Below are positions 1-54,443 of a stretch of 54,443 bases of DNA, in pieces. Position 1 is the stretch's first letter. Each line of letters starts with the position of its first letter. The stretch is from Patescibacteria group bacterium. Its GTDB lineage: Bacteria > Patescibacteriota > Saccharimonadia > UBA4664. Location of the stretch: NCBI GenBank assembly GCA_028288925.1, contig JAQGHG010000002.1, positions 1 to 54,443 of the forward strand. Reading direction: 5' to 3'. Under the pieces are notes generated by a model. It saw only the letters and a program-made list of their open reading frames with translations, was not told where the DNA came from and did not search any database. Both the position numbers and the translations under genes were made by a program.

Positions 1-179
1 TACTGGGCGACCAGGCTACGCAGGAGCGGTTGTGGAAGCGGATCGAGGGCGTGCGCGGTGAGCTGCAATTGAACATTGGCGCGAAGATGACTACCAAATT
101 TGTCCCACGCCTGCACGTAAAGCGCGACACGGGTGGCGAGTACGCCGCGGAAATCGAACGGCTCCTGCGGGACGCGTAG
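1..179 (+). CDS. rbfA: ribosome-binding factor A, C-terminal fragment (5' end outside window)
   Basis: Frame 3 is open from the window edge to TAG 177-179. Translation ...ERLWKRIEGVRGELQLNIGAKMTTKFVPRLHVKRDTGGEYAAEIERLLRDA fits the RbfA C-terminal pattern (K-x-x-P-x-L-x-F/V-x-x-D followed by a helical acidic tail). Confidence 0.5.
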   Translation, partial: LGDQATQERLWKRIEGVRGELQLNIGAKMTTKFVPRLHVKRDTGGEYAAEIERLLRDA

Positions 180-203
180 GGAAGAATTTTATACCTGTTG
201 TGA

Positions 204-231
204 TATACTTCGGTTAATGATGTAACCGGAG
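204..231 (+). promoter_or_regulatory. -10-like TATACT overlapping a 9-bp-arm inverted repeat (candidate operator) that also carries the SD
   Basis: TATACT at 204-209. CTTCGGTTA (208-216) pairs with TAACCGGAG (223-231) with one G-T pair. GGAG 228-231 lies 6 nt before GTG 238. The same module recurs at 2490-2516 ahead of the next gene. Confidence 0.45.
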
Positions 232-237
232 TTTTTT

Positions 238-2454
238 GTGATGGCGGAGCGGTCAGGAGATCCAGCACCGAAAAGGAGAAAGGCGGCCAAGCGTAGGCCT
301 GCAGCTTCTTCGGCCCCCGAGACCTCAGTGGATGTGTCGGGGGAGGTTCAGGCCGCAGAGGCGGAACCGCAGGGCGCTCCGGAGCTATCAATTTATCGGG
401 TCGATGAGACAACTGGGGCAACTATTTTCGACCGGGCGTTTAATGGCGAAGAGATGCATGTGGTTGACCCGGCTTATGCGAAAGATGTGGCTAATCAGCT
501 TGAAGAGCTAGACGTTGACCTCCAGGGGTTGGAGGGCGAGAGGGCTTCGGCTGATAGGTATAAAGCATTATGGGATGACGCGGTTCACTCGGGGCTTTTT
601 GTTAGCGAGCAAGTTTCGGGTAGCGAGACTCGGGCAACTTTGCGGGGAATAACTCCGGAAGTTGAAGCGTGGCGCGAGGAAGCTGCACGTGCCTATGAGC
701 AAGCTCGAACCCGGCAAGCTCAAGCGGATCACGTCACCCGGGAGGATTTGGCTGCTGATGCGCGGCAGGTTATTCATGGTCAGGGCGAGCCGGAGGTTTT
801 CAAGCGGGAATTTAACGGTATAGAAGCTCAAGTTGTGGCTCCGGGAGATAGCGAGGGGATGCAGCACGCCCTGGCGGAATATGCCGACGATTTGGCGTTT
901 TTGAATGAGCGCGGAGCTAGTGCTGAGCGATATAGGGCGCTGATTGATGATGCTCGTCGCCAGGGGTTGGTGGCCGAAGGTCAGGACGGACAGGACAGGA
1001 CGGGTGCGACGGCCGAAGTAACTGAGTGGCTCAACCGGGCCAAAGAGCTTTATGCTCAGGCTGTGTCACGGGAGACGCAGGGTTCAGGTGAGTCTGAACC
1101 TGATCAGGAGCCGCCTTCGACTAGGGATGCTGACGAGGAATCGGCTAGGAGGGCGTTTATGGTAGCCCAGCTACAACAGGCCCAATCGATGGGAGAAGCT
1201 GATGCATTGGCGGAGATTGTTGCGCCAGAAGAGGTGGAGATGACCGACGAGGAGCGCGCGGCAAAGCAGGCGATAATCGACCAGGATTATACAGAGGCAT
1301 TGAGGGCGGACCCCTCGGCTCTTGCGCAGTCCGAAATCTTCCAAAAATATAAGACCTATATAGAAAATACGAACGATGAACCTTTAAAGGTATTGTTGGC
1401 AGAGAAGAGAGACAAAGCAATTAAGTACGAAAGAGAACGTCAGAAGGTTCTAGCTGATGAGCGTAGCGAGGAAATAGCCGCGGAGCTCAACGCCGATCCG
1501 GCGGTGGCGGACCAGGCTGCTAGAGAGGAGAGGGCGCGGCACGTAGAATTACAACGTGAAAGTGACAAGCAGATACATGATGATTTGAGCCGCAACTCGC
1601 AGGATTCTGATCATGATGATCGTCGTGGCTGGAGGTCGTGGAGAACGTATCGCGATGATGCCCACGCCGAGGCGCTTACTATGGATCCATCGGCTCGGGC
1701 TCAGAGTGAGGTGTGGCAGAGGTATGAGGACCAGATCAGGCGGCCCGGTATTGACGCGGAGACTATAAAGCGTCTGAGAGAAGAGCAGGCACTGGAAACG
1801 GATATAGAGCAGGTAATGCAAAAAGAGGTAACGCGTCAGCGTGCTAGGAATATAGCTATGGAGGCCAAGGAATTAGGTCAGGTATTGAAGAATGCTGAGG
1901 ACCACAAGGCTTCGCGAAACACCATCACTGTCGAGGATGACAACGTCGAGGGATGGGCGGCGGGTCGGCGTAAGCAGCTGGGGCTCGAGCCGGAACCATT
2001 TTTTGAAGAGAATAAAGGCGGTCTTTTGCAACTGGGGCTGCGCGATAATGGTCCACGAACGGTCCTAAGTTACTTTGGGGTGCCAGACAACCGCCATGTT
2101 ATGGTTGTCGAAGATCGCCGTCGAGATGGTACGCTATTGAGCCAAACAGTGATTACGACCAGAGAGGGGATTCGGGATGTGCGTGGGGGTAGAAAGGTGC
2201 CGCCGAAAGAAGCAAGAGATGTCGCGAAGGAGATTTGGCAGCAAGATAAGCAGGGTACAGTTGACCGTGGGGATGTCAAGTTTCGCGATTGGGCAGGAGT
2301 TGGTTTGGGGGTAGCGGGTAAGGCCATCGATGGACCCGACGGCGTTTACGCGCGCTATGCGCATCAGGTAGGCAAAGACTACAATACTGCGGCATATCGG
2401 CGTAAGAGTCGCCGTGGAAGCATTGTGTCTAGGATTACCGGCGGGCGTATTTAG
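238..2454 (+). CDS. large highly charged hypothetical protein with internal duplications
   Basis: 738-aa ORF starting at GTG 238 or ATG 241 after GGAG. No TM segment or signal peptide. Internal duplication: aa 64-156 (FDRAFNGEEMHVVDP...ASADRYKALWDDAVHSGL) versus aa 187-276 (FKREFNGIEAQVVAP...ASAERYRALIDDARRQGL). A second pair is ALRADPSALAQSEIFQKY versus ALTMDPSARAQSEVWQRY. No family recognised. Confidence 0.7.
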   Translation: MMAERSGDPAPKRRKAAKRRPAASSAPETSVDVSGEVQAAEAEPQGAPELSIYRVDETTGATIFDRAFNGEEMHVVDPAYAKDVANQLEELDVDLQGLEGERASADRYKALWDDAVHSGLFVSEQVSGSETRATLRGITPEVEAWREEAARAYEQARTRQAQADHVTREDLAADARQVIHGQGEPEVFKREFNGIEAQVVAPGDSEGMQHALAEYADDLAFLNERGASAERYRALIDDARRQGLVAEGQDGQDRTGATAEVTEWLNRAKELYAQAVSRETQGSGESEPDQEPPSTRDADEESARRAFMVAQLQQAQSMGEADALAEIVAPEEVEMTDEERAAKQAIIDQDYTEALRADPSALAQSEIFQKYKTYIENTNDEPLKVLLAEKRDKAIKYERERQKVLADERSEEIAAELNADPAVADQAAREERARHVELQRESDKQIHDDLSRNSQDSDHDDRRGWRSWRTYRDDAHAEALTMDPSARAQSEVWQRYEDQIRRPGIDAETIKRLREEQALETDIEQVMQKEVTRQRARNIAMEAKELGQVLKNAEDHKASRNTITVEDDNVEGWAAGRRKQLGLEPEPFFEENKGGLLQLGLRDNGPRTVLSYFGVPDNRHVMVVEDRRRDGTLLSQTVITTREGIRDVRGGRKVPPKEARDVAKEIWQQDKQGTVDRGDVKFRDWAGVGLGVAGKAIDGPDGVYARYAHQVGKDYNTAAYRRKSRRGSIVSRITGGRI

Positions 2455-2489
2455 CGTTGAATCGAGGTAGAGGTCACAGACTCTTATGG

Positions 2490-2516
2490 TATACTCCGGT
2501 TAAGACATAACCGGAG
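2490..2516 (+). promoter_or_regulatory. second copy of the TATACT + inverted repeat + SD module
   Basis: TATACT at 2490-2495. Perfect inverted repeat CTCCGGTTA (2494-2502) / TAACCGGAG (2508-2516) with a 5-nt spacer. GGAG 2513-2516 lies 8 nt before GTG 2525. Confidence 0.45.
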
Positions 2517-2524
2517 TATTTGTT

Positions 2525-4708
2525 GTGGCAGAACGTCGGCATGAGGCGCCCATACCCGATCCCAATGCAGAACATGGGCCTACCCCTGGTGGCGATAGCG
2601 AGACAGCAAACCCTCTGTACAATGAGTTTGCCGGATACCGTCGCAGGTTGGCTGAGCTAGTAGCGAGCGAGGATACCGCTCCTGAAGATGCGCTTGCTCG
2701 GATAGACCAGATAGCAGAGGAAGCGCGGGCCAACCAGAAATTTCAGGAGACTGGTCCGTGGGCAGGGCACTTGGAGGCGCAACTTGATAACGCGCGCAGT
2801 GCTCTGGCGGCCCGCGAGGCGGCGGGGACGCATGCCGAGAGGGTTTCGTCGGCCCGGGACGGGGTTCATAATGCGGCGGCTGGCCGCCGGGAGCCGCCGC
2901 TGACTGACAGGCGTCAGAGGCGGCTCCCCCCCGTAAGCCTTGATAATATGGGTCCACCTGATCCACTGAAGCGGGTGGGGATACCCACAGTGCCTGACTT
3001 GACGGAGATTGAGGCGCGGATGCTCGATGAGTTTCGTCGGGGTCAGTCGGCAGAGGTTGATTATACGGAGCTGGGTGCGAGGCCCCACGGAGAAGATCCG
3101 GGAGTTGCTCTTGAGCAGTCGGCTCCAACGGCAGAGCGGCGCGAGCGGCCACCAGTACAGCCGGAGCGGAGCGCTAACCCCTACGAAGTCACCGATCAGT
3201 CTCAAGAGCTGAGGCAGCCAGAACAGGTGATGGTGCCGAAGCGGCCGGGTTGGCGAGAGAGGGCTATAGACCGGCTGGGTAGTGCCGCTCGTAAAACAAA
3301 CGAGGCTCTTATTAAATTTGAGGAATTCCTAGAGAAAAAGTCAGATAGAGGAGAGGAGATTATGGGAGATGCGACGGAAGCGGTCGCGAAAGGTCTTGGC
3401 AAAGGTGCTAAGACTGCCTATGAAGGAGCCAAGATTATTGGTAAAGGCCAGCGGTCTTCCAAGCTAGATGCGCAGGCGGCGAATCCGAATGATGAATCAG
3501 TATTGCCACCTCCTGGCAGGGAGAATGAACTCCTAAAAGATATCCAAGACGCTGATCGAGCCAAACGTAAGGCAGCCGAACAAGCTGGACCGTCGGCCGC
3601 TATGAGGGCTGTTTCGCCGGTATCGCCATCCAGCGTGGGGGGTTTGGAAGTGCGAAGGGTGGGGCTGGGTGAGGCCGCAAATGAGTCGAAGATTGCCCCG
3701 GTAAGTCTGAATATCCCTGAGTCCGGAGGGCAATACTACCCTGATAAGCGTTCCGAGACGGATCAAGCGGGGGTGCTTAGGGCGGAACTCGAAAAGATTA
3801 GGCCGATACGCGACCCCGACGCTAGGCACGCAGCCTTGGTAGGTATGGAAACTAAGCTTGCAACGGATAAAGAATTGAGCGGAATAACGGAAAGATGGCG
3901 AGAGCGGGACCCTAACGGTACAGTCTTTCGTTTTAATAATGTACTTGAAACGTTAAAGAATGGGGCGCTAGAAGAAATCGCAGCGAAAGGTAATAGGGAA
4001 GCGCCACTGGGTTCGGCTCCGGGCGCGGCGGAGGCTGTAAAGCCAGATCAATTAGTGTGGTCACCAGGTGCTGCTGATCGAGCCAAACGTAAGGCAGCCG
4101 AGTCAGAAGGGGGCGTGTCTGAGTCTGGGCGGCAAGGTTCTGAGCTTTCCGATGAGGACTGGGAACGGTTAGAGGTGCTTGAAGCGGAACTCGAAATGAT
4201 CAAGAATATGTCCGACCTCGACGCTAGGTATGAGGCCCTGAGAGACATGGATAATAGGCTTGCAACGGATGAAGAATTGAGAGAAATAGGGGTGAGATGG
4301 CGAGATCGGGGTCCTAATGATCCAGTTTTTAAGCTAAACAATGAGCATAGCCGGTTGGTGGATGAGGCGTTGAAAGAAAAAATAGCGCTAGTTCAAGAAA
4401 AGGCGAGAGGGCAGATCGAGGGGGAAGGCAGCGAGTCGACGCAAGGCAGCGAAGCTGACTTGCCTGATATGGGGCCGGTATTTGGCGATAAGTGGGGCTA
4501 TATTATGGGTAGTTCGGACTCTGGAGAAAGAGGAGAGAAGGCACTGAGTGTGCTTAATGGTCTTGTTAAGGAAGGCTACATAGCCTGGGGTCTCAATAAG
4601 GGGCTTGTTAGTATTACTCAACTGGGCCTTAGGCAAGAGGGTGTCCGTGAATTCGTACGCTTAATCGAAGCTGCTATGGCTAAAGGTGACATTAGACTTC
4701 CTGAGTAG
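2525..4708 (+). CDS. large highly charged hypothetical protein with internal duplications (same architecture as 238-2454)
   Basis: 727-aa ORF starting at GTG 2525. Its N-terminus MAER.. matches that of its neighbour. Duplicated module: RAKRKAAE...LRAELEKIRPIRDPDARHAALVGMETKLATDKELSGITERWRERDPNGTVFRFNN versus RAKRKAAE...LEAELEMIKNMSDLDARYEALRDMDNRLATDEELREIGVRWRDRGPNDPVFKLNN. No TM segment or signal peptide. Confidence 0.7.
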   Translation: MAERRHEAPIPDPNAEHGPTPGGDSETANPLYNEFAGYRRRLAELVASEDTAPEDALARIDQIAEEARANQKFQETGPWAGHLEAQLDNARSALAAREAAGTHAERVSSARDGVHNAAAGRREPPLTDRRQRRLPPVSLDNMGPPDPLKRVGIPTVPDLTEIEARMLDEFRRGQSAEVDYTELGARPHGEDPGVALEQSAPTAERRERPPVQPERSANPYEVTDQSQELRQPEQVMVPKRPGWRERAIDRLGSAARKTNEALIKFEEFLEKKSDRGEEIMGDATEAVAKGLGKGAKTAYEGAKIIGKGQRSSKLDAQAANPNDESVLPPPGRENELLKDIQDADRAKRKAAEQAGPSAAMRAVSPVSPSSVGGLEVRRVGLGEAANESKIAPVSLNIPESGGQYYPDKRSETDQAGVLRAELEKIRPIRDPDARHAALVGMETKLATDKELSGITERWRERDPNGTVFRFNNVLETLKNGALEEIAAKGNREAPLGSAPGAAEAVKPDQLVWSPGAADRAKRKAAESEGGVSESGRQGSELSDEDWERLEVLEAELEMIKNMSDLDARYEALRDMDNRLATDEELREIGVRWRDRGPNDPVFKLNNEHSRLVDEALKEKIALVQEKARGQIEGEGSESTQGSEADLPDMGPVFGDKWGYIMGSSDSGERGEKALSVLNGLVKEGYIAWGLNKGLVSITQLGLRQEGVREFVRLIEAAMAKGDIRLPE
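3551..4101 (+). repeat. intragenic direct repeat pair marking a module duplication
   Basis: The exact 29-nt string GCTGATCGAGCCAAACGTAAGGCAGCCGA occurs at 3551-3579 and again at 4073-4101. Diverged similarity continues downstream (GCGGAACTCGAAAAGAT.. near 3783 versus GCGGAACTCGAAATGAT.. near 4184). Confidence 0.85.
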
Positions 4709-4732
4709 AGTTTGGCTCCTGAAGGAATCGGC

Positions 4733-5650
4733 TTAACCCAGACGGTGCCCGGTGAGGAATTCCGGCCCGGTCATGTCGCGCTTGCCGGCGGGTTTGAGCG
4801 TGTCGATGACGAGGCTGTCTTGGCCGGCATAGACGGCTAGTTCGCCGGAGGCGGTCTTGTAGGCTTGGCCTGCGAGGCCGTCGTGGGCTAGCACGTGGGC
4901 GCTCGTGATGATGACGTTGGTGTCGGCGATGACGGCGCGGCTGCCCGGCCAGCCCAGATAGGCGCGGATTTCGCGCTCGAGCACGGCGGCGGGCTTGTTC
5001 CAGTCGATGGTGCCGTCGTCTTTTTCGATGAGGCGCACTTGGCTGGCTTGGGCGGTGTCTTGCGGGATGGGCACGAGGTTGCCGGAGAGGATGCCGCCCA
5101 GCTTAGCGCCCAGGAGCTCGGCGCCGGCCTCGGCGAGCTGTTCGTAGAGGTCGTGGCGGGTTTCGGTGCCGGTGAGCTGGATTTTTTCGGTGTCGTAGGT
5201 GGGGCCGGTGTCCATGCCGGCGTCGAGCCGCATAAGGGTGACGCCGGTATCGGCATCGCCGTGCAGGATAGCGGCTTCGATGGGCGAGGAGCCACGGTAT
5301 TTGGGCAAGAGCGAGGCGTGGACATTGATGAGGCCCTTGGGGAAGAGGTCGAGAACACTCTGAGGAATAATTTTGCCGTAGGCTACTACGATGCCGACGT
5401 CTGGGCGCAGATTCGTGAGCGATTCGGCCGCGTCGCGCAGTTTTTCGGGCTGGAGCACCGGGATGCCTTTGGCGATGGCGAGGCGTTTGACCGCTGGAAT
5501 GGTGAGCTCTCGGCCGCGGCCGGTGCGGCTGTCGGGCTTGGTGACGACACCGGCTACATTCCAGCCTTCGGCTACCAGCCGGATGAGCGACGGTACGCTA
5601 AAGGCGTCGGTGCCGAAGAAGATGATGCGGTCGGACGGGAGATTACTCAT
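4733..5650 (-). CDS. fmt: methionyl-tRNA formyltransferase
   Basis: 305 aa. N-terminal pattern RIIFFGTDAFSVPSL..VVTKPDSRTGRGRELTIPAVKRLA..GIPVLQPEKL, and HASLLPKYRGSSPIEAAILHGDADTGVT. The start overlaps the def stop by 4 nt, giving the classical def-fmt order. Confidence 0.95.
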   Translation of the reverse strand: MSNLPSDRIIFFGTDAFSVPSLIRLVAEGWNVAGVVTKPDSRTGRGRELTIPAVKRLAIAKGIPVLQPEKLRDAAESLTNLRPDVGIVVAYGKIIPQSVLDLFPKGLINVHASLLPKYRGSSPIEAAILHGDADTGVTLMRLDAGMDTGPTYDTEKIQLTGTETRHDLYEQLAEAGAELLGAKLGGILSGNLVPIPQDTAQASQVRLIEKDDGTIDWNKPAAVLEREIRAYLGWPGSRAVIADTNVIITSAHVLAHDGLAGQAYKTASGELAVYAGQDSLVIDTLKPAGKRDMTGPEFLTGHRLG

Positions 5651-6204
5651 GATTGGGCGGGCGCCTTGTCGGGGTTTACCGGTGTAAATTTGCCATTGGA
5701 CTCGAGCCGGAAGAGCTTGTGGGGGTCCTCGATGCGGTCGACGAAGACTATGCCGTTGGTGTGGTCGATTTCGTGCTGGAAGACGCGGGCTAGGAAGCCG
5801 GTGGCGGTGACGCGCACCGGACGGCCGTCGAGGTTGAGAGCTTTGATTTTGACCTTGGGGTAGCGTGCTACTGAGCCATAAATGTCTTTGACGCTGAGGC
5901 AGCCTTCGAGCTCTTCGGCCGGCTCGCCCTCGGCTTTGACGATTTCGGGATTTATGAAGACGCTAAACGATTGGTCTTCTTTGTGGTCGAAATCGTTGCG
6001 GATGACGACGACGCGGTGCGGCTTGGCGATCTGGACGGCAGCCAGGGCGGCGCCGAACTCGTGTTCGCGGCCGGCTTCCCAGTCCAGGGTGGCGCTGATC
6101 ATGCCGGCGGCGAGCTCTTGGACCTCGGCATCGATGTGGCCGACGCGCTTGGAGCGCTCGCGGAGGAGGGGATTGGGGATGGTGATGATGTCATTCGCGG
6201 TCAT
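5647..6204 (-). CDS. def: peptide deformylase
   Basis: 185 aa with the three PDF motifs: GAALAAVQI (GxGxAAxQ-like), EGCLSV and HEIDH. Confidence 0.95.
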   Translation of the reverse strand: MTANDIITIPNPLLRERSKRVGHIDAEVQELAAGMISATLDWEAGREHEFGAALAAVQIAKPHRVVVIRNDFDHKEDQSFSVFINPEIVKAEGEPAEELEGCLSVKDIYGSVARYPKVKIKALNLDGRPVRVTATGFLARVFQHEIDHTNGIVFVDRIEDPHKLFRLESNGKFTPVNPDKAPAQS

Positions 6205-6274
6205 TGTTGACTATTTTAGCTGATTCGGGCCTTGTTGTCGAAATTTTAGGAATCGGACGGGTCCTGTCAGCTTC

Positions 6275-6367
6275 GGAATATTCCTTCTCTGGCCGGCGAA
6301 CGCTACCCTTCTCTTCGGAGGATACGGCATCTGTACCTACACCGGCTTTATCGAGAAGGTATATTCC
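6275..6367. repeat. ~93-nt imperfect hairpin element (copy 2 of a GGAAT...ATTCC element family)
   Basis: GGAATATTCCTTCTC (6275-6289) pairs with GAGAAGGTATATTCC (6353-6367) at 14 of 15 positions. The interior start TGGCCGGCGAACGCTACCCT (6290-6309) matches 26890-26909 at 16 of 20 positions. The flanks are also similar (TCAGCTTC|GGAAT and ATTCC|TGCGCT). Confidence 0.6.
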
Positions 6368-6419
6368 TGCGCTGCCACCCGTAGGTTCGCAGCTAAAAAC
6401 AGAGAGTCACTTTTTTGGC

Positions 6420-7316
6420 TTAGATCTCGAAATATTTAATAACGTGTCGCCAGACGAAGGGCGACGTGATACGGAAGCGCACGAGGAAGTGGGCAAAGCG
6501 GGCGCGCCAGGGCGAGTAATGGTGGAGTTCGGCGATTTTGCGGCGGGTGAATTCGGGGTGATGTTCGCGCAGGTTGAGGTAAATGTACTTGAGGATAAAG
6601 TCGGCCATGAGGGTTTTTTTGGCAAGGCCGAGCGTCTGGAGGCTGGTGGGCTCGCTAAGGAGCCGATCGTAGATTTTGAAGCGGTGCTGGTAGGGCTCGT
6701 CGTAGGTGTAAGCGTTGAAGGGTTCGGCGTGGTGGCGTTGCTTGACGAGGGCTTGGGGGACGCAGCCGAGGTTGAATTTGCGGGCAATGCGCAGCTGCAG
6801 GTCGTAATCGGCGAGGGCCGGCAGGGATTCGTCGAAGGTGCCTACGACCTCCAGCGCGAGCCGGCGCAGCATCACGGTGGAGTGGACCAGCCCGCCGTGG
6901 AGCAGCAGGTCGCGGAAGGCGTCGCCCTCGTAGCGGGGCGGTTTGGTGCCGGTGGCGTGGGTGTAGACCAGGGCGGCGTCGGGGTGCTCATCGAGGAACG
7001 CGACTTGTTGCGCGAGCTTGGATGGCTCCCAGAGGTCTTCGCTGGTGATGAAGGCGATGTAGCGGCCGCGGCTATAGCGTAGAGCGGCGTTGATGGCCGC
7101 GCCGTAGCCGATGGGGTCGGTCCGGAGGACGGTGAGGCGGGATTTGAAGGGAATTAGGGCCTTCTGGGTGCCGTCGGTGGAGCCGTCGTCGACCACGATG
7201 AGCTCGAAGTCGGGGAAGGTTTGGTTGAGCACACTGCCGACGGCCTCGGCGATGGAAGCGGCGCCGTTGTAGACGGGCAAGATGACGCTGACGGCTGGGT
7301 TGGGTTTGTTGGTCAT
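6420..7316 (-). CDS. glycosyltransferase family 2
   Basis: 298 aa. GT-A N-terminus VSVILPVYNGAASIAEAVGSVLNQTFPDFELIVVDDGSTDGT and a downstream acidic motif (FITSED). Confidence 0.85.
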   Translation of the reverse strand: MTNKPNPAVSVILPVYNGAASIAEAVGSVLNQTFPDFELIVVDDGSTDGTQKALIPFKSRLTVLRTDPIGYGAAINAALRYSRGRYIAFITSEDLWEPSKLAQQVAFLDEHPDAALVYTHATGTKPPRYEGDAFRDLLLHGGLVHSTVMLRRLALEVVGTFDESLPALADYDLQLRIARKFNLGCVPQALVKQRHHAEPFNAYTYDEPYQHRFKIYDRLLSEPTSLQTLGLAKKTLMADFILKYIYLNLREHHPEFTRRKIAELHHYSPWRARFAHFLVRFRITSPFVWRHVIKYFEI

Positions 7317-7357
7317 AAGCGGATTATAGCAGCTGCGTGGGTGAAGGTCCGAACGGC

Positions 7358-7399
7358 TTTTTATGTAAATTTTCTATATATAAAACTTTTACATAAAAA
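7358..7399. repeat. AT-rich 12-bp-arm palindrome between priA stop and GT2 start
   Basis: TTTTTATGTAAA (7358-7369) and TTTACATAAAAA (7388-7399) are perfect reverse complements with an 18-nt AT-only spacer. Function (operator, promoter or weak terminator) is unresolved. Confidence 0.5.
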
Positions 7400-7434
7400 T
7401 AGGTTGTGCGGGGGCCTGTCTTGTACCCAAAGAT

Positions 7435-9387
7435 TTATAGCAGATTTACGGGGTCGAGGTCGGCGGTCCAATGATCGCCCGGGAGTTGGTTGGCGATAGA
7501 GACGAGGGGAGCGCGGCGGGGGGCTTTGACGGTGATGATCCAGTGGAACTTTTGGGCTTGGTTCTCGAGGAAGGCCGGGGCCGGGCCGAGCACGTCGAGG
7601 CCTTTGGTGCGGCGGAGTTGGTTGGCGAGACCGGTGGCCTCGGTGATGGCGGTGTTTTGGCTAGCGGCCGCGATGGTGAGCTTGAGCAGGTAGACGTAGG
7701 GCGGGTAGCGCAGGGCTTGGCGCTGGGCGAGCTCGGCGGGGGCGAAGCCGGCGTAGTCGGCGGTGGCGGCGGCAATGATGGCCGGGTGGTCGGGGGTGTA
7801 GGTCTGGATGAAGACGCGCCCGGCCCGGTCGCCGCGACCGGCCCGCCCGCTGACCTGGCTGATGAGCTGGAAGGTGCGCTCGGCGGCGGTGTAGTCGGGC
7901 AGGTGGAGCATGGTGTCGGCGCTGACGATGCCGACGGTGTCGATGGCGGGCAGGTCGAGGCCTTTGGCGATCATCTGGGTGCCGATGAGGATGTCGGTCT
8001 GCCCGGCGCGGAGATCGCGGAAGGTGGCCTTGATGTGGCTGAGGGTGGCGGAGTCGCGGTCGAGGCGGGCCAGGCGCGCCTCCGGGAAGAGACGCCCGAT
8101 CTCGGCCTCGACGCGCTTGGTGCCGCCGCCGAGCAGGCGGAGGTTGGCGCCGTGGCATTCGGGGCAGACGGCGGGGCTGGCTTGGCGGAAATTGCAGTGG
8201 TGGCAGATGAGCCGCATGAGGTCGGCGTGGAAGGTGAGGGGGAGCTGGCAATTGGGGCAGATGGTGACGTGGCCGCAGTCGCCGCAGACTTGGCTGGAGG
8301 CGCTGCCGCGGCGGTTGAGGTAGAGCAACGTCTGGCGGCCGGCGGCCATAGTCTCGGTGATTGCATCGAGCAGTGGTTGAGTAATAAATTTGCTCAGCTT
8401 GCGAATATCTTTATTGCGCAAGTCGATGATTGTGGCTCGGGGCTGCGGTAATTTGTTTGCGCGTTGTGTTAATAAAATGTGTTCAACGCGATGATTTTGG
8501 GCCAAAAATAGCTCTCCCAGACCGGGTGTGGCGGAGCCCAAAACCAGCCGGGCGCCGGTATGGCGGGCGCGTTGGGCGGCCGCCGCGACGGCGTGGTAGC
8601 GGGGGTGCTGTTCTTGCTTGTAAGTGGTTTCGTGACATTCATCGACGACGATGAGACCGAGCTGGTGGACGGGCATAAACAGGCACGAGCGGGGGCCGAT
8701 GATAATCCGGGGTTGGCCGGCGGTGGTGGCGGCCATGGCCTCGCTCCAGATGCGGTGGCGGCCGGCCTCGGTGAGTTTGGAGTGGGTAGACAGCACGAGG
8801 CTGCCGAAAGCCGCTTCGAACTGGCTGACGACTTGCGGCGTGAGGGTGATCTCCGGCACCAAGATGATGACCGAACGGCCGGCGGCGAGGGCCTCGGCGG
8901 CAAGCTCAAGGTACAGCCGGGTCTTGCCCGAGCCGGTAACGCCCTGGATGAGGTGGCTGGTATGGGGTGAGGCGCGGATGGCCGCGAGCGCGGCGGCTTG
9001 CTCGGGCGTGAGCGGATGCGTGGGCAGACCCTTGGCCGTGAGGCCGGCCTTGGCGGCTTGGGGCCGGCGCTGCTTGGCGATGCCGGACGGCAGCATGGTG
9101 CTCCAGACGCTGGAGGGGCTGGCCGCGTAGTAGGCGCTGAGCCAGTGCGCCAGCTGGTGGAGCTCGGCGGGGACGGGCGCCAGATCGAGGGCTTCGGCGA
9201 TGGGCTTGGTGGCGAAGGTTGGTTTTTCGACCTCAGACTCCACCACACCCAGCACTTGCCGCCGGCCGATCGGGATGTGGACGATCTGCCCGGCGGGTAG
9301 CTTCCCGGCATGATGATAGGTAAAGGCGGTCGCCTTGCCCGTGTAGGTCAGGGGGGTAATCAGATAGTAATAGCGCGTCTCGCTCAT
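7435..9387 (-). CDS. priA: primosomal protein N' (replication restart helicase PriA)
   Basis: Walker A GVTGSGKT, DExH-type VVDECHE, and two CxxC zinc-binding pairs (CGDCGH..CPNC and CHHCN..CPEC). The start is set at ATG 9387 (MSETRYYYLITPL..). The 92-codon upstream extension of the ORF is low-complexity and runs into the divergent gene at 9458. Confidence 0.9.
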   Translation of the reverse strand: MSETRYYYLITPLTYTGKATAFTYHHAGKLPAGQIVHIPIGRRQVLGVVESEVEKPTFATKPIAEALDLAPVPAELHQLAHWLSAYYAASPSSVWSTMLPSGIAKQRRPQAAKAGLTAKGLPTHPLTPEQAAALAAIRASPHTSHLIQGVTGSGKTRLYLELAAEALAAGRSVIILVPEITLTPQVVSQFEAAFGSLVLSTHSKLTEAGRHRIWSEAMAATTAGQPRIIIGPRSCLFMPVHQLGLIVVDECHETTYKQEQHPRYHAVAAAAQRARHTGARLVLGSATPGLGELFLAQNHRVEHILLTQRANKLPQPRATIIDLRNKDIRKLSKFITQPLLDAITETMAAGRQTLLYLNRRGSASSQVCGDCGHVTICPNCQLPLTFHADLMRLICHHCNFRQASPAVCPECHGANLRLLGGGTKRVEAEIGRLFPEARLARLDRDSATLSHIKATFRDLRAGQTDILIGTQMIAKGLDLPAIDTVGIVSADTMLHLPDYTAAERTFQLISQVSGRAGRGDRAGRVFIQTYTPDHPAIIAAATADYAGFAPAELAQRQALRYPPYVYLLKLTIAAASQNTAITEATGLANQLRRTKGLDVLGPAPAFLENQAQKFHWIITVKAPRRAPLVSIANQLPGDHWTADLDPVNLL

Positions 9388-9442
9388 GGCATCAGTATAA
9401 CCACTAATGAACCGTGAGATAGTAGGCGTGAGGCATCGCCCC

Positions 9443-9451
9443 TGATACAAT
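9443..9451 (+). promoter_or_regulatory. extended -10 (TGaTACAAT) placed for a leaderless transcript
   Basis: TG at 9443-9444 and TACAAT at 9446-9451. ATG 9458 follows after 6 nt with no SD in between. Confidence 0.4.
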
Positions 9452-9457
9452 ACGCTT

Positions 9458-10114
9458 ATGTATTTCCATGACCGCGCCGAGGCGGGAGACAAACTAGCCG
9501 ACGAGTTAATGGAATATCGTTGGGAAAATACCGCTGTGCTGGCACTTTCACCCGGCGGTGTGGTGGTAGGCGAGCAGATCGCGCGGCGGCTGCATTGTAC
9601 GTTGTCCCTGCTGCTAACCTCGCGCATTACGGCGCCGGGGGATGAGAGCTTGGTGATTGGCACGATCGATCAGACGGGCGTATTTACCTACAATTCCATG
9701 ATCGCGACCGGCGAGATGGAGGAATACATGCAGGATATGCGCAACTACGTGGAAGAACAGAAGCTGCGGCATATGTACGAGATGGCGACCGTGGTGGGGG
9801 AACATGGCCTCACGGACCCGGCCCAGCTGGCCGGCCGCAATGTCATTATCGCGACGGATGGGGTAAAGAACGGCCTATCGTTTGACGCGGCTCTACATTA
9901 TCTAGAACACATCAAGGTAGAAAAAACGATCGCGGCGGTGCCGGTGGGCCCGGGCGAGGTGATCGAGCGGCTGCACGGGCGGGTGGATGAGATGCATTAT
10001 CTCTATATTCCGGAGAGCTTCTTCACGGTGTCGCATTATTATACTGACGAAGACAAGATTGAGCCGGATTCGGTGATGGAGCGGATCGATAATGTAGTGG
10101 CGCGGTGGATTTAG
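9458..10114 (+). CDS. phosphoribosyltransferase-family protein
   Basis: 218 aa. PRTase-type core (AVLALSPGGVVVGEQIA and the PRPP-loop-like NVIIATDGVKNGLS). Resembles the stand-alone putative phosphoribosyltransferases of Gram-positives. Confidence 0.7.
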   Translation: MYFHDRAEAGDKLADELMEYRWENTAVLALSPGGVVVGEQIARRLHCTLSLLLTSRITAPGDESLVIGTIDQTGVFTYNSMIATGEMEEYMQDMRNYVEEQKLRHMYEMATVVGEHGLTDPAQLAGRNVIIATDGVKNGLSFDAALHYLEHIKVEKTIAAVPVGPGEVIERLHGRVDEMHYLYIPESFFTVSHYYTDEDKIEPDSVMERIDNVVARWI

Positions 10115-10153
10115 GCCGGCCCTAATTGACGCGCTCAACGGATTAGCGCTATA

Positions 10154-11479
10154 GTGCGGGGAGTTATGAGTTTACGACTGAAATTTGGACTGATTCTGCT
10201 GTTGGCGGTCGTGACGGCGGCTATTGCGATTCCGCGCGAAGACGTGATATTGCAAACCTTGGGCTTGAAGAAGGCCAGGTTGAGCGTGAAGCAAGGGCTC
10301 GATCTGCAGGGCGGCGCCCAACTGGTATTCCAGGCTGATCTGAGTAAAACTCCGAGCGGGCAGCGGCAGCAGGCGCTGGATTCGCTCATCACGGTGATTC
10401 AGAAACGCGCCGACTTCGGCGGCACGAGCGAGATCGTCGTACAGCGGCAGGGGAGCGACCGGGTGAGCGTGAGCTTGCCGGGGGTAAAGGACGTAAATGA
10501 CGCGATCGAGCGGATCGGCAAGACCGCCAATCTGGAATTTGTGACGGTAGACCCGCAGACCGGGGCGCAGACGCCGACCGGCATCGACGGCAAGGATGTG
10601 GATTCGGCCACGGCCGACTATGATCCGCAGCGGTCTCAGCCGGTGGTGCGGCTCAAGCTCAAGAGCGGCGATGCCACCAAGCGCTTCGGCGAGCTTACGA
10701 CCAAGTTGAGCCAGAGCGGCGCGTTGCTCCTGACGTTGCTGGATGGGCAGCCGACCTTCGGCCCGGCCCGCACCGAGCCGATTAACGACGGCAACGCCAT
10801 ACTCTCGGGCAACCTGGATATCAAGGGGGCCAAGAAGATCGCCGAAGAGATTACGGCCGGCGCTTTGCCCGTGCCGATCACGCTCGTAGAGCAGCGAACG
10901 GTCGGCCCGACATTGGGCAAGGAGAGCGTACAGCATTCGTTGTTGGCCGGCATCATTGGTCTGGGTGTGGTGGCTATATTCATGGTCACTTATTACCGGT
11001 TGGCAGGCGTGTTGGCGGTGTTAGCCTTGGGCATTTACACGACTCTTACCATCGTACTGTACAAGCTCAGCGCGCTTTTGCCCGGCTACACGATAGTGCT
11101 GACGTTGGCGGGGATTGCCGGATTTATCTTGAGTATTGGTATGGCGGTGGACGCCAACATCCTGATCTTTGAGCGTATGAAGGAAGAGCTGCGGGCCGGC
11201 AAGAGCTTCGTGGCTGCCACGGAGGCGGCGTTTGACCGGGCTTGGACGAGTATTCGCGACTCCAACGTGTCGACGCTCATTACCTGCGCGATTCTGTTTA
11301 TGACCTCGAGCTCGACGCCGATTATTCGCGGATTCGCGGTGACGCTGGGCTTGGGCGTGCTGGTGTCGATGTTTACGGCGGTAGTGGTGACGCGCACCCT
11401 GCTACGCCTGGCAATTCGCCAGCCGTGGGGCCGCCACCCGCGGTGGTATGGCGTGAGACTTCCGGAGGATCAAGCATGA
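10154..11479 (+). CDS. secD: protein translocase subunit SecD
   Basis: 441 aa. N-terminal TM, large exported domain, C-terminal 5-TM block (..GIAGFILSIGMAVDANILIFERMKEE..). The stop overlaps the secF start (ATGA at 11476-11479). The start may be ATG 10166 instead of GTG 10154. Confidence 0.93.
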   Translation: MRGVMSLRLKFGLILLLAVVTAAIAIPREDVILQTLGLKKARLSVKQGLDLQGGAQLVFQADLSKTPSGQRQQALDSLITVIQKRADFGGTSEIVVQRQGSDRVSVSLPGVKDVNDAIERIGKTANLEFVTVDPQTGAQTPTGIDGKDVDSATADYDPQRSQPVVRLKLKSGDATKRFGELTTKLSQSGALLLTLLDGQPTFGPARTEPINDGNAILSGNLDIKGAKKIAEEITAGALPVPITLVEQRTVGPTLGKESVQHSLLAGIIGLGVVAIFMVTYYRLAGVLAVLALGIYTTLTIVLYKLSALLPGYTIVLTLAGIAGFILSIGMAVDANILIFERMKEELRAGKSFVAATEAAFDRAWTSIRDSNVSTLITCAILFMTSSSTPIIRGFAVTLGLGVLVSMFTAVVVTRTLLRLAIRQPWGRHPRWYGVRLPEDQA

Positions 11480-12423
11480 ACAACCAACCGCGAACGCTGA
11501 ATATCATTGGTAAACGCCGGTTTTGGTATGCGATCTCACTAATTATGATCGTGCCCGGTCTTATCTCGCTGCTGACGTTTGGGCTCAAGCTGGGCATTGA
11601 CTTCAACTCCGGCCAGCTCAGCGTGGTCCGGGGTAATGTGACCGCCAACAGGGTAGACGGGGCGGCCCGTGGTTTGGGGTTCCAGGACATCAAGGTGGTA
11701 CCGAGCGGCTCCAACGAGACGCAGATCCGGTTCCGCGACCCCGCACCGCAAGCGGCTCACGAGGCAAACCACCAGAAGTTTAAGACGGCTCTGGTGGCGC
11801 GGAATATCACCGAACTGTCGTTTGATTCGGTGGGGCCGACGGTGTCGAGCGCCATCGCCCGCAACGCCATCGTGAGCTTGGTGCTGGTGTCGCTGGCGAT
11901 CGTGTTATACGTGGCGTGGGCATTTCGCAACACGCCACCGCCGGTGTCGCCGTGGGGTTTTGGCATTATGGCCATCGCGGCGCTGCTGCACGACGCGCTG
12001 TTCGTGCTCGGTGTGTTCTCGCTGCTGGGGCACTTCTTTGGGGTGGAGATCGACGCGCTGTTCGTGACGGCTATTTTGACCGTAATCGGCTTCTCGGTGC
12101 ACGACACGATCGTGGTATTTGACCGCATCCGGGAGAATCTGCGGCGCGAGCGGGGAGACTTCGAGACGATTGTGAATCACTCCATCTTGGAGACGATCGG
12201 GCGGTCTATTAATACGTCCTTGACGGTGCTTTTGACCTTGCTGGCGCTCTTCCTCTTCGGTGGGCAAAGCATTCGGATGTTTGTGCTGGCACTGCTGATC
12301 GGTATTGCTTCGGGGACGTATTCCTCGATCTTTAATGCTTCGCCGCTGCTAGTGACGTTGCACAATTGGCGGTTGAGGCGGATGGAGAAAGAGCGGGTGG
12401 GGTTGAAGCCGAAGAAAGGGTAG
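11476..12423 (+). CDS. secF: protein translocase subunit SecF
   Basis: Start set at ATG 11476 (MNNQPRTLNIIGKRRFWYAISL..). C-terminal TM block has VHDTIVVFDRIRENL. The upstream part of the 393-aa ORF overlaps secD. Confidence 0.92.
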   Translation: MNNQPRTLNIIGKRRFWYAISLIMIVPGLISLLTFGLKLGIDFNSGQLSVVRGNVTANRVDGAARGLGFQDIKVVPSGSNETQIRFRDPAPQAAHEANHQKFKTALVARNITELSFDSVGPTVSSAIARNAIVSLVLVSLAIVLYVAWAFRNTPPPVSPWGFGIMAIAALLHDALFVLGVFSLLGHFFGVEIDALFVTAILTVIGFSVHDTIVVFDRIRENLRRERGDFETIVNHSILETIGRSINTSLTVLLTLLALFLFGGQSIRMFVLALLIGIASGTYSSIFNASPLLVTLHNWRLRRMEKERVGLKPKKG

Positions 12424-12442
12424 TCTACCTTCCTGGACGAAA

Positions 12443-12470
12443 GAAACCCCGCACTCACGTGCGGGGTTTC
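12443..12470. terminator. bidirectional hairpin terminator between convergent genes
   Basis: GAAACCCCGCAC-TCAC-GTGCGGGGTTTC is a perfect 12-bp stem, followed by TGGTTTGG on the + strand. Confidence 0.75.
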
Positions 12471-12538
12471 TGGTTTGGATAATTGCGAGGTGGGACCTCC
12501 GCGGAGCGCGAGCTCTGCGAAGGTCCGTACCATCGAGG

Positions 12539-13258
12539 TCAGGCGGCGGCGATGAGCGCCTGGATGTTGCTGACTAGCTCCGGGGAGCCCGGAGTCAGGT
12601 CGCCGTTGGTGGCTGCCCGTTCGGCAAAGAACAGGACCAGGGTCTGCCCGGTCCCGATCACGGTGTAGCGGTTGTCGTTGATCTTCGTCACCGTAGCCGG
12701 TTTGCAGGCTCCGTTGGTGCAGATGGCTGCCACCGATGACAGTTCCGGGTAGAGGGTGCCGTTGGGGCGGGTGCCGTTCACGGGCGCGGTGTTGACCTTG
12801 TAGGTGAACGTTCCGTCGTCGTAGTTGCCGGCGAGGGTGACGCCGAGGACTCCATTGGTCTTGCCGAGCGGGCCGTTGTTGACCTGCCGGTATGATGCTT
12901 CCGGCCGGTGCCGGTCTGCGGTAATCACGATAGCGCTCACGGGGACGTTGCTGTACGACGCGGGGGGCCAGGCGGCGTGGGACTTGCCGCCGCCCCCGAC
13001 GAAGGCGATGCCGACTACCACCGCCATGATGGCGATGAGGGAGACGAAGAAGATGCGGGTGTTGCGCTGCCCCCGCGCTGTGCGGTCGGCTCGTGCCAGG
13101 TTGCGCTCGCGTTCGCGGACGTACCTCTCCTCTGCGTAGTCGCGCTCGATGGGGAGTCCGAACCTGTCTTCCGGTACGTTGTTCACGAGGTGCCTCTCTA
13201 GGCTCGATGGGTTTTCAAGGCGTCGTTTGAGCAGGATTGCTCTTTCGACTGAATACAT
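12539..13258 (-). CDS. hypothetical single-pass membrane protein
   Basis: Start placed at ATG 13258 (MYSVERAILL..). Charged N-terminal region, TM helix IFFVSLIAIMAVVVGIAFVGG, then an exported beta-rich domain. No family recognised. Confidence 0.6.
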   Translation of the reverse strand: MYSVERAILLKRRLENPSSLERHLVNNVPEDRFGLPIERDYAEERYVRERERNLARADRTARGQRNTRIFFVSLIAIMAVVVGIAFVGGGGKSHAAWPPASYSNVPVSAIVITADRHRPEASYRQVNNGPLGKTNGVLGVTLAGNYDDGTFTYKVNTAPVNGTRPNGTLYPELSSVAAICTNGACKPATVTKINDNRYTVIGTGQTLVLFFAERAATNGDLTPGSPELVSNIQALIAAA

Positions 13259-13380
13259 GTTACAACATATTCCCTTATATGTCAAGGGGATTTGGGCAAA
13301 AGCCGTTGTAAAATACACTTGCATTACGCTTATGGCTGGGGTAGAGTCAAATTAACAACACCAACTAAAAACAAAAACTT

Positions 13381-13665
13381 ATGTTAGAACTCTTTATAAC
13401 GTCGAAAACCCGGCGGAAAATTATCGTAATATATACCAAGTATCCCGATTTCCGGATGCACGTGCGGGGTCTCGCCAAGATGATCAAAGAGGACCCGGGC
13501 AATGTGCAGAGAGAGCTCAAGCGGCTCGCGGAAGTCGGTTTTGTGAAAGTGACCAACGAGGGAAACTCCAAAGTCTACGCGGCCAATCCGAAATTCGCGC
13601 TATACCGCGAGCTGCAGGGTCTGGTGCTCAAGAGCCAGGCACGGCGGGGGAGACCGACGGTATGA
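13381..13665 (+). CDS. small winged-helix (ArsR/MarR-like) DNA-binding protein
   Basis: 94 aa. HTH-like segment VRGLAKMIKEDPGNVQRELKRLAEVGFVKVTNEGNSKVY. Confidence 0.55.
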   Translation: MLELFITSKTRRKIIVIYTKYPDFRMHVRGLAKMIKEDPGNVQRELKRLAEVGFVKVTNEGNSKVYAANPKFALYRELQGLVLKSQARRGRPTV

Positions 13666-13808
13666 GACGGATTTTGGATACTATCTTGGCCCGCAACCCC
13701 CGGCGGCCGATTTACCGGCCCAAGGCTACGTACCGGGCGCCGGAGCCGCCGATTGGGTTTGTGCCGCGCAGCGACCCGAATTTTTACTTTTTGAGCCGGA
13801 AATTTTAG
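13662..13808 (+). CDS. possible 48-aa coupled micro-ORF
   Basis: ATG 13662 overlaps the TGA of the preceding gene (ATGA). Translation MRRILDTILARNPRRPIYRPKATYRAPEPPIGFVPRSDPNFYFLSRKF, with TAG at 13806-13808. It is below the ORF-track length cut-off and has no homology evidence. Confidence 0.25.
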   Translation: MRRILDTILARNPRRPIYRPKATYRAPEPPIGFVPRSDPNFYFLSRKF

Positions 13809-13817
13809 CAGCTGGCA

Positions 13818-14291
13818 ATGCGGGCGAGATCTAAGCTTCACCGGTATTTACACCAGGTACTGCATCATACTGAGTTTGGGTTTTGGGCGGGTGTTCCTAT
13901 ATTGGTATTCGCGGTAGTGGCGGCATTGTTGGGACTGATCGTGAATTTAATGTATGTGTACGCGCATCCCAATGTGAATATCGGCGGCGTGGACCCGGTG
14001 ACGACGTTTGTGGTAGGTATAGCGATGGTCTGGGTATGCGGGTATTTATTGAGGGGTCTGCGCCGGAGGAGCGTATGGGCGGCGGTGGGTCTGATAGTGG
14101 CCATGCCGTTGTTGTATGTATTGACGGTAGAGGGGCTGGTGACGGCGGTCGCGGGTGAGCAGACTTACTTTGCTAATCATTGGCGCGAGAGTTTGAACCT
14201 GGAAGTGCTGCCGGCTAGTGTGTTGGTGGCGCTGTATGGGACGCAGGCGCTAGGAGTGGTGCGGGAACGGTTTCGGCGGTTGCGGCTGTAA
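13818..14291 (+). CDS. hypothetical 4-TM membrane protein
   Basis: 157 aa with four hydrophobic helices (e.g. WAGVPILVFAVVAALLGLIV and VVGIAMVWVCGYLL). Confidence 0.6.
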   Translation: MRARSKLHRYLHQVLHHTEFGFWAGVPILVFAVVAALLGLIVNLMYVYAHPNVNIGGVDPVTTFVVGIAMVWVCGYLLRGLRRRSVWAAVGLIVAMPLLYVLTVEGLVTAVAGEQTYFANHWRESLNLEVLPASVLVALYGTQALGVVRERFRRLRL

Positions 14292-14302
14292 GCTTTTACG
14301 CC

Positions 14303-14311
14303 TGGTATACT
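14303..14311 (+). promoter_or_regulatory. extended -10 (TGgTATACT) placed for a leaderless recJ transcript
   Basis: TG at 14303-14304 and TATACT at 14306-14311. ATG 14318 follows after 6 nt (GGGGCT). Confidence 0.4.
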
Positions 14312-14317
14312 GGGGCT

Positions 14318-15964
14318 ATGAATGGCCAGGAAATTCCGGACATCGTGACGCAGATTTTGACCCGGCGAGGAATGGCGCCCGAGGAGATGGCGGCTTTTGT
14401 GTATCCGCAGTACGACGAGCATTTGCATGATCCGTTTTTGTTGAGCGATATGGAGCCGGCAGTGGCACGCATTATGGCGGCGGCGGAGGCCGGTGAGCGG
14501 GTGGTGGTGTATGGCGATTATGATATCGATGGGATCACGGCCAGCGCCGTGATGATCGAAGGGCTGGCGGCGCTGGGTCTGACGGCTACGAGCTATATTC
14601 CTGACCGGTTTGAGGAAGGGTACGGGATCAATCAAGACGCGTTGGAGAAGCTGAAGGCGCAGGGCGTGGGCTTGGTGATTAGCGTGGACTGCGGGATCAC
14701 GAGTGTGCGGGAGGCGGCGTGGGCGCGGGAGCATGGGCTAGATTTGATCATTACCGACCACCACGCGGCGCCGCCGGAGATTCCCGAGGCGATCGCGGTG
14801 ATTAACCCGAAGCGAGCGGATGATGGCTACCCGTTTAAGGATTTGTGCGGGGCCGGGGTGGCCTTCAAGGTAGTGCAGGCGTTGCAGCTGCGGACGGGCA
14901 AGCCGGCGGCGGGCCAGGAGAAGTGGCTGCTGGATCTGGTGGCGCTGGGTACGGTGTGCGACGTGGTGACGCTGGTGGGGGAGAACCGGGTGCTGGCGAG
15001 CTACGGCCTGCGGGTGATGCGCCGTACGCGGCGGGTGGGCCTGCGGGCTCTGGCGAACGTGGGCGGCGTGGATATCGCACAGATTTCGGCGCACCACCTG
15101 GGATTTGTGCTGGGGCCGCGCATGAACGCGGCCGGCCGGCTGGAGCATGCCGCGCGTAGCCTGGAACTGGTGGCTACGAGCGACGCGGCGCGGGCCGCGG
15201 CCATAGCCGAGGAGCTGGATGTGCTGAATCGGCAGCGGCGGGCGGACCAAGACACGATCTTCGCGGCGGCCGATGAGATGGCGGCGGCTTACGCGGATGA
15301 TCCGGTGCTCTTGGTGGCCGATCCGGGCTGGTCGCACGGCGTGGTGGGAATTGTAGCGAGCAAGCTGGTGGAGAAATGGCAAAAGCCGGTGTTGGTGGCG
15401 CAGGTAATGGGCGAGAGCACCAAGGGCTCGGCGCGGAGCTACGGGGCCTTCAATATGGTGGAGGCGCTGCGGGCTAATGAGGGCCTCCTGACGAAATTTG
15501 GCGGGCACTTCTTCGCGGCGGGGTATACGCTGCCGACCGCTAGCTTGGACGCTTTGCGCGTGGGGTTGAATGAACATTTCTTGAGCTCGGACGCGCAGAG
15601 CTATGAGGTCCCGGTAAAGGTGGCGGATGTGCGGCTGGACGACTTGGAGATGGCGGACTGGCCCCTGCTGGAGCATTTGGAGCTCCTGGAGCCATACGGC
15701 AGCGGTAATCCACGGCCGTTGCTGGAGGTGCCGGGTTTGGTGGTGGAGCGGCTGAGCAAGATTGGCAAGGATGGGCGGCATATGCGGCTAGGCTTGCGGG
15801 ATGCGAGCGGGCGGCGATTGGCGGCGATTGGATTTGGCCTGGTGGCTCGTTATCCGGAGGTGCGGGAGGGCCAGCGTTTGACGGTTTTGGGCGAGTTGAA
15901 CAAGAATGAGTACCAGGGCAGGAGCAGTCTTCAGCTAGGGTTGAGCGAGTTAAGTCATGAATAA
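14318..15964 (+). CDS. recJ: single-stranded-DNA-specific exonuclease RecJ
   Basis: 548 aa. DHH motifs VVVYGDYDIDGITAS, SVDCG and ITDHH, plus the DHHA1 motif GGHFFAAG. Confidence 0.93.
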   Translation: MNGQEIPDIVTQILTRRGMAPEEMAAFVYPQYDEHLHDPFLLSDMEPAVARIMAAAEAGERVVVYGDYDIDGITASAVMIEGLAALGLTATSYIPDRFEEGYGINQDALEKLKAQGVGLVISVDCGITSVREAAWAREHGLDLIITDHHAAPPEIPEAIAVINPKRADDGYPFKDLCGAGVAFKVVQALQLRTGKPAAGQEKWLLDLVALGTVCDVVTLVGENRVLASYGLRVMRRTRRVGLRALANVGGVDIAQISAHHLGFVLGPRMNAAGRLEHAARSLELVATSDAARAAAIAEELDVLNRQRRADQDTIFAAADEMAAAYADDPVLLVADPGWSHGVVGIVASKLVEKWQKPVLVAQVMGESTKGSARSYGAFNMVEALRANEGLLTKFGGHFFAAGYTLPTASLDALRVGLNEHFLSSDAQSYEVPVKVADVRLDDLEMADWPLLEHLELLEPYGSGNPRPLLEVPGLVVERLSKIGKDGRHMRLGLRDASGRRLAAIGFGLVARYPEVREGQRLTVLGELNKNEYQGRSSLQLGLSELSHE

Positions 15965-18113
15965 ATTTAGTATTCAATATGACCAAGAACGATATACGGA
16001 GAGCCAAAATAATTTAGTTGATCAGGCCCTCGTTTTGGCCGTTACGGCCCACGATGGACAGTTGCGAGCGAGCGGTGAACCCTATGTGATCCATCCGATC
16101 GCGGTGGCCGAACAAGTGGCCAAATGGGGCCTGGATCACGAAGCGGTGATGGCGGCCCTGCTGCACGATGTGGTGGAAGACACTGATGTAACGGTGGTCG
16201 AATTGACCGAGCGCTTCGGACCAAAGGTAGCGGAGCTGGTGGACGGCGTGACGAAACTGCGGCTCTCGACGAGCCCGCGGCCGGCGGCGACGAGCCCGCG
16301 GCTCGAGACGAGCAACGAGAATTTGCGCAAATTACTCTTGGCGACCACCAAGGATTACCGCGTAATGCTGATCAAGCTGGCCGACCGGCTGCATAACATG
16401 CGTACGCTGGGATATTTGCCGGCGGAGAAGCGCGAGCAGATCGCGCGTGAGAGCTTGGCGATCTACGCGCCGCTGGCCGACCGGCTGGGCATGGGCCAGC
16501 TCAAGGGCGAGTTGGAGGATCTGGGGTTTCAGTATTCGCGGCCGGAGGAGTACGCCGAGCTGGAGAAACAGGTACGGGTGACGGCGCGGCGGGCCGAGCG
16601 GTATTTGGCGGTGCTCAAGCGGGCGGTTTCGGAACATTTGGCGGCCGGCGGGGTCGAGCTGGTGACCATCGAGGCGCGGCAGAAGCATCATTACAGCATT
16701 TATAAGAAGCTGGCCAAGGTAGAGGGGGATATCGAGAAGATTTACGATTTGATCGCGGTGCGGCTGATCGTGCCGGATGTGGCGGCGTGCTACCAGGCGC
16801 TGGGGATCTTGCACCAGCATTATAAGCCGCTGATCTACCGGATTAAGGATTACATCGCCGTGCCCAAGCCGAATGGCTACCAGAGCCTGCACACCACGGT
16901 GTTTGGTGAGAATGGGCGGATCACTGAGATTCAAATCCGGACGCCGCAAATGCATCAAGAGGCTGAATATGGCTTGGCGGCGCACTTCTTCTACGATCAG
17001 CAGAAGCTGGCGAAAGGCTACGCGGAAGGCAAGGTGAGCAAGCTGCCGGACAGTCTGAGGTGGGTGACCGAGCTGAGCGCTCTGCGAACCACCAACGGCG
17101 ACGGGCAGGAGTTTGTGGACGGGGCGAAGTTGGAACTTTTTGCCGGCCGGATCTTCGTGTTTTCGCCCAAGGGTGATTTGTATGATTTCCCAGAAGGGGC
17201 GACGCCCTTGGATTTTGCCTTTGGGGTGCACTCTGCGGTGGGTTTGCGGGCGCTGGGGGCGCGGGTGAACGGCCGCATGGTACCGCTCGACAGCCGGCTG
17301 GAGAACCGCGATGTGGTAGAGATCGTGACGCGGCGGGAGGCGGCGCCGAGCCGCGATTGGATGAGCTCGGTGGTGACGAGCCAGGCCAAGAGCAAGTTGC
17401 GGGCGTGGTTTCGGGCGGCCAGCCGCGAGACCAATATGGCGACCGGCCGGGCCTTGCTGGAAGGCGCCCTGGTGGCCTGGGAGGTACGGCGGCTGGAGGA
17501 CCTGCCCAAGCGGGTCGTGTCCGAGGCGGTGGACGCGCTGCATGTGCGCTCGCTCGATGATATTTTGGTGCAATTGGCAGAAGGAACCTTGAGTCTCACG
17601 CAGGTGATCCGGCGGTTGTTTCCGGACGCGGCCCGGCCGGCTAGCATCACGATAGTGAAGCGGACTGAGCCGACGGGCCGGATATTGGTGGAAGGCAGCC
17701 AGCTACCGTATACGCTGGCGCCGTGCTGCAACCCAGTGTTTCCGCAGCCGCTGCTCGGCTATGTGACGCGCGGCAAGGGCGTGACGGTGCACGCGCTGGG
17801 GTGTCGCAACCTGCCGACGGATGTCGAGCGGTACACGAGCTGCCGCTGGGAGACCACCGTGGAGACGCCGGAACGGCTGCGGTGCCAGGTGGAGGTGCGG
17901 GCGATCAACCGGATCGGTCTGATCTCGGACATTACCGGGCTGATCGCGGCGCAGCGGCTGCATATCGAGGGCCTGGCGACGCGCCAGCGCGAGGAGACGG
18001 ACCAGTCGGTGGTGGCGTTTGGTCTGGAGGTGCCGGATTTGTTTGTATTGGCGGGGGTGATTCGCCAGATAGAGCGGCTGCCGGGGGTGCTCGAGGTGAC
18101 GCGGGTCGATTAG
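15957..18113 (+). CDS. rel: bifunctional (p)ppGpp synthetase/hydrolase (RelA/SpoT homologue)
   Basis: 718 aa. HD hydrolase motif HPIAVA..LLHDVVEDT, synthetase block YIAVPKPNGYQSLHTTV, TGS block IFVFSPKGDLYDFPEGATPLDFAF, and a C-terminal ACT-like domain. Overlaps the recJ stop by 8 nt. Confidence 0.93.
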   Translation: MNKFSIQYDQERYTESQNNLVDQALVLAVTAHDGQLRASGEPYVIHPIAVAEQVAKWGLDHEAVMAALLHDVVEDTDVTVVELTERFGPKVAELVDGVTKLRLSTSPRPAATSPRLETSNENLRKLLLATTKDYRVMLIKLADRLHNMRTLGYLPAEKREQIARESLAIYAPLADRLGMGQLKGELEDLGFQYSRPEEYAELEKQVRVTARRAERYLAVLKRAVSEHLAAGGVELVTIEARQKHHYSIYKKLAKVEGDIEKIYDLIAVRLIVPDVAACYQALGILHQHYKPLIYRIKDYIAVPKPNGYQSLHTTVFGENGRITEIQIRTPQMHQEAEYGLAAHFFYDQQKLAKGYAEGKVSKLPDSLRWVTELSALRTTNGDGQEFVDGAKLELFAGRIFVFSPKGDLYDFPEGATPLDFAFGVHSAVGLRALGARVNGRMVPLDSRLENRDVVEIVTRREAAPSRDWMSSVVTSQAKSKLRAWFRAASRETNMATGRALLEGALVAWEVRRLEDLPKRVVSEAVDALHVRSLDDILVQLAEGTLSLTQVIRRLFPDAARPASITIVKRTEPTGRILVEGSQLPYTLAPCCNPVFPQPLLGYVTRGKGVTVHALGCRNLPTDVERYTSCRWETTVETPERLRCQVEVRAINRIGLISDITGLIAAQRLHIEGLATRQREETDQSVVAFGLEVPDLFVLAGVIRQIERLPGVLEVTRVD

Positions 18114-18173
18114 GCCGGTTGCTCATATCCCGGGCGCTATGCTACGCTTTCCGATGACAAAGGAGAGGCCTGA

Positions 18174-19451
18174 GTGGCAAAGCAACAATTTCAGAGCTTG
18201 CGCGGTATGTACGATCTGCTCCCAGAGCAGACGGCTCAATATGATTTTTTGATTAGTCAATTTCGCGGAGTCGCGGAAGCGTCGGGCTATGGCCGGATCG
18301 AGACGCCTATTATGGAAGACACCGCCTTGTTTGTGCGGGGCGTAGGGGCGGACACCGACGCGGTTTCCAAGGAGCTTTATTCGTTTAAGGACCGTTCGGA
18401 CCACGATGTGGCGTTGCGGCCGGAGTTTACGGCGGGAATCGTGCGGTCGTACATTGAGCACGGCATGGGTTCGCTGCCCCAGCCGGTCAAAGTGTACACG
18501 TATGGGCCGGCGTTCCGCTACGACCGGCCTCAGGCGGGGCGGCAGCGACAGTTTAATTCGCTCGATGTCGAGGTGTTTGGCGAGACGGCTCCCAGCATCG
18601 ACGCCCAGGTGATCATGATGGCGCAGCGCTTCTTTAAGCGCGTGCGGGTGGGCGAGGTGGTGCTGCAGCTCAATAGCATCGGCGACCAGGCTTGCCGGCC
18701 GAAGTACAAGAAGGCGTTGGTAGAGTATCTGGAGGCTAACTTTAAGAAATTGGCGCCGATCGACCAAGAGCGGGTCAAGACTAATCCTTTGCGGGTGCTG
18801 GATTCCAAGGAAGCGGGGACGCAGGCGGTATTGGCCGAAGCACCGCAGACGTTGAATTATTTGTGCGAAGAGTGCCAGGCGCATTTTGCCGGGGTATTGG
18901 AGTATTTGGATGATTTGGGCGTGGGCTATGAGCTCAATCCGTTATTGGTGCGGGGCTTGGATTATTACACTCGGACGGTGTTTGAATTTTATGGCCAGCG
19001 CGAAGGTGCTCAGAGCGCCTTGGGCGGCGGGGGCCGGTACGACTTGCTGGTGGAGCAGCTGGGCGGCCAATCGACGCCGGCCGTGGGCTTCGGCCTGGGT
19101 CTGGAGCGGATCGTTCTGGAACTAGAGGCTCAGGGGGCGTCGCGGGCTCCGGAGAAGGCCAAGCCGGTGTATGTGGCGGCACTTGGTGAGCCGGCGCGGC
19201 TGGCGGCCTTCCGGCTGATCGAGCAGCTGCTCGACGGCGGCGTGGCGGCCGTGGGTTCGGTGGACCGCGACGGCATCGGTTCGCAATTGGCACGCGCCAA
19301 CAAGCTGGGCGTGGGTCACGCCATTATCATTGGGCAAAAAGAGGTTCGCGAGGAGACGGTGCTACTGCGCGATATGACCTCGGGCGCCCAGGAGATCTTG
19401 CCGATCAATAGTATCGTGGCGGAGTTGCGGTCGCGGTTCGGCGTGAAGTAG
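18174..19451 (+). CDS. hisS: histidine--tRNA ligase
   Basis: 425 aa, GTG start after AAAGGAGAGG. Class II motifs: MYDLLPE, YGPAFRYDRPQAGRQRQF and GGGRYD. Confidence 0.93.
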   Translation: MAKQQFQSLRGMYDLLPEQTAQYDFLISQFRGVAEASGYGRIETPIMEDTALFVRGVGADTDAVSKELYSFKDRSDHDVALRPEFTAGIVRSYIEHGMGSLPQPVKVYTYGPAFRYDRPQAGRQRQFNSLDVEVFGETAPSIDAQVIMMAQRFFKRVRVGEVVLQLNSIGDQACRPKYKKALVEYLEANFKKLAPIDQERVKTNPLRVLDSKEAGTQAVLAEAPQTLNYLCEECQAHFAGVLEYLDDLGVGYELNPLLVRGLDYYTRTVFEFYGQREGAQSALGGGGRYDLLVEQLGGQSTPAVGFGLGLERIVLELEAQGASRAPEKAKPVYVAALGEPARLAAFRLIEQLLDGGVAAVGSVDRDGIGSQLARANKLGVGHAIIIGQKEVREETVLLRDMTSGAQEILPINSIVAELRSRFGVK

Positions 19452-19546
19452 CCGGTATTGTAAGAATTCAAGATTTACTTTTATTAGTTTTGTAGTATCT
19501 TGAGCATGTGTCCGGGCAAGACAGATATGTTGCTCTTGGGGTAGTT

Positions 19547-20020
19547 ATGAGCGATGGATGGGCGAATGACCTAGTTGATTTTCCGGCTCTGCCCAAATGG
19601 ATGGAATGGGCTGCTAGTGTGATTGCGAGTTCCGTTAAGAATGGGCTGGGAGGGGTAGAGATCTTTGCTCCCGATAGCCCAGAGTCTACCGAAGAAGCGG
19701 CTACGGTGCGCGTGCCCATCCGAGTGGTGGGGCGTACATCCGACGGCTATCCGCTCATCGTGGAAGGCGAGGTAGTTGGTTGGGTCGATGCCGCGGACAG
19801 GTTTAAGGGAGAGTTTGAAGCCGAGTTGCCGTGGGTAATTAAGCTTCCTTGTAAGCCGTCGTGGACCTGGGAGGTTGAAGCGGGGGCACAAAACGCGCCA
19901 GATTTCGCGGCGCTTGTCGCGGATTTTCTGGCTGTGTTGCTCGAGGGCGTGGAGACCTTGAACGGCCTGGTGCAATTGGAACAGCGGCTGACGATATTCT
20001 CGCTTAGCTCAAGCGGCTAG
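19547..20020 (+). CDS. hypothetical protein
   Basis: ORF 19508-20020; ATG 19547 (MSDGWANDLVDF..) is preferred over GTG 19508. No recognisable family. G+C is lower than in the flanks. Confidence 0.5.
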   Translation: MSDGWANDLVDFPALPKWMEWAASVIASSVKNGLGGVEIFAPDSPESTEEAATVRVPIRVVGRTSDGYPLIVEGEVVGWVDAADRFKGEFEAELPWVIKLPCKPSWTWEVEAGAQNAPDFAALVADFLAVLLEGVETLNGLVQLEQRLTIFSLSSSG

Positions 20021-20030
20021 GCGTCTGGAA

Positions 20031-20070
20031 GCCCCCCTGGTTCTAGCGGTGATGTTGGGGCCAGGGGGGT
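20031..20070 (+). terminator. GC-rich hairpin downstream of 19547-20020
   Basis: CCCCCCTGG (20032-20040) pairs with CCAGGGGGG (20061-20069), with a 20-nt loop. No clean T-tract follows. Confidence 0.35.
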
Positions 20071-20100
20071 GCAGCGGTGCTTTACTTTTGTGTTAGTATT

Positions 20101-20109
20101 TGGTATAAT
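20101..20109 (+). promoter_or_regulatory. extended -10 TGgTATAAT
   Basis: TGGTATAAT at 20101-20109, about 70 nt upstream of ATG 20178, which is preceded by a strong SD (AAAGGAG at 20164-20170). Confidence 0.45.
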
Positions 20110-20177
20110 ATTACTTACGCTTGGAGAAATCTCTGGGTTGCAAGGTTCGACACAATCGCTCTGAAAGGAGCGGAAAA

Positions 20178-20480
20178 ATGTCCACTGGTTTGTTGCATCT
20201 GGCGCGCATGCTGTCCGGAGAAAGCATCGAGAACGTCGAGTTTGACGTTCGAGCTATCGATGGCTCGTGGGATGACGAGGAGTACGTTCTGACGTACGAA
20301 GTGGAGATTATGACGGTTCGGGGCGAGATCATCATAGCTGGGCGTACCGCCTACGGCGGCGGGGGCCGGGCTCGACCCAAGTTTTCAATGCGTATTGAAG
20401 ATTTAGGTGGAGTAGCTGGGTCCATTGCAAAGAGCCCGGCAAAGGTGCAATATAGCTGGACTAGTTCGGGATCGGCGTGA
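20178..20480 (+). CDS. hypothetical 100-aa protein
   Basis: ATG 20178 sits 8 nt after AAAGGAG. Translation MSTGLLHLARMLSGESIENVEFDVRAIDGSWDDEEYVLTYEV... No family recognised. Confidence 0.55.
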   Translation: MSTGLLHLARMLSGESIENVEFDVRAIDGSWDDEEYVLTYEVEIMTVRGEIIIAGRTAYGGGGRARPKFSMRIEDLGGVAGSIAKSPAKVQYSWTSSGSA

Positions 20481-20494
20481 AGTAAGAGGATGGT

Positions 20495-21076
20495 ATGAAG
20501 ATAGGATTGGATTTTGGGGGCGTTATTACCGACGTTAGGGCTGTTCGGCTCAGGCTGATGAAGCAAATGCTGGGGGTTCGGGAGTCGGCCCATGTATTGG
20601 AACTCAGTTTAGATCCAAGACTCTCGCTGGATGAGTATCAGAAGCTGCAACATTTGGTATATGGGACTTCGGAGTTTTTGAATGTTTCCGCTGTGCCCAA
20701 TGCTCTGCGATCGCTCAAGCAGCTGAAGCAGCAAGGCCATACGGTGTGGCTTGTGAGCAACATGCAAGTGACAGGTGTGCAGTTTGCGAAGCAGTGGCTG
20801 ACGGATCATGAGATCGACAGTACGAGCTTCGTTAGCGTGGGTGTGGGCGGTGATAAAAAAATGGTGCTTCAGCATGAATTTGATCTGTATGTGGACGCGC
20901 GGTCGGAGGTGCTGGCTTCGTTGGTAGGAACGATACCGCATTTGTTTTTATTTGACACGGTGTATAACCGTGATGACAGGGTGGAAGTGCCGATTGTGCG
21001 AGCGGAGGGTTGGGGCGAGCTGATGAAGCGAATTGAGTATGCCGCATCCCTGAACGCGGCTTCCGCGACGGGATAA
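20495..21076 (+). CDS. HAD-superfamily-like protein with non-canonical motif I (paralogue 1)
   Basis: 193 aa. IGLDFGGVITD (DxG instead of DxD), VWLVSN (motif II-like), GGDKK (Lys) and YVDARS. Paralogous to 21081-21647. Confidence 0.6.
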   Translation: MKIGLDFGGVITDVRAVRLRLMKQMLGVRESAHVLELSLDPRLSLDEYQKLQHLVYGTSEFLNVSAVPNALRSLKQLKQQGHTVWLVSNMQVTGVQFAKQWLTDHEIDSTSFVSVGVGGDKKMVLQHEFDLYVDARSEVLASLVGTIPHLFLFDTVYNRDDRVEVPIVRAEGWGELMKRIEYAASLNAASATG

Positions 21077-21080
21077 AGAA

Positions 21081-21647
21081 ATGCGGATTGGTTGCGATTT
21101 TAGTGGTGTGGTGATTGACACGCAGGCGTCGAAGCTCGATGTGGCGCGGCGCTTCTTTGGCGTTGAGCTGGACGGGTCGGACTCCCAAAAGCTAGCCCAG
21201 GGGGCGTATTTGGGGTATGAGAAGTACAAGGAACTGCAGCATTTGGTGTTCGAAACCTCTGAGCTGCTATCGGCGCCGCCGATTCCCTCTGCGGGCGAAG
21301 GTATACGTTGGTTGCGGCAGCGGGGATGTGAGATTACGATTATTAGCAATATCGACCCTCGAGGAGTGCGTTTTGCGCAGCAGTGGTTGCGTCAGAACAT
21401 GATCGAAGGGTGTGAATTTGTGAGTATGGGGGTGGGGTATTCTAAGACGGTTTGGTTGCGGCATGGCTTCGACGCGTACGTGGACGATAAGCCGTCCACC
21501 TTGGCGGCCGTAGCTGAGATGACGCCGAATCGGTTTTTATTTACTCAACCATATAATGTGAGTGATGTGCTACCAGAAGGCGTAGTGCGGGCGACGGGGT
21601 GGCCCGAGCTGTGCGGCCAATTGGATGGTTTATTGCAAAGCGCCTAG
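21081..21647 (+). CDS. HAD-superfamily-like protein with non-canonical motif I (paralogue 2)
   Basis: 188 aa. IGCDFSGVVID (DxS), ITIISN, GYSK and YVDDKP. Shares the Y(Q/E)KLQHLV(Y/F).TSE block with the upstream paralogue. Confidence 0.6.
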   Translation: MRIGCDFSGVVIDTQASKLDVARRFFGVELDGSDSQKLAQGAYLGYEKYKELQHLVFETSELLSAPPIPSAGEGIRWLRQRGCEITIISNIDPRGVRFAQQWLRQNMIEGCEFVSMGVGYSKTVWLRHGFDAYVDDKPSTLAAVAEMTPNRFLFTQPYNVSDVLPEGVVRATGWPELCGQLDGLLQSA

Positions 21648-21659
21648 CGGAGGCGCAAA

Positions 21660-22445
21660 ATGAGGCCAACTAGCTGGGAGCTTGTGTGTATGTGGACTCT
21701 GGTAATTATGGCCGTGGTTGTATTGGCGCTGTTTGGGCTGCGAGTGGTACAGCAGTACGAGCAGGGGGTGGTGTTTCGTTTCGGGAAGCTGACGGGCGCG
21801 GTGCGCGGGCCGGGCTTGCAGCTGATTATTCCTTGGGTGGATGTGATGCGGAAGGTGAACATGCGCATCATCACCATGCCGATCCCGTCGCAGAAGGTGA
21901 TTACCAAGGATAATGTGTCGATCGATGTGGCGGCCGTGGCGTACTACCACGTGGTGGAGCCGACGAAGTCGATTGTGGCGATCGATAATGTGATGGTGGC
22001 GATTAACCAGATTTCGCAGACGACGGTGCGTAATATCGTGGGCCAGCACGCCCTGGACGAAGTGCTTTCGAGTACCGGTAAGATTAATGAGCTAGTAAAA
22101 GAGATTTTGCAGAGCACGATCGAGCAATGGGGCGTGGAGCTGACGCGCGTGGAGCTCAAGGATATCCAGCTGCCGGATAGCATGCAGCGGGCGATGGCGC
22201 GGCAGGCCGAGGCCGAACGCGAGAAGCGCGCCAAGATCATAGCGGCGGATGGCGAGTTCCAGAGCGCGGCCAAGCTGGGGGAGGCGGCCGACATCATAGA
22301 GGCGCATCCGGTGGCGCTGCAGCTACGGAATCTCCAAGTGCTTACCGAGATCGCGTCGGACAAAAACTCGACGATTGTGTTTCCAGCGCAGTTTATGGAC
22401 ACCGTGAAGAGCGTACAAGACTTCGTGGCTAAGGAGCGGAAGTAA
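21660..22445 (+). CDS. SPFH/Band-7 (stomatin/slipin-like) membrane protein
   Basis: 261 aa. N-terminal TM followed by [46 protein letters not shown] and an [14 protein letters not shown] coiled-coil tail. Confidence 0.88.
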
Positions 22446-22451
22446 GTAGCC

Positions 22452-23174
22452 TTAGGAAGCTTGGTTCGTGGTGTTGGGCTCCAGGGCGAGGGGCGCGACG
22501 CGGAGGCCGAGGATGATGGCGAGGATGACGGCGAAACCGCACATGATCGAAGGGATGGCTTTGTGGGTGGCTGGCAACAGATAGTTGATGATAAAAGTGG
22601 GTAATGTGAAGGCGAGGTAGCCGGCGGCGATCCATTGGAGTGTGAGGCGCTGGTTGGGGGTGGCGCGCGCGAGCGGCCGCAACGCTAGCGTGAGGCCGAA
22701 GAGTACCAGGGCGATGTAGGAGAAGGTGTAAACGGTAGAGAGCGGTTCGGCGAGGCGAAAGATGACGTAATTGCCGCTGCATACGCCTTGGTTGAGGCCG
22801 GCCGGCAGGAGGGCAAAGGTCGCGGCAAAGAGGCCGGCGGCGGCGTAGCTGAACCGGATGAGAGTGGGGTGGTTTTCGCGCCGGATGCGACTGATAAGGT
22901 GGATGCCGAGAGGCGGCAGGAAGGTGATGAAGACGTAGCCGAGGCGCGACCAGGTGAGGCCGGGCATGGCGCTGCCGCAGACGTTGAACTCGGCGAGCTG
23001 GAAGGCGGCTAGACAGATGAGAATCGCGATGATGAGCTGGCGGACGTGGCTGATGGCGTAGCGCGAGATGATCCAGGCCGCTAGGCCTAGCTCGATGACC
23101 ATGGTGGCGATCATGACGGGAGGGGAGAAGCAGAGGAGGGTGGGGCGGCGGAATTGGCGGATGAGACTTTTCAT
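22452..23174 (-). CDS. hypothetical polytopic membrane protein
   Basis: 240 aa with about 7 hydrophobic helices. No family recognised. Confidence 0.6.
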   Translation of the reverse strand: MKSLIRQFRRPTLLCFSPPVMIATMVIELGLAAWIISRYAISHVRQLIIAILICLAAFQLAEFNVCGSAMPGLTWSRLGYVFITFLPPLGIHLISRIRRENHPTLIRFSYAAAGLFAATFALLPAGLNQGVCSGNYVIFRLAEPLSTVYTFSYIALVLFGLTLALRPLARATPNQRLTLQWIAAGYLAFTLPTFIINYLLPATHKAIPSIMCGFAVILAIILGLRVAPLALEPNTTNQAS

Positions 23175-23201
23175 TGAATAAGCATAACAGGTTTCATTGT
23201 T

Positions 23202-23810
23202 TTAGAGACCGAGACGGTGGGCGATGCCGGTGACCTTGGAGACGTAGCTCCAGGAGTGGTTGTAGTTGTAGAGCGCGTTGGAGTAGCGGGCTTTGTCGGC
23301 GCCGCCGGCGGCCAGGTAGCGGCCGGCGGTGAACATGGCGTCGTCGAGGTCAGTGATGGACGTGACGCCGTCGCCGTTGCCGTCGGCGGCGTAGTGGTTG
23401 AAGGTGGCGGGCATAAACTGCATGGGGCCGATGGCGCCGGCGTAGGAAGCGCGGCTGGTGGTGCCGCTCTGGCCGGTTTCGACGCTGTGGACGGCCGCTA
23501 GGAGCTGCCACGGGGTGCCGGTGCGGGCTTGCACGCTCAGGTATAGCGCGGCGTAGCCGGGCTTGAGGCCGGCGGCGGTGAGCTTGGCGGCGGCAGCAGC
23601 GGTGGGATCGGGAGCCGGCGCCGCGGCTTGGGCCGAGGCGGTATGGGGCGTGGCCGGCGCCGGCGTGGGGCCGGCGGCCTTGTCGGCATACGCCCAGCTA
23701 GGCGAGAAGGCGTCGCGGCGCTGCAGCGCGCTGTCGAAGAACTGCCAGATGTTGAGCGTGGCCGCCAGCAGCGAGCTGAGCAGAATAGTGGTTTTGAGGT
23801 TGAGCTTCAT
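23202..23810 (-). CDS. lytic murein transglycosylase (SLT_2/MltB-like)
   Basis: Start set at ATG 23810 (MKLNLKTTILLSSLLAATL.., signal or anchor). Catalytic-domain pattern GAIGPMQFMPATFNHYAADGNGDG..DLDDAMFTAGRYLAAGG. Confidence 0.8.
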   Translation of the reverse strand: MKLNLKTTILLSSLLAATLNIWQFFDSALQRRDAFSPSWAYADKAAGPTPAPATPHTASAQAAAPAPDPTAAAAAKLTAAGLKPGYAALYLSVQARTGTPWQLLAAVHSVETGQSGTTSRASYAGAIGPMQFMPATFNHYAADGNGDGVTSITDLDDAMFTAGRYLAAGGADKARYSNALYNYNHSWSYVSKVTGIAHRLGL

Positions 23811-23916
23811 GGGTAAATGTTGCCAGTTGACAATCGGGCATATTCTGCGCTGAATCTGGATTTGAGGCAAGCTCAAGCGGCTTAGCAAATGGGTTCTATC
23901 AGCTGTTTTCGCCGTA

Positions 23917-24270
23917 ATGAGGTATACTATGACGATGAAAGACGATTGTTTATTTTGCTCAATTGCGAATGGCGACGCCGAGAAATTGGTGTGGCAAAAC
24001 GACATAGCGGCGGCGTTTAAGGATATCCATCCTCAGGCGGCGGTGCACATTTTGGTGGTGCCGAAGCAGCATATTTTGAACTTGGACCATCTGGATGATC
24101 CAGAGCTGGCCGGCCAGCTGCTGTTGGCGGTACGCGAGGTGGCGCATGCCGTGGGCCTGAAGGGTGGTTGGCGGGTGCGGGTAAATAACGGTCGTTCGGC
24201 CGGCCAAGTAGTGGACCACTTGCACTTCCATGTGCTGGGTGGTCAAGAGCTGAAGCACGACGCGCATTAG
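23917..24270 (+). CDS. HIT-family (histidine triad) protein
   Basis: CLFCSIANGD N-terminus and the triad HLHFHVLGG. The real start is probably ATG 23935 (MKDDCLFC..), 6 nt after TATACT at 23923-23928, giving a leaderless layout. Confidence 0.88.
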   Translation: MRYTMTMKDDCLFCSIANGDAEKLVWQNDIAAAFKDIHPQAAVHILVVPKQHILNLDHLDDPELAGQLLLAVREVAHAVGLKGGWRVRVNNGRSAGQVVDHLHFHVLGGQELKHDAH

Positions 24271-24363
24271 GTCCTTGCTTGGCAGGGTAAAATCTGGTAA
24301 TCTAGGCAAAGTCTTTATTGAATGTAATGTCCGCAACGCTACCCGAAAGGAGGTGATACAACA

Positions 24364-24573
24364 ATGTTACAAGTTACTCGCAAAGACGACAAAGAGTCGT
24401 TAGAGAACATGATCCGGCGCTTCAACAAAAAAGTGCAGCAGTCCGGCGTGCTCGGTATAGCCCGGCGCAACAAGTACTTCGAGAAGCCGCTGACCAAGCG
24501 GGCTCAGCGCGAAATCGCCATCCGGAAGGCCGCGCGTAAGATCGCTAAAGCCAAAGCTTACCTGACCCGCTAA
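24364..24573 (+). CDS. rpsU: 30S ribosomal protein S21
   Basis: 69 aa. ..ESLENMIRRFNKKVQQSGVLGIARRNKYFEKPLTKRAQRE.. SD GAAAGGAGGTGA lies upstream. Confidence 0.93.
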   Translation: MLQVTRKDDKESLENMIRRFNKKVQQSGVLGIARRNKYFEKPLTKRAQREIAIRKAARKIAKAKAYLTR

Positions 24574-24591
24574 CGCCGGGGATAGCGAGAG

Positions 24592-24614
24592 AAAGGTCCC
24601 ACGGGGCCTTTTTT
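24592..24614 (+). terminator. rho-independent terminator after rpsU
   Basis: AAAGGTCC-CACG-GGGCCTTT (8 bp including one G-U pair) followed by a T-run at 24609-24614. Confidence 0.65.
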
Positions 24615-24685
24615 CTTGTGAGAAGGGGATTTCACCTTAGGGGGAAGAACAGTTACAATAACCGAAGAGAAATAGGAACTACAGA

Positions 24686-25132
24686 TTGGGTATTACCGAA
24701 CAATTGACCGAAGCGATGAAGACCAGCATGAAGGCCGGCGACGCTGAGCGTACTAGTGTGGTGCGGCTGCTGCGGGGCGCTTTGAAGAATGAAGAGATTA
24801 AGGTAGGGCACGTGTTGGAAGAGGCCGAGGCGCTGAAAGTCTTGCAGCGTGAGGCTAAGCAACGGCGGGACTCGATCGAGGCCTACCGGAGCGCCGGCCG
24901 GGATGATCTGGCCGATAAGGAAGAGGCTGAGCTGGTGGTGATAGCGGGCTATCTGCCCGAAGCAATGAGTGATGAAGAACTGGCCAAGGTAGTAGACGAA
25001 GTGATCGCCGAGACCGGCGCTACGGACGCCAAGCAGATGGGCGCGGTGATCGGCGGTGTGATGAAGCGCGTCGGCGCCCGGGCCGAGGGTGGCGCGGTGT
25101 CGCGCTTGGTGCGCGAGAAATTGGCGGGATAG
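24686..25132 (+). CDS. yqeY: GatB/YqeY domain protein
   Basis: 148 aa, TTG start. ..LTEAMKTSMKAGDAERTSVVRLLRGALKNEEI.. and ..QRRDSIEAYRSAGRDDLADKEEAEL..YLP. The rpsU-yqeY order is the one seen in Gram-positives. Confidence 0.85.
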   Translation: MGITEQLTEAMKTSMKAGDAERTSVVRLLRGALKNEEIKVGHVLEEAEALKVLQREAKQRRDSIEAYRSAGRDDLADKEEAELVVIAGYLPEAMSDEELAKVVDEVIAETGATDAKQMGAVIGGVMKRVGARAEGGAVSRLVREKLAG

Positions 25133-25135
25133 GGC

Positions 25136-25561
25136 ATGGCGCAGACAGAGCAACCCATAGCTGACGATCATGCCGCTAGGGTGCATCCTTATACTCAGCG
25201 CGGTTTTGGGTCGGGTCTAACGCACGCGGTGCACGGTGTGCTGCACGTGTTTAAGCATGAGCGTAACGCCCGGATTCATCTGTTGTTCGCGGTTTTGGCA
25301 TTTGTGCTAGGAGTGTTCTTGCGGGTATCGGATGTGGAGCTGGCAGCGGTGTTCTTCGCCGTGATTTTGGTGTTTTTGGCCGAGATCTTTAACACGGCGG
25401 TGGAGCGGACGCTGGACCTGATCGACGTCAAGGAGAACCCCCGTATTAAGCTCATCAAGGATATGTCGGCCGGAGCGGTGCTGGTGGCGGCTACGGCGGC
25501 TGTAATTATGGGAATTGCCATCTTCATGCCATTTATTGTGAGGTTACTATGGAAAACTTAA
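25136..25561 (+). CDS. dgkA: diacylglycerol/undecaprenol kinase family protein
   Basis: 141 aa, 3 TM. Prokaryotic DAGK pattern ..HERNARIH.. and EIFNTAVERTLDLI..KDMSAGAVLVA. Confidence 0.85.
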   Translation: MAQTEQPIADDHAARVHPYTQRGFGSGLTHAVHGVLHVFKHERNARIHLLFAVLAFVLGVFLRVSDVELAAVFFAVILVFLAEIFNTAVERTLDLIDVKENPRIKLIKDMSAGAVLVAATAAVIMGIAIFMPFIVRLLWKT

Positions 25562-26079
25562 TTATTTTGATGGGTCCGACGGGCGCCGGGAAATCGGTGC
25601 AGGGTGATCTGTTGGCACAGGACTATCAGGGCGTGCATCTCTCGAGCGGCAAGCTGTTGCGGCGGGATCCTCACGCGGCGGCTTTGACCGTGGGCGGGGG
25701 CTTGGCTCCGGCGGCGGAAGTGGAGCGGGTGATAGGCGAGGCGATTGATGAGATACCGGAAGGCCAGCTGATTATTTTGGACGGCTTCCCCCGGACCGAG
25801 AGCAATGTGCGTTGGATTGATAACGAGCTTTTGAGCCATCACCGCCAGCTCAAAAAGGTGGTACTGATTGATCTGGACCTGCCGACGATTCTGAAACGGC
25901 TAGAGTTGCGCGACCGGGCGGATGACGCGCCGGCGGCGGTCCGCGCGAAATGGGATATTTTCCAGAACCAGACGATGAAGGTAGTAGAGCACTACCGCGA
26001 GCTGGGGAAGCTGGCGGTAGTAGACGGCCGCGGCAGCGTGGAAGAAGTGCATGAGCTCATCAAGGAGGCAGTGAAATGA
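25549..26079 (+). CDS. adk: adenylate kinase (short form)
   Basis: 176 aa. P-loop GPTGAGKS, NMP-binding LSSGKLLRR, and ILDGFPRT. Overlaps dgkA by 13 nt and map by 4 nt. Confidence 0.75.
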   Translation: MENLIILMGPTGAGKSVQGDLLAQDYQGVHLSSGKLLRRDPHAAALTVGGGLAPAAEVERVIGEAIDEIPEGQLIILDGFPRTESNVRWIDNELLSHHRQLKKVVLIDLDLPTILKRLELRDRADDAPAAVRAKWDIFQNQTMKVVEHYRELGKLAVVDGRGSVEEVHELIKEAVK

Positions 26080-26843
26080 TGAATCAAGTGAAGACCGCCG
26101 CCGAGATAGAGCGGCTGCGGAAGAGCGGCGGGATTTTGGCCGAGGTGCTGCGGCGGCTGGCGGCGGCTCTGGAGCCGGGCCAGACTACGGGGTATTTGGG
26201 CGATATGGCGGCGCGCGAGCTAGCGGCGCTGGGCGGCAAGCCGACGTTTTTGGGCTACCGGCCGGACCGTCATACCAAGCCGTTTCCCTCGACGATTTGT
26301 ATCTCGGTGAATGACGAGATCGTGCATGGGATTCCGGGCGAGCGGGTGATTGTGGCGGGCGACCTGGTGGGCTTGGACTTTGGCGTGGATTATGAAGGCA
26401 TGATGACCGACGGCGCCATTACGGTGGTGGCGGGCGGTAAGCCGACGCCGGCGCAGGTGCGGCTGTTGACGGCGACTGAGCAAGCGCTGGAGGCCGGGAT
26501 CGCGCAGGTGCGGGCCGGCGCCCGGACCGGCGATATCTCGCAGGCGGTGGAGCAGCGGCTGCGGCGCGACAAGCTCGGCGTGATCGAAGAGATGGGCGGT
26601 CATGGCGTGGGCAACCAGGTGCACGAAGATCCGATTATTATGAACTATGGCCGCGCCGGTACCGGCATGCGGCTTAAGGCCGGTATGTCGATCGCGATCG
26701 AGCCGATGGCGGCGCTGGGTCGCAGAGAAATTTATGTAGACGATGACGACTGGACGATTAGGATGTCGGATGGTAGTTTGGGCGCTCAGTTTGAGCATAC
26801 GGTACTGGTGACCGAGGATGGTTTTGAGATTTTGACACAATAG
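26076..26843 (+). CDS. map: type I methionine aminopeptidase
   Basis: 255 aa. ICISVNDEIVHGIP, DLVGLDFGVDYEGMMTD, GHGVG and IAIEPM..EHTVLVT metal-ligand blocks. Confidence 0.93.
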   Translation: MMNQVKTAAEIERLRKSGGILAEVLRRLAAALEPGQTTGYLGDMAARELAALGGKPTFLGYRPDRHTKPFPSTICISVNDEIVHGIPGERVIVAGDLVGLDFGVDYEGMMTDGAITVVAGGKPTPAQVRLLTATEQALEAGIAQVRAGARTGDISQAVEQRLRRDKLGVIEEMGGHGVGNQVHEDPIIMNYGRAGTGMRLKAGMSIAIEPMAALGRREIYVDDDDWTIRMSDGSLGAQFEHTVLVTEDGFEILTQ

Positions 26844-26873
26844 TCTGCAACCAGGCTTTTGTGTTCAGGCTGC

Positions 26874-26967
26874 GGAATGCTATCTAGCTTGGCTCGCGAA
26901 CTCGACCCTAGGTGTTAGCGGGACCCGTTGTCCTGTTAGGCGCTCGCTGGCGACTAGATAGCATTCC
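26874..26967. repeat. 94-nt hairpin element (copy 1 of the GGAAT...ATTCC element family)
   Basis: Perfect 14-bp arms GGAATGCTATCTAG (26874-26887) and CTAGATAGCATTCC (26954-26967) around a 66-nt interior. The interior and flanks are similar to the element at 6275-6367. Confidence 0.7.
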
Positions 26968-27096
26968 TTCGCTCTACCTCATCTGGGAATAGGCTTTGGT
27001 GGGTAGGATAGGATGTAGATCTTGAACACATTACTTGTTCGGTTGAATAATCTGTTGCTTCAGAGGGCGAGGGTATATACTGAGGCAATACGGTGA

Positions 27097-27126
27097 TTGC
27101 GCGATGTATGGCGTAAGAACTATAAT
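27097..27126 (+). promoter_or_regulatory. candidate ftsA promoter
   Basis: TTGCGC (27097-27102), an 18-nt spacer, then TATAAT (27121-27126). The SD GGGAG precedes GTG 27155. Confidence 0.4.
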
Positions 27127-27154
27127 ATGATGCAATAGGGAGCACCAAACGCGC

Positions 27155-28381
27155 GTGGCGGCAAAACAGACAGAACAAATCTACATCGGGCTAGACATTG
27201 GCAGTACCAAGGTTTGTTGTGTAGTGGGCCTGCACGAAGAAGGCGCGGCACTGCCGAGCGTAATTGGCGTGGGCGTGGCTCCTACCAGCGGCATGCGCAA
27301 GGGCGTGGTGGTGGATGTAGAGGAGACGGTGTCGTCGATTACGGCCGCCGTAGATGAGGCTGAGCGGATCTCGGGCGTGGCGATCGACCGGGCGACGATC
27401 TCGATCGACGGCGCGCACGTTACGAGTCAAAATTCGCGCGGCGTGATCGCGGTGGGCCGGGCTGACCAGGAGATCATGGTAGACGACGTGGTGCGGGTAG
27501 AGGAAGCGGCTACGGCGATCCAGCTGCCGCCCAACCGCGAGATTATCCAAGTATTTCCGCGCTCGTACTCGGTGGACGGCCAGACCAACATTAAGGACCC
27601 GGTGGGTATGAACGGTGTGCGGCTCGAGGTCGAATCGCATATTATTTCGGGCTCATTGCCGGCGATTAAGAATTTGGACCGGAGTATTCATCAGGCTGGG
27701 ATCGCGATCCAGGGCCAGGTGCTGGTGCCGTTGGCCGCGGCGCGGGCTGTGCTGACCAAGCGGCAGAAGGAACTAGGCGTGGCGCTGGTGGATATCGGTG
27801 GTGGCACCACGGGCGTGGCGGTGTACGAAGAGGGTGACATTTTGTACTCGAGCGTGCTGCCGGTAGGGGCCGGGCACATCACCAATGATTTGGCGATTGG
27901 CCTGAAGACGAGCATTGATATCGCCGAGAAGATTAAGCTCAAATATGTGCGCGCGCATACTTCCAAGGCGAGCCTGAACGAGAAGGTGAAGGTCGAGGAG
28001 CTCGATGGCGAGGTGACGCGCAAGGAGCTGCAGAACATCGCCGGCGCGCGGCTCGACGAGATCTTCCAGCTGGTACGCGCCGAGCTCAAGAAGGTCGGCA
28101 AAGACCTGATGCTGCCGGGTGGCGTGGTGCTCACGGGCGGTGGCGCCAAGATGGCCGGTATCGAGGAGCTGGCCAAAGAGGCTCTGCAGTTGCCGGCGGT
28201 GGTGGGCAAGCCGGAGGGCTTTAGCGGTATCGTGGACCGTATTAACGATCCGGCGTTTTCGGCGCCGATCGGCTTGATGCTCGAGAATATGAGCCATGGC
28301 CAGCAGGAGCAGGCGCCGGGCGCGGGGATCGGCCAGACGGTGGACCGGCTCAAGAAGACGTTGCGGAATTTGTTGCCATAG
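27155..28381 (+). CDS. ftsA: cell division protein FtsA
   Basis: 408 aa. Actin-fold motifs IGLDIGSTKV, VDIGGGTTGVAVY and VLTGGGAKMAGI. Confidence 0.92.
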   Translation: MAAKQTEQIYIGLDIGSTKVCCVVGLHEEGAALPSVIGVGVAPTSGMRKGVVVDVEETVSSITAAVDEAERISGVAIDRATISIDGAHVTSQNSRGVIAVGRADQEIMVDDVVRVEEAATAIQLPPNREIIQVFPRSYSVDGQTNIKDPVGMNGVRLEVESHIISGSLPAIKNLDRSIHQAGIAIQGQVLVPLAAARAVLTKRQKELGVALVDIGGGTTGVAVYEEGDILYSSVLPVGAGHITNDLAIGLKTSIDIAEKIKLKYVRAHTSKASLNEKVKVEELDGEVTRKELQNIAGARLDEIFQLVRAELKKVGKDLMLPGGVVLTGGGAKMAGIEELAKEALQLPAVVGKPEGFSGIVDRINDPAFSAPIGLMLENMSHGQQEQAPGAGIGQTVDRLKKTLRNLLP

Positions 28382-28481
28382 CGGGCGTCTGATGTCATTA
28401 ACGAGTATGTTTGACGCAAATCTGTTACAATAATGGCATTACTAGCAGGAACACATTATTAGCAGTTATGTCAAGTCTTCA

Positions 28482-30074
28482 TTGGTAGGATATTCATCTG
28501 AGGTTGAGGCGTGTATAAGGCATGATTCTAAGGCCTTGCGACAGGACTTTGAGAAACTCGTAGGGGTAGATGTTGCTGTGCCCGCGGGGGAGCCGGCGTA
28601 TTGGACGCTGCCGCGGGAGAGCGGCAGTTGGCGCTTGCCGGCTGATAGTACGGGATCGCGTGATAATGACAGGCTCATAATGCTACCCGTGCGCGATGAT
28701 TCGTATAAATCGAACGCGTATTTGGCGGTGATCCCGCAGCCCATGATCATGCACAAGAAGGTCTCCAAGATGTTGGAAGACTACGCTTGGCGGTTGTTCC
28801 GGCATTATCCAGTGGAGAATTCTTTGGCTCGGCGTGAGCATGGAGTACCGATGCTCATCGGCCGCTTTGACGTTATCGTTGATCAAAACGGAGGCGTCCA
28901 GATATGCGAGCTTGATGATGTGTGTAGTCTGTGGCCGGCTATGGCGCAGATAAATCCTATCACCGAAACCTATCTGAGAGCGCTTGAGCATCAATTGGGC
29001 CAGTCGATTTATACGGCTGAGCTGTTTCAGTATGCCGACTGGCCGCTCGATGCTTCGCCGCGGGTGCGTAAGGAGTTTTGCCGGATTTGGTTTTTTGAAG
29101 ATGACGGGAAGCGGATTCCCGCCTACGTTCCGCGGGCTGACTCGTTCCGAATGGCGATATTAAAGAACGACGGTTTGAACTGGCGCCGCAGTCAGAGTAA
29201 TACCGACCGGAACGCGGAATATTATGAGCGTATTTTGCAGCGGTTTTATCTCCATAATGAGGACCATTGGCGGGGCGATATCAACGACGCCTGGCTATTG
29301 AAGGGCGAGAAGTTCCGTTTGGATGAAGTGGCGTTGTCGGTGCGGGCTCACCGGGGCATGCCGGGCTTCCAAGAGCACATGGACCGCTATGGTTCCCGTA
29401 GCATCACTATGGCCTGGGAGCGGGATAGTAAGTGGTCGCTGGTGGCCGAAAAGTTGGCGGTACTGGCAGCCGATCTGGAGGTGGCCGTGGCTTTTGCCAA
29501 GGAATGGCAGGCTGATCATCCCGACGCGCTGCTGGTGTTTAAGACTTTGTATGGCGCCCGTACCGAGGGCACAGCCATCTTTAGCAGCAAGGGCACCAAG
29601 CTCAAGGGTGTTTCGTCGGCGAGCCAGATACGGCGGAAGTTTGGAGATGCGGCTCAAGAGCCAATCGTGATACAGCCGTATAAGGAGCCTGATCACCTCG
29701 CGACGGCGAAGGTGAACTTCATTGGGGCGGCCGAAGAAAATGATCGTGACATATATACGGATAGGTCGCTCATACGAAGCGTGGAGCACATGGGCAGCAG
29801 CTCCCCGGGCGAGCGGGTGGTGGCCGGGATGGAGAGCCATTTTCCGATGATTTTCCGTAGCTTCGTGGTGTACCTGCCTCATGAAAAGCGCCTGGTGAAT
29901 ATTGGGGGTTTGTGGCAGGCGACCGATGGGCGGATCGTGCATGGCGGCGCCCATTCGGTAGCGGGGCCGTTGTATGTCGATGGTCTAGTAGGACATCCTG
30001 ACGGTAGGCGGAGTGTCGGACTAGACCAGGCCGAGGCAATGATACGGAGTAAGTATTTGGAGCTGGTTGGTTAA
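28482..30074 (+). CDS. hypothetical protein, GSP-synthase / circularly permuted ATP-grasp-like
   Basis: 530-aa ORF with a TTG start; the start is uncertain, and in-frame ATGs lie at 28680 and 28743. LIGRFDVIVDQNGGVQICELDDVCSLWP resembles the GRFD...E-x-N-x-D motif of PF03738-type enzymes. Later blocks LLVFKTLYGARTEGTAIF and EPIVIQPY resemble the KP..G..G / Q-x-Y nucleotide-binding elements. The assignment is by motif recall only. Confidence 0.45.
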   Translation: MVGYSSEVEACIRHDSKALRQDFEKLVGVDVAVPAGEPAYWTLPRESGSWRLPADSTGSRDNDRLIMLPVRDDSYKSNAYLAVIPQPMIMHKKVSKMLEDYAWRLFRHYPVENSLARREHGVPMLIGRFDVIVDQNGGVQICELDDVCSLWPAMAQINPITETYLRALEHQLGQSIYTAELFQYADWPLDASPRVRKEFCRIWFFEDDGKRIPAYVPRADSFRMAILKNDGLNWRRSQSNTDRNAEYYERILQRFYLHNEDHWRGDINDAWLLKGEKFRLDEVALSVRAHRGMPGFQEHMDRYGSRSITMAWERDSKWSLVAEKLAVLAADLEVAVAFAKEWQADHPDALLVFKTLYGARTEGTAIFSSKGTKLKGVSSASQIRRKFGDAAQEPIVIQPYKEPDHLATAKVNFIGAAEENDRDIYTDRSLIRSVEHMGSSSPGERVVAGMESHFPMIFRSFVVYLPHEKRLVNIGGLWQATDGRIVHGGAHSVAGPLYVDGLVGHPDGRRSVGLDQAEAMIRSKYLELVG

Positions 30075-30231
30075 GCTAGTTGTGGAAAACCTTTATTCGG
30101 GCGATTTTTTGGGTCCTGGAGAAAATAGGTGTTGTTCATTGTTTTGATGTGGCTTGCATGGGGCAAAATTGGGCACTATTGAATAGTTAATTTATGCAGT
30201 GCTAAGCCACATTTTGACCTGAATAAGTAAT

Positions 30232-30260
30232 TTGCATTCATTTTGGAGAGCAGTTATAGT
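30232..30260 (+). promoter_or_regulatory. candidate ftsZ promoter
   Basis: TTGCAT (30232-30237), a 17-nt spacer, then TATAGT (30255-30260), within a 242-nt AT-rich spacer. The SD AAGGAG precedes ATG 30317. Confidence 0.5.
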
Positions 30261-30316
30261 CAGCTTTGTACTCGCTTGTAACCGCGGGTCCTGTGGTAAG
30301 GAGTTAAAAGAACGCA

Positions 30317-31738
30317 ATGGCCGAAATTCTCCCCGAGGTTGATACGTCAGCCCGGATCAAAGTTATAGGGTGTGGTGGTGGTGGTGGTTCGGCCTTGAAC
30401 CGCATGATCGACGCGAAGATGCAGGGTGTGGAGTTTGTGGTGATCAACACCGATGCTCAGGCCCTGGTACATTCGAAGGCCCCGCAGAAGATTCATATTG
30501 GCCGCGAAACGACGCGCGGCTTGGGCGCGGGCGCCGATCCGGAGGTGGGCCGCAAGGCTGCCGAGGAAAGCGAAAAAGAAATTTACGAGGCCGTAAAGGG
30601 CGCCGATATGGTGTTCATTACGCTGGGCGAGGGTGGTGGCACCGGTACCGGGGCGGCGCCGCTGGTGGCCGCGGCCGCTCGCGAGGCGGGCGCGCTGGTG
30701 GTGGCGATCGTGACAAAGCCGTTTACGTTTGAGGGCGAGCGGCGGCGGCGGAGCGCTGATGCTGGCATCGTGGAGCTCAAGGACAACGTCGATACGCTCA
30801 TCACGATTCCGAACGACCGGCTCTTGCAGATGATTGACCGCAAGACCTCACTGGTGGACGCCTTTGGGATCGTGGACGAAGTATTGCAGCAGGGTGTGCA
30901 GGGGATCTCGAGCCTCATCACGATACACGGCTTGATCAACTTGGACTTCGCTGACGTGAAGGCCATCATGAGCAATGCCGGATCGGCGCTGATGGGCATC
31001 GGCCGGGCGTCGGGCGACAACCGGGCGGTGGAGGCGGCGCGCCAGGCGATTGATTCGCCGCTGCTGGAAACCAGCATAGAAGGCGCGCGCGGGGTGCTGT
31101 TTAACATCACCGGCGGCCGTAATATGACCATGCACGAGATTGATGAAGCGGCCAAGGCCGTGACCGACGCGGTAGACCCGGACGCTAACATTATCTTTGG
31201 CGCTGTGCTCGATGAGAATATGGACGACGATTTGCAGATTACGGTGGTGGCGACGGGTTTTGACGCCGTGCGCAAGCCGGTGAAGCACCATGAGGCGGCG
31301 CCCAAGCGCGAGGAGCATCATGTGGCAGCTGTACCGGTAGCGGTGGCCGAGCCTGAGCCGGACCCCGAACCTGAGCCGTATACGCCTCCGGTGATGCCGA
31401 TGCCGCGCCAGCCGTTCATTAATGAGCGGCCGCAGATCGCGCCGGATCCCGAGGTAGTGCCGGTGCGCCAACCGGCTACGACGCAGGCGCCGCCACGGCG
31501 ATTCGCGTCCTTGGCCTCGATAGAGCCCGAGGACAACGAGCCGGAGCAGCCGGCGCCGCGGGCCGGCCACATGGTCCACCCGGCGCATTCGGCGAAGCAT
31601 GATGCTGAGCCGGTGTACGAGGAGACGGTGGAACCGGTCGCATCGAAATCGCAGCCTCTGGCCGAATCTGAGCTGGGCTTGCCGCTGGGCGATGACGATC
31701 TGGACGTGCCGGCCTTTATCCGTCGCAAAGTAGACTAG
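30317..31738 (+). CDS. ftsZ: cell division protein FtsZ
   Basis: 473 aa. Tubulin signature [10 protein letters not shown] and the NTDAQAL block. A long Pro/Glu-rich linker ([15 protein letters not shown]..) precedes the conserved C-terminal peptide [12 protein letters not shown]. Confidence 0.95.
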
Positions 31739-31777
31739 AAAATCTGATGCTGCTTATGGTAAAGTAGCTACAACAAG

Positions 31778-31815
31778 CCGGGACACTAGTGGAGGGTGCT
31801 AGTGTGCCGGTTTTT
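31778..31815 (+). terminator. rho-independent terminator after ftsZ
   Basis: CCGGGACACTAG (31778-31789) pairs with CTAGTGTGCCGG (31799-31810) at 11 of 12 positions, with a 9-nt loop, followed by TTTTT at 31811-31815. Confidence 0.7.
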
Positions 31816-31853
31816 GTATGCAGGACCTACCGGCGCCGTGTATACTCGGAGTA

Positions 31854-32117
31854 ATGATTGCGTATGTGCTCTACAATCGAAATACACCGGCCGAACGGAC
31901 GGCTGCCGATTTGATGAAACGGCTGAAGACCGAGCAGGTTGAGGCTGAGCTGCTCGATGCTGATAGCCCGCGCGGTATCCAAATGGCCGAAAGCTACGAT
32001 GTACTAGGCCGGCCGGCGGTGGTACTGGTGAAGGCCGATGGAACGCCGTTGCAGATCTGGCAAGGCGAGGACAGCTTGCCGTCGCCCTCGGATGTAGCTT
32101 ACCTGGCGCGGCAATGA
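31854..32117 (+). CDS. hypothetical 87-aa protein
   Basis: ATG 31854 lies 7 nt after TGtATACT (31839-31846). Translation MIAYVLYNRNTPAERTAADLMKRLKTEQVEAELLDADSPRGIQMAESYDVLGRPAVVLV.. suggests a thioredoxin-like topology without a CxxC motif. The stop overlaps the yggT start. Confidence 0.55.
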   Translation: MIAYVLYNRNTPAERTAADLMKRLKTEQVEAELLDADSPRGIQMAESYDVLGRPAVVLVKADGTPLQIWQGEDSLPSPSDVAYLARQ

Positions 32118-32374
32118 TTGGGTTGGTAGTACTGACATTCGTAGACCTGTTTGTGCCGGTCTTCAATATGCTGCTGATCGTGCGGGTGGTAATGAGCTAC
32201 TTCGCTGGTCCCGAGAATAGGTTTTTTGCTTGGCTGATGAGCATTACCGAGCCGGTGCTGGCGCCGGTGCGGCGGGTGATACCGGCTACGCCGGGGATTG
32301 ATCTGGCGCCACTGGCGGTTTTCTTTTTGCTCCAGGGGGTGAGGTACGCGGCGCACTGGCTGATCGGAGGCTAG
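32114..32374 (+). CDS. yggT: YggT family membrane protein
   Basis: 86 aa, two TM. ..LLIVRVVMSYF...ITEPVLAPVRRVIP...IDLAPLAVFFLL.. Located downstream of ftsZ, as in Gram-positive dcw clusters. Confidence 0.85.
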   Translation: MIGLVVLTFVDLFVPVFNMLLIVRVVMSYFAGPENRFFAWLMSITEPVLAPVRRVIPATPGIDLAPLAVFFLLQGVRYAAHWLIGG

Positions 32375-32377
32375 CTT

Positions 32378-33208
32378 ATGTCTGATATCCCATCGATAAC
32401 ATTGAATAATGGCTTGAAGATGCCCCAACTCGGGCAGGGGGTATGGCGGATACCGCCGGAAGAGGCGGCCGATAACGTGCGGGCGGCGATTGATAGCGGC
32501 TATCGCCTGATCGATACGGCCGCGATCTACCGCAACGAAGCCGGAGTGGGGGAAGGCGTGCGCCGGAGCGGCCTGCCGCGCGAGGAGCTGTTTATAACGA
32601 GCAAGCTGTGGAATAGCGACCAGGGTTACGACGCTACCATCAAAGCCTTCGAGATGAGCCTGGACCGGCTGGGGCTGGACTACCTGGATTTGTACCTGAT
32701 CCACTGGCCGCAGCCGATGTTTGATACTTACGTGGAGAGCTGGAAAGCGATGGAGCGGCTCTACAAAGAGGGCCGGGTACGGGCGATCGGGGTGAGCAAC
32801 TTTGAGCCCGCGCATTTGGAGCGGCTGGCGGCCGATTGCGAGGTGGTGCCGGCGGTGAATCAGGTAGAGCTGCATCCGCGGCTCACGCAAGCCGAGGTGC
32901 GCGCCTACGACCACGAGCACGGCATCCAGACGGAGTCGTGGAGCCCGCTTCGGGGCGTGATAGAGGACGTGCCGCCTGTGATCCAGGAATTGGCCGTCAA
33001 GTACCACAAGACACCGGCGCAGGTGGTGTTGCGGTGGCATATCCAGCTGGGGCTGGTGGTGATCCCGCGCTCGTCTAGACGTGAGCGGATCCGCGAGAAC
33101 CGCGACATTTTTGATTTTGAGTTGGACGCTGCGGATGTGCGGGCGATTTCGGCGCTTGATAACGGCGGGCGGCTGGGCGCCCATCCGGATACGATGGATA
33201 GGCGATGA
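32378..33208 (+). CDS. aldo/keto reductase (2,5-diketo-D-gluconate reductase-like)
   Basis: 276 aa. GYRLIDTAAIYRNE, LFITSKLWN, YLDLYLIHWP, IGVSNF and NQVELHP blocks. Confidence 0.9.
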   Translation: MSDIPSITLNNGLKMPQLGQGVWRIPPEEAADNVRAAIDSGYRLIDTAAIYRNEAGVGEGVRRSGLPREELFITSKLWNSDQGYDATIKAFEMSLDRLGLDYLDLYLIHWPQPMFDTYVESWKAMERLYKEGRVRAIGVSNFEPAHLERLAADCEVVPAVNQVELHPRLTQAEVRAYDHEHGIQTESWSPLRGVIEDVPPVIQELAVKYHKTPAQVVLRWHIQLGLVVIPRSSRRERIRENRDIFDFELDAADVRAISALDNGGRLGAHPDTMDRR

Positions 33209-33798
33209 GCAAAGTAAAATGCGGCATAGCTGTTTCGGTCGATAATTGTGTGGCCGGCCATAACATGACGGAAGCCAAGCCGTTTGGCGATATGCCGACG
33301 AATTTGTTGCACCGGTGGATGTTTGACGAGCCGGAGCAGCACAAGGCGGAGCTGGCGGCTTTGACTGACGCGGGCGCGTACATCATGGGCCGCAATATGT
33401 TCGGCCCGAGCGGTGGGGAATATGACAAGACCTGGCAAGGCTGGTGGGGCGACGAGCCGCCGTACCACGCGCCGGTGTTTGTGCTGACGCGTACCCCGCG
33501 CGAGCCGATCGTAATGCAGGGCGGCACGACGTTTACTTTCGTGACTGACGGCATCGAATCGGCGCTGAAGCAGGCACGGGCGGCCGCGGGCGAGCGCGAC
33601 GTGTCGATTGCCGGCGGCGCCAACGTGGTGAACCAGTACCTGGCGGCGGGGCTGATTGATGAGCTGTGGCTACATATTGTTCCGGTGATTTATGGCGATG
33701 GGAAGCGATTATTTGAAGGGGTGGGGATGACAAATCTAGAGATTTTGGATGTGCGGTCTACTCCTATGGTGACGCATGTGCGGTATGAGGTGAAATAG
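33205..33798 (+). CDS. dihydrofolate reductase-family (RibD C-terminal domain) protein
   Basis: 197 aa. ..YIMGRNMF.., ..DVSIAGGANVVNQYLAAGLIDELWLHIVPVIYGDGKRLF. Confidence 0.8.
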   Translation: MSKVKCGIAVSVDNCVAGHNMTEAKPFGDMPTNLLHRWMFDEPEQHKAELAALTDAGAYIMGRNMFGPSGGEYDKTWQGWWGDEPPYHAPVFVLTRTPREPIVMQGGTTFTFVTDGIESALKQARAAAGERDVSIAGGANVVNQYLAAGLIDELWLHIVPVIYGDGKRLFEGVGMTNLEILDVRSTPMVTHVRYEVK

Positions 33799-33819
33799 GT
33801 AACAAATAGGGAGGGTGGT

Positions 33820-34419
33820 ATGAGAAAAGTAGTAGCACTAGAGTTTCTATCGCTAGACGGCGTGATGCAGGCGCCGGGTGGCCCGGACGAGGACCGGTCG
33901 GGTGGGTTTAAGTTCGGCGGCTGGACGTTTCCTTACATGGACGATACTTCCGGTGAGGTCATGACCAAGCAGATGAGCCAGCCGTTTGATTTGCTGCTGG
34001 GCAAGAAGACGTATGAGATTTTTGCCGCCTACTGGCCCAAGCAGACCGGCGAGATCGGCAAGCTCTTCAATAAGGTCACCAAGTATGTGGTGGGCGAGGA
34101 TGTGGACGCGAGCTGGGAAAAGACGGTCGTGATCCAGGGCGACATGGTAGGGGAGCTGACGAAGCTGCGAGCGGGGGATGGCCCGATGCTGCAAGTGTAT
34201 GGCAGCGGCAATATGCTGCAGACGCTGCTCGAGCACGATCTGGTGGACGAGCTCTGGCTCAAGACCTTCCCGGTGACGCTCGGTAAGGGCAAGCGGCTAT
34301 TTGGCGAGGGAACGCGGCCGGCGGCGTGGAAACTGACGGAATCGATGGTGACGCCGGCCGGGGTGATCGTGGCGAATTATGTACGGGATGGGGAGGTGAG
34401 GACGGGGTCGGTTGAATAG
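33820..34419 (+). CDS. dihydrofolate reductase-family (RibD C-terminal domain) protein, paralogue
   Basis: 199 aa. ..LSLDGVMQAPGGPDED.., LLLGKKTYEIF, and VYGSGNMLQTLLEHDLVDELWLKTFPVTLGKGKRLF. Confidence 0.8.
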   Translation: MRKVVALEFLSLDGVMQAPGGPDEDRSGGFKFGGWTFPYMDDTSGEVMTKQMSQPFDLLLGKKTYEIFAAYWPKQTGEIGKLFNKVTKYVVGEDVDASWEKTVVIQGDMVGELTKLRAGDGPMLQVYGSGNMLQTLLEHDLVDELWLKTFPVTLGKGKRLFGEGTRPAAWKLTESMVTPAGVIVANYVRDGEVRTGSVE

Positions 34420-34507
34420 GGGTGATTGATGAGTTGTAGAGGTGAAAAGACGGCTCACTGGGGGTTTATAACGCAGGGTGATGTGGTAGCAGTCATCCGC
34501 TATACTT

Positions 34508-35212
34508 GTGTCTATGAACGAAGAGCAGGCTAAGACTTGGGTCAAGGATAAGACCAACCAGGACAAAGTGGTGGCTCAGTTCTTTGATGCCCATAAGCCT
34601 CTTAAGAATAAAGTTGCTCTCTTCATGGCTGGTATTCCAGGCGCCGGTAAGACCGAATTTAGTGATAATACCATTCGGGAATCGGCTCCAAGCTTCATAT
34701 CTATTGAGCATGACAAGCTCGTCGAATTTATTGATGGGTATACACCTGAAACGTACTATAACTATCGCAAAGCAGGCAGTGTGCTTGTTACGCGAATTTT
34801 TGATGAATGTTTAAAAAACGGGTACACGTTTGTTTTCGATGGAACGTTATCGAGTGAGAACGGTATTAGAAATATTAATAAATGCCTGAAGAAGGGTTAT
34901 CGAGCTATTATTGTTTATCTTGTTCAAGATGCACAAAAGGCTTGGGAACTCACACAAGCTCGTGAATTAGTAAAAAAGCGCTCAATTGAGCGAAAAGGAT
35001 TTCTCGAGACGTGCAATAAAATCAATGTTAATCTGCTTGAGATCTTTCAGGTACATAAGGACAATCCTAATTTTGAATTCTGGCTTATCAATAAGCAGGG
35101 TGAGCCAGATATGAAAAAAGCTACCGTGATTCTTCATACTCCTGAGCTGCGGAAAACTGAAGAAATAGAGTCCGCGCTGAAAATAGGCTATAATATTGAC
35201 ATAGGAAATTAG
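34508..35212 (+). CDS. zeta-toxin-like P-loop kinase
   Basis: 234 aa. Walker A GIPGAGKT, then FVFDGTLSS (compare the zeta/PezT IIEGT(L/F)R block). ATG 34514 lies 7 nt after TATACT (34501-34506), so the transcript is probably leaderless. Confidence 0.7.
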   Translation: MSMNEEQAKTWVKDKTNQDKVVAQFFDAHKPLKNKVALFMAGIPGAGKTEFSDNTIRESAPSFISIEHDKLVEFIDGYTPETYYNYRKAGSVLVTRIFDECLKNGYTFVFDGTLSSENGIRNINKCLKKGYRAIIVYLVQDAQKAWELTQARELVKKRSIERKGFLETCNKINVNLLEIFQVHKDNPNFEFWLINKQGEPDMKKATVILHTPELRKTEEIESALKIGYNIDIGN

Positions 35213-35214
35213 AT

Positions 35215-35376
35215 ATGGAGCTTAGTTTAACTCGAGAACAAAAGGATTATCTTAACGCGCACGGGCCTCTCAACGCCCCGACGCTTCAACGTGTCTATAA
35301 AAAATCGGTTGAGGATCAGCAGGAAATGCTGAAGCGGGCTGAGAAGATTCGAGATCAGCGAGCGAAGAAAAAGTAG
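35215..35376 (+). CDS. 53-aa hypothetical protein immediately downstream of the zeta-like gene
   Basis: ATG 35215 lies 2 nt after the zeta stop. Translation MELSLTREQKDYLNAHGPLNAPTLQRVYKKSVEDQQEMLKRAEKIRDQRAKKK, with TAG at 35374-35376. Below the ORF-track cut-off. Confidence 0.4.
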   Translation: MELSLTREQKDYLNAHGPLNAPTLQRVYKKSVEDQQEMLKRAEKIRDQRAKKK

Positions 35377-35396
35377 TTTACGCTAAAGTTGACCTT

Positions 35397-35423
35397 AAAA
35401 AAGACACCTACGATGTCTTTTTT
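35397..35423. terminator. bidirectional terminator between convergent island genes
   Basis: AAAAAAGACA-CCTACGA-TGTCTTTTTT forms a perfect 10-bp stem with A/T runs on both sides. Confidence 0.75.
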
Positions 35424-35445
35424 AAGCGGGTTTGCGGCGTGAGTA

Positions 35446-35964
35446 TTAATCGTTAAGGTGCGCGATAGCATAGTCCGCTTCGGCCGCAGCGAACTTTTCG
35501 CCGCTGGCAGACGTTAGCTGGTCGTGGATTGCGGCTGGCGACATGTTCATAGTACTTTGGTAGCTCTTTGCCTTGTTTAGGGCATTTGCGTTCCAGTCGG
35601 CCTTCATATTGTCGATTGCGTATTGTGCGGCTGCTGCTGAGAATTTCTCACCGTAATCTGAGGTCAGCTGGTCGTATACGCCTTGTTTGGACATGTGCAT
35701 CGTAGTGGCGTATGAAGCGGCTTTTGATAGTGCAGATTTGTACTCGGCAGGTATCTTAGGCTGCTCAGCCTTAGGAGTCGGCGTGGGTGTGGGCTTGGGG
35801 CTGGCGCTTGCAGATTGCTGGGTTGATGCGGTTTGAGCTGTACTCGTCTTTTTGTCGCCTCCGCCTAAAGCATTGCTAATCATGGCAAGCCCAATAAAGA
35901 TGAGTATCCCGGTCCACACCTTATGACGTTTAACCCAGCTCTTCTTTTCGGTTTCCTCAGCCAT
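35446..35964 (-). CDS. membrane-anchored protein with two Ltp-type (PF07553-like) repeats
   Basis: 172 aa. TM VWTGILIFIGLAMISNAL and a Pro/Thr linker. Two repeats follow: YKSALSKAASYATTMHMSKQGVYDQLTSDYGEKFSAAAAQYAIDNM and ALNKAKSYQSTMNMSPAAIHDQLTSASGEKFAAAEADYAIAHL. Confidence 0.75.
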   Translation of the reverse strand: MAEETEKKSWVKRHKVWTGILIFIGLAMISNALGGGDKKTSTAQTASTQQSASASPKPTPTPTPKAEQPKIPAEYKSALSKAASYATTMHMSKQGVYDQLTSDYGEKFSAAAAQYAIDNMKADWNANALNKAKSYQSTMNMSPAAIHDQLTSASGEKFAAAEADYAIAHLND

Positions 35965-36006
35965 TTTTACGCTCCTTCACATACTTATGCCAGTATCTTG
36001 CGGTAT

Positions 36007-36168
36007 TTAGTGCAGCTTGCCAAGGCTAAGCGTGATAGCAAGCACAAAGTAGCGCTTAGATGAGCGTGGGCGGTAGTAATGTAAACCCGCCCAAGCCTTG
36101 CCGATCCTGAACGTGCTCTGGACGCTGGTGACAACTTGCTTGGTCATGGGGAGCTGCTTTTGGGGCAT
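36007..36168 (-). pseudogene. possible remnant of an IS5/IS4-type DDE transposase C-terminus
   Basis: 53-codon ORF MPQKQLPMTKQVVTSVQSTFRIGKAWAGLHYYRPRSSKRYFVLAITLSLGKLH. It is reminiscent of the conserved transposase tail E..F..lK.wR.iatRYdK....f...v.La. No upstream catalytic part is present. Confidence 0.3.
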
Positions 36169-36234
36169 TATAGATCAGTGGGCGACTGCGGTTTGTAGGC
36201 TATAGGCAAGTAGGAGTCGTGCTATCTTAAAGTT

Positions 36235-37209
36235 ATGAGCTTCACTCAAGCGCAGTTATTCGCCAAAGTCTGGAATCATGATGGGAAGATATTCGATAAA
36301 GTTGCGCCAAAAGTCTGTATGTATGGAGGGGATTCATGTCGACCAGCTATTTGGTCCCACTCCCTAGGACAATCGAATTACCTTGATCCGATTTCCGAAG
36401 ACGGTCACGCAATACAGATTGTTCCGACTTCCAGGAGCTATCCGCCGGTCTTTGGGCCAGAAGCAATCGGTATGAGGCGGCTGTCTACCTTCTACGGATT
36501 TTGCCAAGAGCACGATTCTTCAATTTTTGATCTGATAGATCGACCCATTGATACATTTAACGCAGAATTTGCGTTTCTGTTCGCCTTTCGTAATGCGGCT
36601 CGCGAACTATGGTATGAGCAAACCGCCCTTAATTTCTTTAAATTTTCACTGAAAGATGATCCATCTGATGAGGTTAAGCCAGCGGTATTTTTATCAGGCA
36701 GGGCTCGTGTATTTTGGCTTCAGCAAGTTGTTAACCAATCAAAAATATGCAAAGACAGAGAAGAGATTTTTGCGAGGCTAAAACAGCTTTACGACAAGAG
36801 GGAATACACTTCCACTAAACACATCCTCTATTATATTCCGGTTGAGGTGCCGATTGTTTCGGCGGGCATACAACATTCGGCTGATATTTCTGCTGGGGCT
36901 GAAAATCTACGACTCCATGATTCTATGAGCTTTACTCTTTTCTCTCGGGATGGCTTTACATACATGATGCTTTCACATCTTGATGGTTCCGGGGATACAT
37001 TTGATTCACTTTGTAATACCGCCAACCAGGTTGATACGGGTATGTTTATGACTAATATGATCGCCGGTTTTGAGACAACTGTGGTACGACCATCATATTG
37101 GTTGAGTCTAGGCGAGGAAATTAGGAAAGAATTTATTGGGTTATGTCGGGCAAAAGCGATGCGAACTACGGATAAGCTTTTCCATAGCCCTCAACTAACT
37201 ATTTTTTGA
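36235..37209 (+). CDS. hypothetical protein with an N-terminal Cys/His cluster
   Basis: 324 aa, AT-rich codon usage. C-x6-C (CMYGGDSC), then WSHSLGQSNYL..DGH, then FYGFCQEHDSSIFDLID. No family name can be assigned from memory. Confidence 0.6.
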   Translation: MSFTQAQLFAKVWNHDGKIFDKVAPKVCMYGGDSCRPAIWSHSLGQSNYLDPISEDGHAIQIVPTSRSYPPVFGPEAIGMRRLSTFYGFCQEHDSSIFDLIDRPIDTFNAEFAFLFAFRNAARELWYEQTALNFFKFSLKDDPSDEVKPAVFLSGRARVFWLQQVVNQSKICKDREEIFARLKQLYDKREYTSTKHILYYIPVEVPIVSAGIQHSADISAGAENLRLHDSMSFTLFSRDGFTYMMLSHLDGSGDTFDSLCNTANQVDTGMFMTNMIAGFETTVVRPSYWLSLGEEIRKEFIGLCRAKAMRTTDKLFHSPQLTIF

Positions 37210-37286
37210 CCGGTAGGAGGTGTAGTCGACGTCGCTGGTGGGTATGTGCGGTATGTGGGCGGTTGATGAGGCAGACGTGAAACTTA

Positions 37287-38381
37287 TCAGTCTAGCGGCG
37301 GGAGTGTATTGTCGAGCCTTTGTGCATTAGAGCTGGCTAACACTCTCCCCACGGATGTTATTTGTATAGACTGGTCTTTTAGTAAGTTCCACCACTCACG
37401 AAGCTGTTGAAGATTTTGGTGTTCGTCGATCTTGTGCACAAACTCTTCTTTGGGTATGCTGCTGCCGTCATATAGATCATATATTTTGGTTAAGGCTTCC
37501 ATCTCTTTATTGGTAAGTGGTCTAGTATGCGAGGTTTTTCCATCTTTTGGATTAGTCATAGCCTGTAACCTGCTGATTGCCGATTTGTCCCTCACATCGA
37601 GCTTAAAATAATCCTCTGATGCTGAGCTTGCTATTAATATGGTTTGATCGAGCTTGCTGTCTTTTAATAACTTTTTTGCCTCGCTTAAAGCTTCAGAATC
37701 TTTAGGCATGCCGTTCTTAACGCAGCCGTCAAACATCTCGTACCAATAATCTTCTAATAGCTTAGTCCCCCCAAGAGAAGATATTCTTACTGAATCCAGG
37801 ATGTCCAAGTGGTCTAGCCACTCCGCACCGGTTGGTAGGTTGCCATCAAGTAATTTACCAAAAAGGCCGTCTAATGTTTTTAGACCGATGTCTATTTTTC
37901 CAGTTATCGGAACGAAGTTGCTTACCGCATGAAGTACCGTTAGCCCAAGCAGAGCTTCATCTGAGACTTGGTCAACAATTTCAACCGCCCGAGATATGCC
38001 AGCTCGAACACTTCTGTGGGCGCCTTTTTTGAAACGGTGCAACATGAGCTCTGCCAGTAGGTCATAGTCATGCTCGCGCTCCGTAGAGGCGGCACGTTTT
38101 TGAGCTTCCACTAATAAGATTTGAAACGATGGATCGGCGAACGCAGATAACGCACTTTCCTTGACCATTTTGCCTATCAGTTTACTGCCGAATTTTTCAC
38201 TTCTGCCTCTAGCAATGCTAGCAGCCTCTGCGGTGAAGTCATTCAACGCAAGCACCAATTTCTCATCAACAATTTCTCGCACTCTTTTTTCATTAATACC
38301 GACAACGAACGTCTCAACCTGTATTTGTTGAGCATTATTCCCGGCTTTTTGACTACTTTTGCCTGTCATTGATCTCGCCAA
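37287..38381 (-). CDS. LPO_1073/Vpar_1526-like (defence-island-associated) protein
   Basis: 364 aa. N-terminus ..SSQKAGNNAQQIQVETFVVGINEKRVREIVDEKL.. and AASTEREHDYDLLAELMLHRF..AVEIVDQVSDEALLGLTVLHAVS match my recollection of this family. TTG start, or ATG four codons later. Confidence 0.5.
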   Translation of the reverse strand: MARSMTGKSSQKAGNNAQQIQVETFVVGINEKRVREIVDEKLVLALNDFTAEAASIARGRSEKFGSKLIGKMVKESALSAFADPSFQILLVEAQKRAASTEREHDYDLLAELMLHRFKKGAHRSVRAGISRAVEIVDQVSDEALLGLTVLHAVSNFVPITGKIDIGLKTLDGLFGKLLDGNLPTGAEWLDHLDILDSVRISSLGGTKLLEDYWYEMFDGCVKNGMPKDSEALSEAKKLLKDSKLDQTILIASSASEDYFKLDVRDKSAISRLQAMTNPKDGKTSHTRPLTNKEMEALTKIYDLYDGSSIPKEEFVHKIDEHQNLQQLREWWNLLKDQSIQITSVGRVLASSNAQRLDNTLPPLD

Positions 38382-38541
38382 TCTGGATCTGGCTAGAGTT
38401 TTGTCCTGCTTTTTGTTTTTGGTTTATTGTCTTTCTAATACCAATTTTATATCCAGCAGTGCCACCAATTAATGCACCGATTAACACTGATATCATCGCG
38501 GCGCCAATACCGTCAAATGCCCACCTAAGAAATTCGTTCAT
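38353..38541 (-). CDS. 62-aa TM protein, possibly the detached N-terminus of 37287-38381
   Basis: TM GIGAAMISVLIGALIGGTAGY, then ..QKQKAGQNSSQIQIGEI.., which repeats the AG-N--QIQ motif of the downstream gene. The two ORFs overlap by 29 nt in frames offset by one, next to A5 runs. Confidence 0.45.
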   Translation of the reverse strand: MNEFLRWAFDGIGAAMISVLIGALIGGTAGYKIGIRKTINQKQKAGQNSSQIQIGEINDRQK

Positions 38542-38617
38542 TATTATATTGTAAGCTAAATATTCATTAATGTCCGTAAATGTGGTATCGTATTCTTACA
38601 ATTAAAGCTAAGAGCAT

Positions 38618-38813
38618 TGCGCCAAAAAGCGCATAAGCGGCTATCAACCGCGAAGCTGCGGGAAGAAATCGCGAGAGCGAGATTAGAACCCGACGGGAGG
38701 CCCGTAACAGCCATAAATGAAGCGCCGAAGAAGCAATTCTTTCGGAAATCGGATGGTACCTCCCTGCCCAGGGATCCGATGGACGGAAGAATTTTTGTAT
38801 TTAAGGAGCCCCC
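38618..38813 (+). promoter_or_regulatory. T-box riboswitch leader of ileS (Ile specifier)
   Basis: T-box core AAAUCGGAUGGUACCUCC at 38746-38763 (consensus AANNNGGGUGGUACCGCG). Antiterminator-type fold: CGGA 38750-53 pairs with UCCG 38775-78, with the 7-nt bulge UGGUACC at 38754-60 and upper helix UCCCU/AGGGA closed by a GCCC loop. A stem III-like hairpin with a GCAA tetraloop lies at 38725-38745. AUC followed by A sits in a 7-nt loop closed by GCGG/CCGC at 38637-38651. SD AAGGAG at 38803-08. Confidence 0.6.
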
Positions 38814-41753
38814 ATGAAAAAAGCCCAACCCGCCGATTTTCCCGCCTTTGAAGCCGATATGCTCAAGGTGTGGGACGAAGAGAAGACGTTCGAGAAGAGT
38901 CTGGAGAACCGCCAAGGCGCCAAGCGGTTTAGTTTTTATGATGGGCCGCCCTTTGCCAATGGTTTGCCGCATTATGGCCATGTGCTGGGGCTGACGATTA
39001 AGGACTCAATGACGCGCTACAAGACGATGCGGGGCTACTACGTGCCGCGTCGCAATGGCTGGGACACGCACGGCTTGCCGGTGGAGTACGAGATCGAGAA
39101 GCAGCTGGGTATCTCGGGCAAGCGCCAGATCGTGGAGATGGGCGTGGAGAAGTTTAATGAGGCGGCGAAGGCGAGCGTCTTTAAATACAAGGCCGAGTGG
39201 CAGACGCTGCAGCGGCGGATCGGGCGCTGGGCCGACCAGGAGAATTCCTACGCTACGATGGACGACACGTACATCGAGAGCGTGTGGTGGGCGCTCAAGA
39301 ACCTGCACGAGAAGGGCTTGGTGTACCGGGGTTTCCGTTCGAACCCGTATTGCCCGCGGTGTGCGACGCCTCTGAGCAACTTCGAGGTCAACCAGAATTA
39401 TAAGGACAATGTGCCGGACCCGAGCGTGTACGTGAAGCTTGCGGTGGTAGGGGAGCAGGGTACGAGCCTGCTGGCCTGGACGACGACGCCCTGGACACTG
39501 CCGGCGAACTCGGCTTTGGCGGTGGACGAGAAGGCCGACTACGTGACCGTGGAGTTGCTGGACGATGGTGATTCGTGGAAGAAGGGCGAGAAGTTGGTAT
39601 TGGCCAAGGCCCGCTTGGACGAATTAACCCTTCGCAAGGCCGAATATAAGGTGGTGAAGACACAGAAGGGCTCTGAGCTTGTGGGTACGCGCTATACGCC
39701 GCTGTATGACGGCTTGATGGGTGATTTGACTCCGGAAGAGCGCAAAGCCGTGCACACGGTGTACGTGGACGAATCGGTGAGTCTGGAAGACGGCACCGGC
39801 ATCCTGCACGTGGCGCCGCGCTACGGCGAGACCGACCTGGCGCTGGGCCAGCGGGTGGGATTGCCACTACTGGAGAGCGTAGACGGTAACGGTGTGATGG
39901 TAGAGGCTTTCAAGGACGTGGCCGGGCTGGAATCTATCGCCGGGGTGTTCTTTAAGGAGGCTGATGAGCACATTGTCGCTGATCTGACGCGCCAGGGGGC
40001 GGTGTTCGCGGCCGAGACATTTGAGCACACCTATCCCTTCTGCTGGCGCTGCGACACGCCGTTGCTGTACTTCGCGATGCCGAGCTGGTTTATTAAAGTT
40101 TCATCGTTTCGGGACCGGCTGGTGGCCAACAACGAGAAGATTAATTGGACGCCGGGGCACATCAAGACCGGCCGGTTTGGCAACTGGCTGGCCGAGGCGC
40201 GCGATTGGAACTTCTCGCGCAACCGGTTCTGGGGCGCGCCGCTGCCGATCTGGGTGAACGAGGAGGATCCGGAAGACATCATCGTGCTTGGTTCTACCGA
40301 TGAGCTGCGTGAGCTCTCGGGCCACACGGGCGACTTTGACCTGCACCGGCCGGGGATCGATAACGTGGTGATCGAGCGCGACGGCAAGCGCTACAAGCGT
40401 ACCGAAGAGGTGTTTGACTGCTGGTTTGAGAGCGGCTCGATGCCGTACGCGCAGGATCATTACCCCTTTGAGGGCAAAGAGAACTTCGCCGAGGCTTTCC
40501 CGGCCGAATTTATCGCCGAGGGGTTGGACCAGACGCGCGGGTGGTTTTATACCCTGCACGTGCTGGGTACAGCACTGTTTGACAAGCCGGCTTTCAAAAA
40601 TGTCGTGGTGAACGGCATGGTGCTGGCGGCCGATGGCAAGAAGCTCAGTAAACGCCTGCGGAACTACCCGGAGCCGAGCGAGATCTTCGAGGGTACGGGG
40701 GCGGATAGTCTGCGGCTCTTCCTGATGAGCAGCCCGGTGGTGAACGGCGAGGATGTGCGGTTTAGCTACGACGCCGTGAATGAGGTGAAGCGCAACGTCT
40801 TTATGACGCTATGGAACACGTATTCGTTCCTCTCGATGTACGCTGAGATTGATAAGTGGCAGCCGCCTAAGAGCTTAGTGGAGCCGAAATCTGACAATCT
40901 GCTGGACCGCTGGCTGTTGAGCCGGCTCAATGAGACGATGGCCGAGATGACCAAGCAGGCCGATGATTACCAGATCGCGCGGGCAGTGCGGCCGTTGCGG
41001 GAGCTCGTTGAAGATTTATCCAACTGGTATGTGCGACGTTCCAGGCGGCGGTTCTGGAAGAGTGACGATGATGGTGACAAACAGATGGCATATGTAACTT
41101 TGCACTATGTGCTCTGTAGAATTGCACAACTCTTGGCGCCCTGGAGCCCGTTTGTGTCGGATAAGCTGTGGCGCGAGCTGACTGTGGGCATGGATGTGCC
41201 GGCGTCGGTGCACCTGAGCGATTGGCCGGAGGCAGGCAAGGTGGACAGCGCACTCATGCTGCAGATGTCCCAGGCTCGTGAGTTTGTAAACCAAGGGCTG
41301 GGCGCCCGGGCTGAGGCGAAGATCAAGGTTCGTCAGCCGTTGCGCGAGTTTACAATCCGAGTTTCCCAGGAGCTGTTGCCGCAAATGTTAGAGATCATTG
41401 CGGAAGAAGTGAATGTCAAAACAGTGAGCCAAGAGGTTGTGGGGACTTCTCCTGCTCATGACTCGACACTAGATATTGAAATTACGCCCGAGCTGAAGGC
41501 CGAAGGCATGATGCGCGATGTTGTGCGACACGTGCAAAACGCGCGCAAACAGTCGGGGCTACAGGTGGAGGACCGGATCGTGTTGACGCTCCAGACCGAT
41601 TCGAAGGAATTGGCGGCGGCGATCGGTGCGCATGCCGGGCTGATTAAGGCCGAGACATTAGCTAAGGAGCTGAAGACCGAGGGCGCCGCCGACCAGGTGC
41701 CGGCCAAGGTGAACGGCGAAGAGTTGTACATTGGTGTGGAGAAGATTGGCTAG
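38814..41753 (+). CDS. ileS: isoleucine--tRNA ligase
   Basis: 979 aa. HIGH-type motif PHYGH, KMSKS-type motif KKLSKRL, and a CP1 editing insertion. Confidence 0.95.
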   Translation: MKKAQPADFPAFEADMLKVWDEEKTFEKSLENRQGAKRFSFYDGPPFANGLPHYGHVLGLTIKDSMTRYKTMRGYYVPRRNGWDTHGLPVEYEIEKQLGISGKRQIVEMGVEKFNEAAKASVFKYKAEWQTLQRRIGRWADQENSYATMDDTYIESVWWALKNLHEKGLVYRGFRSNPYCPRCATPLSNFEVNQNYKDNVPDPSVYVKLAVVGEQGTSLLAWTTTPWTLPANSALAVDEKADYVTVELLDDGDSWKKGEKLVLAKARLDELTLRKAEYKVVKTQKGSELVGTRYTPLYDGLMGDLTPEERKAVHTVYVDESVSLEDGTGILHVAPRYGETDLALGQRVGLPLLESVDGNGVMVEAFKDVAGLESIAGVFFKEADEHIVADLTRQGAVFAAETFEHTYPFCWRCDTPLLYFAMPSWFIKVSSFRDRLVANNEKINWTPGHIKTGRFGNWLAEARDWNFSRNRFWGAPLPIWVNEEDPEDIIVLGSTDELRELSGHTGDFDLHRPGIDNVVIERDGKRYKRTEEVFDCWFESGSMPYAQDHYPFEGKENFAEAFPAEFIAEGLDQTRGWFYTLHVLGTALFDKPAFKNVVVNGMVLAADGKKLSKRLRNYPEPSEIFEGTGADSLRLFLMSSPVVNGEDVRFSYDAVNEVKRNVFMTLWNTYSFLSMYAEIDKWQPPKSLVEPKSDNLLDRWLLSRLNETMAEMTKQADDYQIARAVRPLRELVEDLSNWYVRRSRRRFWKSDDDGDKQMAYVTLHYVLCRIAQLLAPWSPFVSDKLWRELTVGMDVPASVHLSDWPEAGKVDSALMLQMSQAREFVNQGLGARAEAKIKVRQPLREFTIRVSQELLPQMLEIIAEEVNVKTVSQEVVGTSPAHDSTLDIEITPELKAEGMMRDVVRHVQNARKQSGLQVEDRIVLTLQTDSKELAAAIGAHAGLIKAETLAKELKTEGAADQVPAKVNGEELYIGVEKIG

Positions 41754-41808
41754 TTCGAGGGGACGGCGCCGGGTCGCCCGCGGCGGGCCGATACGATAAG
41801 ATAGAATC

Positions 41809-42930
41809 GTGTTTAAGTTTAAAGCGCGTTTCTGGAAAAATTTCGATTGGGTGCTCTTCGGCGTAATGGTATTGCTAGTGGCCATGGGGCTGCTGGTGAT
41901 CTGGTCGACGTCGTTTAAGGCTACCCGGTTGGACGGCTCGTCGGATGTGTTGCACCAGGCGATCTTCGCGGTGGCGGGTTTGGCGGTGTTCTTTGCCGCG
42001 GCACGCATCGACTACCGGACGTGGTTTAAGGTGACGCCTTGGCTGTACGGCCTGATGGTAATCATGCTAATGGCCGTGCTGGTGCTGGCCAAGCCGGTGT
42101 TGGGGGCGCAGCGGTGGATTAGCCTGGGCTTTTTTCAGTTTCAACCTTCGGAATTCGCGAAGTTGATCTTGATCGTGGTGCTGGCCAAGTTTTTCGCGAC
42201 GCATTACGATCAGCTGGAGAAACCCAAATATTTGCTACTGTCGCTGGTATATCTGGCGGTGCCGATGGCGCTGGTAATGAAGCAGCCGGATCTGGGAACG
42301 GCCTTGGTGCTGATGGCGATTTGGGTTGGCATGGCGCTGGTATCGAGGATTCGGAAGCGGTATTTGCTGGGGCTGGCGGCCTTGGGGCTGGCGGCGATGC
42401 CGTTCATCTTGAGCCACCTGCATGATTATCAGAAGGCGCGGCTGACGGTGTTTTTGAACCCGCAGGCCGATCCGCTGGGGGCGGGGCACAACGTGATTCA
42501 ATCGACGATTACGATCGGGAGTGGGCAGTTGCTAGGGCGGGGATTGGCGGCGGGTTCGCAGAGCCAGCTGAACTTTTTGCCGTCGCTGGCGCAGCATACC
42601 GACTTTATCTTCGCGGTGCTCAACGAGAAGATGGGCTTTGTGGGCGGAATGTTGCTGCTTTTGCTGTTTGGGGTAATGTTTTTCCGGGGGTTGCGGATCG
42701 CGCATCAGGCGCAGGACCGGTTTGGGATGTTCCTGGCTACGGGGGTGGTGGCGATGATGCTGTTCCATGTCTTTATCAATACGGGAATGAATATGGGCAT
42801 CGCGCCGGTGACGGGTATTCCGCTGCCGTTTGTGAGCTATGGCGGTACCTCGCTGATTATTGGGATGGTGGCAATTGGGTTGCTGCAGAGCGTGGCGGTG
42901 CGGCGCAAGAAATTGCAATTCGAAGGCTAA
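41809..42930 (+). CDS. rodA: SEDS-family peptidoglycan polymerase (RodA/FtsW)
   Basis: 373 aa, about 10 TM. FDWVLFGVMVLLVAMGLLVIWS, QPSEFAKL, and PVTGIPLPFVSYGGTSL. Confidence 0.85.
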   Translation: MFKFKARFWKNFDWVLFGVMVLLVAMGLLVIWSTSFKATRLDGSSDVLHQAIFAVAGLAVFFAAARIDYRTWFKVTPWLYGLMVIMLMAVLVLAKPVLGAQRWISLGFFQFQPSEFAKLILIVVLAKFFATHYDQLEKPKYLLLSLVYLAVPMALVMKQPDLGTALVLMAIWVGMALVSRIRKRYLLGLAALGLAAMPFILSHLHDYQKARLTVFLNPQADPLGAGHNVIQSTITIGSGQLLGRGLAAGSQSQLNFLPSLAQHTDFIFAVLNEKMGFVGGMLLLLLFGVMFFRGLRIAHQAQDRFGMFLATGVVAMMLFHVFINTGMNMGIAPVTGIPLPFVSYGGTSLIIGMVAIGLLQSVAVRRKKLQFEG

Positions 42931-42947
42931 TCATAGCTAAAATGGGG

Positions 42948-42976
42948 CGGGCCCGGCGGAGGATCCGCCGGGCCCG
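42948..42976. terminator. GC-rich hairpin between convergent genes
   Basis: CGGGCCCGGCGGA-GGA-TCCGCCGGGCCCG forms a perfect 13-bp stem. No T-tract follows. Confidence 0.5.
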
Positions 42977-42978
42977 GG

Positions 42979-43674
42979 TTAATCGGGGTGGCTTAGGCCT
43001 GGTTTGGCGATGTTGAGCCCGATCATGGTGCCGAACCGAAGGGTTGGCCAAGGCAGACCTCGAGTCTTCAGGGCGGCTAGGAGTTTGGCGGTGGCGGCAC
43101 TCTGCTGCTGTTGCCCACTCCAGGCCTGTATAACCAGGTAAGGGGTACCGGGAGATTGGGTTGGGAGGAGAAATTCGAGCTGAGCGCCTACCCTGTCAAT
43201 AAGCGGCCCGGGTAGTGCCGCGAGGATGGTCCGGTGGCACTCATCCGGATCGATCCCCGGATCTCCCGGCCAGTACATAAGGGTAGTAACCGGGCGCTGC
43301 CAGGGCCTAAATCTGTCGAGCTGGATGCCTGTCCGAAAGGCGTAGAGGGTGAGGCCGCGGAAGGGCTCGGGGAGCGGGTAAAGGCCAGTCTGTTCGAAGG
43401 CCGGCAGATAGGCTTCGTATGCTTGATCCCGGAGGGTGGCGCTGTGACAGACATGCACCAGGAGCAGATTGCCGTGCAAGCCAATCTCTCCGAGAGAGCC
43501 GGGAAAGGAGCAGGTCAGATGGATATATTGGCCTGGGAGCGTTTTGGTGGTTACGCGCTTCTTGGAGCCGAGTTTTTCCTGAAGGGTTTCTCCAGTTTGG
43601 GTGGGTCGTTCCAGTCTTGGCCAGAACAAGATTTCGCCGGCGGGACGGGAGGGCGGTGAGACTTGAGCTGCCAT
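42979..43674 (-). CDS. hypothetical protein
   Basis: Start placed at ATG 43674 (MAAQVSPPSRPAGEILFWP..), 231 aa. Balanced composition, unlike the overlapping shadow ORFs. No family recognised. Confidence 0.5.
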   Translation of the reverse strand: MAAQVSPPSRPAGEILFWPRLERPTQTGETLQEKLGSKKRVTTKTLPGQYIHLTCSFPGSLGEIGLHGNLLLVHVCHSATLRDQAYEAYLPAFEQTGLYPLPEPFRGLTLYAFRTGIQLDRFRPWQRPVTTLMYWPGDPGIDPDECHRTILAALPGPLIDRVGAQLEFLLPTQSPGTPYLVIQAWSGQQQQSAATAKLLAALKTRGLPWPTLRFGTMIGLNIAKPGLSHPD

Positions 43675-43747
43675 AGGTATTCTTTTACGCGGTATCAGTT
43701 GGGCGTGCATTGGGCGGATTGCCAATAAGGAATAATAACAAGGGGGC

Positions 43748-43772
43748 GGGACCCGGCGCGAGGCCGGGTCCC
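43748..43772 (-). terminator. intercistronic GC hairpin
   Basis: GGGACCCGGC-GCGAG-GCCGGGTCCC forms a perfect 10-bp stem. On the minus strand it is followed by a U-rich stretch (..CUUGUUAUUAUUCCUUAUU). Confidence 0.45.
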
Positions 43773-43794
43773 GGTGGGGTGGATGACCTGGGGG

Positions 43795-44508
43795 TCAGGA
43801 GGGGAAGCGCAGGTTCTCTGCGCCGATGTGCAGGTCTACGACCGGCAATTTCATGGTTCGGCGAGCTGCCGGAAGGCGCCGGCCGTCGGTGTTGGGGAAG
43901 ACACGCAGTTGGCGGCTGAACGAGGCGTAGCAACTCTCGTTCTTCCAGGCCGAGGCGATGAGAAGGGATACTCGGCCCCGAAACGCGAAAGCGGTGGCCG
44001 TTTCCACCAGTAGGCCGGCCGGCGAGATGTTCAGAGCGGCCTGGAGGGCCGCGACATACAGTGCCACCAGATTGAGGTTGTCCTTCGGACCGAGCTGGAG
44101 GACCTTGAGGGCGCCGAAAGCGCGGTCGAGGTCCGGGGTGTCCTCGCGCCGGCCGGTGTGAGCCGCGATCAATGTGGGGTCCGCGAACTCTCGCGGAAGG
44201 TTGGTGCGGAGACCGGTTTTCTCGAGCAGCAGGCTGACGACTCCTTCGAAGTGTTCGGCTTCTAGCCCGGCCCAGGCCGTACTGGTGACGAGGCCGGGTT
44301 GGAGATCGAGAAGGGGGTGAGCTGCGGTGAGCATGAGCCCAACATGTGCGAGTTGGGCATCGCGCACGTTTCGAGCCAGATGAGCTAGAGCCTCCAGATA
44401 GGTTTGGGGAAGCGCCGGAGAGCCCTTGGTGCCCGCCGCGAAGCGGAGGTGGCCGACGGGGTGCTCTCTTATGGACGGCATCTTGTGCCTCTCTGAGAGA
44501 TTTTTCAT
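43795..44508 (-). CDS. hypothetical protein
   Basis: 237 aa (MKNLSERHKMPSIREHPVGHLRF..). Ordinary amino-acid composition, whereas the alternative 314-aa frame (43685-44629) is Arg/Pro/Ser-biased. No family recognised. Confidence 0.5.
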   Translation of the reverse strand: MKNLSERHKMPSIREHPVGHLRFAAGTKGSPALPQTYLEALAHLARNVRDAQLAHVGLMLTAAHPLLDLQPGLVTSTAWAGLEAEHFEGVVSLLLEKTGLRTNLPREFADPTLIAAHTGRREDTPDLDRAFGALKVLQLGPKDNLNLVALYVAALQAALNISPAGLLVETATAFAFRGRVSLLIASAWKNESCYASFSRQLRVFPNTDGRRLPAARRTMKLPVVDLHIGAENLRFPS

Positions 44509-44570
44509 TCAAGGTGCAACTGGGCGCTAGTATTAACATTATTATGCGCCGTATAGAATAACATGCTGCA

Positions 44571-44599
44571 TTGCATTTGAGGCTTGAATCTGTTATTAT
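44571..44599 (+). promoter_or_regulatory. candidate rplU promoter
   Basis: TTGCAT (44571-44576), a 17-nt spacer, then TATTAT (44594-44599). A ~65-nt leader with a GCCTG..CAGGC hairpin precedes ATG 44667. Confidence 0.5.
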
Positions 44600-44666
44600 T
44601 GTCCAGTTACGCAAATTAATGAGAAGCACGCCTGCTAGATCCAGGCATGAAAGGGGCTTTATTTAC

Positions 44667-44966
44667 ATGCAAGCAGTAATCGTTTCCGGTGGGAAGCAAC
44701 ATATTGTAGAAAAAGACCAGGTACTCGAGCTCGAACTGTTGGGCGAAGAGAAGAAGGTAGTGTTTGATGCACTGCTGGTAATCGACGGCGACGACATCAA
44801 GGTAGGCGCTCCTCACGTGAGCGGTCTGAAGGTTCACGCCGAAGTGCTGGAAGAGGTGAAGGGCGAAAAGATTAAGATCTTGAAGTTCAAGGCCAAGAAG
44901 CGCATCAAGCGCCTGACCGGTCACCGCCAGCACTACGCGCAGGTGAAGATTACCAAGATCGGCTAA
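44667..44966 (+). CDS. rplU: 50S ribosomal protein L21
   Basis: Start at ATG 44667. MQAVIVSGGKQHIVEKDQVLELE...KILKFKAKKRIKRLTGHRQHYAQVKITKI. Confidence 0.93.
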   Translation: MQAVIVSGGKQHIVEKDQVLELELLGEEKKVVFDALLVIDGDDIKVGAPHVSGLKVHAEVLEEVKGEKIKILKFKAKKRIKRLTGHRQHYAQVKITKIG

Positions 44967-44980
44967 TCTCAGGCCTGTTT

Positions 44981-45008
44981 AAAAAAAGCCCCTTTTGGGG
45001 CTTTTTTT
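44981..45008. terminator. bidirectional rho-independent terminator
   Basis: AAAAAAAGCCCC-TTTT-GGGGCTTTTTTT. The right arm overlaps the stop codon of the convergent gene 45007-46119. Confidence 0.85.
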
Positions 45009-46119
45009 ATTGCACTACCCAGTAACTGAAGGAGTAGCTAGTGGCGCTGCCGTTGGCGGGGCTCATGACGGCGGCGCCGATGGTGAAACTGGTAGATGTA
45101 ACGAGAATGTATGGCTGGAGAACGGCGGCGCCGCGGCCGATGGGGGAGATGATTACATGGGGCACGCGCGGGTAGGCCGATCGGAAGGTGAGGGTGACGA
45201 GCTGGGCGCCGAGCGGCCGGTCGGGGCTGGGGGCGACGTTGACGGTGACGACGCCCGAGGAGTCGTTGCCCTCGACGCTGGCATTGGTGCCAATGCCAGC
45301 GACGGCCGCGACCGACGGCGTCTGGCCGGCGATTGAGAGGTGGCCGGCTAGGTTGAGGGTGCCGGTGACAGAAATATCGGCGGCGTTGATGGTGCCGGCC
45401 GAGAGCGAACCGCCAAAAGTGCCGTTGCCGCTGGTGGCTAGGTTGCCCTTGATGCTGGCGCCGGCGCCGAGGAGCGCCGGGCTCTGGGTGCTGAGCGGGC
45501 CGGCTACGGTGAGCTGGCCGCGGATATTGGTGACGCCGAGGGTGCTGGTCTTGTCGACGGTGAGGTCGCCGAGGGCGGTGGTGCCGGACACTTGCACGCC
45601 GCCGACCACCTTGAGGTCCGATCCCAGGGCCACCCGGTTTTTGAAGAGGGTGGAGGAGCTGACCGTGAGGACTTCGGCGGATTTGCCGGCCGAATTACCA
45701 TTAAAGAATGCGTTGAGCTTGTCGAGCTCGGCTTTGTCGAGAGTGGTAACCTTGGTGGGGTTGGTGGGGGCTTTGGTTTTGCTCTTGGTGAAGTAGGTGT
45801 AGCCGGCAATGATAATGATGGACGCGATGACGGCTCCGCCGAAGGTGAGGAGGGTGGTCAGGATATCGGCCCGGCGGTAGACGGCGGTGAGCGAGGTGGT
45901 GCCCTTGGCGACGTGTTTGTGCCCGTCTCCCGGAGTGAGGACGGTGGGTACGGTGCCGTCGACGAGGGCTTCGGCTTGAACACCGCCGGTGGATTTGGCG
46001 CCTGCCGGCGGTTTTTCGCCGGATACCTCGGTGGGGGCAGGCGAGATACTGGTGGAGCCGGCCTCCTCCGGTTTGGGTTGAGGCCCGGGGGTTTGACCGG
46101 GTTTTGGTTCTTCGGACAT
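45007..46119 (-). CDS. type-II membrane surface protein with a beta-helix-like repeat region
   Basis: 370 aa. Pro-rich cytoplasmic N-terminus and TM ILTTLLTFGGAVIASIIIIAGYTYF. Gly/Thr/Val periodic repeats follow (LKVVGGVQVSGTTALGDLTVDKTSTLGVTNIRGQLTVAG..). The C-terminal ~90 aa (..LVTLTFRSAYPRVPHVIISP...TSTSFTIGAAV...YSFSYWVVQ) are reminiscent of H-type-lectin or tail-fibre tips. Confidence 0.65.
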   Translation of the reverse strand: MSEEPKPGQTPGPQPKPEEAGSTSISPAPTEVSGEKPPAGAKSTGGVQAEALVDGTVPTVLTPGDGHKHVAKGTTSLTAVYRRADILTTLLTFGGAVIASIIIIAGYTYFTKSKTKAPTNPTKVTTLDKAELDKLNAFFNGNSAGKSAEVLTVSSSTLFKNRVALGSDLKVVGGVQVSGTTALGDLTVDKTSTLGVTNIRGQLTVAGPLSTQSPALLGAGASIKGNLATSGNGTFGGSLSAGTINAADISVTGTLNLAGHLSIAGQTPSVAAVAGIGTNASVEGNDSSGVVTVNVAPSPDRPLGAQLVTLTFRSAYPRVPHVIISPIGRGAAVLQPYILVTSTSFTIGAAVMSPANGSATSYSFSYWVVQ

Positions 46120-46229
46120 TCGGCTGTTGGCTCCACAAGTGTTGTCTATATGATACCGCTTGTGGTTTGTAGGAACAAATGTCGTGCGATAGAGGGCGAA
46201 CGAGCAGCAAATATGCTAATATCCAGATA

Positions 46230-47162
46230 ATGCTTGTGGTTCCGAGATATAGTCATCGTTCGCACACCGGGCGGCTTACGCATCATCGCGATACGTCGTA
46301 TGCTTTGCTTGTGTTTTTGACATTGGGTGTGGGCGTACTGATGGGGAGCTTCTCGTGGGCTGCGCGCTCGGCTACCTCGGGGGGCGGGTCTTATGCGATA
46401 AGCGCGACGGTGCCGGGGCCGCGGCCGGCGAGTCCGGCCGTCATTACCTCGCCGTCTAATGGGCAAAGCTTTAGCACCAACCCCGTAACGGTATCGGGGA
46501 CGTGTCCGAGCAAGGCGCTTATTAAGATTTTTACTAACGGTATTTTGGCCGGAAGTGTTTTGTGCGAAAATGGGCGGTTTTCGATCCCGGTCGATCTGGT
46601 GATCGGCAAGAATGATCTGACGGCGCGGGCTTACAACGCGCTGGATCAGGAAGGCCCGAGCTCGCCGGCGGTGACGGTGACGCTGAATCAACCGCCGGGG
46701 GGTTATGGATTTTCGTCGGAGCTCATTATTCAGTCGGAGAATTATTACCGGGGGACACAGCCGGGCGAGGAAGTGGTGTGGCCGGTCGAGCTGGTGGGCG
46801 GCCAGGCGCCCTATGCGGTGAGTGTAGATTGGGGGGATGGGACATCGGATTTGATAACGCGATTGGCGCCGGGGCCGTTTACGGTGCGGCACACCTATAA
46901 GAAGGTTGGGGGGTATCTGGGGTCGTTTCCGCTGATAATCCGGGCGACGGACGCGGTGGGGCACACCGCGTATTTGCAGCTGACGACGATCGTGAACGCG
47001 GCGGTGGCGAGCAGTACGAATGCCAAGACTGTGGCTCAGCAATTTAATATTGTGTGGATTTGGCCGCTGTGGATCGTGGTGCTGCTGATGATTTTGTCGT
47101 TTTGGCTGGGGGAGCGGCGTGAGAAGAAAATTATGCAGCGCCAGATGGAGGCTTTGGCTTAA
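46230..47162 (+). CDS. membrane protein with Ig-like and PKD-like domains
   Basis: Start at ATG 46230. N-terminal TM/signal YALLVFLTLGVGVLMGSF and an Ig-like block (ITSPSNGQSFSTNPVTVSGTC). PKD signature VDWGDGTSD. C-terminal TM WIWPLWIVVLLMILSFWL. Confidence 0.7.
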   Translation: MLVVPRYSHRSHTGRLTHHRDTSYALLVFLTLGVGVLMGSFSWAARSATSGGGSYAISATVPGPRPASPAVITSPSNGQSFSTNPVTVSGTCPSKALIKIFTNGILAGSVLCENGRFSIPVDLVIGKNDLTARAYNALDQEGPSSPAVTVTLNQPPGGYGFSSELIIQSENYYRGTQPGEEVVWPVELVGGQAPYAVSVDWGDGTSDLITRLAPGPFTVRHTYKKVGGYLGSFPLIIRATDAVGHTAYLQLTTIVNAAVASSTNAKTVAQQFNIVWIWPLWIVVLLMILSFWLGERREKKIMQRQMEALA

Positions 47163-47818
47163 TGATTGAGCGATATGATCCTGAGCTTGAGGCAGCGGAA
47201 TGGACCGAGGGTGTGCCGGCGGTGGAGGCTGAGGCGCCGAGGCCGCGCAAGGCGCATTGGGCCGCCTGGACGTCTTCGATGGTGGCGGTCGGCGCGGTGT
47301 TGGGGCTGGTGATTATCGGCGGATTGAAGTTTGTGAGCGATCCGGTGGAGGCCAACGGCAAATCGCTTTCGCACGAGCAGGCTTCGGTGGCGCCGACGCC
47401 GTTTAAGCCGCCGACGAACCAGCTGGGGGCGCTTACATTTACATTTTCGTATCCGGGTGAGTTTGACCAAGTGGCACAGTCCAAGAACTCGTCGCGGGCG
47501 CTGGAGCAGTATATGCTGGGATCGAAGGCGAATTACCGGCACTCGATCGCGGTAGAGGTAAACCCGCTGGTGGCCGGCGGCTTGTCGGGGGATTCGAGCT
47601 ACCGCACGCGGCAGATTCATCCGGCCGACTACCGCGAGACGCAGGAGCAGATTGGGGGAGATTTGGTGGCGACGATGACCAAGGTGGATAAGCAAGAACA
47701 GGCGATGTTTTGGGTGCATGGCGACAAGGTGTTGACGGTGGCCATTACGAGCTCGGACGCGAAAGACGATGTGGCGGCGTTCATGGCGCTCATTAAGAAA
47801 TCCGTGAGGTGGCATTGA
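47162..47818 (+). CDS. hypothetical single-pass membrane protein
   Basis: 218 aa. The start overlaps the upstream stop (TAATG). TM MVAVGAVLGLVIIGGL followed by an exported alpha/beta domain. The stop overlaps the next start (TGATG). Confidence 0.6.
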   Translation: MIERYDPELEAAEWTEGVPAVEAEAPRPRKAHWAAWTSSMVAVGAVLGLVIIGGLKFVSDPVEANGKSLSHEQASVAPTPFKPPTNQLGALTFTFSYPGEFDQVAQSKNSSRALEQYMLGSKANYRHSIAVEVNPLVAGGLSGDSSYRTRQIHPADYRETQEQIGGDLVATMTKVDKQEQAMFWVHGDKVLTVAITSSDAKDDVAAFMALIKKSVRWH

Positions 47819-48864
47819 TGAAACTGTGGACTCTAGTAGCGGCGGGTTTTTTGTTGGCGAGCCAGCCGGCGAGTAATAATTTTCAGCTCAATTCGTATGG
47901 CTTTGGGTCGGGCGGGACGGCCAACTCGAGCTCGAGCAATTACCGGGTGAACGGGATCGCGGGGGAGCAGGCGGGGAGCGCGAGCTCGGCGCATTATGGC
48001 GTGAAGGCCGGCGAGACGCATGTAAAGGAAGCCAACGTTCCGACGATCGCGATCACGAACGACGACAACTGGTACAACAAGTTGAAGGTGGTGATTGGAG
48101 CGCAGAATAATCCGAGCGATGCGAAGTTCGCGGTGGCGATCTCGACCGATAACTTCGTGACGACACAGTACGTGAAGAGCGATCTGACGATCAGCCCGAC
48201 CTTGGCTTTCGCGGATTATCAGACGTACGCGAGCTGGGGGAGCGCCACGGGGGTACTGATTCGCGGCTTGAGCCGTAGCACGGTGTACACGGTGAAGGCC
48301 AAGGCGTGGCGGGGGAAGTTTACGGAGAGCGGGTGGGGACCGACGTCGAACGCTACCACGGTGGACCCGCAGCTGGCCTTCGACATCGATGTGTCGGCGA
48401 CGGATACTAATACGAACCCGCCGTTCCAGATCGACTTCGGCACGCTGCTGGCGAGCACGGTGACGAACTCGCCAACGAAGGTCTGGGTGGACCTGGACAC
48501 GAACGGCGAGTCGGGGGGCAAGGTGTACTTGAGCGGCCAGAACGCGGGGCTCAAGAGCCTGGCGGGGGCGCATACCATCGCGGCGCTGTCGGGCGACTTG
48601 TCGGCGCAGCCGGAGGGTTTCGGCGCGCAGGGTTCGAGCGCTACGCAGGGCTCGGGCGGGCCGTTCACGCTGACCGCGCCCTACAACGTGTCGGGGACCA
48701 ATGTGGGCGTGGCCGACGCGACGATCCGGGAGATCTTCGGCGCGCCGGGGCCGGTGGTGGCCGGCCGGGGATCGTTCCTGCTCAAGGCCAAGACTCAGCC
48801 GCTAACGCCGGCCTCGGGTGACTACACGGAGCTGCTGACGGCGATCGCGAGCGCGAGTTTTTGA
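47818..48864 (+). CDS. secreted protein: FN3-like module plus the C-terminal beta domain shared with 49034 and 50335
   Basis: ATG 47818 (MKLWTLVAAGFLLASQPAS..). FN3-like end STVYTVKAKAWRGKFTESGWGP. C-terminal half LAFDIDV...FQIDFGTL...VWVDLDTNGESGGKVYL... ends in GDYTELLTAIASASF. Confidence 0.7.
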   Translation: MKLWTLVAAGFLLASQPASNNFQLNSYGFGSGGTANSSSSNYRVNGIAGEQAGSASSAHYGVKAGETHVKEANVPTIAITNDDNWYNKLKVVIGAQNNPSDAKFAVAISTDNFVTTQYVKSDLTISPTLAFADYQTYASWGSATGVLIRGLSRSTVYTVKAKAWRGKFTESGWGPTSNATTVDPQLAFDIDVSATDTNTNPPFQIDFGTLLASTVTNSPTKVWVDLDTNGESGGKVYLSGQNAGLKSLAGAHTIAALSGDLSAQPEGFGAQGSSATQGSGGPFTLTAPYNVSGTNVGVADATIREIFGAPGPVVAGRGSFLLKAKTQPLTPASGDYTELLTAIASASF

Positions 48865-48945
48865 AGAAGAAGACAGGGTATCGTGGCAAGTTGCCCGTCC
48901 TAGAAAGCAAAATAGCGTTGTGGAAAAGAAACGTTGTAAATAGTG

Positions 48946-48975
48946 TTGACAGCCACCAGGGACATCGGATAAGCT
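48946..48975 (+). promoter_or_regulatory. candidate promoter of surface subunit A
   Basis: TTGACA (48946-48951), an 18-nt spacer, then TAAGCT (48970-48975), within a 169-nt A-rich spacer. Confidence 0.45.
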
Positions 48976-49033
48976 AACCGTAAGTAGTTTCAAAAGAAAA
49001 GCGCACAAATAGCGCGGATAAACAACAAACCAA

Positions 49034-50167
49034 ATGAACAAACCAAAAATCAAATTAATAATCGCAGCCGTTGCCGCCCTAGTGGCAGAAGTTGTTGCAC
49101 CCACACTCTCGGGTGTGGCTAATGCTGCCCCGCCGCAGTTTACCCAGGCGTGGGTGCGGCCGGATACCCACAAGGCTTTGACGCTGACGGGTGTGATGAT
49201 TTGCGCCACGCCTTCGGCCGCCACGACGGGTGTGACTGAATCGCTGGTGAAGATCACCTTCCCGACAGATGCCGGAGCGACAGACTTCGCGGTGAACGCG
49301 ACCGCCAGCAACTGGACGGTAGACACGACTAACATACCCGCGACGGCGACTGCTTGGCCTAGCATTGCCACGGCGACAGCCGTGAGCGGTCATACCGTGA
49401 CATTTCCATCGGGCGATTTGACGGCGGCAACTCAGTATTGCTTCCATACCGCCGCGCGGTTGACCAACGGTACTGCTGTAACCTCAACTCAGATCACGGG
49501 CGCCACCTTAATTACTTATGATAGCGCTGGCACGCCCGCTCCGGTCAACCGGACCAACTGGTCGACGGCGGTCATTACCGACGACACGATCACGGTGAGC
49601 GCGGTGGTGCCACCAAACTTCACCATTACCCTGACGGGAAACGCTGATACGTTTACGACCAACCTCGACCCGACCGCGATCATCAGTACCACGGGGATAG
49701 ACGTGGGCGTGAACACCAACGCGGTGGGCGGATGGATTGCCTGGATAAAGAGCATAAACGCCGGCCTGACATCGGCGGCAGCGGGCTACACGATCGCATC
49801 GGGCCTGAAGAACACGTCGCTCACCCAGACTAAGTTTGTAGGAAACCCGGCTTTTGACCTGATAGTGGGACAAGAGGGTTACGTAGTGGACGTGGATCTT
49901 AAGACGCAGGGACCGAACAGCGTGGGAGCCGGTGGTTGTGTGGACCACATTGACGCCGCCTACAACAGCGGTAGTGGTGTCGGTGGCGGTGTCTTGGACA
50001 CTAACTTCCAGCCCATCAACGCTTGTACTCGCGACTGGGCACCGAAGCCGGGAACTTCCGACGGCGATGTCTTGACCCTCGTTGAGCGCGCTACGATCCG
50101 CGGTGGTACACCGGCCGGTTCGGACTACTCCGACATCATCACGGTGGTGGGCGCGGGTAACTTCTAG
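49034..50167 (+). CDS. secreted two-domain surface subunit A (distant WxL-like C-terminal domain?)
   Basis: 377 aa. Signal peptide MNKPKIKLIIAAVAALVAEVVAPTLSGVANA|AP. Paralogue of 50335-51435. C-terminal domain ITDDTITVSAVVPPNFTITLTGNADTF..LDP..VNTNAVGGWIAWIKS...SDYSDIITVVGAGNF. Confidence 0.75.
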   Translation: MNKPKIKLIIAAVAALVAEVVAPTLSGVANAAPPQFTQAWVRPDTHKALTLTGVMICATPSAATTGVTESLVKITFPTDAGATDFAVNATASNWTVDTTNIPATATAWPSIATATAVSGHTVTFPSGDLTAATQYCFHTAARLTNGTAVTSTQITGATLITYDSAGTPAPVNRTNWSTAVITDDTITVSAVVPPNFTITLTGNADTFTTNLDPTAIISTTGIDVGVNTNAVGGWIAWIKSINAGLTSAAAGYTIASGLKNTSLTQTKFVGNPAFDLIVGQEGYVVDVDLKTQGPNSVGAGGCVDHIDAAYNSGSGVGGGVLDTNFQPINACTRDWAPKPGTSDGDVLTLVERATIRGGTPAGSDYSDIITVVGAGNF

Positions 50168-50173
50168 ACCCGC

Positions 50174-50221
50174 AGCCTCTCTTGAGAGAGGCTCCTCCCG
50201 GGGACAAATCCCCGAGAGGAG
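50174..50221 (+). terminator. two adjacent hairpins after subunit A gene (terminator/attenuator candidate)
   Basis: AGCCTCTC-TTGA-GAGAGGCT (50174-50193) is perfect. CTCCTCCCGGGGA-CAAA-TCCCCGAGAGGAG (about 50192-50221) has one mismatch. No T-tract follows. Confidence 0.45.
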
Positions 50222-50277
50222 CTCCGCTCCAACAATAACCCAAAAACAAAAGTACCGGTTTGCGATATGTCAAGATA

Positions 50278-50306
50278 TTGCATGCTTCTTATGCTTCAGA
50301 TACACT
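50278..50306 (+). promoter_or_regulatory. candidate promoter of surface subunit B
   Basis: TTGCAT (50278-50283), a 17-nt spacer, then TACACT (50301-50306). GGAG lies 5 nt before ATG 50335. Confidence 0.45.
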
Positions 50307-50334
50307 AGTGTTTAGTTAGTGTTATGGAGTTTTA

Positions 50335-51435
50335 ATGCACCGATCTCGTCGGCGTCTGTCATATCGGGTTATTGTTGTAGCAGCGTTGATCTTGAGCGCC
50401 GTTATGCCTTTCGTTCCAACCGGAGCGCATGCTGGGTTCCAGCAGGCATATGTGCGTTTGGACCGCATGAAGGCGAACACCGCCACGGGCGGATTGGTCT
50501 GCGCCAAGCCTAATACCGTGGGAACGGAGGCGAAAGTGCTCGTGACGTTCCCGTCGACCTATACCCTCAACACCACCGCGGCCAACTGGACGGTGAGCGC
50601 GGGCGCCACGGAAATTCCGGCCGGCTCGACGGCTTGGCCGACCATTGCCACGGCCAGCTCCGCCGACAACACGACTAAGGTGGTAACATTTGCCGGGGGC
50701 GACCTGACGGTAGGGACGTTGTACTGCTTCGTCTTCGCGGCCGTCAACACGCTTACGACAGCGGCAGCGGCGGCGAATAGCCAGCAGGCTAGTGTCCAAA
50801 CTCAGACTTCCGGCAGTGCGGTGGTAGACTCCACGCAGATTGCGCTCTCGAACGTGACCGATGATACCATTACGGTGACGGCTGTAGTTCCTCCGTCGTT
50901 TATCTTTGCTCTCAGCGGCAATGCCGATACGTTCGCCGGTAACCTTGACCCGTTGAATGTTGTTTCTACGGCGGGCGTGGTCGCTACGGTTACTACCAAT
51001 GCCAAGGGTGGATGGATCGCATGGGCCAAGGACTCACAGCAGGGGCTGTACTCGGCCAATACCGGCTATACCCTTAGTACGGTGGGTACTAAGACGGGTA
51101 CTTACGCGAATGGTACACCGGACGGCGTGACTTCGACGCTTGTGGCCGGCACCGAGGGCTATGTGCTGGATGTGGATGCTACATTGGACGCCACCGGCGG
51201 CTGTACCTTCGGATCTCCTTATGGTATCGCGGCCGAGTATGATGGGAACACGGCTTTTAAGGGTGGAAGCTTGATGGGCAACTACCAGCAGATAGCGTCT
51301 TGTTCCGGGACCTCGCCGGCTACGGCCAACGGCGACCAGATCACCCTGGTGGAGCGCGCGGCGATTTCGGGAGCGACTCCGGCGAGTTCGGACTACTCCG
51401 ACATTATCACCGTAGTGGGCGCTGGTAATTTTTAA
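50335..51435 (+). CDS. secreted two-domain surface subunit B (paralogue of 49034-50167)
   Basis: 366 aa. Signal peptide ..VIVVAALILSAVMPFVPTGAHA|GF. Blocks shared with subunit A: F.QA.VR.D..KA, ANWTV, TAWPTIATA, TDDTITVTAVVPPSF, GNADTF, TNAKGGWIAWAKD, EGYVLDVD and SDYSDIITVVGAGNF. Confidence 0.75.
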   Translation: MHRSRRRLSYRVIVVAALILSAVMPFVPTGAHAGFQQAYVRLDRMKANTATGGLVCAKPNTVGTEAKVLVTFPSTYTLNTTAANWTVSAGATEIPAGSTAWPTIATASSADNTTKVVTFAGGDLTVGTLYCFVFAAVNTLTTAAAAANSQQASVQTQTSGSAVVDSTQIALSNVTDDTITVTAVVPPSFIFALSGNADTFAGNLDPLNVVSTAGVVATVTTNAKGGWIAWAKDSQQGLYSANTGYTLSTVGTKTGTYANGTPDGVTSTLVAGTEGYVLDVDATLDATGGCTFGSPYGIAAEYDGNTAFKGGSLMGNYQQIASCSGTSPATANGDQITLVERAAISGATPASSDYSDIITVVGAGNF

Positions 51436-51447
51436 CCTGAGATTGTT

Positions 51448-52506
51448 ATGAAGCGATTGTTCCTAGGTCTGATGGTTTTGGCGGTGGTGTTTGGCAACGT
51501 GATAGTGGCGCCGGGAGCGTTCGCGGCCGATGCCAAGCCGCTTACCCTGCAGACTTCGCCGTTGCCGATTAGCTTGAGCGCCGATCCGGGCAAGTCGGTG
51601 ACGACTGATTTGCGTATAAAGCAGAATGGCGGCGACACCGAGAAGTTGAAAGTGTCGCTGATGAAGTTTGGCGCCTACGGCGAAGAGGGCAAGCCTGTGC
51701 TCACCGACCGGGGCCCGGCGGATACGTATTTTGACTGGGTGAAGTTTGATAAGACGGTGTTTGACGCGCCGGCCAATGTGTGGCAGACGGTACACATGAC
51801 GATTAACCTGCCGAAATCGGCGGCCTTCGGGTATTACTACGCGGTGGTGTTTTCGCGCGTGGGCGACGATGTGAGGCAGGGCGGCCGCACCAACTCGCTG
51901 AGTGGCGCGACGGCGGTGTTGGTACTACTAGAGGCGCACAATCCCAATGCTAAACGTTCGCTGCAGTTGAGCTCGTTTGCGACGGAGCATCGGATCTATG
52001 AGTTTTTGCCGGCGAAGTTTAGGGTGAAGCTGGCGAATACGGGCAATGTGCATGGAGCGCCGCAGGGCGATATATTCATCATGAAGGGTAAGAAGCAGAT
52101 CGCTACGCTGAGCTTGAACTCGGGCGGCGGTAACATCTTGCCACAGTCTAAGCGGTCTTTTCCGGCGGCGTGGTCGGATGGTTTCCCGGTCTATGATACG
52201 GTGCAAGAGGATGGCAAGACGAAGCTGGACAAGAACGGCAAGCCCGTACAGAAGCTCAAATGGGACTGGACGCAGGCCAATAAATTCCGGTTTGGGAAAT
52301 ATACGGCGCAGCTCTTCGCGGTGTATGACGACGGCAAGCATGATGTGCCGATCGAAGCACAGGTGTCGTTTTGGGTGATTCCGTGGCGGTTCCTCTTGGT
52401 GCTACTGCTGGTGCTGACGCTGGTCGGATTCGGGGTATACTCGACGGTGCGAGGGACGGTGCGCGGTGTGAGCCGGGGGACGCGGCGGCTAAAGGGCCGG
52501 AGGTAG
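51448..52506 (+). CDS. DUF916/DUF3324-like (WxL-interacting-protein-like) membrane-anchored surface protein 1
   Basis: 352 aa. Signal peptide MKRLFLGLMVLAVVFGNVIVAPGAFA|AD. First beta module (..SADPGKSVTTDLRIKQNGGDTEKLKVSL...WQTVHMTINLPKSAAFGYYYAVVF). Second beta module (..FRVKLANTGNVHG..FRFGKYTAQLFAVYDDG..). C-terminal TM WRFLLVLLLVLTLVGFGVY plus a basic tail. Confidence 0.65.
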   Translation: MKRLFLGLMVLAVVFGNVIVAPGAFAADAKPLTLQTSPLPISLSADPGKSVTTDLRIKQNGGDTEKLKVSLMKFGAYGEEGKPVLTDRGPADTYFDWVKFDKTVFDAPANVWQTVHMTINLPKSAAFGYYYAVVFSRVGDDVRQGGRTNSLSGATAVLVLLEAHNPNAKRSLQLSSFATEHRIYEFLPAKFRVKLANTGNVHGAPQGDIFIMKGKKQIATLSLNSGGGNILPQSKRSFPAAWSDGFPVYDTVQEDGKTKLDKNGKPVQKLKWDWTQANKFRFGKYTAQLFAVYDDGKHDVPIEAQVSFWVIPWRFLLVLLLVLTLVGFGVYSTVRGTVRGVSRGTRRLKGRR

Positions 52507-52511
52507 GTTTG

Positions 52512-53435
52512 GTGCGGCGGGGGATGGCCCTGGCAGTACTGATAGTGCTAGCCTTGGGATGGTTCCGGATGGGGGAAGCGGCGCGGGGCACGGGGTTTGT
52601 GGTGTCGCCGGCTTTCCAGGAAGTGCGGGTGCCGGCGGACAAGGCCGAGGTGCCATACGCGCTGCAGATCACCAATCGCAACGCGGCGGATCAGAACTTT
52701 CGCTTGAGCGTGGTGGACTTCGGTGCGTTGGACGAAGAGGGCGGTGTGGCATTCTTGGGCACGCCTTCGAGCGAGCTGGAGCACAAATACGGCTTGGCTT
52801 CGTGGGTGCGGCTAGAGAAGGACGCGCTGTTTGTGCCGGCGGGGAAGTCGGTGAAGCTGGACATTACGATCATGAACCGGGCGTCGCTGGCGCCGGGTGG
52901 GCATTATGGCGCGGTGCTAGCTACGGCCGTGACGGACACGGGCCAGGCGGTGGAGAATAGTGTGGGCGTGAAGCAGGTGGTGTCGTCGTTGGTGTTGGCG
53001 GTCAAAGATGGTGGGGCTGATCCGAAGCTCAAGCTAGTGGGGCAGACGTCGGACGCGGCGTTTTGGCATTTGCCGAGCCGGGTGGAGCAGCGTTATCAGA
53101 ACTTGGGCAATGTGCACGTGGCGCCGCGAGGAGTAGTGGCGGTGCAGGACCCGGCCGGGCGCGTGGTGGCGCGGGTAGCGATTAATGAGGGTAGCGGGGC
53201 GATTTTGCCGGAGAGTTTCCGGCGCTACAAAGCTACGCTGATGCCGGTGGCGGCGGCTTGGATGCCGGGCCGGTACCGGATCGTGAGCACGTACCGGTAT
53301 GACGGGACAGATAAGACGCTGGTGTATACAACGATGTTTTGGTACGTGGGCGCCGTGGTGGTATGGCTGGTGGGATTGCTGGCGCTGGCGGCCGCGGGGC
53401 TGCTGGGATGGTGGTTGTGGCGCCGGCGCCGGTAA
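52512..53435 (+). CDS. DUF916/DUF3324-like membrane-anchored surface protein 2 (paralogue)
   Basis: GTG 52512 lies 9 nt after GGAGG (alternatives are TTG 52509 and ATG 52524). ..FVVSPAFQEVRVPADKAEVPYALQITNRNAADQNFRLSVVDF...SVKLDITIMNRASLAPGGHYGAVLATAV.. C-terminal TM VVVWLVGLLALAAAGLLGWWLW plus RRRR. Confidence 0.6.
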   Translation: MRRGMALAVLIVLALGWFRMGEAARGTGFVVSPAFQEVRVPADKAEVPYALQITNRNAADQNFRLSVVDFGALDEEGGVAFLGTPSSELEHKYGLASWVRLEKDALFVPAGKSVKLDITIMNRASLAPGGHYGAVLATAVTDTGQAVENSVGVKQVVSSLVLAVKDGGADPKLKLVGQTSDAAFWHLPSRVEQRYQNLGNVHVAPRGVVAVQDPAGRVVARVAINEGSGAILPESFRRYKATLMPVAAAWMPGRYRIVSTYRYDGTDKTLVYTTMFWYVGAVVVWLVGLLALAAAGLLGWWLWRRRR

Positions 53436-53440
53436 GCGGC

Positions 53441-54172
53441 TTATTTGCCTTTGATCGCGTAGCCGCCGTCGACCAGGATATCCGTGCCGGTGATGTAGCC
53501 GGCTTCGGTGGAGGCTAGGAATAATATCATGCCGGCGATTTCTTCCGGCTGGGCTATGCGGCCGGCGATAGTGCCTTGCTTGATTCGCTCGTAGGTGTCG
53601 GGCGACCAATCGGTGGCCATGTCGGTTTCGACGTAGCCGGGCGAAACGCTGTTGAACCGTACTTTGGGGTAGGCTTTTGCCAGCGCTTTGGTAATGGCGA
53701 TGACGCTCGTTTTGCTGGCCGCGTAGGTAAGGCTGCTAAGGGTTGCGAGATTGGCGTGGCCTTTGATTGAGGCGACGTTTATGACACTGCAATTTTCTCG
53801 TTTGAGCATGCCTGGTAGGACGGCCTGGATGCAGTGTAACGTGCCGAGCACGTTGACGGAATATTCCTCGAGGGCGTGCTCGTCGGTCACATCGGAGATG
53901 TCTTTGAGGCCGGCGTGCCCCATGCCGGCGTTGTTTACGAGGACATCTATGGGGCCGAGCTTGGCTATCGCCTGATGGGTGGCTGGTCGGTCTGAGATGT
54001 CGAAGACGGTCTTGGTGGAGCCGGGGATTTCTTGGTGCGTTTGGTTGAGTTCTTTTGAGTCGGTGCGGCCGTGGATAATGACGTTGTAGCCCTTGGCGGC
54101 GGCGTTTTGGGCAATGACTTTGCCTATGCCGCGGCTGGAGCCGGTGATGAGTATGGTTTGGGGTGAATTCAT
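53441..54172 (-). CDS. SDR-family oxidoreductase
   Basis: Start at ATG 54172 (MNSPQTILITGSSRGIGKVIA..). TGxxxGIG cofactor motif, NNAG, and the catalytic Y-x3-K (YAASKTSV). Confidence 0.88.
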   Translation of the reverse strand: MNSPQTILITGSSRGIGKVIAQNAAAKGYNVIIHGRTDSKELNQTHQEIPGSTKTVFDISDRPATHQAIAKLGPIDVLVNNAGMGHAGLKDISDVTDEHALEEYSVNVLGTLHCIQAVLPGMLKRENCSVINVASIKGHANLATLSSLTYAASKTSVIAITKALAKAYPKVRFNSVSPGYVETDMATDWSPDTYERIKQGTIAGRIAQPEEIAGMILFLASTEAGYITGTDILVDGGYAIKGK

Positions 54173-54216
54173 AGCTTCAGTATACCTTACGCGTTCGGGT
54201 GGTATGGAGAGTGAAC

Positions 54217-54295
54217 TATATGTCGTCAAACGATATATAGGGTTGTAGAATCCGGGCTTAGTTAGAAGATTATATACATCGTTTGACGACATATA
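54217..54295. repeat. 18-bp perfect inverted repeat upstream of the SDR gene (operator or structured element)
   Basis: TATATGTCGTCAAACGAT (54217-54234) and ATCGTTTGACGACATATA (54278-54295) are exact reverse complements separated by 43 nt, lying 45-120 nt upstream of the SDR start. Confidence 0.6.
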
Positions 54296-54443
54296 CGCAG
54301 TGGGTAGTTGGGGTCTGGGCGGAGCAGTATTAGGCCTCAATTCTAGATACAAAACCCTTGTGCTTGGAAGGCAAAACGCCTATGCTAGTAGTGTAACTAT
54401 GTGATGGAGTTGCGGATCTCTAGTCGTCTCACTACGAGTCGAA

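Follow-up and report, generated by a model that had tools for sequence, protein, structure and literature searches.

Few pairs of bacterial genes are as conserved as ftsA and ftsZ. In the 54,443-nt stretch of DNA from a Saccharibacterium (Patescibacteria) analysed here (the window), they are separated by an open reading frame (ORF) of 530 aa and by a spacer of 242 nt (30075-30316) with a GC content of 0.41, compared to 0.58 for the window (Table 1). This layout had been described in the original prediction, together with a TTGCAT-17-TATAGT element in the spacer and three peptides in the ORF product, and all of these were recovered, the peptides LIGRFDVIVDQNGGVQICELDDVCSLWP, LLVFKTLYGARTEGTAIF and EPIVIQPY at aa 125-152, 350-367 and 393-400 of the translation, respectively. 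The FtsA encoded in the window is 87-89 % identical to the FtsA of the Saccharimonadia MAGs L013-L017 and L031, and a search for riboswitches or leader RNAs gave no Rfam match in positions 27000-32200.

Table 1. Features of the ftsA-ftsZ region, with positions as numbered in the window.
Feature	Position	Strand	Size or start	Remarks
ftsA	27155..28381	+	408 aa	Left flank of the insertion; Pfam FtsA/SHS2_FTSA, E 1e-38
Inserted segment (100-nt leader plus ORF)	28382..30074	+	~1.69 kb	Lineage-specific, based on spacer comparison with relatives
ORF leader	28382..28481	+	100 nt	AT-rich, GC 0.39; extended -10-like box TGTTACAAT (28423-31) and direct repeat CATTAYTAGCAG (28437-48 and 28454-65)
530-aa ORF	28482..30074	+	TTG start	Predicted stand-alone ATP-grasp-fold amide ligase, unclassified Patescibacteria family
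Conserved AGTTGTGGAAAAC motif	30078..30090	+		Right edge of the insertion
ftsZ promoter-like element	30232..30260	+		TTGCAT (30232-30237), 17 nt, TATAGT (30255-30260); ancestral, kept in ORF-less relatives
ftsZ Shine-Dalgarno AAGGAG	30298..30303	+		Inside GGTGGTAAGGAG, conserved in 7/7 aligned spacers
ftsZ	30317..31738	+	473 aa	Right flank of the insertion; Pfam Tubulin and FtsZ_C, E 8e-49

Whereas 1,935 nt lie between ftsA and ftsZ in the window, the six closest relatives have a gap of 203-266 nt. In relatives the motif (A)GYTGTGGAAAAC is found 5-30 nt after the ftsA stop codon, whereas in the window it follows the stop codon of the ORF. The AGTTGTGGAAAAC motif is invariant or near-invariant in all seven spacers compared, an 18-nt exact match (GCTAGTTGTGGAAAAC...) is shared between the window and L031, and downstream of ftsA a terminator-like hairpin was found after the AGTTGTGGAAAAC motif in L013 and L014. 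Upstream of ftsZ, the block GAATAA..TTTGCAT-N17-TATAGT..TGTACTCG..GGTGGTAAGGAG is also present in the relatives that lack the insert, and TTTGCA-18-TATAGT was likewise called in L016. Since the region contains no more promoter-like matches than shuffled sequences do (4 against 3.1 +/- 1.6), the ftsZ hexamers gain weight only from this conservation. Because the promoter-like element is kept in relatives without the insert, it is ancestral and was not acquired after the insertion. As judged from the aligned spacers, an insert of about 1.7 kb landed immediately after the ftsA stop codon, upstream of a pre-existing spacer and ftsZ promoter-like element. An unrelated insertion that forced ftsZ to acquire its own promoter had been the earlier fallback explanation; the comparative data agree with the first half of it, the unrelated insertion, while the block retained in insert-free relatives refutes the acquisition of a promoter.

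The position of the ORF was found to be peculiar to this contig. Of the 68 related ftsA loci, 66 have ftsZ as the next gene, at a distance of 0-758 nt and without a ligase gene in between, and none of the 11 independent loci with ORF homologues is near ftsA or ftsZ, each of them presenting a different context; a conserved membership of the ORF in the dcw/division cluster was rejected on these counts. The gene was found in only four out of 185,579 species-representative genomes. Moreover, the 140-aa Pro/acidic linker of FtsZ and its C-terminal peptide are equally present in the relatives without the ORF. On these comparisons the ORF is an insertion of a single lineage, and since its position is not conserved, nothing ties its product to FtsZ. 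The original prediction, that the ligase could modify the FtsZ linker or the divisome, loses its footing here, given the 66 adjacent pairs without the gene, the 11 homologues located elsewhere and a linker that is the same without it. A functional position, with the FtsZ linker, the FtsZ tail or another division protein receiving amino acids or an amine from the enzyme in the manner of the tubulin ligases TTL/TTLL, is thus considered very improbable, even though the ORF has the same orientation as ftsA and ftsZ and may be co-transcribed with them. As no terminator-like site was detected between ftsA, the ORF and ftsZ in the window, read-through from ftsA could occur and would couple the expression of the ORF to division. 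That a ligase driven by such read-through modifies, in this lineage, the FtsZ linker or tail or another divisome protein has all of the comparative evidence against it and deserves hardly any credence; if true, the modification of tubulin tails would have a counterpart in bacteria, carried out by a permuted GspS-type instead of a TTL-type ATP-grasp enzyme.

The conservation of the 530-aa ORF shows that it is a real gene: homologues were found in 49 clusters (best E 3e-250), and 15 columns of the family alignment are invariant. The gene caller proposed a shorter version (P0001, 464 aa) that begins at a later ATG. However, the near-invariant residues W50 and R51 precede this ATG and the homologues align from approximately residue 4, for which reason the long form (530 aa, TTG start) is the better gene model. 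The only element that the leader of the ORF has in common with those of its homologues is the -10-like box, located at a similar distance, and the leader may function as a promoter.

The fold of the product was assessed by structural modelling. The AF2 model (pLDDT 89.6, pTM 0.89) retrieved ATP-grasp ligases, and not a non-ligase fold, as all of its best 12 Foldseek matches; the top two entries reached a probability of 0.96-0.99 (PGM1 3wvq, 0.96; YgiC 7uk8, 0.99, TMt 0.44), with scores of this model that are themselves marginal (E ~5e-4, low TM). By hhalign, the ORF family is related to a group of proteins of about 300 aa (probability 99.9 %, E 1e-34), here called the minimal family. The model of one of these minimal relatives (pLDDT 95.5) had YgiC (7uk8), 3n6x and GspS (2io7) as its best matches, each with probability 1.00 (E 6-7e-7), followed by yeast glutathione synthase at E 3e-5 and, further down, by the classical ATP-grasps; six matches had E <= 1e-3, with probabilities of 0.99-1.00. 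The profile of the minimal family also touches DcsG, a classical ATP-grasp, over both hallmark motifs, and since these occur in swapped order relative to DcsG, the minimal family is considered permuted. The models support the view that the ORF product is an ATP-grasp-fold enzyme, nearest to the circularly permuted group. An enzyme of the GspS-type or permuted ATP-grasp ligases had been guessed at from the sequence, and the structural matches to YgiC, GspS, Mfla_0391 and eukaryotic glutathione synthase bear out this guess.

The ATP-grasp fold is common to TTL/TTLL as well, which also form amide bonds via an acyl-phosphate intermediate, and LysX was among the fold matches of the minimal relative; LysX and LysK, an ATP-grasp enzyme paired with an M20 hydrolase, act on the protein C-terminus of LysW. 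Both points would favour a modifier of FtsZ. However, TTL/TTLL have the classical, non-permuted topology, whereas the ORF family is of the permuted GspS type, and the matches to TTLL6 were weak and generic: 6vzq ranked 47th for the ORF model, with E 1.5 over 76 columns in Foldseek, and 6vzu ranked 11th for the minimal relative, with E 6e-3, behind GspS, glutathione synthase, LysX, Ddl and GshB. The Pfam TTL domain gave no match in the ORF product. Membership of the TTL/TTLL family is consequently not supported, and the link to tubulin tail ligases that had been drawn before reduces to a generic ATP-grasp similarity.

At the sequence level, searches of Pfam, NCBIfam and PDB sequences did not give any match for the ORF product or for its 32-sequence profile. 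The sole trace in the profile searches was a sub-threshold DUF6333 (E 0.05), seen in 6 of the 32 members (best 0.0014). The PF03738 profile had no match at E <= 1 in any of the 32 members, while YgiC itself scores E 4e-164, and the PF04174 and PF14403 profiles had none at E <= 1 for the ORF family. Alignment by hhalign of the ORF or the minimal family with YgiC, either as single sequence or as a 114-sequence alignment, was insignificant (probability <10 %), the template sequences being all at least 77 % identical and therefore a poor profile. No sequence-profile method used here ties the ORF family to any ATP-grasp family, and it is recognisable by structure alone. Since the ORF product escapes every sequence model of Pfam, NCBIfam and PDB, the family is called unclassified. 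It comprises about 136 clusters at 50 % identity, for which no Pfam/NCBIfam model exists, and is restricted to Patescibacteria (CPR). The ORF represents the stand-alone, expanded form of the ~300-aa core in Saccharimonadia, to which it adds aa 1-80 as an N-terminal extension as well as two inserts (at about aa 180-283 and 405-450).

Among the residues of the ORF family, R128, D130, E143, D145 and D146 are invariant, K317, K354, Q398 and R459 are at least 90 % conserved, and the 91-sequence minimal family shows conservation of the same putative ATP/Mg2+ columns. In TryS/GspS, seven strictly conserved ATP-Mg residues have been reported (R328, D330, E344, K513, K548, Q583 and R613; PMC2427367). 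Their counterparts in the ORF family are invariant or near-invariant and occur in the same order, and the order and spacing of the ORF residues match TryS R328/D330/E344/N346/K513/K548/Q583/R613. The motifs of the ORF product are, in this order, RFD (128-130), ELDD (143-146), VFKT (352-355) and IQPY (397-400), those of YgiC SRLD...LLENNADTP followed by YVVKP...IVQQF. The permuted arrangement, in which R-x-D...E-x-[N/D] precedes V-K-[PT]...G and a hinge Q, is found in the ORF product and was verified in YgiC; the motif order of GspS-type (PF03738) or circularly permuted ATP-grasp enzymes, as it had been proposed for the ORF, is accordingly that of YgiC and swapped relative to DcsG. The ORF product hence carries the putative ATP/Mg2+ ligand set of the ATP-grasp superfamily, consisting of Glu, a partner Asp/Asn, Lys residues and a hinge Gln/Glu.

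The canonical E-x-N motif reads E-x-D-D in the ORF product, with Asp instead of Asn in the third position. Together with a TTG start that lacks an obvious Shine-Dalgarno sequence and with a product that no sequence model recognises, this could be taken as a sign of a non-catalytic relic, a decaying or repurposed ATP-grasp scaffold. Such a pseudo-enzyme is barely compatible, however, with an intact, full-length reading frame whose product is 62-69 % identical to many homologues over the whole length, nor does it fit the retention of all invariant charged residues, a conservation shared by the 91-member minimal family, and we give it very little weight.

Further clues were obtained from the minimal family, for which 34 loci were gathered with a degenerate DNA pattern. 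A hydrolase partner is directly adjacent in 26 of these loci, and the partners amount to 20 M20, six class-II GATase and two class-I GATase genes, including one M20 gene located two genes away. The partners usually follow the ~300-aa core in the same operon and are of three types: M20 ArgE/DapE-type, EgtC-like class-II GATase and class-I GATase/C26-like. HMMs of these types had no match in the 54-kb window or in the loci L001-L012, so that the amidoligase-amidohydrolase module, present in 26/34 minimal-family loci, is absent for the 530-aa form. By analogy, the pairing of ligase and hydrolase suggests a ligate-and-hydrolyse chemistry whose target is a small molecule or the end of a peptide, a clue that the 530-aa form borrows from relatives with 20-30 % identity. 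In the first two minimal-family loci inspected (L094 and L096), adjacency to class-II aaRS and dcw genes was seen as well, but this did not generalise over the 34 loci and was dropped as a functional clue. The same two loci, which adjoin mraZ, rsmH, PBP, Mur-ligase, MraY, FtsW and MurG genes, would be in line with a cell-envelope ligase that makes or modifies an amide of the peptidoglycan stem or the cell surface and is loosely tied to the dcw genes, as would the D-Ala-D-Ala ligases among the generic fold matches and the location of the ORF in the division cluster. We regard this role as quite improbable, given that only the amidohydrolase partners recur when the neighbours of the 34 loci are clustered, that the loci of the 530-aa family are without linkage to envelope genes and that the model gives no evident hint of membrane association or secretion.

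Taken together, it is quite probable in our view that the product of the ORF is an ATP-grasp carboxylate-amine ligase, intact and probably active, of a Patescibacteria-only family, and that its gene was inserted in one lineage at a tolerated intergenic site and is not coupled to FtsZ. Its catalytic activity and substrate class are suggested by analogy: R128-x-D130, E143-x-D145-D146, K317, K354, Q398 and R459 would bind ATP-Mg2+, phosphorylation of a carboxylate on the substrate would yield an acyl-phosphate, and an amine would attack this intermediate to form the amide bond. The cassette of about 1.7 kb, comprising the gene and its own AT-rich leader, would have entered right after the ftsA stop codon in this lineage only, and its location would reflect tolerance of the site and not a functional relation to FtsZ.

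Alternatively, the gene, for instance one for a defence or conflict enzyme, may be carried by a mobile or accessory element, hop among Saccharibacterial genomes and have landed here by chance. The patchy distribution among species representatives and the context differing at every locus are consistent with this, and so are the toxin-antitoxin or integrase neighbours (Fic/VbhA and Zeta-like in L001, PemK and YafQ in L007, rve in L172), a tRNA-like sequence directly upstream in L012, and a nearest ORF homologue that is only 68 % identical, compared to up to 89 % for FtsA. On the other hand, neither terminal inverted repeats nor a target-site duplication were found around the insert, which consists of a single gene without integrase or transposase, searches of PADLOC, PHROG and a viral-structure library gave no match, and the GC content of the ORF (0.556) is near that of the genome (0.578). 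This origin is therefore judged unlikely.

Although the split ftsA-ftsZ pair looks striking, it results from a single insertion event in a spacer by which two transcription units had already been kept apart, and for this reason it is not a lead on FtsZ modification. A by-product of modest value is the unannotated, Patescibacteria-only branch of permuted GspS/YgiC-like ATP-grasp ligases. In these organisms with minimal metabolism, the conserved pair of ligase and hydrolase probably serves to form and cleave one particular amide, e.g. a gamma-glutamyl, N-acyl or polyamine conjugate, and its identification could bring to light a metabolite or a protection chemistry peculiar to CPR.

Several known systems resemble the family in part. 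The same two-gene logic as in the minimal relatives is found in the ligase-hydrolase pairs LysX/ArgX-LysK, PuuA-PuuD and EgtA-EgtC, and LysX (5k2m) is a fold match of the minimal relative at E 3e-3; however, the ligase of the minimal relatives is of the permuted GspS type and not of the RimK/LysX or GS type, a carrier protein was not observed, and the 530-aa form, unlike the LysX-LysK-type pairs, is without any hydrolase neighbour. Eukaryotic glutathione synthetase (1m0t, 5oev) is likewise a permuted ATP-grasp and matches the fold of the minimal relative (E 3e-5, probability 1.00), but the identity is about 10 %, the substrate-binding elements are far larger and there is no kinship at the sequence level. 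The highest TM-score to the minimal-family model was obtained for Mfla_0391 (3n6x; TMq 0.59, E 6.4e-7), which has the permuted topology in common with it and whose type we take to be that of Pfam CP_ATPgrasp_1/2 (PF04174/PF14403). Uncharacterised amidoligases of the Mfla_0391 type were reportedly placed by Iyer et al. in 2009 in gene neighbourhoods combining ligases and peptidases. The ORF family differs from this type in matching neither PF04174 nor PF14403, in the operon partners and in its restriction to Patescibacteria. The best global fold matches of the ORF family are YgiC/YjfC, the peptide-spermidine ligases of E. coli, and the synthetase domains of GspS/TryS (PF03738, GSP_synth), from which the ORF product differs in its N-terminal region, in two family-specific inserts and in having E-L-D-D in place of the E-x-N of YgiC/GspS. 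Finally, GspS/TryS combine a ligase with an amidase activity, which resembles the ligase and hydrolase of the minimal relatives, although the partner is a fused CHAP amidase in the former and a separate enzyme of the M20 or GATase type in the latter.

The original observation of a 530-aa ORF lying between ftsA and ftsZ was borne out, coordinates included, by the ORF listing and, for the flanking genes, by Pfam, and the peptides it quoted are present in the ORF translation. With 49 homologue clusters (best E 3e-250; 62-69 % identity over the full length) and 15 invariant columns in the family alignment, the ORF is, judging from sequence conservation, a genuine gene. The automatic gene call of 464 aa begins too late, since its ATG comes after the codons for W50 and R51, two near-invariant residues. 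Among 185,579 species-representative genomes the family was found in four, all of them Saccharibacteria/Patescibacteria MAGs, and no close ftsA relative is among these four.

Coordinates of the features in the window and of the segments of the 530-aa protein
Feature	Position	Strand	Remarks
ftsA	27155-28381	+	Pfam FtsA/SHS2_FTSA
Insert	about 28382 to 30074		100-nt AT-rich leader + ORF
Extended -10-like TGTTACAAT	28423-31		in leader
12-nt direct repeat, CATTACTAGCAG / CATTATTAGCAG	28437-28448, 28454-28465		in leader; 17 nt start to start
ORF, 530 aa	28482-30074	+	TTG start; gene listing, homologues
(A)GYTGTGGAAAAC	30078-30090		after ORF stop, not ftsA stop
TTGCAT	30232-37		17 nt before TATAGT
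TATAGT	30255-60		in ftsZ spacer
ftsZ	30317-31738	+	Pfam Tubulin + FtsZ_C
Low-GC island	34508-38981		GC 0.44-0.50 vs about 0.59
Zeta-toxin/AAA_33 protein	34508-35212		in low-GC island
Phage-type Ltp surface lipoprotein	35446-35964	minus	in low-GC island
Class-I aaRS	38814-41753		just 3' of low-GC island
N-terminal extension	aa 1-80		530-aa protein
Two inserts	about aa 180-283 and 405-450		530-aa protein
DUF6333-like segment	aa 427-527		FRSF...GGMWQA...HGG..S.AGPL

The window protein has no Pfam, NCBIfam or PDB-sequence match above threshold, and membership in PF03738, PF04174 or PF14403 as defined was rejected for want of a Pfam match. Its C-terminal part bears a weak, sub-threshold similarity to Pfam DUF6333 (6 of 32 family members, best E 0.0014), which may represent a further fragment or branch of the permuted ATP-grasp group. 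An AlphaFold2 model built from the family alignment (pLDDT 89.6, pTM 0.89) had ATP-grasp ligases without exception as its best PDB structure matches: E. coli YgiC (7uk8; probability 0.99, TMt 0.44, 504 columns) and PGM1 (3wvq; probability 0.96), with a Streptomyces ATP-grasp peptide ligase (8ynd), then Ddl and PurK, ranking next. Because the E-values were marginal (about 5e-4), simpler relatives were sought. When 1.84 billion representatives were searched exhaustively with the family profile, 136 proteins were recovered. Of these, 21 were full-length, and a larger set, of ~300 aa, aligned in two or three pieces. The two groups were joined by hhalign (probability 99.9 %, E 1e-34), and the window protein is therefore read as a ~300-aa core with an N-terminal extension and two inserts.

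The model of the ~300-aa family (pLDDT 95.5, pTM 0.93) matched YgiC (E 6.0e-7), Mfla_0391, a 'putative glutathionylspermidine synthase' (3n6x; E 6.4e-7, TMq 0.59), E. coli GspS (2io7; E 7.2e-7) and yeast glutathione synthase (1m0t; E 3e-5), each at probability 1.00, followed at lower rank by the classical ATP-grasps GshB, LysX, Ddl, TTLL6, PurT and synapsin. When its profile was compared with the classical enzyme DcsG, both hallmark motifs aligned in swapped order, which was taken as direct evidence of circular permutation, a feature of GspS, YgiC and eukaryotic glutathione synthase.

According to the TryS structure paper, the strictly conserved ATP/Mg2+ residues of this group are R328, D330, E344, N346, K513, K548 and R613, with Q583 for adenine (PMC2427367). 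Their counterparts follow one another in unchanged order in the window protein: R128-x-D130, 12 residues, E143-x-D145-D146, K317, K354, Q398 and R459, each of them either invariant or conserved to 90 % or more in the full-length and short-family alignments; the E-x-N of the TryS group differs in that its Asn is replaced by Asp. Although the sequence-profile comparison of the family with YgiC was insignificant, the best co-linear alignment pairs the same motifs. We conclude that the window protein is a predicted ATP-grasp amide ligase of the permuted type; the ATP-grasp fold originally guessed is backed by the structure matches and the permuted motif order.

The position of the gene is another matter. 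Eighty ftsA loci were taken from species-representative genomes and the 68 in which 1.5 kb or more follows ftsA were kept. ftsZ lies directly 3' of ftsA in 66 (gap 0-758 nt, median 196), and the ORF is at none of these junctions; among the six closest relatives, whose FtsA is 87-89 % identical, the spacer measures 203-266 nt vs 1,935 nt in the window. Neither ftsA nor ftsZ was found near the homologue at 11 independent loci (L001, L003, L005, L006, L007, L008/L011, L009, L010, L012, L172, L173), no two of which have like neighbours. The two exceptions among the 68 ftsA loci, L034 (7236-12185) and L050 (1213-4990), come from distant Patescibacteria and show no ftsZ within 3.8-4.9 kb after ftsA.

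By analogy with tubulin tyrosine ligase, the gene had been proposed to modify the FtsZ linker, with orthologues to be sought between ftsA and ftsZ in relatives. The window FtsZ does have a long Pro/acidic linker (140 aa) and a C-terminal peptide closing on D or E. Such a linker (108-155 aa, 12-23 % Pro) and the same peptide occur in 13/13 ORF-less relatives examined, and the linker is, on this sequence comparison, a clade feature unrelated to the ORF. With the position not conserved and the linker present without the ORF, the analogy finds no support.

The 242-nt spacer before ftsZ is AT-rich (GC 0.41 vs 0.58 for the window) and contains the promoter-like element as described, and promoter-like matches in the region do not exceed shuffles in number. 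All close Saccharimonadia relatives carry (A)GYTGTGGAAAAC 5-30 nt past the ftsA stop, and GCTAGTTGTGGAAAAC in the window exactly matches the post-ftsA sequence of the relative locus L031. From (A)GYTGTGGAAAAC to the ftsZ ATG the region is conserved in ORF-less relatives, including GAATAA..TTTGCAT-N17-TATAGT..TGTACTCG..GGTGGTAAGGAG, and the ORF-less L016 gives the same promoter-like call. The element therefore predates the insertion, and the suggestion that the insertion forced ftsZ to gain a promoter is refuted. In two other loci, L013 (7245-7290) and L014 (7270-7320), (A)GYTGTGGAAAAC is followed by a terminator-like hairpin that has a T-run; none was called there in the window. The conserved block and these hairpins together imply that ftsA and ftsZ formed distinct units even before the insertion.

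On the most likely account, one lineage received the ligase gene alone, as a cassette inserted at a permissive intergenic site behind ftsA; read-through transcription from ftsA into the ORF is a residual possibility. The insert has a GC of 0.556, near the genome value, and neither terminal repeats or a target duplication around it nor an Rfam element within it were found. The leader repeat, which follows the -10-like box and precedes the start codon, may act as an operator or have arisen by chance. The family is patchily distributed and in other genomes has toxin-antitoxin and integrase genes as neighbours, which makes a mobile or accessory origin plausible; the 530-aa form had no match in PADLOC, PHROGs or a viral structure library. 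tRNA genes are common integration sites. Among the full-length homologues, the most divergent one has a tRNA-like sequence (GGCGGAATTGGTAGAC...TTCAAGTCCTCTCATCCGCACCA) immediately 5' of it (L012:7840-7960). Elsewhere in the window, the low-GC island, three further ORFs of which have no Pfam match, probably represents accessory DNA or a horizontal acquisition. Nearly throughout 1-54443 the GC skew is positive, strongly and uniformly so (about +0.1 to +0.3 per kb), and the long ORFs are mostly on the + strand; no tRNA gene was found in the 54 kb.

A degenerate DNA pattern for [YF]E[IV]E[DE]RPAG identified 34 genuine short-family loci, exclusively in Patescibacteria (within L094-L171, e.g. L170:657-2767, L106:3543-5341, L121:4265-6138); no Pfam or NCBIfam model exists for this family. 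Several MAG records labelled 'uncultured Gammaproteobacteria', 'Micavibrio' or 'Pseudomonadales' hold Patescibacteria-type ftsA-ftsZ pairs or the CPR-specific ligase family (L037, L041, L048, L055, L056, L062, L063, L065, L068, L078, L111/L127, L138, L154, L159, L170), and their taxonomic labels look wrong.

Neighbour clustering with Pfam/NCBIfam scans revealed three kinds of partner, nearly always immediately 3' and in the same orientation. An M20 ArgE/DapE-type deacylase occurs at 20 loci (directly downstream at 18, directly upstream at one, and two genes upstream at one), an EgtC-like class-II GATase at six (directly downstream at five, directly upstream at one) and a stand-alone class-I GATase/Peptidase-C26-like protein at two. 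An aaRS and dcw adjacency, seen at the first two loci, did not generalise and was dropped. Neither the window nor the surroundings of any homologue contain an M20, class-II or class-I GATase partner for the 530-aa form, whose product is most likely a stand-alone ATP-grasp amide ligase of an unclassified Patescibacteria family, as predicted from the models. Since each of the three kinds of partner is an amide-bond hydrolase, the short family with its partner looks like an uncharacterised ligase-hydrolase module, whose logic resembles that of the GspS synthetase/amidase, of the two-gene LysX/LysK system, and of PuuA/PuuD and EgtA/EgtC.

Follow-up and report, generated by a model that had tools for sequence, protein, structure and literature searches.

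The window analysed here, a single stretch of 54,443 nucleotides, belongs to the genome of an uncultured, GC-rich Saccharimonadia bacterium and carries, in the genomic surroundings adk-map-ftsA-ftsZ ... ileS-ftsW-rplU, a run of genes for predicted exported proteins (Table 1). The first-pass annotation had reported five consecutive plus-strand genes, here called A to E, and ORFs were found at all five positions, with an alternative GTG start for A at 47809. The locus reaches further upstream than had been drawn, and takes in PamR and a 218-aa membrane protein, X, so that the gene order is PamR-X-A-B-C-D-E. The 1-nt overlaps between PamR and X and between X and A are consistent with translational coupling. 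Gene X keeps the same position in 27 related loci, and its product matched no family in a Pfam and NCBIfam search. The divergent gene on the other side of PamR is found beside PamR by synteny in 23 related loci, and its product likewise had no match in Pfam or NCBIfam. It may be the neighbour that the preprint on the Pam pilus, discussed below, calls "tail fibre-like", and its belonging to the system is uncertain.

Table 1. Genes and sequence features of the locus; positions are counted from the first nucleotide of the window.
Feature	Position	Strand	Description
Divergent neighbour	45007–46119	−	370 aa; Pro-rich N-terminus, one TM segment (~residues 84–110), beta-rich C-terminal part
PamR, predicted RbmA-like pilus base/anchor	46179–47162	+	NCBIfam NF058578 above cut-off
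Protein X	47162–47818	+	218 aa; one N-terminal TM segment (~residues 33–60)
Subunit A, proposed tip	47818–48864	+	348 aa; signal peptide, PamT-like N-terminus, middle domain, putative acceptor C-terminal domain (CTD)
Pilin B, proposed shaft subunit	49034–50167	+	377 aa, 38.2 kDa; signal peptide, N-terminal beta-sandwich, linker, putative acceptor CTD
Proposed donor strand of pilin B (inter-domain linker)	49571–49618	+	residues 180–195, VITDDTITVSAVVPP
C-terminal strand of pilin B	50123–50164	+	residues 364–377, DYSDIITVVGAGNF
Two adjacent GC-rich hairpins	50172–50217	+	no U-tract; directly 3′ of pilin gene B
Pilin C, proposed second shaft subunit	50335–51435	+	366 aa; paralogue of B
Chaperone-like D	51448–52506	+	352 aa, pI 9.9; signal peptide, two Ig-like domains, TM helix, Arg/Lys tail
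Chaperone-like E	52512–53435	+	307 aa, GTG start, pI 9.8; signal peptide, two Ig-like domains, TM helix, basic tail

The gene set is co-conserved in relatives. The five genes occur together in about 80 Saccharimonadia genomes, and the core order of A, one or two pilin genes of the B/C kind, D and E is kept, with few exceptions, across 84 related loci, the majority labelled Saccharimonadia or other Patescibacteria; the other taxon labels on a number of these loci are taken to be mis-assignments. Individual components are more numerous, with at least 397 homologues of pilin B (the named sources being Saccharimonadia/Saccharibacteria, and most having no source name), at least 1208 of D, and 6370 cluster representatives matching the E-type profile at E ≤ 1e-3. 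The regulatory signals proposed in the first-pass annotation fared less well. Each subunit gene had been assigned its own σ70-like promoter, but a consensus scan returned 6 sites against 3.7 ± 1.7 expected, none of them upstream of A or C, and the one nearest to B lies inside the start of the gene. Two hairpins had been placed after subunit A, but the strong pair follows B. RNA from 50165 to 50235 folds with a ΔG of −32.5 kcal/mol, and these hairpins could serve as an attenuator or mRNA stabiliser setting the B:C ratio.

PamR links the locus to a described filament. Its product matched the NCBIfam model CPR_pilus_PamR (NF058578) over residues 40–324 with 305.4 bits, where 300 is the cut-off, and the Ig-like Pfam domain Glucodextran_B at E 1e-6. 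The protein is laid out as a signal/TM segment (residues 39–62), Ig/FnIII-like domains and a C-terminal TM helix (residues 287–312), and its real start codon is probably downstream of 46179. Pam is the thin adhesive pilus of ultrasmall CPR bacteria, described in Ca. Mycosynbacter amalyticus, where proteins built like the pilins described below form filaments by cryo-EM (Troman et al., bioRxiv 10.64898/2026.03.03.709456). According to the same preprint, the strand that PamA and PamB donate is the linker, conservation of the pilins is highest at the linker and the CTD site, the tip subunit is a single-domain protein lacking the donor linker, the chaperones are FimC/PapD-like with a C-terminal TM helix, and the anchor is RbmA-like.

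Subunit A provides a second link to Pam, through a Gly/Ser/Asn-rich N-terminal segment (residues 20–73). The match to NCBIfam PamT (NF058579) covers residues 5–73 only and scores 31 bits, where the cut-off is 240; 51 of the 68 A orthologues match the model at E ≤ 0.01, with 2.8e-10 as the best value, and no listed E-value is near what the 240-bit cut-off requires. The other NCBIfam Pam models had no match in any family member. Following this segment is an extra conserved middle domain (~residues 75–180), possibly FN3-like from its sequence pattern. The C-terminal halves of the secreted proteins, said earlier to be related, are indeed so: that of A is 26% identical to that of B (E 9e-6), and hhalign of the A family against the pilin family aligned A 180–348 with B 190–377 at a probability of 98.8% and E 6.5e-17. 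Judged by these alignments, the putative acceptor domain of A (residues 180–348) is homologous to the pilin CTD.

B and C are paralogous end to end, as had been claimed, with 45% identity over their full length (E 1e-79). Their signal-like N-termini and that of A, along with the C-terminal sequences of all three, were as first quoted. Pilin B consists of a signal peptide (residues 1–31), a beta-sandwich (38–175), the linker and the acceptor CTD (196–377), and its AF2 model (mean pLDDT 92.4) has two beta-sandwiches with the unstructured linker between them. Foldseek matched the model to two-domain Ig-like adhesins and to the CFA/I pilin CfaB (probability 1.0, TM ~0.45 on the target). Across the pilin family, Cys57 and Cys136 of the N-terminal sandwich are invariant, and Cys302 and Cys331 of the acceptor CTD are kept in at least 90% (pilin B numbering). 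Pilin C has the same architecture, four cysteines, linker and C-terminal motifs.

Three 12-mers rank as the most conserved of the pilin family, namely the linker, the C-terminal strand (second) and the GGWIAW strand. In the linker of pilin B, hydrophobic residues alternate (I186, V188, A190, V192), and every family member keeps V192 and P193. The hydrophobic donor motif occurs at the linker in 111 of 114 pilins and, just past the signal peptide, in 17 of 25 PamR orthologues (shuffled expectation 0.008), with YAISATVPG at residues 72–80 in the PamR of this locus, at the mature N-terminus. Among the tip-like A proteins, just 4 of 68 have the motif; for all these counts the shuffled expectation was ≤ 0.03 per protein. 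In the C-terminal strand, D364, Y365, A374, G375 and F377 are invariant, and the terminal Phe, in the motif [VI][GA]AG.F, is present in 89 of 96 pilin orthologues. The first-pass annotation had proposed the conserved terminal strands as assembly elements. Their conservation is real, but the assembly element is here proposed to be the inter-domain linker, and the C-terminal strand, by analogy with the F strand of chaperone-usher pilins, would instead line the groove of the acceptor. A conserved donor linker in the subunits implies polymerisation.

The anchored proteins D and E were presented as a second paralogous pair, and the alignments agree (25% identity, E 3e-15; hhalign of the D and E families 99.9%). 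Each has the expected signal-like N-terminal segment, a C-terminal hydrophobic helix (~residues 308–333 in D, 272–300 in E) and an Arg/Lys tail. The two beta-rich modules ascribed to them appear in the AF2 model of D (mean pLDDT 90.9) as two beta domains, followed by a long C-terminal helix; a low-confidence loop (138–154) between strands 128–137 and 155–163 resembles an F1-G1 hairpin in the model. Their proposed likeness to DUF916/DUF3324 proteins has held. In Foldseek against the PDB, the best matches of D were Enterococcus faecium WxLIP structures (9i1y/9i25, E 2.5e-10 to 6e-10). The E-family profile aligned with Pfam-verified WxLIPs over 237 columns and both domains (hhalign probability 97%, E 6e-11), with shuffled and reversed controls at ≤ 1.4%. 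PF06030 was matched by 33 of 68 orthologues of E at E ≤ 0.1 and by 66 of 144 diverse family representatives at E ≤ 0.01, and the E homologue P0354 has a precomputed match, while D and E of the window themselves fall below the Pfam model thresholds. D and E are thus remote homologues of the WxLIP proteins of Firmicutes WxL clusters, E being closer to them than D.

In the Csc/WxL clusters of Lactobacillales, Enterococcus and Listeria, a WxLIP (PF06030 and PF11797 domains with a TM helix) is encoded beside WxL proteins of a small and a large type (PF13731). A locus of that kind had been inferred here, and could be a non-filamentous adhesion platform in which D and E hold A, B and C one-to-one by strand complementation, the mode predicted for WxLIP and WxL proteins. 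Besides the shared WxLIP architecture of signal peptide, two Ig-like domains, TM helix and basic tail, the layout is similar, with a shorter secreted protein (A) and two longer ones sharing a CTD, anchored partners adjacent, one strand of which is predicted to complete that CTD, and a monoderm host. The claim holds for the anchored proteins but not for the secreted ones, as no test detected a WxL domain or WxL motifs in A, B, C or their families: PF13731 had no match in the three window proteins or in 114 pilin-family members, and real WxL domains, small as well as large, gave hhalign probabilities below 5%. The pilin linker, moreover, equals the acceptor domain in conservation and is found again at the PamR N-terminus, a pattern that argues against a one-to-one complex, where it has no role. 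To our knowledge, polymerisation of WxL proteins has not been described. The host is also a CPR bacterium rather than a member of the Bacillota. Considering that PamR is the equivalog of a pilus component and that similarly built proteins form filaments in M. amalyticus, such a platform is an unlikely account of the locus.

Another conceivable account is an S-layer or a classical pilus, whether of the chaperone-usher, sortase-dependent or type IV kind. In fold, D is similar to the chaperones of chaperone-usher systems (CfaA, CsuC, YadV and CupB2 follow the WxLIPs in Foldseek, E 1e-9 to 1e-6), pilin B has a weak likeness to CfaB, and, as with S-layer proteins, the subunits are abundant, acidic and rich in beta structure. 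The Pap/Fim, CFA/I and Csu systems also have a conserved C-terminal strand, a tip without and a terminator with a donor strand, and Ig-like acceptors completed first by a strand of a two-domain chaperone and then by that of the next subunit, as would happen here. Unlike in those systems, however, the chaperones are membrane-anchored, the donor would be an inter-domain linker instead of an N-terminal extension, and the pilins carry an additional domain at the N-terminus. The sequence-level signal is essentially nil: hhalign against FimC gave a probability of 1.2%, PapD_N was matched by 1 of 68 E orthologues (E 8.6e-4) and was absent among families matched in the 144-representative scan. The locus has no usher, sortase or LPXTG protein, the operon ORFs include no usher-sized beta-barrel gene, and no LPXTG-like C-terminus was found in the whole window, as stated earlier. 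No type IV pilin-like sequence was seen among the subunit N-termini, and a Pfam search found no SLH or other S-layer anchoring domain. The host is a monoderm CPR bacterium, with no outer membrane. Any of these systems is very improbable here.

The locus is probably an operon for a Pam-type pilus, a chaperone-assisted, usher-less filament built by donor-strand exchange. The idea of an attachment fibre on a monoderm surface without sortase or LPXTG, with conserved strands serving in its assembly, fits, but the system can no longer be called undescribed, given the adjoining PamR equivalog, the PamT-like N-terminus of A and a component list that matches the preprint: two-domain pilins with a linker, a tip without one, TM-helix chaperones and an RbmA-like anchor. 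B, C, D and E are assigned to it by their architecture and context, and are set beside PamA–E by description. Searching the PDB with sequences and with profiles gave no matches. All components would be exported by Sec, as their visible signal peptides suggest. Each subunit would be captured by membrane-anchored D and E, whose F1-G1-like hairpin strand would fill the open groove of its CTD. A, having the acceptor domain and lacking the hydrophobic donor linker, would start the fibre as its tip. B and C would then add successively, the linker ([IV]x[VI]SAxVPP) of each pilin entering the previous subunit's groove beside the C-terminal ...F strand. PamR, with a donor motif and a TM helix, would cap the base and tie the fibre to the membrane, and no usher, sortase or ATPase would take part. 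Polymerisation, subunit order and strand donation by chaperones are inferred for this locus.

Among known systems, Pam rather than Csc/WxL comes closest. Shared features include the CPR (Saccharimonadia) host, pilins of ~38 kDa with a beta-sandwich N-terminal domain, open Ig-like CTD and paired cysteines, maximal conservation at the linker and CTD site, two paralogous chaperones of FimC/PapD-like fold, and the lack of a dedicated assembly machine. The two differ in gene order, which is interleaved in M. amalyticus judging from accession order, and in the pilins, as two PamB-sized paralogues occur here in place of a 55-kDa PamA-like protein. B and C each have two Cys pairs, whereas three are reported for PamB, and the tip-like A has its middle domain and falls below the PamT cut-off. 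The genes nearby serve cell division and translation, unlike the ATP synthase, CorB and MFS neighbours in M. amalyticus (Troman et al., bioRxiv 10.64898/2026.03.03.709456). No mention of a link between Pam and WxLIP was found in the searchable literature, and the remote homology of D and E to WxLIP would tie together two surface systems that had no previous connection.

The surface-protein locus of this Saccharimonadia contig most likely encodes a pilus of the Pam type and so belongs to a kind of system described only recently. Pam pili were described in 2026 in the Saccharimonadia parasite Ca. Mycosynbacter amalyticus, the one cultured CPR parasite from which they come, and are proposed to make the first contact with the host cell (bioRxiv 10.64898/2026.03.03.709456). 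According to the same preprint, the cryo-EM filaments are built of two-domain pilins, PamA and PamB, in which the strand linking the N-terminal domain (NTD) to the C-terminal domain (CTD) is donated to the open Ig-like CTD of a neighbor. Besides these, the operon has genes for a third pilin (PamE), for a tip subunit of one domain (PamT), for two FimC/PapD-like chaperones that end in a transmembrane (TM) helix (PamC and PamD), and for the RbmA-like PamR, with an N-terminal strand by which it is predicted to terminate the fiber and anchor it. A neighborhood of ATP synthase, CorB, and MFS genes is a tendency of such operons and not their definition, and the origin of the pili was left open (bioRxiv 10.64898/2026.03.03.709456).

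Much of what the first-pass annotation said of the genes themselves was confirmed. Five consecutive ORFs, A to E, are present on the + strand, and signal-like hydrophobic N-termini on all five proteins agree with their proposed export. B and C are paralogous end to end (45% identity over the full length, E 1e-79), the C-terminal half of the secreted proteins is shared between A and B (26% identity, E 9e-6), and the near-identical terminal strands read GDYTELLTAIASASF in A and SDYSDIITVVGAGNF in B and C. D and E form a second paralogous pair (25% identity, E 3e-15), each with a hydrophobic helix and then an Arg/Lys tail at its C-terminus. Co-conservation in relatives, the absence of which had been named as grounds for giving up the reading, is also found, the order A, pilin(s), D, E being nearly invariant across 84 related loci. 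PamR and X, and likewise X and A, overlap by 1 nt, gaps of ~168 nt precede both B and C, and C-D and D-E are separated by 12 nt and 5 nt, respectively. A σ70 promoter for each subunit gene was claimed as well, but only 6 sites were found against 3.7 +/- 1.7 expected, with none upstream of A or C; scans of the window for such promoters and for intrinsic terminators gave counts not above shuffled expectation. Two strong hairpins do exist, although they follow B and not A as had been stated. They adjoin each other directly 3′ of the pilin gene, are GC-rich and without a U-tract, and lie in a segment (50165-50235) with a folding dG of -32.5 kcal/mol; they may represent a candidate attenuator or mRNA stabilizer that sets pilin stoichiometry.

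Coordinates of the locus, its surroundings, and a low-GC segment elsewhere in the window
Feature	Position	Strand	Description
Low-GC segment	34000-38400		GC 0.45-0.48 vs ~0.59 elsewhere
ORF	34508-35212		zeta-toxin/AAA_33 protein
ORF	35446-35964	-	Ltp 'host cell surface-exposed lipoprotein'
ORF	36235-37209		no family match
ORF	37287-38381	-	no family match
PamR	46179-47162	+	RbmA-like protein
X	47162-47818	+	218 aa, single TM
A	47818-48864	+	proposed tip
A, repeat segment	47878-48036	+	residues 21-73
B	49034-50167	+	proposed shaft pilin
Hairpins	50172-50217		two, 3′ of B
C	50335-51435	+	proposed shaft pilin
D	51448-52506	+	membrane-anchored chaperone-like protein
E	52512-53435	+	membrane-anchored chaperone-like protein
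ORF	53441-54352	-	short-chain dehydrogenase

The product of the immediately upstream gene scores 305.4 bits, above the cut-off of 300, with the NCBIfam model NF058578 ('pilus system RbmA-like protein PamR'). Like the published PamR, it combines a C-terminal TM helix with an N-terminal donor-like motif, YAISATVPG, which occupies residues 72-80 directly after the signal peptide and is found in 17 of 25 PamR orthologues. The small protein X, which follows PamR, keeps the same position in 27 related loci and had no family match in Pfam and NCBIfam scans; it may be an unrecognized component of the pilus system.

The likeness of B to the Pam pilins lies at the level of architecture only. In the AF2 model of B (built from a 114-sequence alignment, pLDDT 92.4), a beta-sandwich NTD (residues 38-175) is followed by an unstructured segment (182-195) and a beta CTD (196-377). 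Linker and CTD site are the most conserved parts, and the top three conserved 12-residue windows of the pilin family are TNAVGGWIAWIK (228-239), the C-terminal strand (364-375), and the linker DDTITVSAVVPP (183-194). C57 and C136 are invariant in this family, and C302 and C331 are kept by 90% or more of its members; judged by position, there would be one Cys pair per domain. Foldseek searches with the full-length B model returned only generic two-domain Ig-like adhesins and the CFA/I pilin CfaB; the 50 matches listed do not include the WxL chain of 9i25.

Residues 5-73 of A match the NCBIfam model 'CPR-type pilus protein PamT' (NF058579) weakly, at 31 bits against a cut-off of 240, and the model is matched at E ≤ 0.01 by 51 of 68 A orthologues. 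The CTD of the A family is homologous to that of the pilins (A 180-348 aligns with B 190-377; hhalign 98.8%, E 6.5e-17) and would serve as an acceptor. A PamT-type tip subunit would have an acceptor domain and no donor linker. A has no alternating hydrophobic linker, and the donor motif occurs in 4 of 68 A-type proteins, at no consistent position; it does, however, carry an extra middle domain of ~105 aa. The mature N-terminus of A carries three degenerate S-x-N-[YF]-x-[LV]-x...G repeats (NNFQLNSYGFGSGG, SNYRVNGIAGEQAG, and SAHYGVKAGE), and this repeat segment is the sole part in common with NCBIfam PamT.

A simple assembly logic appears to be legible from these sequences. The donor motif searched for, [IVLYFM]x[IVL]xAx[VI][PNA][GPA], has a shuffled expectation of at most 0.03 per protein and sits at the linker in 111 of 114 pilins. 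Since A has an acceptor and no donor, it suits the tip and would cap the fiber as an acceptor-only subunit; B and C, having both donor and acceptor, suit the shaft that they would build; and PamR, with a donor and a TM helix, suits the base, where it would act as the anchor. The tip-shaft-base order that we infer accords with the order derived in the preprint from AlphaFold complexes (bioRxiv 10.64898/2026.03.03.709456).

The anchored proteins resemble the Pam chaperones in predicted fold. The AF2 model of D (pLDDT 90.9) predicts two Ig-like domains of FimC/PapD-like fold and a long C-terminal helix, corresponding to the TM helix of PamC and PamD, together with a low-confidence loop (residues 138-154) between two strands that resembles the F1-G1 hairpin of chaperone-usher chaperones. 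The locus nevertheless differs from the published operon in its gene order, in having no PamA-sized pilin in the window, in the two Cys pairs of its pilins versus three, and in the extra conserved middle domain (~105 aa) of the tip-like A. In place of the ATP synthase/CorB/MFS neighborhood, the window has adk, map, ftsA, ftsZ, ileS, ftsW, and rplU. When 114 pilin-family and 119 D-family members were scanned with NCBIfam, PamR and PamT remained the only Pam models matched, and nothing meaningful came up outside Pam. Sequence searches of the PDB, whether by single protein or by family profile, gave nothing, the Pam structures 25PZ and 25QA (probably unreleased) not being among the matches; M. 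amalyticus is not among the 79 loci obtained by a scan of genome contigs. We take B and C as putative homologues of PamA/B/E, and D and E as putative homologues of PamC/D, on the strength of their architecture, the genomic context, the presence of PamR, and the PamT-like start of A.

Other kinds of pili fit less well. The fold predicted for D resembles that of chaperone-usher chaperones, and in Foldseek CfaA, CsuC, YadV, and CupB2 match its model at E 1e-9 to 1e-6. However, this likeness is at the fold level only and does not extend to membership of the PapD family (PF00345/PF02753), PapD_N being matched by 1 of 68 E-family members (E 8.6e-4) and absent among the families matched by 144 diverse E representatives (E ≤ 0.01). 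No ORF within or beside the operon has the size of an usher, and relatives encode no usher in their modules. Sortase-assembled pili differ in that no window ORF has an LPXTG-like C-terminus and no sortase occurs among the scanned window proteins, an absence already recognized in the first-pass annotation. The missing LPXTG protein is also a difference from Csc/WxL clusters, where such proteins are frequent and not obligatory.

The first-pass annotation had suggested that the locus may be a diverged and undescribed Csc/WxL complex, with WxL-type secreted subunits and partners resembling DUF916/DUF3324, the two domains of WxLIP. A direct Pfam check of all five window proteins gave no match to WxL, DUF916, or DUF3324 at E ≤ 1, and because D and E lack such a match, strict WxLIP membership does not apply to them. 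The best PDB matches of the D model in Foldseek were nevertheless 'WxLIP from Enterococcus faecium' (9i1y and 9i25, E 2.5e-10 to 6e-10), with CfaA and CsuC ranked just behind. For comparison, WxL clusters were taken from metagenomes by the WxLIP motif NQIDKxxxYFDLK, the WxLIPs were verified with Pfam, and their small and large WxL neighbors were gathered. In hhalign, the E family aligned with WxLIP at a probability of 97.0-97.1% (E ~6e-11, 237 columns, both domains), and the 144 representatives did so at 96.8%. Column-shuffled or reversed WxLIP reached at most 1.4% and other beta-rich families of the locus at most 4.2%. The D family (closest 119 sequences) gave 38% against WxLIP; it gave 1.2% against FimC, a weak control because FimC is a single sequence. 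Significance was reached with the E family, which is more diverse, and not with the D family; the two families are clearly homologous to each other (hhalign 99.9%). PF06030 (WxLIP_PGBD) had matches in 33 of 68 E orthologues with the limit set at E ≤ 0.1 and, at the stricter E ≤ 0.01, in 66 of the 144 representatives, none clearly at the gathering score, and a 42%-identical homologue has a precomputed PF06030 match; PF11797 (WxLIP_HBD) was absent from the families matched in these scans. It is concluded from these profiles that the anchored proteins are putative remote homologues of WxLIP, so the proposed partners hold at the level of remote family homology and not of Pfam membership.

The subunits are another matter. 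Besides its absence from the window proteins, PF13731 was unmatched in 114 pilin-family members, and hhalign gave probabilities below 5% against small and large WxL domains verified by Pfam and context. The settings covered full-length proteins and the CTD only, both WxL sets, enlarged alignments, and relaxed and global modes; as none brought out any similarity, the WxL assignment of the subunits fails. Two likenesses noticed by eye, GGWIAW with turn-GWxL and the C-terminal YxxxΦT strand with YxxxΦTWxL, are colinear and non-significant, and given the hhalign result they are not evidence. Of the original reading, the WxLIP-like partners and an attachment fiber as product survive; the WxL nature of the subunits falls away, and so does the claim of an undescribed system.

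Modules of this kind are widespread. At least 397 homologues of B and 1208 of D were found, and among 1.84 billion cluster representatives the E-family profile matched 6370 at E ≤ 1e-3, of which 797 reach E ≤ 1e-30. Homologues of B, D, and E with a named source are labelled Saccharimonadia or Saccharibacteria, while most are unnamed and none bears a functional name. In closer relatives, ileS, ftsW, rplU, a divergent 370-aa membrane protein, PamR, and the 218-aa protein precede the module. Several module-bearing contigs (L024, L030-L032, L040, L049, L059, and others) have records under Bdellovibrionales, Gammaproteobacteria, Burkholderiaceae, Limnocylindria, or Fimivivens, probably through taxonomic mis-assignment or mis-binning. 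In six related loci (L001-L005 and L017), the gene after the E orthologue has a giant product (1900-2971 aa) that matched nothing in Pfam and is a candidate surface adhesin associated with the pilus; the short-chain dehydrogenase gene takes this position in the window, which then ends. A D-type homologue on another contig (L115, 561-2006) has a highly basic, Lys/Ser/Pro-rich cytoplasmic tail of ~130 aa at its C-terminus, the Arg/Lys tail in the window being much shorter.

Away from the locus, the low-GC segment is an islet that was probably gained by horizontal transfer. Every 2-kb step of the window has a positive GC skew (+0.06 to +0.30), and no tRNA genes occur in its 54 kb.

What emerges is a compact operon, PamR-X-tip-pilin-pilin-chaperone-chaperone, that recurs in many Saccharimonadia and of which only PamR is named in current annotation resources. 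The papers on WxLIP predict that a hairpin strand of WxLIP completes the WxL beta-sandwich, which is strand complementation, and do not compare it with chaperone-usher pili. The Pam preprint makes no mention of WxL or DUF916 (bioRxiv 10.64898/2026.03.03.709456). In the searchable, incomplete literature, no paper was found that joins WxL with donor strands or chaperone-usher systems, or that pairs DUF916/DUF3324 with CPR (Saccharibacteria/Patescibacteria). The link between Pam and WxLIP therefore appears to be new as far as that literature goes, and a prior statement elsewhere is possible. A bolder and rather doubtful reading would derive the CPR Pam pilus and the Csc/WxL clusters of Firmicutes, by divergence, from a single ancient system of surface assembly in monoderms, in which a membrane-anchored chaperone of two Ig-like domains served secreted subunits with an incomplete CTD that a donated strand filled in. 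On the chaperone side of that reading, PamC/D-type proteins as putative WxLIP homologues find support at the profile level; on the subunit side, kinship of the Pam acceptor CTD with the WxL domain is undetectable by sequence. Linking Pam chaperones to the WxLIP (DUF916-DUF3324) proteins of lactic acid bacteria bears on the open origin of Pam pili and leads to testable predictions for the poorly understood WxL clusters of adhesion and virulence. If the common ancestry were true, chaperone-usher chaperones would have monoderm relatives, and donor-strand exchange could be how WxL proteins assemble in lactobacilli, enterococci, and Listeria, where they might polymerize.
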